Shown piece after piece: positions 1 through 22,611 of a stretch of 22,611 nucleotides of DNA. The stretch lies in the NCBI GenBank assembly GCA_048939015.1, contig JBHLPW010000070.1:1-22611 (forward strand). The letters are read 5' to 3'. The stretch is from Promethearchaeota archaeon. Its GTDB lineage: Archaea; Asgardarchaeota; Lokiarchaeia; Sigyniarchaeales; SOKP01. Within the stretch, counting starts at the first letter, position 1. Every line of letters starts with the position of its first letter. A program made the translations under genes and the position numbers. The notes below the pieces were generated by a model. The model did not search any database. It was not told the DNA's origin and saw only the letters and a program-made list of their open reading frames with translations.

Positions 1-65
1 GGAGGAATTATTGTCCTAATTGCAGTTCTTATCATAAATTATAAATAAAAAAAAAACAAATTAGA

Positions 66-824
66 TTAATCTAATTTTAAAAGTTTTCTTGTCCATTTTG
101 GTAAAATAAACCCGATATAATAAAATGTACTTGAAATCATCATAAAAGTTCTAAAAATTACTAAAGTTAAAGGCGTTAAGGGAAAAAATCCATCCCCAAT
201 TCCTCCTAGTGCAAATAAATTAAATGATATTAGTAAGAATCGACCTTTCCATTGAATGTCAGGTTTTTCTTTTTCTTTAAGAGAAGCAATTGCAAAATCA
301 TTCCCAGTAATTGTACTTACGACTAAAGAGAAAGCAAGAAGACCCATAACAAAACCTTTATAATCGATATCAATAACACTCTCTTTTATTCCAATTAGCT
401 CTTCTACTGGTGCTCCTGAAGCGAAGAATAGGAAATAGAACAAGTAAATATAAAAAGCTATTGCAATACATATTACAATTCCAATCATTAGTGTTTTATA
501 ATTTGGATGTAGTGCTGGCATATATATTAGCAACCATGAAATCAAAGCGAGTGGAACAGTAACTGTCCCTAATAAGACATAACCAGGATATGGAATCTCT
601 GCTCTAGTAATTAACCAATAAATATAACCTAAACCAGAAGAATACCAAGGAGACATAGTGAAGATAACTGCAAGAAAGAAATAAAATAATACCTTTTCCT
701 TTGTTTTTATGTATTTATAGAGCACAATTCCACCATATAACCATGCTATAGCAACTGCTAAAAATGCTAAAATTCCAGATAACTGATATAAATCTTCTAA
801 TTCAACAAAAAGCATAATTTTCAC
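66..824 (-). CDS. Stand-alone 7-transmembrane protein (HisKA_7TM/MASE-like topology), function unknown
   Basis: 252 aa ORF with seven hydrophobic segments, a long loop between TM4 and TM5 and no cytoplasmic domain. Start is GTG 824 or ATG 815. Confidence 0.7.
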   Translation of the reverse strand: MKIMLFVELEDLYQLSGILAFLAVAIAWLYGGIVLYKYIKTKEKVLFYFFLAVIFTMSPWYSSGLGYIYWLITRAEIPYPGYVLLGTVTVPLALISWLLIYMPALHPNYKTLMIGIVICIAIAFYIYLFYFLFFASGAPVEELIGIKESVIDIDYKGFVMGLLAFSLVVSTITGNDFAIASLKEKEKPDIQWKGRFLLISFNLFALGGIGDGFFPLTPLTLVIFRTFMMISSTFYYIGFILPKWTRKLLKLD

Positions 825-1040
825 AAATAGAATTTGAGATTTTTTTTTATTAATAATCTATTAATGTTTGAATATTTAATCTTTAGCTGTGAGTAATTTT
901 TGCAATAATTAAGTACAAGTTGCTAATAATATTTATATTAATTTTTTAATAATTTTACAAAAAAAAAATATATACTAGAGCCCTATACTAGATTTAAAAA
1001 AATACTTGAAAATTAATTAAATATTATAGGTGGAAATTAA

Positions 1041-1529
1041 TTGCCTAGGCGTTATTATGCTAAATCAAAAAAAACATATGCAAAAGACCAATCTTTCGAA
1101 CAAGACCAAGTAGGTGAAGAAAAAGAACGTTATTTAATCAGTGTAGAATTGATGAGCTTAAAGACATTAAAAGATTATGATATTTTCGGGTGGCGGGGTG
1201 AATTTTACTTTAAAGTGGATGGCGAAAAAACCTTTAAGGCAAGATGGCCAAATAAAGGGACGATCAAATTACAAAGAAATCAGGAATTTACTTCAAAAGC
1301 CGATATGTCCTTGTGGAGTCAATTTAAAACTGTAAGAGTCGATGAATCCGCAATAGCGAAAGTTAAAGTTATACTAAGAGAAAAAGATCATTTGAAAAGG
1401 AATGAGACAATTGCGGAACAAGAATTTGAAATTAAACTGCCATCAAAAACGCAATATGTTGTTTTACAGGATAGCAAAGAGAATACTAAAGCAAAACTTC
1501 GAATACAAGCTACAAGAACAAGATATTAG
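1041..1529 (+). CDS. Hypothetical protein with C2-domain-like beta-sandwich
   Basis: TTG start preceded by GGTGG. LKDYDIFGWRGEFYFKV and VKVILREKDHLKRNETIAE resemble C2 loops CBR1 and CBR3. Confidence 0.5.
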   Translation: MPRRYYAKSKKTYAKDQSFEQDQVGEEKERYLISVELMSLKTLKDYDIFGWRGEFYFKVDGEKTFKARWPNKGTIKLQRNQEFTSKADMSLWSQFKTVRVDESAIAKVKVILREKDHLKRNETIAEQEFEIKLPSKTQYVVLQDSKENTKAKLRIQATRTRY

Positions 1530-1563
1530 ACTTATAAATTTTTTTTTACTCTTTTTTTGTTTT

Positions 1564-2715
1564 TTATTGTAGGACAAACTTTTCATAATCAGAACTACAA
1601 GGATGGTTATCAGTAACCCAAAACTCCTTTTTACTTGGAAAAACAATTATTGATCCCAAGGTTCCTGCTGCGGGACCATGTGTACATACGGAGAAATCAT
1701 TTTTTTCTCCGTTTTCATGATCGCTTAATATATTTTTAATGGTTTCCATATCAATTTTCCCTTTGAAGGTCTCTAATAATTTAATTTCTCTCTGATAACG
1801 CCTTATTGGAGATTCAATGGGATTTATATCCATATCATCCATCTTAAATCGTACATAGTCAGGTAAATTAGCATCCTTTAGTTCTTCAGTTTGATAATGG
1901 TTTGTATGAGCTAAGATCCCATCAGCAGGTCTCCGAATTGCGTGTCGAGTGCTTGTAGTTTCAATAACGCACGTATCTCCTGAAGAATCCATGAATCCAT
2001 AATGGCATCCATTTGAACGGTTTGGAAAGTTAGTAATAAATTTAATAGCTTCTTGAGTAGTTGCACAAGTTTCAAGCATTTCCTGTACTAAAAATGTACC
2101 TGGAACGCCCTTCAATCTAAAATCGAGAGGTTCTTTTTTCCAAGAACGACCATAGTTATAACCAATAGCTAAACCTTTTTCATTTAACCCCATATGACAA
2201 CCTGATAAAGGATATTGGGTATAATTAACATTTTTAAATCCCTCTTCTGGAATTTCTTCTCGAACTATTTGAAATGGTTGTAAAACATTAGGAAAATCAT
2301 AATTACGCCCAAAAATCATTAGGTTATCTAAAGTAGCTTCATGAAGGGCAAATATCATAGAACAAGCCGGAATTGGAGGATTTTTATAAAGAGAATTTGG
2401 ATCACCTGACATGACTTCGATAAAATGTGCTCCGTGAAGTATATACTTTTTAACTAAAGCTCCTTTTCCTATTGATATCATTTTCTCATATTGATTAGGC
2501 ACAAAACTTTGTAAGTATTTTTTTATATTCTTTTTACCCATAATCCCTAATCCAAGTTTAATAACTGAAAGAGGAATTAATTTAGAGGTAACTTCTGAAA
2601 ACATTTTTGAATGGAAAACTACATCAAACATATTACGAATTTTAGCTTTAAGTTGCTCTCCCTGTTGGAATCCACGTTCAGAAGGATTTCCCTCTAATCT
2701 AATAAAGTCTACCAT
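1564..2715 (-). CDS. C45 family autoproteolytic acyltransferase/hydrolase (Ntn hydrolase)
   Basis: G..SERGFQQG N-terminus, A-CS autocleavage nucleophile, GRNYDF, GLNEKGLAIG, HTNHY, S..RY motifs. Confidence 0.9.
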   Translation of the reverse strand: MVDFIRLEGNPSERGFQQGEQLKAKIRNMFDVVFHSKMFSEVTSKLIPLSVIKLGLGIMGKKNIKKYLQSFVPNQYEKMISIGKGALVKKYILHGAHFIEVMSGDPNSLYKNPPIPACSMIFALHEATLDNLMIFGRNYDFPNVLQPFQIVREEIPEEGFKNVNYTQYPLSGCHMGLNEKGLAIGYNYGRSWKKEPLDFRLKGVPGTFLVQEMLETCATTQEAIKFITNFPNRSNGCHYGFMDSSGDTCVIETTSTRHAIRRPADGILAHTNHYQTEELKDANLPDYVRFKMDDMDINPIESPIRRYQREIKLLETFKGKIDMETIKNILSDHENGEKNDFSVCTHGPAAGTLGSIIVFPSKKEFWVTDNHPCSSDYEKFVLQ

Positions 2716-2795
2716 AATGAACCTAAATTATTAAAATTAAAAAAATAATTTCATTTTATTATTGTAATTTTCAAACTTGTTATATATAGAATATT

Positions 2796-3407
2796 ATGGC
2801 CAAAAAATCTCCAATATATATTGAAATTGCTAATAGAAAAGATGTTGAAGGAATTATAAATGTATTAAAACAAAATTTAATTGAAATAAGAGACATTGAA
2901 GAAATTTCAAAAGAAAAAAGAAAAAAGTTAGAACAAGAAGGTTTTTTGCGAAGAGAAGTCGATATTGAATACTATATCAAGCTTATTGATGATCCTAATG
3001 CAGACATTTATGTTGCAAAAAATGATAATGAAGAAATCATCGGATTTGCTAGCATACATAGAAAAAAATATGATATCCTAAAAGTGCGTGATGTTATTGG
3101 AGCTCTTTCTTTCGAAAATGAAAAAACTAAGAATTTACTTCTGAATGAAGATACAGAATTCACCTATTTGGATCAAATCAGCATTCTTCCAGAATATAAA
3201 CGATGGGGAGTAGGTACTGCTATTTTTCAAAAGTCTCTAAAAATAATAAATACTCCTATTGTTGCTTTTATTGTAGAAGAACCAATATTCAATAAAGCAT
3301 CATTTTATTGGCATATACGTAATGGCTTTGAATTCTCAGCTGTAAGTATCGGAGAATATAAAGGTAAAGTATTTAAATTCCAGATTTTTGTACATTGGAA
3401 TGATTAA
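2796..3407 (+). CDS. GNAT family N-acetyltransferase
   Basis: IIGFA strand, YLDQISILPEYKRWGVGT acetyl-CoA-binding motif A, N.AS..WH.RNGF motif B. Confidence 0.88.
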   Translation: MAKKSPIYIEIANRKDVEGIINVLKQNLIEIRDIEEISKEKRKKLEQEGFLRREVDIEYYIKLIDDPNADIYVAKNDNEEIIGFASIHRKKYDILKVRDVIGALSFENEKTKNLLLNEDTEFTYLDQISILPEYKRWGVGTAIFQKSLKIINTPIVAFIVEEPIFNKASFYWHIRNGFEFSAVSIGEYKGKVFKFQIFVHWND

Positions 3408-3422
3408 TTTAATAATATCATA

Positions 3423-3430
3423 TTTATATA
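3423..3430 (+). promoter_or_regulatory. Candidate TATA box for the CaCA antiporter gene
   Basis: TTTATATA about 45 bp upstream of ATG 3476. AT-rich background limits certainty. Confidence 0.3.
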
Positions 3431-3475
3431 AAGTTATTCTTTAAAGACATTTAAGCTTGGTAAAAACGATTCAGG

Positions 3476-4447
3476 ATGTTGCCAATTGTTATATTAATTA
3501 TTTTATTCATCATAGGTTTTCTAGTGATTTATTTTGCCGCAGATGTATTTTTAGATAATATAAAAGCATTGAGTATTCTTTACGGAATATCTCCTTTTGT
3601 TATTGGAGCATTACTCATTGGAATCGATCCAGAAGAATCAATTGCCTCAATCATAGCGGCTATTAATGGACTTTCTAAAGTCGCTATAGGAAATGTCATT
3701 GGGAATTCTATAATTGCATTAACGATAAGTTTTGCGATTCCTACTTTTTTCTATAGAATTGATTTTAAATCAATTCCTCAATTTTATTTTATATTATTAT
3801 ACCTTTGCCTTTTCTTAGTTATTCTCGAAATGGCACTTAATCTCGGATCGTTTTTTGGAATTCTAGCTATATTCATATATTTTCTATATTTGATTAGAAA
3901 TATAAAGAAATCTTTCAAAGAAACTTTTGATAAAGTAGATGTAAAAGAAAAGATCAGTAAGGAAGATTATCAAAAAATAAAAGAACTAGAAATAGATTCT
4001 AAATTCAAAAAAATTATTTTAATAATTGTTAGCTTTGTATGCCTATTTTTAGGGGGAGAACTTTTAATATATGCTTCTGAAAATATAATAATTCAGACCA
4101 ATATCCCCGAAACTTTCTTTGGCCTTGTTATAATCGCATTTATAACTAATGTTGAGGAATTAACATTAGTTATAAAATCAATAAAAAAGAAGTCTGTTGA
4201 AATAGGATTGGGAGGGATGATTGGAAAAGTTATATGGAATTTATCTCTTACTTTTGGAATTAGTTCTATTTTTATAACCACTCTCCAATTTTCATGGATA
4301 TTATTTTGGAGTTGGATCTTATTATCAATAATACTTGTGTATTTCAATTATTCTTCGAAAACACAAAAATTAGAGAAGCGAGATGGAATAATATTAATAT
4401 TACTTCTTCTATGTTTTCTAATAATTAATTTCACAATAGTAGTATAA
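3476..4447 (+). CDS. Cation:calcium antiporter (CaCA/YrbG-like) family protein
   Basis: Two 5-TM repeats joined by a charged loop. Alpha repeats GIDPEES..AIGNVIGNS and ITNVEEL..GLGGMIG; GISPFVIG and IPETFFG motifs. Confidence 0.85.
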   Translation: MLPIVILIILFIIGFLVIYFAADVFLDNIKALSILYGISPFVIGALLIGIDPEESIASIIAAINGLSKVAIGNVIGNSIIALTISFAIPTFFYRIDFKSIPQFYFILLYLCLFLVILEMALNLGSFFGILAIFIYFLYLIRNIKKSFKETFDKVDVKEKISKEDYQKIKELEIDSKFKKIILIIVSFVCLFLGGELLIYASENIIIQTNIPETFFGLVIIAFITNVEELTLVIKSIKKKSVEIGLGGMIGKVIWNLSLTFGISSIFITTLQFSWILFWSWILLSIILVYFNYSSKTQKLEKRDGIILILLLLCFLIINFTIVV

Positions 4448-4496
4448 TTTAAATTACAAAAAAATAGACAAAAAATTTATAAAAATCTTTTTAATT

Positions 4497-5198
4497 TTAT
4501 GGAGTTTCTTCCATTTCTGGTACTTCTTTAAGAGATTCAATGATATTTATAATATCTTCTGCTAGTTCATAACGTTCGGCTCTATATTTCTCACGATTCA
4601 ATCTTTTTTCGACACGTAAAGGCGATCCAACCTTTACTTTTACGCCATCTCCAGTAAACATGTTTAAAATTTTAGTTTTATAAGTTGAGATGGCTATTGG
4701 GATAATTGGAGCATCCCCTGCAATTGCGAATTTTATTATCGCAGCCATTGATTTCACCTGAACTTCCCGATCATGTTTAGCTTCCGGAGTCATACCTACG
4801 AGATCGCCTTTCTCGTTTAGTATCTCAAAAACTTTTTCTATAGGTTCAGTATCTTCTTTATTTTCAGTTCCTCTAATCATTCCAAGACTTTTTAGAATTG
4901 GGCCCATAATTTGATGCTTCATTAATTTCGGGTCAAGCATGAAATGAATTTTTCTTCCAGATACTTGAGCTATGATTAACATGTCTCTAATGATATTTGG
5001 GGTTATTGTTGTTAAAATCGCTTTTCCTCGAAAGGGAATATTATCTTGCCCTTCGATATGTAAATCCATGAAAGCTTTAAAGAATAAACCACTGAGCCCT
5101 TTTACGGCACCATAAAGCATATCAAAAGCTATCAACTTTGGATTTAATTTATCTCCTTCGTCCTTTATTTCCGGACTTGTACTTTCACTTTCACTCAT
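4497..5198 (-). CDS. PlsC/lysophospholipid acyltransferase-fold protein with degenerate catalytic motif
   Basis: IEGQDNIP..G.AIL, LKSLGMI, GDLVGMTPE, APIIPIAI, VKVKVGSPL. Motif I NHxSxxD is replaced by TITPNIIRD. Confidence 0.8.
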   Translation of the reverse strand: MSESESTSPEIKDEGDKLNPKLIAFDMLYGAVKGLSGLFFKAFMDLHIEGQDNIPFRGKAILTTITPNIIRDMLIIAQVSGRKIHFMLDPKLMKHQIMGPILKSLGMIRGTENKEDTEPIEKVFEILNEKGDLVGMTPEAKHDREVQVKSMAAIIKFAIAGDAPIIPIAISTYKTKILNMFTGDGVKVKVGSPLRVEKRLNREKYRAERYELAEDIINIIESLKEVPEMEETP

Positions 5199-5214
5199 AT
5201 TTTCTTACCTTTAA

Positions 5215-5409
5215 TTATAGTTTATCAATAAAATCATTAACTTCTTCCATTTTTTTTTCATAATACTCTTTCAAATCTTTTTCTGAAACAAAAGTAGGTA
5301 TTACTTTTTCAGTATAAAGATCGAAAATCGTACTTAACTTAGTTTTATGCTTAAGGGTTTCTAGGAATTCTTCTCCTAGTTCCATTAAATTTTTGAAAAA
5401 ATCTGACAT
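5215..5409 (-). CDS. Small acidic helical protein (64 aa) within the activase operon
   Basis: ATG 5409 is preceded by GGAGGTG inside the end of the upstream gene. Tightly packed (4 bp and 16 bp gaps). The track start at 5436 overlaps the activase. Confidence 0.7.
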   Translation of the reverse strand: MSDFFKNLMELGEEFLETLKHKTKLSTIFDLYTEKVIPTFVSEKDLKEYYEKKMEEVNDFIDKL

Positions 5410-5413
5410 ACGA

Positions 5414-6436
5414 TTAAAACACCTCCCATTTTCCACATCTACTTCCCCAACGAGCTATTACCTTGTTCTCGTCTTGAGGCATTTTAACTTGAACAATTTC
5501 ACAATTATTTGGACAATCTCCGCAATGAAATGTTGAGGTTTTGAATTCAATATCACTTACATCAAGACCTCTGAATACAGTTTCTGTTGGGTTGTCTAAA
5601 TAATAATCCCTTACAAGGATTGCCATTCCTAAAGCACCCATTAATACATTATATTTAGGTACTATTACTTCACAACCCAAGTGTCTTTCAAAAGCTTGAA
5701 TAATTCCTTTATTGTAGGAAACTCCGCCTTGAAATACTATTGGTTCGTTTAATTCCTTTCCTTTTGACAAATTATTCATATAATTCCTTACTAAAGAATC
5801 ACACAAACCAGCAATAATATCTTCTCTCGAATATCCCGCATTCTGTTTGTGAATCATATCCGATTCCGCAAATACTGTACATCTTCCTGCAATACTCACA
5901 GGATTTTTTGATCGTACAGCGTAATCTCCAAACTGTTCAATTGGAATTCCAAGTCTAGATGCTTGATGATCAAGAAAAGACCCAGTACCTGCAGCACATA
6001 CGGAATTCATAGCAAAGTCAACAATAATACCATCCCGCAAAATGATAATTTTAGAATCTTGTCCACCAATCTCTAAAATAGTACTAACGTCAGGATACAG
6101 AGATTGTGTAGCAACCGCATGTGCTATTATTTCTGTTTTCGCGAGATCTCCTCCAACAATTGCCTTTGTTAAATACCTTGCTGAGCCAGTAGTTCCACAA
6201 CAACGTATTTGATATTCTTGAAGTTGCTCACTTTGTTCAACTTTTTTTCTTAAGTCTTCCATACCTGCTTTAGCAGACTCAATAGGAGATCCGCGATTGC
6301 GTAAGAATACACTCGTAAGAACATTACCCTCTATATCCATTAAAACGAATTTACAGGTAACACTACCAATATCAATACCAAGAAAAGCATCAAGCTTTCC
6401 GTCTTCCTTTGCTACTTTATCAGATACTTGTACTAT
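5414..6436 (-). CDS. ATP-dependent acyl-CoA dehydratase/reductase activase (BadF/BadG/BcrA/BcrD family) with C-terminal Cys cluster
   Basis: The in-frame region upstream of ATG 6340 encodes FLGIDIGSVTCK (phosphate-1). Also TGSARY, EIIAHA, EIGGQDSK, CAAGTGSFL, GRCTVFAESD, FQGGV, CGDCPNNC..RC. Start inferred at ATA 6436, 6 nt after GGTGA. Confidence 0.88.
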   Translation of the reverse strand: MVQVSDKVAKEDGKLDAFLGIDIGSVTCKFVLMDIEGNVLTSVFLRNRGSPIESAKAGMEDLRKKVEQSEQLQEYQIRCCGTTGSARYLTKAIVGGDLAKTEIIAHAVATQSLYPDVSTILEIGGQDSKIIILRDGIIVDFAMNSVCAAGTGSFLDHQASRLGIPIEQFGDYAVRSKNPVSIAGRCTVFAESDMIHKQNAGYSREDIIAGLCDSLVRNYMNNLSKGKELNEPIVFQGGVSYNKGIIQAFERHLGCEVIVPKYNVLMGALGMAILVRDYYLDNPTETVFRGLDVSDIEFKTSTFHCGDCPNNCEIVQVKMPQDENKVIARWGSRCGKWEVF

Positions 6437-6451
6437 TTTTATTCACCATAC

Positions 6452-7642
6452 TTATGTTTGAATTAATTGAACACATTCTTGAAAAAAATGGGATCCATTA
6501 GAACTATAAAAATTATCTTTCTCAGCTTTAAGTGAGGTTCCTTCATTTTCTAATTTATATTTACGTCTTGATTCCATTAGATCAGCAAAAGCTTCTAATC
6601 TTGTTCTCATGCCTTCAGTTCCAGAATGTTCATCAAAGGAAAAATAAATAACAGGTAAATCGAATTGTTTCTTTAATTTATTTGTAATAATAGTTCGTGC
6701 CACAACCTCAGGCATGCAAGTGAATGGATATTCATGTACAAAACCATCGAATCTTGAATTTGCAGCATGAATATAACTTCCTATAACCCAAATTGCTTCC
6801 CCTCCAATATCCATAGGGATATAAGGTTTTGCCAAATGCTCCAACCATTTTCTATGGTAATTCAAATGAAATTTATGTACGACCCAATCATATAAACTTA
6901 GAAATTGGTGAACTTCTATGCCCATGTCCCCAAGTTTTCGTCGAATATCTACATTAACATAGGGCTCTAAACTTATATGAATTTCTCCGGTTAACATAAC
7001 TTTCAGGGGATTTCGTGTATTATCAACATCAATTTTATTAAAATCTTTCTTAATTACATCCTTAAAATTTCGTAATTCCTTAAGAGTATTAGCTTGGTCA
7101 AGCTTATTTAATACATTATTTAAAACATCAGTAGTGTCTCCTTGGTTTCGTTCATATGCACGGAATAAACCTTCAGCAGTTTGAATATCGTTTAATAACT
7201 TAGCTTTCTTTAAGAAAAAAATAATTGCTTTTACATATCTAGGATAATCGAAAAGGCTACTTTTACCACTAACTTCCTGAAGAGTCTTTACCCAATGAAA
7301 TTCAAGTAAATCTGCTTGATCTAATGGAATGACTCTCACATCTTTATACCCCATATCATGTAAAAGGCGTTCCTGAACTGCATGATAAAAACCAAAACGA
7401 CAAGGTCCACAATCTATAGCCATTACTAAAGTATCAGCACCTTTTTTAATAGCACTTGCAAAATCTCCTAATGTTGCTTTAAATGGAAAGCATACAAATT
7501 CGGGACTGTATTTTACTCCGATTTTAATGGCTTCTCGATTAGTTGGGTCAGGTAATACCACTTTGATTGAAGGATCTAACTGTTCAAAAAGTGTCTTGAA
7601 CGCTACCCAATTTGGACCCATGTTAGGAAATGAAAGAATCAT
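6452..7642 (-). CDS. 2-hydroxyacyl-CoA dehydratase/DUF2229-like Fe-S reductase subunit (PlsR/Ger reduction-domain-like)
   Basis: SFPNMG, SPEFVCFPFK, CGPCRFGFY, GEIH...EPYVN, PFTCMPE, FDEHSGTEGMRTRLEAF. GGAG RBS upstream. Confidence 0.85.
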   Translation of the reverse strand: MILSFPNMGPNWVAFKTLFEQLDPSIKVVLPDPTNREAIKIGVKYSPEFVCFPFKATLGDFASAIKKGADTLVMAIDCGPCRFGFYHAVQERLLHDMGYKDVRVIPLDQADLLEFHWVKTLQEVSGKSSLFDYPRYVKAIIFFLKKAKLLNDIQTAEGLFRAYERNQGDTTDVLNNVLNKLDQANTLKELRNFKDVIKKDFNKIDVDNTRNPLKVMLTGEIHISLEPYVNVDIRRKLGDMGIEVHQFLSLYDWVVHKFHLNYHRKWLEHLAKPYIPMDIGGEAIWVIGSYIHAANSRFDGFVHEYPFTCMPEVVARTIITNKLKKQFDLPVIYFSFDEHSGTEGMRTRLEAFADLMESRRKYKLENEGTSLKAEKDNFYSSNGSHFFQECVQLIQT

Positions 7643-7943
7643 ATATCTTAGAACTCCTTAAATCTTCACTTATTTTATAGCCACTTTAATGAATGATTCT
7701 GATTGACATTTATTTGAATAAACTTTTGTTTAAATAAAAAAGCAAAAAATAAAAAATTACCCATTATAAACAAATTATCAAAAGTATGAATTCTATTATT
7801 AAAAATCTTAGATTTAGTTAATAATTTTTAGCCTTCTACGTATTTGATAACTTATCATAAGGAAAATTTAAAAAGAAACAGATAAAAATATTCTCTATAT
7901 CCGTTAAAGAATTTCTTTAAAGTTAAAAAAAGGGAGAAAAAAT

Positions 7944-8705
7944 ATGGTAAAGGATGTTTTAATTTATGAAATTAAAGATCAGATTGCCTATATTACTATA
8001 GACAATCCAGAAAATAATAGATTGGATCCTCTACTATGCAGAGCTTTGGGAGAAGCATGGAAGCGTTTTGCGGATGATCCAGAAAGTAGGGTGGCAATTC
8101 TCAGTGCTAAAGGTCCTGACTTTAGTCGTGGCGCAGATATTTATGTTAAAGGTTCGTTAAAAGATCTTCTTAAAGCTTTTCCTCCAAATGGTACTAAAAT
8201 CCTAAAACCAATCATCGGAGCGGTTCATGGAAATGTAATTGGTAGTGGATATGGACTTGGAGTTTTAAGCACAGATATAACCTATGCGACAGAAGATACC
8301 CAGTTTATCTTTGGTGAAGTCTTTGTTGGAATAGTTGGGACTATTATAGAATATAAACCTTATATGCCTTTCAAGGCTTCTATGGAATTTTACATGTCAG
8401 GGAAACCGATGAGTGCTAAACGGGCTTACGAATTAGGTCTAATCAATCATGTAACAAAAAATAAAGAAGAGCTTATGATAGAAGCTACTAAAATGGCTCA
8501 AATATTACGGGATAATGCACCATTATCCTTAAGAGCGATTAAATATGGTCATTACAAAATCATGGAGAGTGAAAGAAGAAAGGCAATACGTTTAGCACAG
8601 GAGGAATTTAATACTTTTATTCAACCTCAATTAGTTAGCGAAGACTTCAAGGAAGGAAAAGCAGCACTTAAGGAAAATAGAAAGCCTATATTTAAGGGTC
8701 GCTAA
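7944..8705 (+). CDS. Enoyl-CoA hydratase/isomerase (crotonase) family protein
   Basis: FSRGADI oxyanion loop, KPIIGAVHG.VIGSG, A.RAYELGLIN, APLSLRAIK, SEDFKEG..A..E.RKP.FKG. Confidence 0.92.
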   Translation: MVKDVLIYEIKDQIAYITIDNPENNRLDPLLCRALGEAWKRFADDPESRVAILSAKGPDFSRGADIYVKGSLKDLLKAFPPNGTKILKPIIGAVHGNVIGSGYGLGVLSTDITYATEDTQFIFGEVFVGIVGTIIEYKPYMPFKASMEFYMSGKPMSAKRAYELGLINHVTKNKEELMIEATKMAQILRDNAPLSLRAIKYGHYKIMESERRKAIRLAQEEFNTFIQPQLVSEDFKEGKAALKENRKPIFKGR

Positions 8706-8717
8706 TATTTCGGGTTG

Positions 8718-8728
8718 ATTTTTTTTTT
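8718..8728 (+). terminator. Oligo-T archaeal-type terminator between convergent genes
   Basis: Long T run just after the crotonase stop, followed by an A-tract that reads as T on the opposite strand. Confidence 0.4.
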
Positions 8729-8755
8729 CTTATTAAAAAATCTAATGCAAGGAAT

Positions 8756-9616
8756 TTAACTAATTTCAAGAGGAAATTTGTCTTCTGTTCCTGCTGGACC
8801 ATCAATCGAATAATTTCCAGTTCCTCCATAATCTGACCACCAATTGCCTTGACTATTTGATACATCATACCAAAAATTATTGCTTCCTTCATCGAATCCT
8901 TGGCTATTAATAGTGCCTGTCAATCTACCATCTACACTATAAGTTCCCGAAAAACTATTATCAATTAAAGTATTATAGTATATTTCGTTTGAATTAGCCT
9001 CCCCCACAAGTGCGATTCCATGTTGAGAATTCATTTTTACTGTATTATTTGTAATTATATTAAAACTTGAAATGCGAATGTTAATTCCCTGATAATTATT
9101 GTTTTTTATTATATTCGATTTTATCATGCAAAATGAAGCGAGATTAAGATGAATACCTTGCATAAAATTAGTACAAACGTTATTTATGATTGAACAATTA
9201 TTAGTATTATGTAAAGTAATCCCTCCGCCATCACCGGATGTTGAGATGCAAGTATTATTTATAATCCATACTCTTCCACTAGCTACATCCATTAATCTAA
9301 TTCCCACAAAATCTGAGTAAACCACACAATTTCTAATAATAACATATAAATAAGTGTTTGATATGCTAATTCCAAAAGAATTAGCGCCACTTGCACCGAT
9401 CCTGAAGTCTTCTATTATATATGGATTTTCCTGTGTTCCATTTCCGGTGAAATCATAATTAAGAAAGTCATTATCTGATTCAATAATAATGGGAGCTTGT
9501 AAATTAGATCTATTAAAAGTCAGTAAAAAGATTCCGATACTTGCAGATATTACAATAACAGCAATACTTAAACCTACAACAAAGTATTTATTCTTTTTAA
9601 TAAATTTGGAAATCAT
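8756..9616 (-). CDS. Membrane-anchored right-handed parallel beta-helix (NosD-like) surface protein
   Basis: N-terminal TM, PIIIESDNDF..GNGTQENPYIIE, repeated GI.L....N..I.NN, C-terminal GNWWSDY..DKFPL. GAGGAG RBS. Confidence 0.88.
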   Translation of the reverse strand: MISKFIKKNKYFVVGLSIAVIVISASIGIFLLTFNRSNLQAPIIIESDNDFLNYDFTGNGTQENPYIIEDFRIGASGANSFGISISNTYLYVIIRNCVVYSDFVGIRLMDVASGRVWIINNTCISTSGDGGGITLHNTNNCSIINNVCTNFMQGIHLNLASFCMIKSNIIKNNNYQGINIRISSFNIITNNTVKMNSQHGIALVGEANSNEIYYNTLIDNSFSGTYSVDGRLTGTINSQGFDEGSNNFWYDVSNSQGNWWSDYGGTGNYSIDGPAGTEDKFPLEIS

Positions 9617-9805
9617 TTTTCTCCTCAGAACAACACAATGTTGAATGATTGCTTTATAGTTAATACGACTAACATAAATAAACTGTTGATTAAGAAGCTA
9701 TGAATCGGAATATTTTGACTATAATTAATTTATTAATATCAATTTATAGAAACTCGACTATGAATTTCTTATCATTGAGACTCAATTTATTCTATTTAAC
9801 TTAAA

Positions 9806-9813
9806 TTTATATG
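9806..9813 (+). promoter_or_regulatory. Candidate TATA box for the roadblock cluster
   Basis: TTTATATG about 95 bp upstream of ATG 9906; GGAG RBS at 9891-9894. Confidence 0.3.
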
Positions 9814-9905
9814 GTTGAAATTTCATGGAATTTAAAAGGAAAAAAGTGAAATTAATCAACTATTCTAAAATTCAATTTCAAAATTTGAAAGGAGTTTAAT
9901 TAGAC

Positions 9906-10280
9906 ATGAGTAAAGTCGAACAAGTTACACAAATTTTACAAGATCTTGAAGAAAAAGTATCCGATATTATTGGTTCTGCAGTTATAAGAACTAATGGTCT
10001 TATAATCGCATCTGCTTTACCTAGTGAAGCGAATGAAAGGATGATCGCAGCAATGTCAGCGGCACTTTTAGGCACATCAAAAAGATCCGCAGAAGCTCTT
10101 TTTAATGGACTATTTCGAAGTCTTAACTTAGAACTAGATAAGGGAAATATGTTTCTTATCGGTGCAGGTCGTGTTATATTAGTAGCAATAACAAGAAAAG
10201 AACCGAATATTGGTTTGGTTACTCTAGAAATGGAAGACACAAGCAATAAAATAAAGGAAATTTTTGGTGCTGAGGAGTGA
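9906..10280 (+). CDS. Roadblock/LC7 (MglB/LAMTOR2-like) domain protein
   Basis: IIGSAVIRTNGLIIASALP, IAAMSAALLG.S.R, L.LE.DKG, ILVAIT..EPNIGLV.LEM: canonical roadblock pattern. Confidence 0.93.
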   Translation: MSKVEQVTQILQDLEEKVSDIIGSAVIRTNGLIIASALPSEANERMIAAMSAALLGTSKRSAEALFNGLFRSLNLELDKGNMFLIGAGRVILVAITRKEPNIGLVTLEMEDTSNKIKEIFGAEE

Positions 10281-10287
10281 GTAAAAT

Positions 10288-10758
10288 ATGAGTGAAAGAT
10301 TGAAAGAGAGATTAAAGCAGTTAAAATTCATTTCTTCTATGTTTAGTTTGGCGATGGATGAGTTCAATAATGTTATGGGACCAGAAACTATTCAAACCAT
10401 TTTTAGATTAATAGGAGAACGTCAAGGAGAAGCAGTAGAAAAAAGATTAAGAGAAAAAAATGATATTCAGAAATGGACTCCTGAATTATTTGCTGAAAAA
10501 CTTTCTAAAGATGTAATTGACGCGGCAGTAGGAACAGGAGCATCAGAAGTTGTTGTAAAAAATAATGAGATATCTGTAATAATTAAAGACTGTCCATTCA
10601 AACGAGCAGGCATCAAAATTACAAATAAATTTTACTGTACCTATACAGAAGGCTTGATAGAAACAATAGGAAAAAAAGCACTTGGCATAGAATCATTTGA
10701 AAGTCAAGAATTAAGAGCAGTCGCTAAATGTGACTGTAAATTTCTTCTTAAACTATAA
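10288..10758 (+). CDS. V4R / methanogen output domain (H-NOX/TRAPP Bet3-related fold) protein
   Basis: Helical IFRLIGERQGE, then IIKDCPF..FYCTYTEGLIE..CDCKF Cys pattern typical of V4R domains. Confidence 0.75.
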   Translation: MSERLKERLKQLKFISSMFSLAMDEFNNVMGPETIQTIFRLIGERQGEAVEKRLREKNDIQKWTPELFAEKLSKDVIDAAVGTGASEVVVKNNEISVIIKDCPFKRAGIKITNKFYCTYTEGLIETIGKKALGIESFESQELRAVAKCDCKFLLKL

Positions 10759-10821
10759 ATTTTTAAGATTTTAAGTATAAATTTTTATTATAACATTTTT
10801 TTTATTTTTTCAGTTACAAAA

Positions 10822-11550
10822 ATGATTCTTTCAATTCTAATTTTAAAAAGAACTGGAGAAAATTTATGTAGTAGAACATTTGGAACAACCAAATGGAGTG
10901 AAACGTTAACAAGTGGGTTTATTTCTGCTACTTTTAATTTTACTAAAAAAACATTTGGAACAGAATTAAACGAATTAGAATTAGGACCTTATCGATTGAT
11001 GTTTGAATTAACAGATGACCTTATCATTGTCGCTTTTTATGAAAAAAGCGATAGTATTATTAACATACGACAAAAATTGGGTGAATTAAAGGAGATTATT
11101 TACGACAAATATGAATCTGCGATAAAAAGTGATATTTGTGATCAAGAAAATTTTGCGGGTCTAAATGAGATTATAGATAAAATTATAGCAGAATCTTCTA
11201 AAATCGATATAAATGACGAATTAAAGAAAAAATATAAAGATGTTTTAGATAGTTTTCGATCAAATGTAGAAATTTTAGATTGTGATTTAATAACCAGTTC
11301 AGGAGTTCCATTAACAAAGGAATGGAATAAAGAATTTTTAGATCTCTGTTTACGAATTATAGATGCCTTTTGGAAATCAAAACAATACGTATTAGATCAA
11401 ATTATTCTTACTTATGAACAACGTAACCTAATTTTACATAAGATAAATAATAATTTTGTGCTTTCAGCACTAGTGAGAAGAAATACTCCTATTGGGTTGG
11501 CAACTTTTATGGTTGAAGAGACTTCAAATATAATTGCCAAAATTGAATAA
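10822..11550 (+). CDS. Longin-like N-terminal domain fused to a C-terminal roadblock domain
   Basis: N-half: MILSILILKRTGENL..SGFISA.FNF.K....ELNELELG..LIIVAFYEK.D (longin-like). C-half: DLITSSGVPL..QIILTYE..FVLSALVRRNTPIGL (roadblock). Confidence 0.72.
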   Translation: MILSILILKRTGENLCSRTFGTTKWSETLTSGFISATFNFTKKTFGTELNELELGPYRLMFELTDDLIIVAFYEKSDSIINIRQKLGELKEIIYDKYESAIKSDICDQENFAGLNEIIDKIIAESSKIDINDELKKKYKDVLDSFRSNVEILDCDLITSSGVPLTKEWNKEFLDLCLRIIDAFWKSKQYVLDQIILTYEQRNLILHKINNNFVLSALVRRNTPIGLATFMVEETSNIIAKIE

Positions 11551-11582
11551 AAGATATTTAAATACACTTTGAGATTAGTAGA

Positions 11583-12002
11583 ATGGGATTTTTATCTAAA
11601 ATTTTTGGAAAAAAGGAAGAGCATGATATTCAGGTTATTGAATCTGAGATGATAAAGTTAAAGAAGAAAATTAATGCAGAAATGATAGTTATTTTCGGAA
11701 TTGGAGGAAGATTGAAAGGGTTGCCTTTAATTTATGCTTCAGATGATGATAATGAAGTTAAACAATTTTCTGCTAGATTATATGAGGTGATTGTTCCTCT
11801 TGATAGAGTTTCAGTTGATAGAAACGTTAGGGACATTTTAATAAACTATAATGACTCAATTCTATTTTTTAAACAAATAATGGAAAATATTGGATATTTT
11901 GCAATATTTGGTAATAAAAATGATCTCTTAGGGGTTAAACAATGGATATATAAGAAAGAAGAGGTTCTGAAAAATCTTCTCCATGAAAAGAAATTATATT
12001 AA
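11583..12002 (+). CDS. Divergent roadblock/longin-like protein with N-terminal amphipathic helix
   Basis: MGFLSKIFGKK N-terminus. MIVIFG....GLPLIYAS, helix, VRDILINY..ILFFKQI..IGYFAIF, terminal helix fit the profilin-like alpha/beta order. Confidence 0.55.
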   Translation: MGFLSKIFGKKEEHDIQVIESEMIKLKKKINAEMIVIFGIGGRLKGLPLIYASDDDNEVKQFSARLYEVIVPLDRVSVDRNVRDILINYNDSILFFKQIMENIGYFAIFGNKNDLLGVKQWIYKKEEVLKNLLHEKKLY

Positions 12003-12044
12003 TTATAGTTTATCTACATAATTCTTTAATTTAATAGTTAAAAT

Positions 12045-12395
12045 CTAGAAGAGTTTAACAATTAAAACGCCCACCATAATAACAATAAGTAAACTTAAGA
12101 TTATTATCAAAAGAATTGCCAAATTTTGTATTTGTAAAGCTGCTGAATATTTTGACAAAGCATCATAGTAGTTTTTTTCCCCTTCAATAATATCTTCTCC
12201 TAGTGCTCCTGTTACTTCCCAAAAAGTTATTTTTTCTGCCCATTGCCTATTTTCATTTATAATTTGCTTTTGTTCTTCTAGGATTGATTGTTGGTAATTA
12301 ATTTGAATTGAGCTTAAAATGATAAATATCCCTGAAATAATCATAATAAAAATTGTATAGCCCAATACAAGAGTTTTTTTTTTAATATCCTTCAA
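12045..12395 (-). CDS. Small two-TM membrane protein with a helical extracytoplasmic hairpin
   Basis: Two hydrophobic segments flanking a polar helical region of about 60 aa. Likely start TTG 12395 (LKDIKKK then TM); the track start 12485 runs through AT-rich DNA. Confidence 0.6.
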   Translation of the reverse strand: MKDIKKKTLVLGYTIFIMIISGIFIILSSIQINYQQSILEEQKQIINENRQWAEKITFWEVTGALGEDIIEGEKNYYDALSKYSAALQIQNLAILLIIILSLLIVIMVGVLIVKLF

Positions 12396-12650
12396 ATTAA
12401 TAACTCGTCTTTGAAAATTAATATGCTTTAAACTAACATTATAATAAGATCTTATATAATTTTTTTCAATTAATCTCCAAATCAAAAAAACCTAATAATT
12501 GAAGGTTAAAGATCAATATACCATTATTTTAAAAGAAATGATTTTTTCTATTGACAAATGTTTTTATTTAATTTAAATCACTAGATGTACTGTTGAGAGT
12601 TTAATACATTAATAAAAATGGAAATAGGAAAATAAAAATCTCAGCTACTT

Positions 12651-14165
12651 ATGACAGATAAAGAAAAAAAAAAGGGAAAAAAAGAAAAAAAAAAGAAGTC
12701 TGTAGTTCAAGTCGCGGAGATTAAATCTCAAGATAAACAGAAAGAAAATAATAAAGATATCTTTTCTAAGCTAGATAGGCTTGATGATATTGATAAAGCT
12801 AAAAGCCAAATAAAAGAAGAAAAATTAAGAAAGGGTATAATCTTAAGCGAACAATTAGAGAAAAAAGAAAAATACCCAGATAAAAAGTTGGATTTCAGTA
12901 AGATAAGAATAGAAATTGAGCAACTGAAAGAACTAAAAGATCTTTACATAACCAAAGGAGATTTTGATAAAGCTAGAGAAATCTCTGAAAAAATTATTGT
13001 GCTTGCATTCTCAAACAAATTAAAGTCAGTTATTGATGAAGAGAATAAAAATTTAGAACTTTTAAGAAAAAAAAGAAAAGAACTACCTCCAGAGAAAGAA
13101 AATCATGAAGAAAAAAATCACATAGAAATAAAACCTGAGAAAAAAGCAGAAAAATCCATTGAAGAAGAAAAATTAGAGAAAAAATCAGATTTATTATTAA
13201 TTATAGAAGAACCAGTGTTAAAAGAAGAGAAATTAAAAGCGGAAAAAATAGATTTGAGCGAGATTGAAATAGAAATAGGACAGTTAAATGAACGTAAAAA
13301 TCACTACTATGATAACGGATTATATGATAAAGCAATTGAAATATCAGAAAAAATAATTGTGTTAGCATTTTCTAACAAATTAAAGTCTATTGTCGATGAA
13401 GAGTATAGATTTGTAGAGCTCTTAAAAAATAAAAAACAAGAAGCAACTTTAGAGAAGAAAACCCTTAAAGAATCTAAAGAAGCGGATATTATCAATAAGG
13501 AGGAAATAGAAAAACCAATAAAGAAAGATTCAATTGATTTAATATTAGATTTAGATGCTATTAAAGAAAAACAAGCCTTAAAACAAGAAAAGATGAATCT
13601 TGAGAAAGAAAAAGAAACATTTGAACAAGAGAAACTAAAATACGAAGAAGAAAAAGAAGCCCTTAAATGGGAGAAACAAATGCTTGAAGAAATGAAAAAT
13701 CACGAGAGACATAAAGATGTTATTACTAAAGAAAATGCAGTTCAAGGAATAATTAAAACAACTGAGAGTGAAGAAATTGAGATGAATGAATCTGAAATAT
13801 ATTCTCTTAAACAGGAAAGAGAAAGGATACAGATAGAAAGAGAGAATGTTGAAAAGGAAAAATTGAAACTTGATGAAGAGAAGAAAGATTTTGAAAAATA
13901 CAAGTTAATGCTTAAAGATAAAAATGAAAGACTTGAGCAAGAAAAACAACAATTACAGATAGATAAAGAAAAGCTCAACCAAAAAAAAATCAAACTTAAA
14001 GAACAAAAAGATCTTTTTGAGGACAACTGGATTAAATTTCAAGATGATAAGGAAAAGTTAAAGAGAGAAAAACAGAAATTTGAAGAAGAAAGGGATACGT
14101 TTAGATGGGAAAAACAAATGTTTAATGAATTAAAAAAGCATGAACGAGAAAAAGAATCTCAATAG
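12651..14165 (+). CDS. E/K-rich coiled-coil protein with two internal repeat families
   Basis: 504 aa. Duplicated helical-hairpin module, long heptad region, duplicated WEKQM..E.K.HER motif. Confidence 0.8.
   Translation: MTDKEKKKGKKEKKKKSVVQVAEIKSQDKQKENNKDIFSKLDRLDDIDKAKSQIKEEKLRKGIILSEQLEKKEKYPDKKLDFSKIRIEIEQLKELKDLYITKGDFDKAREISEKIIVLAFSNKLKSVIDEENKNLELLRKKRKELPPEKENHEEKNHIEIKPEKKAEKSIEEEKLEKKSDLLLIIEEPVLKEEKLKAEKIDLSEIEIEIGQLNERKNHYYDNGLYDKAIEISEKIIVLAFSNKLKSIVDEEYRFVELLKNKKQEATLEKKTLKESKEADIINKEEIEKPIKKDSIDLILDLDAIKEKQALKQEKMNLEKEKETFEQEKLKYEEEKEALKWEKQMLEEMKNHERHKDVITKENAVQGIIKTTESEEIEMNESEIYSLKQERERIQIERENVEKEKLKLDEEKKDFEKYKLMLKDKNERLEQEKQQLQIDKEKLNQKKIKLKEQKDLFEDNWIKFQDDKEKLKREKQKFEEERDTFRWEKQMFNELKKHEREKESQ
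12891..13403 (+). repeat. Intragenic duplication of a 51-codon TPR/UVR-like helical hairpin (12891-13043 and 13251-13403)
   Basis: D.S.I.IEI.QL.E.K..Y...G..DKA.EISEKIIVLAFSNKLKS..DEE occurs twice, 360 nt apart. Confidence 0.9.
13629..14156 (+). repeat. Intragenic duplication of a 30-codon coiled-coil cap (13629-13718 and 14067-14156)
   Basis: EKLKYEEEKEALKWEKQMLEEMKNHERHKD versus EKQKFEEERDTFRWEKQMFNELKKHEREKE. Confidence 0.85.
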
Positions 14166-14261
14166 CTTATAACTTAACCTAGCATAATCTAATTCTATAA
14201 ATAGAATGTCTTATTATTGTTGTTAACCTTAGAACTATTAAATTTGTAAAGATTAACATTT

Positions 14262-15101
14262 ATGTCATCTAAAATGCAAATTATTTTTGGGGACTGGCGG
14301 TTAGGTAGAATACTCATGTTTATATTTATTACAAGTTCGGTATCATATGGACTGGGGGGAGTTTTGATAAACATTCTCTTAGCAGGTTTAGTGGGAGCTA
14401 CATTATCAGCTGGTGGTTTTTTTTTTGATTATCTTGGAGATTATAAAAATGATCGTGAATCGGGTAATATGAAAAATCCTATAGCTAGAGAGACTTTCTC
14501 CCCAAAAGGTGGTTTTATATTAATTATTATATGCTTTACCATTAGTATAATTACATGTATCATAGTAAATCCTTGGGCTTTAATTCCCTTAGTATGTTTA
14601 ATATGTGTAATTGGCGGACTCGTACAAGGAATACTTGATAGTGCCCTCTTACGTGCATTTAGCCTAGGAATTCTTCAAGGATTTTATGTCTTAATTGGTT
14701 CTCTTTTTGCCTATAAGTTTGAATTAAGTGTAATTCTATTGGCTGCATTTTTATTTTTTGCGATGACAGGTGCAAGAGTTTTAGGAGATACAAGAGATCT
14801 TCCTTACGATCAAAAAACAAATACAAATACAATTCCAAAAAAATATGGTATAAAATGGGCAGGATATTTTCTCTTAATTAATGAGCTTTTAGCTTATATA
14901 ATTGGGATTTTCATTTACTTGTTGGGTTTATTAGGAATTTGTTATTTAATTTGCATCATTTGTACAATTTCGATTGGAATTCCTTTGAATCTTTGGTTCA
15001 TTTTAAGACCATCCCCAAAAACTGCACGAATAGTTAATGTTTTATCTTTAGCAATTCTAGGTTCATTATTTATAATTGGAATGTTTTTAGGAAGATTATA
15101 G
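14262..15101 (+). CDS. UbiA family prenyltransferase (DGGGP synthase-like)
   Basis: Multi-TM protein with Asp-rich motifs FDYLGDYKND...KNPIA and GDTRDLPYD....NTIP.KYG. Confidence 0.88.
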   Translation: MSSKMQIIFGDWRLGRILMFIFITSSVSYGLGGVLINILLAGLVGATLSAGGFFFDYLGDYKNDRESGNMKNPIARETFSPKGGFILIIICFTISIITCIIVNPWALIPLVCLICVIGGLVQGILDSALLRAFSLGILQGFYVLIGSLFAYKFELSVILLAAFLFFAMTGARVLGDTRDLPYDQKTNTNTIPKKYGIKWAGYFLLINELLAYIIGIFIYLLGLLGICYLICIICTISIGIPLNLWFILRPSPKTARIVNVLSLAILGSLFIIGMFLGRL

Positions 15102-15110
15102 ATTTGAAAT

Positions 15111-15380
15111 TTATTCCCTTATTCTTCTTAATTCAATTTTCACAGCATTAGTTCTGTCAGCACATTCCCATTCTATCACATCTGGATCTTCAAACCAAGG
15201 AATTGTACCTCCAAATTGAAGTACCATAAGATATGGAAAAATGTCATGATAAAAATATCCGCATAACCCTCCTGAATCTTGTCCATCGAGTTCAATTTTA
15301 TCTCCTACTTTATGACCCGCATTACAGTGCCCTTTTACTTCCTTAATAGTTCCTACTATTTTATATCTTACTTCAGACAA
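15111..15380 (-). CDS. TIGR04076 family protein
   Basis: VKGHCNAGHKVGD, GLC..FYHDIFPY...LQFGG.IPW, ECAD..NAVKIEL. TTG start after GGTG. Confidence 0.85.
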   Translation of the reverse strand: MSEVRYKIVGTIKEVKGHCNAGHKVGDKIELDGQDSGGLCGYFYHDIFPYLMVLQFGGTIPWFEDPDVIEWECADRTNAVKIELRRIRE

Positions 15381-15492
15381 ATTTTACACCTTTCAAAATT
15401 TAATTTTAAATATTTGAAAGTTTAATAATATTTAGTGTTTATTTGTTAAATATCAAGGTTAATAATTACTGATTATCAATAGAACGATAAAA

Positions 15493-16986
15493 ATGGTGGA
15501 TTTAATAGAATTAGGGCAACCTCAGGATTTCTGGGAATATTTCTTAAAGATATTAGAAATTCCTAGATGTAGTAGAAATGAAGAAAAATTAAGAGAATTT
15601 ATTAAGAGTGAGGCAGAAAAATTTGGGTTCATTTCAAAAATTGATGAAATAGGAAATATTGTTGTAAGAATTCCTGCTAGTAATCAGAAATTAAAATGTG
15701 TTTTACAGTGCCATATGGACATGGTATGTGAGAAAAATGAAGGTATTATGCACGATTTCTCAAAAGATCCTTTAAAACCAAAAATTATAGAGATTGAGGG
15801 TAAAAAATGGATTACAGCAGAAGGAACTACATTAGGTGCTGATAATGGTGTAGGGGTATGTTTTCTTCTAAGTATCATGAAAGGGATTTATAATGGTAAA
15901 TTAAAGTTTAATAAAATTGGTTTGAACTTATTATTCACAGTCCTAGAAGAATATAATATGGGAGGAGCGAAGAACATTCAATCAGGCTTTGTTGATGGAG
16001 CTTATCTGATCAATCTTGATTCTGGCCATAATGCAATTACAATTGGTTGCACAGGTGGAATTGGATTTCATACAAGAATTAAAAAACAGTCAGTTTTGCT
16101 GGATCGAGAACAATTAAAACTTAACCCCATCAAACTTTTAATCTTTGGATTAGTCGGAGGTCATTCTGGAAGATGTGACAAAGGTCAAGCCCATGCAATT
16201 ATTATATTATCTCAAATTCTATGGAAATTAAATAGTAAATTTAAATTCTATATTAATTCTATACATGGTGGAACTGCCACTAATGCAATAACTAGAGAAG
16301 CTAAATCAATATTATTTATAAAGGAAGACCAGTTCAAAGATATCCAATCTTTTACTTTTGATATTTTTAAAGAAATTAAAAAGCTCTATAATGGAATCGA
16401 AAAAAATATGGATATTTCGATTGAAAAGATAAATGATTTTTCAAGTAATGAAGCCATCTCAGAAGACGTACAAAATAAATTACTAGATCTCTTATATTTA
16501 TTCCCTAATGGTCCTATTGCATTCCACCCTAAAATTAAGGATTTAATGTTTACTTCTACAAATTTAGGTAAAATAAGAACAAGAGAAGATCATATTAAAA
16601 TTAGATGGCTACATAGAAGCTTAAGTAGCTATTATAACAAAGATATATATGAAAAAATTCTAAGGATACTTGATCTTTCAGGTTTAGAGATGGAACATAA
16701 GTATCGTGACAGTTATCCGCCTTGGGAGCCGAATTTTAAATCTAAACTCTTAAAAATTGCTCAAGAAACCTATAAAGATTTGTATAAAGAAGATCCTGCA
16801 ATAAAAATAATACATGGAGGGTTAGAAGCTACGTTGTTAATAGATAAGATTCCAGGTATTGATGCAATAGCATTTGGTGCTCATTCTAAACAACTTCATT
16901 CTCCTGATGAGCGTTTAGAAATTAAATCAGTAGAAAAGACTTGGAATTTTCTTATACAATTACTTAGGAGTTTAGATAAAAAATAG
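15493..16986 (+). CDS. pepD: Aminoacyl-histidine (beta-Ala-His) dipeptidase, peptidase M20
   Basis: IPRCS.NE, LQCHMDMVCEKN, TTLGADNGVG, EE, INLDS, GGHSG, NAITREA, IHGGLE, HSPDERL. Confidence 0.93.
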   Translation: MVDLIELGQPQDFWEYFLKILEIPRCSRNEEKLREFIKSEAEKFGFISKIDEIGNIVVRIPASNQKLKCVLQCHMDMVCEKNEGIMHDFSKDPLKPKIIEIEGKKWITAEGTTLGADNGVGVCFLLSIMKGIYNGKLKFNKIGLNLLFTVLEEYNMGGAKNIQSGFVDGAYLINLDSGHNAITIGCTGGIGFHTRIKKQSVLLDREQLKLNPIKLLIFGLVGGHSGRCDKGQAHAIIILSQILWKLNSKFKFYINSIHGGTATNAITREAKSILFIKEDQFKDIQSFTFDIFKEIKKLYNGIEKNMDISIEKINDFSSNEAISEDVQNKLLDLLYLFPNGPIAFHPKIKDLMFTSTNLGKIRTREDHIKIRWLHRSLSSYYNKDIYEKILRILDLSGLEMEHKYRDSYPPWEPNFKSKLLKIAQETYKDLYKEDPAIKIIHGGLEATLLIDKIPGIDAIAFGAHSKQLHSPDERLEIKSVEKTWNFLIQLLRSLDKK

Positions 16987-16996
16987 GTGAGCTTTT

Positions 16997-17236
16997 ATAG
17001 GAGAGTTATCTAAGATTGCTATCATTTCTGATATTCATGCAAATATATACGCTTTAAATAGATTTCTTCAATACATAGATGAAAACTTTCAAGTTGACAA
17101 AATTCTGAATTTAGGAGATTTTGTACATATTGGTCCCCATCCTTACGAAGTTTACCTTTTTATCTGAGAACGAAAAATCTTTTTTTTATTCCCTTCCTCT
17201 AATTTTTATGGAAATCACAAAAAGAGAATTAATTAA
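16997..17236 (+). pseudogene. Truncated calcineurin-like metallophosphoesterase (YfcE/MJ0936-type) remnant
   Basis: Not in the ORF track. Translates IGELSKIAIISDIHANIYAL...KILNLGDFVHIGPHPYEV, stop TGA 17165-17167, then in-frame GNH at 17210-17218 and TAA ending 17236. Confidence 0.8.
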
Positions 17237-17714
17237 GTATAAAGAAAGAAAATTTCCGGAAGAGATATGTTTTAAGCCAATTGGTATAATTCACACCCCT
17301 TTTAAAAATCTTAAGGGGATCCCTATTCAGTCATCAATGTCAAATGAAACAGCAATCATTGAAGTATTCCGTGAATATCAGTCTGGTCTAAAGGATTTAT
17401 TTGGTTTTTCTCATATTTATTGTTTATATTATTTTGATATGGTGAAATTACCTGTCCCACTGCAATCGAAACCTTTCTTGGATAATAATTTAAAAGGAGT
17501 TTTTGCTATTCGAACCCCATTCCGACCAAATCCTATAGGGCTTTCGATCCTTAAAATACTAGGAATAAGAGAGAATAAAATCAAAGTGAAAAATGTTGAT
17601 ATTTTAGATAAAACTCCTCTTCTTGACTTAAAACCTTATGTTTCAAAGTTTGACAATGTCCAAACCACCAAAATTGGGTGGTTGGAAAATAAAATCAAAG
17701 AAATACTTAGTTAA
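17208..17714 (+). CDS. trmO: tRNA (N6-threonylcarbamoyladenosine37-N6)-methyltransferase TrmO/TsaA family
   Basis: KPIGIIHTPF, PIQ, GLKDL.GFSHI, GVFAIRTPFRPNPIGLS, DILDKTPLLDLKPY. ATG 17208 preferred over TTG 17121. Confidence 0.9.
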   Translation: MEITKRELIKYKERKFPEEICFKPIGIIHTPFKNLKGIPIQSSMSNETAIIEVFREYQSGLKDLFGFSHIYCLYYFDMVKLPVPLQSKPFLDNNLKGVFAIRTPFRPNPIGLSILKILGIRENKIKVKNVDILDKTPLLDLKPYVSKFDNVQTTKIGWLENKIKEILS

Positions 17715-17726
17715 AGCATTAAAACT

Positions 17727-19130
17727 TTAATTTAATAATTCATTCTTCCTTTTACGGACTCTTATTGCTTGAATAGCAATGGTTTCAAGAAGTCTGCGTT
17801 GATTTGTAGATAACCAAGGCCCCTCACAGTCTATAGCAGCATAAGGAATATCACTTTTGTTAGCTAAAGGGCGAATTATAGCTTGTGAGTTCATAGCAGG
17901 TTGACAATTGAATGCTCCCATATTTATTAATCCATCGAACACACATGATTTAATTGCATGGATAAACCTTCCAGTTATTACTGGTGTTTCAGTCAAACTA
18001 TTTGATGTTACATACTTATTACCAGCTTCAATAAGATCAATATAATCTACATGAGGATCAAACATTAAGCCTGTCTTACTCATTATTTTTCTATATATAT
18101 TACATTGTGAAGCTAGAAATTCCATTTTATCCAATCCTCTTTTTGCTTTTACAGCATCATTTTTATATTGCTCTTCTACATTTGAAATGTCTAACGAAGC
18201 TTCTTCAAATTGCAGTCTAGGATTAAAAATGCTCTTTTTAAAACCGTATCGCATCACTGGTTCAGACAATAGCAAGTTTAATGATTCAACAAGATCGACA
18301 ACTTTAACAATTATTCCTTTTTCAAGAAAATATTCTTCTACGGGATAGTGATTAAATAATAAGTTTAAACCCCCAAAAATCAAGATTTTAGGAGTTTTTT
18401 CAACTTTAGCCTTCAATGGAATTGTAGACACCTCTCGTGCCCATCTGATTAGTCCAGTTCGTAAGGATTTTCTCCCTACTTTCACATTATTTATAAACTC
18501 ATCTGTGATCGCTTCAAATTGATCAATTGCTAAATATTTATCTTTGGCAACACATTGTAGTGCATTACGTGCTTCCACGAGATAATGACCGATAATAAAG
18601 TTTACCTGTTCAATTAAAATAATCTCTGGTTTTAATCCTAAGTATTTATTTTTATAACTAGGACCTATACAAAAAAATGCATCTTTTATGTTCTGTCGTT
18701 TTTTAAATAAGATATCCCAGAGAACGGGCCATGCTCCATTTTGGCAAGGACCATGCTGATTCAATGGATCACGATAAATTGTAATTTCATTTTTTTCCCG
18801 ATATTCATTAATATCTTTTAAAATCGATCCTGCAATTGCTAGACTGGGAACACATTCTCTACCAGAGCATACTTGTTTTGCGTATTTCAATATATTTTCA
18901 TCAGTCTCTTGACTTACTCTAATTTTTCTATTATGTTGATTGTATAAATTTATTACAAGACGTGCTCCATATGGATTTCGAGCTGCTGGTTCAACAAATA
19001 CAATCCTAGGATCATCATAATCCACTCTTTTGCCTTTACTATCTATAATATACTCATAATTTTTTGAAAACTTAATTTCTCCTACAAATTTCGATGATAA
19101 TTCTACATCACTCATAATTTTATGCTTCAC
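17727..19130 (-). CDS. Fe-S reductase/dehydratase partner subunit (PlsR-like)
   Basis: CSGRECVP, GPCQNGAW, ETPVITG, FDGLINMGAFNCQP, PYAAIDCEG..RLLET. GTG start overlaps the upstream TAG (TAGTG). Confidence 0.8.
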   Translation of the reverse strand: MKHKIMSDVELSSKFVGEIKFSKNYEYIIDSKGKRVDYDDPRIVFVEPAARNPYGARLVINLYNQHNRKIRVSQETDENILKYAKQVCSGRECVPSLAIAGSILKDINEYREKNEITIYRDPLNQHGPCQNGAWPVLWDILFKKRQNIKDAFFCIGPSYKNKYLGLKPEIILIEQVNFIIGHYLVEARNALQCVAKDKYLAIDQFEAITDEFINNVKVGRKSLRTGLIRWAREVSTIPLKAKVEKTPKILIFGGLNLLFNHYPVEEYFLEKGIIVKVVDLVESLNLLLSEPVMRYGFKKSIFNPRLQFEEASLDISNVEEQYKNDAVKAKRGLDKMEFLASQCNIYRKIMSKTGLMFDPHVDYIDLIEAGNKYVTSNSLTETPVITGRFIHAIKSCVFDGLINMGAFNCQPAMNSQAIIRPLANKSDIPYAAIDCEGPWLSTNQRRLLETIAIQAIRVRKRKNELLN

Positions 19131-22081
19131 TAAACTACAATTGATAATAATTCTACTTTTTTCATTCGACGTTCTTCGATAATATCAAGAAAGGCACCTA
19201 CTCTTGTTTCAAAACCCGCGTGGGCAGTATGAGAATCGATCTCAAGATAACAAAAAGTAAGTCCGGCAAGGTCATACCTAAATTTATGATACATTGTACC
19301 ATCAGGACCACAGGAAAAACAAGAAACAAGACAAATATATAGGTTGGGATAATTTTTCACATATTGTATTGCATTATCAATTTTTTGTGTATAACTCCAT
19401 ACATTTCTCTCATATATATGATCCCCTTTTGATAACATTTGTAACATATCAGCAGGTATTGCGTTATAACCTCTACTGACAATTTTTCGAGGGAGCGCAA
19501 TATTAATTTCTGGTGGATAGACAACATAAGGTCTACCTGCAATTATAACACTCGGTTCATTTAATAATTTCTTTAGTTTTTTTTTTCCTTCTTCTCTGTA
19601 TTTTTCCCAGAATTTATTGTTATGGTTTAATGCTTTCTGTCCTGCTTTAATTCCTTCTTCAAAACTCAACCCTATCTTTACTGCAATTCTGCCAAATTCA
19701 TTAAGGGTCATTTGTATCAAATGAAGAGAAGTTCCTATATGAGGTGATAATATCCTATCACTTACATGCTCAAATTGAGCTCGTATCACATCAGCAATAA
19801 TCGTGGTAGAAGGGCAAGTATAACCATGTAAAAATCCATCGGGAATTTCATATTCAATTTCTCGAGGGATAAAAATATAACTCACATCACGTTTTATTAG
19901 GTAATCCACTTCTCTGTGAACCAATTCACATGGATAACATATAGAAGCAAGAGCATTAATTGTATCTTTTTTGGATCCTTGAGAAATTTCTACATTGAAT
20001 CCAAGTTCATTGATAAATTTTACATATAAAGGGAACAATGTGTAAACTGTGAGTGCCATTGGAAGTCCAATTGTTCCTCGCGAATTTTCAATATTTCGAG
20101 CTCCAAATTCTTCAAACATCATTTTATTTCGGAATGCTACTAAATCTTGACCTTCTTTTATTTTAGTACTCTTTTGGCGTAATAATCTGTATTTTGAACA
20201 CACACCACCAAACGGGTAGATTTTTCCCCTTATATATATGTTTTGAATTTCACAATTATTCTCACACGACATGCATCTAAATGTTTTTCTTAGTTCAATT
20301 TCACCTGTTTCGAGTTTTGTTAAATCAAACTCTCGCTCAGAGATGATACCTTCCCTTAAAAGATCTCTTGCCATTAGTGCCGTTCCAATACACCCCATAA
20401 GTTCAGGGTGCGAAGGCACAATTACTCTTCGTTCCAAATGAGCCGCCATGGCTAGAGCAACCGATCTGTTTAAAGCAACTCCACCAAGAAATAGAATATT
20501 TTTTCCTACTTGACGAGGACCTATAATTCGAGAAATATAGTTTTCTGCAATTGAATAAACAAGTCCTGCAACAACATCTTCTCGTTTAGCACCTTGTTGA
20601 AGAGCATTTCTTAGGTCGGTATTGATGAACGCGGCACATCTTTCTCCAAATGCTATAGGAGCTAGACTTTTTATTGCAATATTACTAATTTCTTCTATTC
20701 CAATCCCCATATCAACTGAAGCAGATTCCTCAAGAAAACTTCCTGTCCCTGCCGAACAGCCCTCATTCATAGCATAATCAATTGGTACTCCTTGTAAAAA
20801 TGATATAAATTTCGAATCCTGACCCCCAATTTCAAAAACAGTGTCAACATTTGGGAGTTCCTCAACAGCTGCTCTAGCATGTGCTAATATCTCATTAAAA
20901 CTCCGACAATTATTTAAATATACTGAAACTATCTCTCTTGCTGATCCAGTCACTCCACATTGTATTACTTTAACAATTTTATTACTTAACTGATCTATTA
21001 GTCCCTTTATACACGATTTTGTTGCTAGGATAGGATTTCCCAATGTTCTTAAATAAACACTAGCACAAATTAAACCATCAGATACATTAAACAAGACAGC
21101 TTTCGTTGTAGTTGAGCCAGCGTCTATTCCGAGGATATAAGAGTCACCCTCAATAATTTTCTCCTGATTATTTTTAGTTACACGATAATCTAAAAGAGAT
21201 TCTGTGCCTTTAAGAGGTTTATGCCTCTTGAATTCAATTGTTGTATCCTTAAACCATTTTTTATTAGGTGTACACTCCTCCTGAATCTCTGATGCAAATA
21301 AAGAGGCTCCAAAAACAGCTAGATAAGGACTTTCTGGTAGAATTTTAATTTCAGATGAAGTTAGAAATTCTTGAAGGTGTTTAATAAATATTTTGTTTTG
21401 TGAAACGCCTCCAGAGACGACTATTAAACCTGTAGGCCACTGTGCTGAATCAATCATTTTGCTGACCTTACTCGCTAAATCATGGATTAATGTTTTTGCA
21501 ATATCCTCTGGTTGACATTCACCTTTATTTAGCTTATGAGTTGCATCGGATTTACAATGAACAGAACAACGAGTGGCTAACTGAGTATATTTACCATGCC
21601 GACTTGCCTCAATACCTTCTTCTATTGTCATTCCCATTCTTTGAAGTTGTTGAATTATGAACTCACCTGTTCCCGCAGCACACTTAGTAGTAGATATAAT
21701 ATTTTTTATTCTACCATTTTTCATAGGGTAAACACTAAAAGTTTCTCCACCTAGAGAGATTAAAATATCAGGTTTTAGATTGTAGTATGATAATGCTTTT
21801 TCTAAGCATTCCACTTCGGAAATATATGGTAAATTTAGAAAACTACTAGTAGCTTGACCCGTTATGACGATATTTGATTGACTATTTACACTATAGCGAT
21901 CAAATATTTTTTTTATCGTTTTTCTTGGAGAACCCTCATGTCGTACAACTTCACTTATTATTTGTCCACTTTCCGTTCTGCGGACCCATTTTACTGAAAC
22001 TGCGCCAATTTCTAAGCCTTCAAAATATTGAATTTCTTGTTGATTTATACCAGAAAGCGTCTCATTTAGCATTTTCTTCAC
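19130..22081 (-). CDS. Tandem activase-activase-DUF2229 protein (PlsA-like CoA-activase fusion)
   Basis: Activase 1: GLEIGAVSVK, GGET, KCAAGTGEF, RCSVHCKSD. Activase 2: GIDAGSTTTK, EIGGQDSK, CSAGTGSF, RCAAF. Cys linker CMSCENNC..GGVC. Reductase domain: GLPMAL, CYPCE, YTCP, GRPY, FSCGPD, EIDSHTAHAG..TRVGAF. Start GTG 22081 or ATG 22072. Confidence 0.9.
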   Translation of the reverse strand: MKKMLNETLSGINQQEIQYFEGLEIGAVSVKWVRRTESGQIISEVVRHEGSPRKTIKKIFDRYSVNSQSNIVITGQATSSFLNLPYISEVECLEKALSYYNLKPDILISLGGETFSVYPMKNGRIKNIISTTKCAAGTGEFIIQQLQRMGMTIEEGIEASRHGKYTQLATRCSVHCKSDATHKLNKGECQPEDIAKTLIHDLASKVSKMIDSAQWPTGLIVVSGGVSQNKIFIKHLQEFLTSSEIKILPESPYLAVFGASLFASEIQEECTPNKKWFKDTTIEFKRHKPLKGTESLLDYRVTKNNQEKIIEGDSYILGIDAGSTTTKAVLFNVSDGLICASVYLRTLGNPILATKSCIKGLIDQLSNKIVKVIQCGVTGSAREIVSVYLNNCRSFNEILAHARAAVEELPNVDTVFEIGGQDSKFISFLQGVPIDYAMNEGCSAGTGSFLEESASVDMGIGIEEISNIAIKSLAPIAFGERCAAFINTDLRNALQQGAKREDVVAGLVYSIAENYISRIIGPRQVGKNILFLGGVALNRSVALAMAAHLERRVIVPSHPELMGCIGTALMARDLLREGIISEREFDLTKLETGEIELRKTFRCMSCENNCEIQNIYIRGKIYPFGGVCSKYRLLRQKSTKIKEGQDLVAFRNKMMFEEFGARNIENSRGTIGLPMALTVYTLFPLYVKFINELGFNVEISQGSKKDTINALASICYPCELVHREVDYLIKRDVSYIFIPREIEYEIPDGFLHGYTCPSTTIIADVIRAQFEHVSDRILSPHIGTSLHLIQMTLNEFGRIAVKIGLSFEEGIKAGQKALNHNNKFWEKYREEGKKKLKKLLNEPSVIIAGRPYVVYPPEINIALPRKIVSRGYNAIPADMLQMLSKGDHIYERNVWSYTQKIDNAIQYVKNYPNLYICLVSCFSCGPDGTMYHKFRYDLAGLTFCYLEIDSHTAHAGFETRVGAFLDIIEERRMKKVELLSIVV

Positions 22082-22322
22082 TATTGAGCTAGTATTGAAT
22101 ATTTTCCCTAGACATCAACTGATTTAAATAGATAAAGAAAAAAAATTATAAACATATATTAAAATATTATACCACAAAAAATATGATTATTGATATTATT
22201 CTATTAAGCTCATTAAATGAATGTTCAATCCCAAATACCAGATAAATTTATAAAATCAGTCCATAAATATTCTTTAGATAAAATTAACTATTAAAAAAAA
22301 TGTTAACTTTTATTAAATAATA

Positions 22323-22340
22323 TGAATGAACGTTCGTTCA
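22323..22340. promoter_or_regulatory. Near-perfect 18-bp palindrome, candidate TetR/FadR-type operator
   Basis: TGAATGAAC|GTTCGTTCA with 8 of 9 pairs matching. Weaker copy TAAATGAATGTTCAATCC at 22214-22231. Confidence 0.55.
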
Positions 22341-22611
22341 ATTAAAGAAAAAAGTCATCTGCTAGTTTAATATTTAATAGGATTATTGGTTTTAAGTTAC
22401 AAACAAAAACTTTCTTAATATAATTCATTTGTTTTATGGAATAAGGGTAAAAAGAATCATTAAATTTTAACTTTAAAAGAAAATCCGTGATAAAATAATC
22501 CCAATTCAGTCCAAATTAAATCATTTTAAATATAAATATAAGTAACATAACATATAATTAAATTTTTAGCGGTTTTAATCAGACGAATATTATATTCAAT
22601 CTAGATCAACT

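Follow-up and report, generated by a model that had tools for sequence, protein, structure and literature searches.

RESULTS

Four genes and a probable ATA start

The window (the whole stretch of DNA analysed, 22,611 nt of a Lokiarchaeial contig) carries the following genes:

6452..7642, minus strand: Red2, 396 aa, with a DUF2229 N-terminal part and an HGD-D-like Fe-S subunit
5414..6436, minus strand: single BcrAD/BadFG activase, 340 aa, with a probable ATA start and a C-terminal CxxCxxxC..C extension
5215..5409, minus strand: conserved 64-aa small protein without known family, a predicted helical accessory protein
4497..5198, minus strand: PlsC-fold protein, 233 aa, PF01553, without the conserved His of the HX4D motif

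The original prediction of four co-directional genes 4 to 16 bp apart held, with all four open reading frames at these coordinates; the gaps of 15, 4, and 16 bp, from Red2 to the PlsC-fold gene, are obtained only with the activase starting at the ATA codon at position 6436. No in-frame ATG, GTG, or TTG precedes the GIDIGS motif of the activase, and a GGTG Shine-Dalgarno-like motif lies 6 nt upstream of the ATA. This codon is ATG in other relatives (MVQVSDK) and again ATA in three same-genus loci (L016 to L018). A frameshift or sequencing error at the start was rejected because of this recurrence of ATA and because contigs from other sequencing runs (X2, X3, and X8) cross the junction without indels.

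The protein class first read from the motifs, an ATP-driven BcrAD-type activase with a DUF2229/HGD-D radical Fe-S protein, was borne out by Pfam and NCBIfam matches. The activase scores 162.9 bits with PF01869 and 199.7 bits with TIGR00241 (cut-off, 125.4), and its predicted Cys tail reads HCGDCPNNCE...SRCGKW. It retains the Cys residues of CAAGTG and GRCTVF, which in HgdC-type activators form the cluster-bridging pair. With the class I benzoyl-CoA reductase models TIGR02259, TIGR03192, and TIGR02261, it reaches 74 to 116 bits against cut-offs of 313 to 578, and there is one activase only, not two. Red2 matches DUF2229 (PF09989) over residues 8 to 72 with 44.4 bits (cut-off, 29.4) and HGD-D (PF06050) with 24.4 bits, under the cut-off of 28.4, the short H segment spanning residues 293 to 354. 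The Cys motifs noted at the outset are all found in Red2, as VCFPFK (C51), DCGPCRFG (C78 and C81), and PFTCMPE (C309); C51, C81, and C309 are invariant among 44 diverse relatives.

A split cluster with an inserted PlsA/PlsR-like pair

In sister genera, the four genes form the distal half of a Lokiarchaeial cluster of seven genes, a probable acyl-glycerolipid cluster; in this genome the two halves are separated. Three further features bear on this arrangement:

22461..22611, no strand: contig-end overlap between the window contig and contig C34, where the tandem PlsC and Red1 genes lie
19130..22081, minus strand: PlsA-like protein, 983 aa, with two activase domains and DUF2229 (Pfam), in this genus an insertion separating Red1 from Red2
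17727..19130, minus strand: PlsR-like protein, 467 aa, partner of the PlsA-like protein in the inserted pair as second reduction subunit

The overlap spans 151 bp: in reverse complement, the end of the window matches the end of C34 at 98%. Because the contig ends overlap, the tandem PlsC gene and the gene for Red1, a paralogue of Red2, sit ~15 kb upstream, and the same gene order across the join is seen on single contigs in two other genomes (G008 and G156; L106 and L107). Red1 is present in all five same-genus genomes sampled, at 85 to 89% identity. It matches DUF2229 over the full domain (156.2 bits) and PF06050 with 27.7 bits, also under the 28.4 cut-off, and like Red2 it has three invariant Cys, the pattern expected from sequence of a [4Fe-4S] site in each subunit.

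The view of the four genes as a minimal machine of one activase and one reductase was thus not supported, since Red1 adjoins Red2 in most genera. Nor are they the closest PlsA/PlsR-type locus in the window, which is the pair at 17727-22081. The 983-aa protein is 39% identical to residues 6 to 946 of the fused ~1,390-aa Asgard Ger-type proteins. The 467-aa protein has no Pfam match; it aligns with residues 959 to 1392 of the same fused proteins (E values of 3e-15 to 3e-21) and has only its C-terminal 95 residues in common with Red2. That each half of the split cluster retains a PlsC-fold gene lends support to an acyl-glycerolipid substrate.

Gene order across Asgard genomes

The comparison took in 52 loci, each representing a species and extending 3.2 kb or more past the Red2 orthologue on its downstream side; the genomes are related and not independent samples. 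On the same strand downstream of Red2, the activase is found in 52/52, the small gene in 51/52, and the PlsC-like gene in 49/52, an arrangement far beyond chance that answers the earlier question of whether the PlsC-fold neighbor is conserved. The order in sister genera is HAD phosphatase, tandem double PlsC, Red1, Red2, activase, small protein, and PlsC-like protein, and the full seven-gene cluster was found in 17 species loci. The gaps of 4 to 25 bp between cluster genes suggest co-transcription. GNAT and AAT/CBAH hydrolase genes are also among the conserved neighbors, along with the HAD phosphatase and the PlsC acyltransferases.

The suspected link to glycerolipids proved stronger than could be seen from the four genes. 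Wherever both were located, Red1 adjoins the tandem double PlsC acyltransferase, often with the HAD phosphatase as well; each of the two genes occurs in 40 of the 45 family genomes. The tandem protein has both HX4D motifs intact as well as (F/Y)PEGT motifs, and scores 165 bits with TIGR00530, over the cut-off of 102.95. In the sister family, the order is PlsC, PlsC (His-less), Red1, Red2, and activase. In one genome (G083), where the HAD-tandem PlsC-PlsC-like genes are kept, neither the reductase trio (Red1, Red2, and activase) nor the 64-aa protein was found, a gene set that fits a reductase modifying finished ester lipids, by analogy with the bacterial anaerobic pathway.

The Red1-Red2-activase trio is a recurring unit across other Asgard families. 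As a counterpoint to an ester reductase, an activator and two subunits encoded as separate genes are exactly the layout of the 2-hydroxyacyl-CoA dehydratases. In the other Asgard families and bacteria-like contigs examined, the trio has no PlsC gene nearby; the acyltransferase link is thus specific to one lineage, a single order, within which kinship inflates the synteny counts. The distant Red2 relatives on short bacteria-like contigs have neither PlsC nor anything informative nearby. One paralogous trio carries a fusion to an FAD-linked oxidoreductase, so other partners are open to trios as well. The FAD domain is joined to the Red1 of that paralogous trio; a reading of it as an AGPS-like ether-lipid synthase was rejected, its nearest solved sequences being cytokinin dehydrogenases, EncM, and DprE1. 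A UbiA prenyltransferase was not supported as part of the system, being far under the DGGGP-synthase cut-off.

The PlsC-fold protein and the 64-aa protein

The PlsC-fold protein scores 36.7 bits with PF01553 (cut-off, 23) and 33.5 bits with TIGR00530 (AGP_acyltrn), short of its 102.95 cut-off. Its model (pLDDT of 85) has the Thermotoga maritima PlsC 5KYM as the top Foldseek match (TM of 0.59). The HX4D motif reads PNIIRD here, and among 121 relatives the His position is variable (P, K, Y, G, and others), with His in only 6 and no His nearby in the other 115; the Asp and the TPE motif are conserved, and the family has 60 invariant columns. Because the catalytic His is not conserved, the protein is unlikely to be an acyltransferase and is probably a non-catalytic lipid-binding partner. 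Its public-database annotation as a lysophospholipid acyltransferase is probably wrong as to activity. This annotation is widespread in Lokiarchaeial metagenome-assembled genomes for a gene without the conserved His, and PlsC activity inferences resting on it are unsafe.

The 64-aa protein has 12 orthologues (mean column identity of 84%, 22 invariant columns), no Pfam or NCBIfam family, and no usable Atlas match. It shows no similarity to the 983-aa and 467-aa proteins of the window and a weak, insignificant resemblance to a 68-aa open reading frame at the same position in the sister family (hhalign probability of 3%). Complex prediction of the PlsC-like protein with Red2, Red1, or the 64-aa protein scored 0.00, which weighs neither for nor against binding.

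DISCUSSION

A candidate ester reductase in an acyl-glycerolipid cluster

We propose that the trio may be an unfused PlsA/PlsR-type ester reductase within an acyl-glycerolipid cluster, converting ester to vinyl or alkyl ether, a reading by analogy on which we are evenly divided. Working as a homodimer, the stand-alone activase would replace the fused tandem activase domains of PlsA/Ger and would couple ATP hydrolysis to the transfer of a low-potential electron into the [4Fe-4S] cluster, while Red2 probably pairs with its paralogue Red1 in a heterodimeric reductase/dehydratase. The analogy with PlsA/PlsR and Ger would make the ester carbonyl of the acyl-glycerolipid produced by the tandem PlsC the target, with a vinyl or alkyl ether as the product. 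At the membrane, the PlsC-fold protein may serve to hold the lipid or present it, perhaps together with the 64-aa protein, with no acyl transfer. A more tentative extension, which we regard as possible though somewhat doubtful, is a self-contained Lokiarchaeial fatty-acyl ether glycerolipid pathway, in which the tandem PlsC would carry out both acylations of glycerol phosphate, the unfused reductase would convert ester to ether, and the His-less PlsC with the 64-aa protein would constitute a new lipid-presenting adaptor for a radical enzyme.

The trio could instead be a 2-hydroxyacyl-CoA-dehydratase-like or other ketyl-radical enzyme acting on a soluble acyl-CoA, tailoring the acyl donor of PlsC (e.g., introducing a 2-hydroxy or enoyl group or taking one away) and leaving the ester bond untouched, an alternative that we judge unlikely. 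An activator with two paralogous subunits is also the composition of HgdCAB/HadIBC, the activase core scores 118 to 128 bits against HadI and HgdC (HadI, 128 bits), HadB/C fits the Red2 fold as well as any (TM of 0.55), and PlsC enzymes need acyl donors, so that the PlsC linkage suits donor tailoring too. However, both reductase subunits pass the DUF2229 cut-off and neither passes that of HGD-D, phmmer gave no match to HadBC or HgdAB, and the Red2 family profile matches HadC over 64 C-terminal residues only (E value of 2e-5). The activase Cys tail, which all trio activases share with B2 (the second activase domain) of the PlsA-like protein, lies beyond the matches to solved activators (HadI, HgdC, MbdQ, and DCCP-R), which end near residue 280. 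Moreover, the conserved cluster has no CoA-transferase or 2-hydroxyacid dehydrogenase, and the crotonase gene divergently upstream in the window, which would favor this alternative, recurs in only one other locus (L033) and is not supported as part of the system.

That the four genes act alone, a Red2 homodimer with one activase forming a minimal ester reductase and Red1 belonging to a separate system, seems quite improbable to us. The block from Red2 to the PlsC-like gene is the most stable one (49 to 52 of 52 loci) and was kept in this genus after parting from Red1, and DCCP, a structural relative, is a homodimer; yet Red1 directly precedes Red2 in the sister family and most genera, travels with Red2 and the activase in other Asgard families, persists in every same-genus genome sampled, and corresponds to a different part of the fused Ger-type protein than Red2 does. 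Equally improbable is a general, DCCP-like low-potential reductase of a non-lipid small molecule, with the acyltransferase neighborhood as inherited gene order without shared function: it would suit the top structural matches (DCCP/DCCP-R), the unrelated contexts of trios in other Asgard families, and a synteny record drawn mostly from one family of related genomes, but the PlsC-fold linkage has come through rearrangement three times independently (the halves parted in this genus, the sister family has its PlsC genes separate, and insertions have arisen between genes), the short gaps suggest co-transcription, and the His-less PlsC-like gene beside the trio is strongly conserved.

Significance for Asgard membrane lipids

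Fatty-acid-based (ester or ether) membrane lipids in Asgard archaea bear on the "lipid divide" and on the origin of the eukaryotic membrane. Ger homologues in Loki- and Heimdallarchaeota were reported in 2022 and PlsC in Asgards has also been published, as isolated PlsC, PlsY, and Ger homologues without gene-cluster evidence of joint working. In the literature searched, we found neither the unfused trio with its operonic link to acyltransferases nor such a linkage for PlsA/Ger. The locus brings this gene-cluster evidence, a conserved operon in which acyltransferases whose active sites are intact are coupled to a reductase of PlsA/PlsR-like type. The 80 best-ranking loci that have a close orthologue of Red2 include none from a cultured strain, and the sole published lipid analysis of a cultured Lokiarchaeon, as cited in PMC13400652, reported archaeal lipids only. 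If the pathway reading is true, Asgard archaea would possess dedicated machinery of their own for making "bacterial" ether lipids, and the seven genes are a concrete, compact set for testing this. The unfused trio, if active, would also be simpler for mechanistic work than the ~1,400-aa fused enzymes.

Comparison with known systems

Among solved folds, the Red2 model (pLDDT of 92) is best matched by DCCP, HadB/C, and Bzd/Mbd N/O (TM of ~0.55), about equally far from DCCP, HadBC, and benzoyl-CoA reductases. DCCP/DCCP-R of Carboxydothermus hydrogenoformans (6ENO/7YYL), the top structural match, shares activase-driven electron transfer but only 12 to 14% identity. DCCP contains an [8Fe-9S] cluster and is not known to be linked to lipids, whereas the trio has two distinct subunits with three invariant Cys each. 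The HgdCAB/HadIBC dehydratases have in common with the trio an ATP-dependent activator of the acyl-CoA dehydratase activase type (TIGR00241), two paralogous Fe-S subunits, and three-Cys cluster sites; the trio differs in the HGD-D scores and limited profile likeness given above, the extra Cys4 tail of its activator, and a cluster with acyltransferases in place of CoA-transferase, 2-hydroxyacid dehydrogenase, or amino-acid fermentation genes. As for PlsC (1-acyl-sn-glycerol-3-phosphate acyltransferase), the PlsC-fold protein keeps PF01553, the fold, the Asp, and the PE of block III but has a single long N-terminal helix, no conserved HX4D His, and a score far under TIGR00530.

The ester reductases are Ger (T. 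maritima Tmari_0479; D. alkenivorans) and PlsA/PlsR (Clostridium perfringens Q8XL48/Q8XL47); PlsA from Lactococcus cremoris has also been studied (PMC12838417). DUF2229 is the "D" domain of PlsA/Ger, and the BBD core (two tandem BcrAD_BadFG activase domains fused to the first reduction domain) is conserved in all ether producers (PMC13159169). In our control genomes, PF09989 matches were found in T. maritima (Ger) and Lactococcus lactis. Our comparison set of this type consisted of Asgard Ger-type proteins in fused form, together with the split pair of the window itself. The trio shares with these systems BcrAD_BadFG, DUF2229, and short HGD-D segments, as well as an anaerobic host, and it corresponds to them in order. 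The activase matches B2 of the Asgard Ger-type and PlsA-like proteins (33 to 38% identity; 36% with residues 317 to 634 of the 983-aa protein, the Cys4 tail after the domain included). Red1 matches the D region (23 to 26%). Red2, with the short D and H segments of the second reduction module, matches the PlsR part (residues 1026 to 1392 of a 1,395-aa fused Asgard protein; E value of 9e-8, 21%). The trio, a candidate reductase, differs from them in its low identity (21 to 38%) to the Asgard Ger-type proteins, in being encoded by three genes with one activase domain, the BBD core being found only in the separate gene at 19130-22081, and in its operon with PlsC acyltransferases, a His-less PlsC paralogue, and the 64-aa protein.

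Cluster context of the four window genes

The four minus-strand genes of the window form one half of a larger cluster. These genes are the following:

7642..6452, minus strand, Red2 (reductase subunit): 396 aa; DUF2229 (PF09989) at 44.4 bits, above cut-off, residues 8-72; HGD-D at 24.4 bits, below cut-off, residues 293-354
6436..5414, minus strand, activase: 340 aa; BcrAD_BadFG at 162.9 bits; TIGR00241 at 199.7 bits against a cut-off of 125.4
5409..5215, minus strand, small protein: 64 aa; without family match
5198..4497, minus strand, PlsC-fold (PlsC-like) protein: 233 aa; PF01553 at 36.7 bits against a cut-off of 23

In sister genera, the order on one strand is HAD phosphatase (260 aa), tandem PlsC acyltransferase (about 555 aa), Red1 (about 355 aa), Red2, activase, 64-aa protein, and PlsC-like protein, and this full seven-gene order was found in 17 species loci. 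Red1 carries a full DUF2229 domain at 156 bits plus HGD-D and is paralogous to Red2 over the full length (24% identity, E 8e-15), with three invariant cysteines in each subunit (C63, C101, and C289 in Red1; C51, C81, and C309 in Red2). The tandem PlsC keeps the HX4D and (F/Y)PEGT motifs in both halves (NHESHID/FPEGTRS and SHNSEWD/YPEGTTN) and scores above the NCBIfam TIGR00530 cut-off (165 bits versus 102.95). The sister family shows a related order, i.e., an intact PlsC, a PlsC with Phe in place of His, Red1, Red2, and activase.

All motifs that the original prediction quoted for Red2 and the activase were recovered in the window open reading frames (ORFs). The tight spacing that it described also holds, with gaps of 15, 4, and 16 bp, on condition that the activase starts at the ATA at 6436. 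No in-frame ATG, GTG, or TTG lies upstream of the GIDIGS phosphate-binding motif of the activase. This start codon (window 6434-6436) is ATA in the window and in three further same-genus loci, each preceded by GGTG (6 nt upstream in the window), and ATG stands at the same position in other relatives (MVQVSDK). No indels were seen at the Red2-activase junction in contigs from the sequencing runs X2, X3, and X8 that span it. An assembly error is ruled out by the ATA of the three same-genus loci and by these indel-free contigs, which, together with the positional match to ATG in relatives, argue for ATA as a genuine, non-canonical start.

Conservation of the block

Close Red2 homologues number in the hundreds and come exclusively from Asgard metagenome-assembled genomes, mostly Promethearchaeota/Lokiarchaeia. 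In a 201-genome sample of the phylum, Red2 orthologues of at least 65% identity were confined to one family (38 of 40 genomes), with an orthologue at 50% identity in the sister family; the PlsC-like protein is distributed likewise (38/40 family genomes). Sequence downstream of Red2 was sufficient in 52 loci of species representatives, all from related genomes: the activase follows in every one of them, the 64-aa gene is present in 51, and 49 carry the PlsC-like gene. The PlsC-like neighbor on which the original prediction leaned is thus conserved. The 64-aa protein itself is strongly conserved (22 invariant columns, 12 orthologues).

Two genes are kept just downstream of the PlsC-like gene (window 1564-3407) in more than 30 related loci across genera, one for a GNAT acetyltransferase and the other for an Ntn hydrolase of the AAT/CBAH type (PF03417/PF02275). 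Either could be an additional member of this neighborhood with an acyl- or lipid-related role.

A split cluster retained in both halves

In the window genome, a separate contig, C34, carries the tandem PlsC and Red1 at its end, and the last 151 bp of C34 (8827-8977 of locus L011) are the reverse complement of window 22461-22611 at 98% identity. Therefore, C34 and the window abut and can be joined; in the joined sequence, the 983-aa PlsA-like gene stands directly downstream of tandem PlsC-Red1. The joined order reads (HAD ...) tandem PlsC, Red1, 0.55 kb, 983-aa PlsA-like gene, 467-aa PlsR-like gene, about 10 kb of other genes, Red2, activase, small protein, and PlsC-like protein. In two same-genus genomes (L106 and L107), one contig carries tandem PlsC and Red1 and then the PlsA-like pair, indicating that Red1 and Red2 were parted in the window genus by an insertion of 7 to 15 kb, as also at L015. 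Both halves of the cluster are retained after this split: Red1 was present in all five same-genus genomes sampled (85 to 89% identity), and the tandem PlsC adjoins Red1 wherever both were located, each gene being found in 40 of 45 family genomes. Hence, each half keeps one reductase subunit beside one PlsC-fold gene.

On C34 (L011 373-5797), two large secreted-looking paralogues of 795 and 889 aa, nearly identical in their N-terminal signal-like sequences, are inserted between a HAD remnant and the tandem PlsC. A UbiA-family prenyltransferase (window 14262-15101) lies between the two reductase systems and scores 38.5 against the DGGGP-synthase equivalog cut-off of 296.

A PlsC fold without a conserved catalytic histidine

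The model of the PlsC-like protein (pLDDT 85) best matches Thermotoga maritima PlsC (5KYM, TM 0.59), followed by LpxM, PatA, and GPATs. The His of HX4D is missing, the window sequence reading PNIIRD. Across 121 family members, this position holds P, K, Y, G, S, H, N, and others, with His in 6, and the remaining 115 are without any His nearby. The Asp is conserved, as is "TPE", a remnant of block III; the score falls far under the TIGR00530 cut-off; and the protein is elsewhere highly conserved (60 invariant columns). Altogether, it is a maintained and probably non-catalytic PlsC fold, and the public annotation "lysophospholipid acyltransferase" is likely wrong as to activity.

The complete genome G083 keeps the HAD, tandem PlsC, and PlsC-like genes (L019, contig C6, 7142-11421); no copy of Red1, Red2, the activase, or the 64-aa gene could be located in it. 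Thus, the PlsC-like protein goes with the acyltransferase module and not only with the reductase, and the 64-aa protein follows the reductase. A 204-aa deaminase-toxin-like ORF (PF14424) occupies the site where the reductase genes would stand.

Reach of the acyltransferase link

Red1-Red2-activase trios of other Asgard families (30 to 35% and about 50% identity) lie in unrelated contexts, with no PlsC-like gene within 5 kb, and no PlsC was found on the examined bacteria-like contigs with Red2 relatives. Moreover, some genomes carry, immediately upstream of the cluster, a paralogous trio with Red1 fused to a VAO-type FAD domain, which would represent a DUF2229 system in flavin-linked form. The fusion occurs at L113 4614-7034, L114 2568-4979, and L008 10625-12409, with an N-terminal FAD_binding_4 domain (VAO/PCMH-type) of roughly 460 aa. 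Trios standing apart from PlsC and the FAD-fused paralogue together point to a portable module. The acyltransferase coupling is specific to one Lokiarchaeial order, which limits the proof value of synteny; within it, the link has persisted through at least three different rearrangements.

Proposed mechanism

We propose that an ATP-bound activase dimer would deliver a low-potential electron to the Fe-S cluster of a Red1/Red2 heterodimer, and the cluster would form a ketyl-type radical on the substrate, an acyl-glycerolipid produced by the tandem PlsC, at its ester carbonyl. A vinyl ether would then result from reduction and dehydration, and an alkyl ether from further reduction, which is the route proposed for PlsA/PlsR, as summarized in PMC8788747. 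The His-less PlsC fold and the 64-aa protein may serve in lipid presentation or enzyme tethering. The domain families, the conserved cysteines, the synteny, and the contig join are observed directly; substrate, product, and subunit contacts are what we infer for the Red1/Red2/activase system.

Comparison with known systems

The Red2 model (pLDDT 92) has its best structural matches in DCCP, HadB/C, and BzdN/O or MbdN/O (TM about 0.5 to 0.56, 10 to 17% identity). A Red2 sequence search against the PDB returned zero matches, and the family profile matched HadC and DCCP over 64 C-terminal residues only. In none of the comparisons made did Red2 group with amino-acid-fermentation dehydratases or aryl-CoA reductases.

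Homologues of PlsC/PlsY in Lokiarchaeota (PMC6737245, PMC13400652) and of Ger in Lokiarchaeota and Heimdallarchaeota (PMC13159169) are already published. In the literature searched, we did not find the unfused trio or its operonic coupling to the tandem PlsC, HAD phosphatase, PlsC paralogue lacking a conserved catalytic His, and 64-aa protein; nor did we find this cluster described as split by a PlsA/PlsR-like insertion. The biological idea itself has been published before, and the locus renders it directly testable.

Ger consists of two activase domains and DUF2229 (B-B-D), then short D and H segments, and ether producers share a conserved BBD core (Sahonero-Canavesi et al., PMC13159169). The 983-aa protein of the window has this BBD architecture, and with its 467-aa partner (window 17727-22081) aligns end to end with the fused proteins of roughly 1390 aa that other Asgard families carry instead of the split pair, whose orthologues of at least 66% identity were limited to 6 further genomes in the 201-genome sample, every one of the same family. 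The closer PlsA/PlsR-type locus is this pair and not the four-gene operon that the original prediction had singled out, and the 2022 paper's criteria would detect this type of locus in Lokiarchaeota.

In a one-to-one mapping onto the fused Asgard Ger-type proteins and the split pair of the window, the activase corresponds to the second activase domain (33 to 38% identity), Red1 to the D region (23 to 26%), and Red2 to the PlsR region (21%, E 9e-8). The CxxCxxxC..C tail is conserved in all trio activases and, within the PlsA-like protein, is found in activase domain two and missing from domain one; the match of the solved activators HadI, HgdC, MbdQ, and DCCP-R to the trio activase ends before it. 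HgdC-type activators act as homodimers, and a single activase gene could therefore replace the tandem pair. The trio is a paralogue of the PlsA/PlsR class in unfused form, with a single activase.

Follow-up and report, generated by a model that had tools for sequence, protein, structure and literature searches.

Roadblock, longin and V4R-type proteins represent folds that eukaryotes use to act on small GTPase switches. Asgard archaeal genomes encode small GTPases, roadblocks and longins by the dozen, and the puzzle is which regulator belongs with which partner. In MK-D1, GTPase genes generally lie outside operons with such regulators, which makes the matching hard (PMC10933270), and operon analysis was listed as an open question in an earlier review (PMC4917890). 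Four consecutive genes (p1 to p4) in the window, i.e., the whole stretch of 22,611 nucleotides analyzed here, combine these folds at a single locus. Do the four proteins constitute one regulatory system, and would such a system serve small GTPases? We see about an even chance that p1 to p4 are a single portable unit, conserved in Loki/Hel-type Asgard archaea and encoding a heteromeric platform that acts on GTPases. No published description of the four-gene cassette was found in the literature.

Gene layout, conservation and loss

The region 9906-12002 carries four ORFs, all on the + strand (Table 1). Their coordinates and folds agree with the preliminary description, which had assigned p1 as a roadblock, p2 as a V4R-fold protein, p3 as a longin plus roadblock protein and p4 as a divergent roadblock/longin-like protein. 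The whole p3 gene spans 10822-11550 and encodes 242 aa. A GGAG-type ribosome-binding site lies upstream of p1, and p2 starts 7 bp downstream of p1. An ORF of 116 aa at 9896-10246 on the - strand overlaps p1 in antisense and was taken as spurious. The absence of a GTPase from the cluster and the window, also claimed before, holds for small-GTPase Pfam domains in all ORFs of the window, and the 94 Ras-family matches of the genome all fall outside the cassette's contig.

Table 1. Positions of the cassette genes, domains and spacer within the window.
Feature	Coordinates	Strand	Description
p1	9906..10280	+	124 aa canonical roadblock/LC7; Robl_LC7 match
p2	10288..10758	+	156 aa stand-alone protein placed in the MetOD1 family, V4R/H-NOB/ATC-hydrolase superfamily
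p2-p3 spacer	10759..10821	no strand	63 bp, T-rich
p3 N-terminal longin domain	10822..11199	+	residues 1-126, Fuz/Mon1/HPS1 LD1 type
p3 C-terminal roadblock domain	11215..11550	+	residues 132-242 plus stop codon
p4	11583..12002	+	139 aa divergent MglB-like roadblock
p4 N-terminal segment MGFLSKIFGKKEE	11583..11621	+	short hydrophobic-basic helix, candidate membrane-binding element

The order and strand of p1-p2-p3-p4 are identical in 16/16 distinct related loci, and no flanking gene is conserved across them. The four-gene arrangement is not a product of chance, and the check for conserved gene order proposed with the first reading of this DNA came out positive despite unrelated flanks. The p4 gene serves as a clean marker of the cassette. 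It has no Pfam match, no paralogue detectable by BLAST in the genome beyond itself, and 35 representative clusters in a library of 1.8 billion proteins. A p3 orthologue adjoins p4 in every genome where both searches matched.

The cassette occurs in 30 of the 121 genomes of the class (22/25 genera), with a patchy distribution within genera. Only 4 of the 36 genomes of its own genus carry it, and pseudogenized copies occur. One same-genus genome retains a deletion scar alone, with p1 residues 1-47 joined to p4 residues 79-136, which is consistent with loss of the cassette as one unit. The cassette is dispensable and, within what was searched, confined to Loki/Hel-type lineages. Mis-binning of contig C75 was suspected because the cassette is missing from most same-genus genomes. 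This was not supported, as the GC content is 0.302 in the contig and 0.299 genome-wide, the tetranucleotide distance equals the median, and the cassette or its remains are present in other genomes of the genus. The locus is listed for only four sediment-metagenome runs, all DNA and from one study, with no RNA run among them.

Spacing within the cassette is uneven. Gaps are tight within both pairs, at -4 to 16 bp for p1-p2 and 0 to 41 bp for p3-p4, with some overlapping stop and start codons, and the p2-p3 spacers of orthologous loci range from 18 to 80 bp. The caveat that the T-rich gap of 63 bp could split the cluster into two transcription units was fair, and the gap itself is real. It contains T runs of five to eight, and a TATA-like box lies ~34-46 nt upstream of the p3 start codon. 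Among orthologous spacers, T runs of at least five occur in 9/14, and TATA-like boxes often lie 25-35 nt upstream of the p3 start. An IS encoding a DDE transposase is tolerated in the spacer at one locus (L010), and about 2 kb are inserted between the two pairs at another (L012). Partial termination, initiation from an internal promoter or both are possible roles of the spacer. Two spacers of 18 bp have neither T run nor TATA-like box, implying co-transcription in those two loci. A promoter and terminator scan returned 24 promoter-like sites against 20.4 expected, using bacterial models that are uninformative for an archaeon.

The loose spacer and the two insertions would fit two independent two-gene modules travelling together, a p1+p2 sensor pair and a p3+p4 pair, each with its own transcripts and partners. 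Hel-type genomes have duplicated p1-p2 without the other two genes, and in one genome p4-like genes come directly after p1-p2, with p3 not detected. Both observations favor such modules. We nevertheless regard independent modules as unlikely. The pairs are adjacent and in the same order at all 16 loci amid unrelated flanks, the deletion scar reaches from p1 to p4, and the 18-bp spacers argue for shared transcripts. In addition, V4R domains are fused to p4/p1-like roadblocks and to a p3-type longin in related genomes, crossing the module boundary.

Family placement of the four proteins

The roadblock p1 is the best-conserved gene of the cassette, with orthologue identities of 67-90% and a mean column identity of 78%. 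It matches Robl_LC7 (PF03259) at E 3.4e-10 and 40 bits, against a curated Pfam cut-off of 23 bits. Sequence matches in the PDB include the Asgard roadblocks 9jue (8e-13), 7f8m and 7yh1, as well as CvnB5 (3leq).

The AF2 model of p4 (pLDDT 90.4) shows the abbabbba topology of roadblocks. Foldseek retrieves MglB (6izw_C) at 2e-7 with TM 0.70/0.77, and also 9jue, Rag C-terminal domains and LAMTOR. The N-terminal segment of p4 forms a separate short helix in the model, at lower confidence than the rest. The amphipathic N-terminus noted previously is a hydrophobic-basic helix and is conserved, as 12/16 orthologues begin with M-G-h-h-S/T-K/R-h...F-x-K-K and three others with MEIF. The helix is a candidate membrane-binding element. 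No other true N-terminus in the genome bears the 'MG-hh-S-K' motif, which rules out a targeting signal shared among proteins. N-myristoylation of Gly2 was considered, and nothing found supports lipidation. The Ser sits one position off the usual spacing, M-G-x-x-x-S/T. A search of the genome for the NMT family gave no match, and was uninformative because the control search was likewise silent.

The AF2 model of p3 (pLDDT 84.6) consists of a bbabbba longin N-domain and an abbabbba roadblock C-domain. The family ranges from 241 to 259 aa, and its placement depends on relatives, as p3 itself falls below the Pfam cut-offs and matches neither PF19036 nor PF19031. Fuz_longin_1 is matched by 12/45 members (best 8e-8), Intu_longin_1 by 5/45 and, weakly, Robl_LC7 (PF03259) by 4/45. 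For the C-domain, the p3 (A1) profile reaches the MK-D1 Roadblock3 structure (9jue_D) at E 1.3e-6 over residues 133-242. In structural comparison (VIA), the N-domain scores Z about 15 against many longins and the C-domain Z 14-15 against 9jue, MglB and LAMTOR2. The top Foldseek matches are Mon1/Ccz1, Fuzzy/Inturned and HPS1/HPS4 (7e-9 to 1e-6), and a eukaryotic Fuz/Mon1/HPS1 cluster (PF19036/37/38) aligns over 224 residues with TM 0.68. Fuzzy alone superposes on both domains of the predicted structure jointly, as a rigid unit, with 217-222 residues spanning 1-242, rmsd 4.6-4.9 A and Z 15.3-15.4. Both profiles and models indicate that the closest eukaryotic relatives of p3 are probably the Fuz/Mon1/HPS1 subunits of tri-longin Rab GEFs. 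The GAP longins of the FLCN/SMCR8/NPRL2 type are defined by a Gly-Pro motif before strand b2 (PMC12290439). This motif is absent in p3, where the b1-b2 loop, before b2, instead reads Gly12-Glu13, the Gly being invariant and the Glu nearly so.

The assignment of p2 likewise depends on relatives. The protein itself gives only weak ATC_hydrolase and MetOD1 matches, with a MetOD1 score of 14.3 bits below the Pfam cut-off. All 44 family members match MetOD1 (PF18546; best 1.5e-11) and 28/44 match ATC_hydrolase. Three Cys are invariant (C102, C117 and C150). The relationship between MetOD1, V4R and HNOB has been described (PMC5847659). In hhalign, p2 matches the profile of an Asgard V4R family with a probability of 88.8% and E 2.5e-6, and the alignment of the p2 profile with a single V4R protein is collinear and not significant (E 0.076). 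The Asgard V4R profile in turn finds the MJ1460 V4R structure in the PDB at 4e-15, as well as H-NOX and MopR, with no Bet3 among matches at E up to 0.01. The Bet3/TRAPP Pfam model (PF04051) is matched by 0/44 members of the p2 family at E up to 1. Sequence and profile searches with p2 against solved structures returned chance-level matches to aldose reductase only. No longer, fused homologues of p2 were found, in a search that itself counts as weak evidence. Judged by sequence, p2 is best assigned to the MetOD1/V4R superfamily and not to the Bet3 proteins.

The preliminary description had also seen a possible proto-Ragulator/TRAPP complex in the locus. Taken literally, the cassette would belong to the TRAPP core and/or Ragulator or be their direct evolutionary forerunner, with p2 as a Bet3 homologue, p3 as a TRAPP longin and p4 as an anchored LAMTOR-like subunit. 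The Bet3 fold is considered to have its prokaryotic relative in V4R (PMC2253512; PMC10933270), and longin+V4R fusions in related genomes echo the Bet3-longin contacts of TRAPP. The p3 longin also aligns with TRAPPC4/synbindin at Z 15.5, and the p4 and p3 C-domains align with LAMTOR2 and MP1/p14. VAMP7, Sec22b and adaptor small chains score on a par with TRAPPC4, which makes the likeness generic to longins. Sequence models group the p3 longin with Fuz/Mon1/HPS1 LD1, and sybindin and sedlin are not among the Pfam families matched by p3 family members. A TRAPP Pfam search of the genome found no match, with an equally silent control that makes it uninformative. The Bet3 model and the PDB searches point away from TRAPP, and the cassette holds no gene for a LAMTOR1-type anchor, the lipidated, extended protein that wraps around two roadblock dimers. 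Direct kinship appears very improbable, and the proto-TRAPP/Ragulator label would describe an analogy of fold only.

Fusions in relatives and candidate functions

The new element of this analysis is a set of fusions in related genomes, those involving V4R having been found by screening V4R loci. Three genomes from two families encode V4R+roadblock fusions of 295-303 aa. In these proteins the roadblock portion is matched by the p4/p1 profiles at up to 1e-8, and Pfam detects V4R at 51.9 bits and Robl_LC7 at 5e-4. Fusions of a p3-type longin with V4R occur in two genomes. The V4R domains in these fusions are PF02830-type and not close MetOD1 orthologues, and the A3 profile matches them only at ~1e-5 to 3e-4. 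The V4R ORFs of two further loci (L037 and L029) were discarded as longin-V4R fusions, as they carry no longin signal.

Longins of the p3 type are also fused to small GTPases. In this genome, one is fused to an Arf/Roc/Ras domain (C34:9071-9940), and a longin-GTPase fusion in another Asgard family (L053) exceeds the Pfam cut-off for Fuz_longin_1. An Atlas cluster holds 376 p3-type longin-GTPase fusions. The sole Pfam-V4R gene of the genome comes after an Arf-family GTPase gene. Fusions of V4R with roadblocks, of longins with V4R and of longins with small GTPases support one GTPase-linked system, and they back the earlier suggestion that V4R, longin and roadblock proteins work as one.

The same longin type is fused to TrmB/wHTH domains as well (C105 in this genome, and Thor- and Loki-type archaeal proteins in Atlas clusters), and joining to winged-helix DNA-binding domains makes a role unrelated to GTPases possible. 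The cassette might then encode a ligand- or redox-responsive signaling adaptor, e.g., one feeding a transcription factor or two-component pathway, with roadblock and longin domains as generic protein-protein modules. Only 1/16 loci has a GTPase gene less than 6 kb from the cassette, leaving 15/16 with no adjoining GTPase. MetOD1 was defined as an archaeal response-regulator output domain, and V4R senses phenolics in sigma-54 activators (PMC5847659). Such an adaptor seems distinctly unlikely given the repeated fusion of this longin type to Arf/Roc/Ras domains. The characterized relatives (MglB, Ragulator, TRAPP, Mon1-Ccz1 and Fuzzy-Inturned) all act on small GTPases, and the cassette is devoid of DNA-binding and REC domains.

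For the GTPase-acting platform, we propose that p1, p3 and p4 would supply four longin/roadblock-superfamily domains. These would most likely pair edge to edge through their beta-sheets, giving a heteromer comparable to the small-GTPase-binding platforms of MglB, Ragulator, TRAPP and Mon1-Ccz1. The p2 protein would likely be a ligand-, metal- or redox-sensing subunit coupled to p1, and the N-terminal helix of p4 may bring the assembly to a membrane. We infer action in trans on one or more of the roughly 90 small GTPases of the genome, with the platform serving as exchange factor, GAP co-factor or recruitment scaffold. A complex prediction with the four chains as alignments and p2 as the scored partner gave a score of 0.00 and a mark of 0.32, which speaks neither for nor against binding. 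The cassette defines a set of four small, well-folding proteins that are kept, duplicated and deleted together. With fusions connecting its components to one another and to GTPases, the set should be straightforward to reconstitute in vitro. Provided that the complex assembles and works on a GTPase, it would be the first archaeal longin/roadblock platform of known subunit composition.

Comparison with known systems

The MetOD1/V4R/H-NOB superfamily includes MJ1460, the PoxR/MopR sensors and archaeal REC-MetOD1 regulators, which p2 resembles in HMM, size and three-Cys cluster. The p2 protein, however, stands alone with no REC or AAA+ domain attached, and is operon-locked with roadblock and longin proteins. 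MglB and the stand-alone Asgard roadblocks (MK-D1 RB, Roadblock3 and Thor-RB) share the abbabbba fold with C-terminal helix found in p1, p4 and the p3 C-domain (TM 0.7-0.8, Z 14-15; p1 by sequence at E 1e-11 to 1e-13). MglB usually has an MglA-type GTPase alongside and forms one homodimer, whereas the cassette has no adjacent GTPase of the MglA type and encodes three different roadblock-type domains together. The p4 protein also bears an extra N-terminal hydrophobic-basic helix.

Ragulator (LAMTOR1-5) is similar in plan, combining several roadblock domains with a membrane-anchoring N-terminal MG element, and its LAMTOR2/MP1/p14 subunits and the Rag C-terminal domains align with p4 and the p3 C-domain. 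In the cassette, however, the MG motif sits on the roadblock p4 itself, one domain is a longin, no Rag pair is encoded in cis and no LAMTOR match exists at the sequence level. An Asgard operon with a LAMTOR1-like roadblock, a Rab-like GTPase and a DENN protein was reported by Liu et al. (preprint 10.1101/2020.10.19.343400). It is likewise a conserved Asgard cluster of roadblock-superfamily regulators, proposed as a GEF module. The cassette has neither GTPase nor DENN protein, and carries a V4R-type and a longin-roadblock protein instead. The TRAPP core likewise brings a V4R-related fold together with longins, and in cassette relatives the two are even fused. Its V4R-related subunits are of the Bet3 family, in contrast to the MetOD1/V4R assignment of p2, and p3 has a longin of apparent Fuz/Mon1 type. 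A functional complex would set a precedent for a V4R-type sensor joined to a longin/roadblock scaffold, comparable to TRAPP with Bet3.

The tri-longin Rab GEFs (Fuzzy, Mon1 and HPS1, with their partners Inturned, Ccz1 and HPS4) have an LD1-LD2 arrangement like the longin and roadblock-type domain of p3. They comprise three domains over ~400-600 aa, whereas p3 has two over 242 aa, and the single roadblocks p1 and p4 stand in place of their further domains. They also form heterodimers of paralogous longin proteins, whereas only one longin-bearing gene is present in the cassette. The p3 paralogues of the genome adjoin unrelated genes rather than a longin partner. Two of them (C40 and C56) were considered as tandem heterodimers with neighbors of ~255 aa, which turned out to be an NGN/Spt5-like protein and a nitroreductase. 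Single-domain Fuz_longin_1 proteins are conceivable partners of p3 in trans. The tri-longin proteins act as exchange factors; the cassette, known from sequence and predicted structure, adds a V4R-type protein. It is quite improbable, yet worth stating, that the cassette is a minimal, split prokaryotic counterpart of these GEFs. In that case p3 would be the LD1-LD2 equivalent in a pseudo-symmetric platform with p1 and p4, which would be recruited by the p4 helix and catalyze exchange on an Asgard Arf/Rab-like GTPase at the membrane, gated by p2 sensing a ligand, metal or redox state. Such a cassette would resemble the ancestor from which Mon1-Ccz1, Fuzzy-Inturned and BLOC-3 arose via fusion and duplication, and the coupling of V4R and longin proteins, as in TRAPP, would be an archaeal invention. 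More generally, a complex that forms and acts on a GTPase would provide an archaeal reference point from which to trace how the Mon1/Fuzzy/HPS1 family of exchange factors originated.

Conservation, spacing and loss of the four-gene cassette

The genes for a roadblock (p1), a MetOD1/V4R-superfamily protein (p2), a longin-roadblock protein (p3) and a divergent roadblock (p4) share their order and strand across 16 distinct related loci, 15 from species-representative genomes and one on a 444-kb contig retrieved by exact-protein look-up. The gene-order comparison suggested in the preliminary description thus came out positive, and its observation of four plus-strand genes in a window without a GTPase was correct wherever ORF coordinates, domain searches and Ras-family matches allowed a check. 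Identity to the window's proteins declines from p1 (67-90%) through p2 (50-77%) and p3 (40-74%) to p4 (26-72%). Other window genes do not recur at the 16 loci, except that the two closest relatives share a few of those lying downstream. Roughly 100 contigs carry the cassette.

The window spans contig C75 from end to end (22.6 kb), and the Asgard genome to which it belongs measures 4.86 Mb at ~30% GC. Outside the cassette, the contig is devoted to CoA-ester metabolism. Besides CoA-ester enzymes, its remaining genes code for a UbiA prenyltransferase, a peptidase, TrmO, one beta-helix and one coiled-coil protein. No gene in the window encodes a GTPase domain, and none of the 94 Ras-family matches counted in the genome, alongside 17 roadblock matches, falls on this contig. 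Neither the convergent 146-aa ORF, for which the other cassette loci contain no homologue, nor the 504-aa protein is kept beside the cassette elsewhere. The latter contains internal duplicated blocks, with 'EISEKIIVLAFSNKLKS..DEE' and 'WEKQM..E.K.HER' each occurring twice.

Coordinates of features in the window, in p3 and at related loci (G000, the genome of the window; other G, further genomes; C, contig; L, locus cut from a genome or contig)
Feature	Location	Strand	Description
p1	window 9906-10280	+	124-aa ORF
p2	window 10288-10758	+	156-aa ORF
p3	window 10822-11550	+	242-aa ORF
p4	window 11583-12002	+	139-aa ORF
p3 N-terminal longin	p3 residues 1-126		topology b-b-a-b-b-b-a (predicted model)
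p3 C-terminal roadblock	p3 residues 132-242		predicted model
BadF/BcrAD-type ATPase and DUF2229/HGD-D genes, two sets	window 5414-7642 and 17727-22081	-	2-hydroxyacyl-CoA dehydratase activase-like
Enoyl-CoA hydratase	window 7944-8705		
Lys/Glu-rich protein	window 12651-14165	+	504 aa, probably coiled-coil, no Pfam family
ORF convergent with p4	window 12045-12485	-	146 aa, two hydrophobic stretches, no Pfam family
Longin-GTPase fusion	G000:C34:9071-9940 (L022:4072-4941)	-	289 aa; p3-type longin, residues 1-132; Roc/Arf/Ras, residues 128-261 (1e-13 to 1e-15)
Arf-family GTPase, 165 bp, then V4R protein	G000:C99:13552-15308 (L024:2553-4309)		GTPase 332 aa in all, with N-terminal extension of ~150 aa; V4R protein 197 aa
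Tandem V4R-V4R proteins (~300 aa) and proteins of 526-620 aa with two V4R domains	L061 (G301:C49), L035 (G240:C107)		same-class genomes

Spacing reveals two tight pairs, p1-p2 (gap of -4 to 16 bp) and p3-p4 (0 to 41 bp), joined more loosely at p2-p3 (18-80 bp). An IS element encoding a 489-aa DDE_Tnp_1 transposase sits exactly between the pairs at one locus (L010:4377-5846, plus strand), the joint is filled by ~2 kb with short ORFs only at another (L012), and Hel-type genomes carry an extra p1-p2 pair adjoining the cassette. These arrangements are what a reading of the cassette as two independent modules would draw on, and they have to be weighed together with the order shared by all 16 loci. 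We consider that p1 to p4 probably work in one system. The 63-bp p2-p3 spacer of the window contains T5-T8 runs and, 34-46 nt upstream of the p3 start, a TATA-like box. Nine of 14 orthologous spacers show comparable features and two 18-bp spacers have neither; judged from the spacers, co-transcription of all four genes is therefore likely in part of the genomes and optional in the rest. A variant locus (L028, G339:C96:1-8000; positions 2410-5222) carries p1, p2 and, without a detectable p3, a p4-like gene (42% identity); ~1.1 kb of unassigned sequence separates this gene from another p4-like copy, which is interrupted by an in-frame stop.

Having no paralogue found in the genome, p4 is a clean marker of the cassette. 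Profile searches with p4 place the cassette in 30 of the 121 genomes of the class, spread over 22 of 25 genera. Inside genera the distribution is patchy (4 of 36 sampled genomes in the genus of the window; 7 of 40 genomes of high quality), and all tallies are lower bounds, as one "negative" genome of the same genus has a cassette truncated by a contig end. In another same-genus genome only a scar is left, which joins p1 residues 1-47 directly to p4 residues 79-136 and contains one in-frame stop (L026, G207:C5:37500-44500; positions 3693-3995). Everything in between, from the remainder of p1 through p2 and p3 to the beginning of p4, was excised there as a block, and stops are present in some other cassette copies too. 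Across a phylum-wide sample, p4 directly adjoins a p3 orthologue in every genome covered by both searches; outside the class, the p3 profile retrieved nothing beyond paralogues and other architectures that share just the longin domain. Public records label homologues of the cassette genes as Promethearchaeota, Lokiarchaeota or Helarchaeota, and the base composition of the contig agrees with the remainder of the genome. The distribution, the scar, the p3-p4 adjacency and the matching composition together indicate that the cassette is old within Loki/Hel-type Asgards, self-contained and dispensable.

Folds and relatives of the encoded proteins

The two single roadblocks differ in how readily they are recognized. 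p1 is canonical (Robl_LC7, E 3.4e-10 in Pfam), its closest solved relatives being the Asgard roadblocks 9jue, 7f8m and 7yh1 and Streptomyces CvnB5. p4 has no Pfam match, and its predicted model (pLDDT 90.4) shows a complete a-b-b-a-b-b-b-a roadblock fold with MglB (TM 0.70/0.77), MK-D1 Roadblock3, Rag C-terminal domains and LAMTOR subunits as top structural matches. The p4 N-terminus reads M-G-h-h-S/T-K/R-h...F-x-K-K in 12 of 16 orthologues and starts with MEIF in three, and the motif occurs in no other protein of the genome. The segment is modeled as a separate short helix at lower confidence, and its hydrophobic moment is moderate (0.2-0.36). Membrane binding through this N-terminus is plausible on these sequence features.

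The p2 protein itself scores under the Pfam cut-off. Among its aligned relatives, 44 of 44 match MetOD1 (best 1.5e-11) and 28 of 44 match ATC_hydrolase, and three cysteines are invariant in the family. MetOD1 has been described as resembling HNOB, V4R and ATC-hydrolase domains, with a three-Cys cluster common to MetOD1, V4R and ATC hydrolase (PMC5847659). A V4R profile built from genuine V4R proteins of same-class genomes, which also retrieves the solved V4R protein MJ1460 (4e-15), H-NOX and MopR, aligns with the p2 profile in the C-terminal half, where the cysteines lie (hhalign probability 88.8%, E 2.5e-6). The V4R fold assigned earlier to p2 therefore stands at the superfamily level. A connection to TRAPP through Bet3 is not supported, as none of the 44 aligned relatives matches the Bet3/TRAPP model in Pfam. 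Elsewhere in the genome, a p2-like paralogue of the MetOD1/ATC_hydrolase type (147 aa) and a DUF364/DUF4213 "heavy-metal chelation" protein are encoded immediately ahead of three Ras-family GTPase genes in tandem (G000:C21:89091-92351; L023:4092-7352).

The predicted p3 model (pLDDT 84.6, pTM 0.70) most resembles subunits of the tri-longin Rab exchange factors. Foldseek ranked Mon1, Ccz1, Fuzzy, Inturned and BLOC-3 subunits on top with both domains aligned (7e-9 to 1e-6) and single roadblocks below them. With a second structural aligner, the longin alone tied at Z ~15 to TRAPPC4, VAMP7, Sec22b and adaptor small chains, showing that its modeled shape taken alone is generic, and only Fuzzy superposed on the two domains as a rigid whole (217-222 residues, rmsd 4.6-4.9 A, Z 15.3-15.4). 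Searched by shape, the ESM Atlas yielded a eukaryotic Fuz_longin_1/2/3 cluster (224 residues aligned, TM 0.68). Sequence agrees with the structural likeness to Fuzzy, since 12 of 45 p3 family members match Fuz_longin_1 (best 8e-8) and 5 of 45 match Intu_longin_1. No sybindin or sedlin model is among the families matched by these 45 members. A true TRAPP/Ragulator ancestry of the cassette, the rival closest to what was first proposed, could appeal to LAMTOR and TRAPPC4 among the structural matches; the family models of p2 and p3 point elsewhere.

Kinship does not make p3 a member of the tri-longin family proper, and it is placed outside. Tri-longin proteins have three domains per chain whereas p3 has two, and p3 has no paralogous partner gene alongside; full-length paralogues of p3 in the genome (contigs C40 and C56) have unrelated neighbors. 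Other Asgard families encode proteins of 693-696 aa that start with a p3-type longin (profile E ~1e-21) followed by ~560 aa without a Pfam family (L054:344-2425, L055:915-3005). The genome also encodes a 241-aa protein that begins with a p3-like longin and ends in a TrmB/MarR-type winged helix (G000:C105:35355-36080, minus strand; L025:4356-5081), and Atlas clusters of longin-HTH proteins come from Thor- and Loki-type archaea.

Candidate links to small GTPases and comparison with known systems

The domain types of the cassette are joined to one another and to GTPases elsewhere. Screening V4R-bearing genes of the class with profiles from the cassette proteins recovered three genomes, belonging to two families, with V4R-then-roadblock fusions of 295-303 aa (Pfam V4R 51.9 bits, Robl_LC7 E 5e-4), the roadblock part matching the p4, p1 and p3 C-terminal profiles at up to 1e-8. 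Two genomes encode p3-type longin-then-V4R fusions of 283-286 aa (longin profile 1.6e-9 to 3.7e-9, Pfam V4R 36.1 bits), and one more V4R gene is followed 60 bp downstream by a gene starting with a p3-type longin. Besides the longin-GTPase fusion in the window's own genome, a 1.4-Mb single-contig Asgard genome of another family has Fuz_longin_1 over the Pfam cut-off beside an Arf/Roc/Ras domain, and the Atlas holds a cluster of 376 archaeal longin-small GTPase proteins. Asgard longin fusions to Arf-like or Rag-like GTPases have already been reported (PMC4917890; preprint 10.1101/2020.10.19.343400; PMC10933270), as has one Heimdall TRAPPC3-longin fusion (PMC10933270). The V4R protein next to the Arf-family GTPase on contig C99 is the product of the genome's only Pfam-V4R gene. 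A GTPase gene lies within 6 kb of the cassette at only 1 of the 16 loci, an arrangement that a signaling adaptor unrelated to GTPases would also show; the fusions speak for a connection.

We suggest that p1, p3 and p4 supply four longin/roadblock-superfamily domains, most likely pairing as a heteromeric platform. p2 would be a sensor-type subunit with its Cys cluster coupled to this platform, for which the p4 N-terminus may serve as a membrane tether. One or more small GTPases would be the targets of the platform, in trans. Arguments for and against a system that regulates or scaffolds small GTPases seem evenly balanced to us, and exchange-factor activity specifically is rather doubtful. Exchange or scaffolding is favored over GAP action because of the kinship to Mon1 and Fuzzy and because p3 lacks the Gly-Pro motif of the GAP longins FLCN, SMCR8 and NPRL2 (PMC12290439), with an invariant Gly12 followed by Glu13 in its place.

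Our literature searches found no description of the four-gene operon and no link of Asgard longin-roadblock proteins to the Mon1/Fuzzy/HPS1 family. The folds themselves are already known Asgard "eukaryotic signature" parts. The cassette may be a further GTPase-regulatory platform of the longin/roadblock type. A published conserved Asgard operon combines a LAMTOR1-like roadblock, a Rab-like GTPase and a DENN protein, and is thus unlike the cassette in composition.
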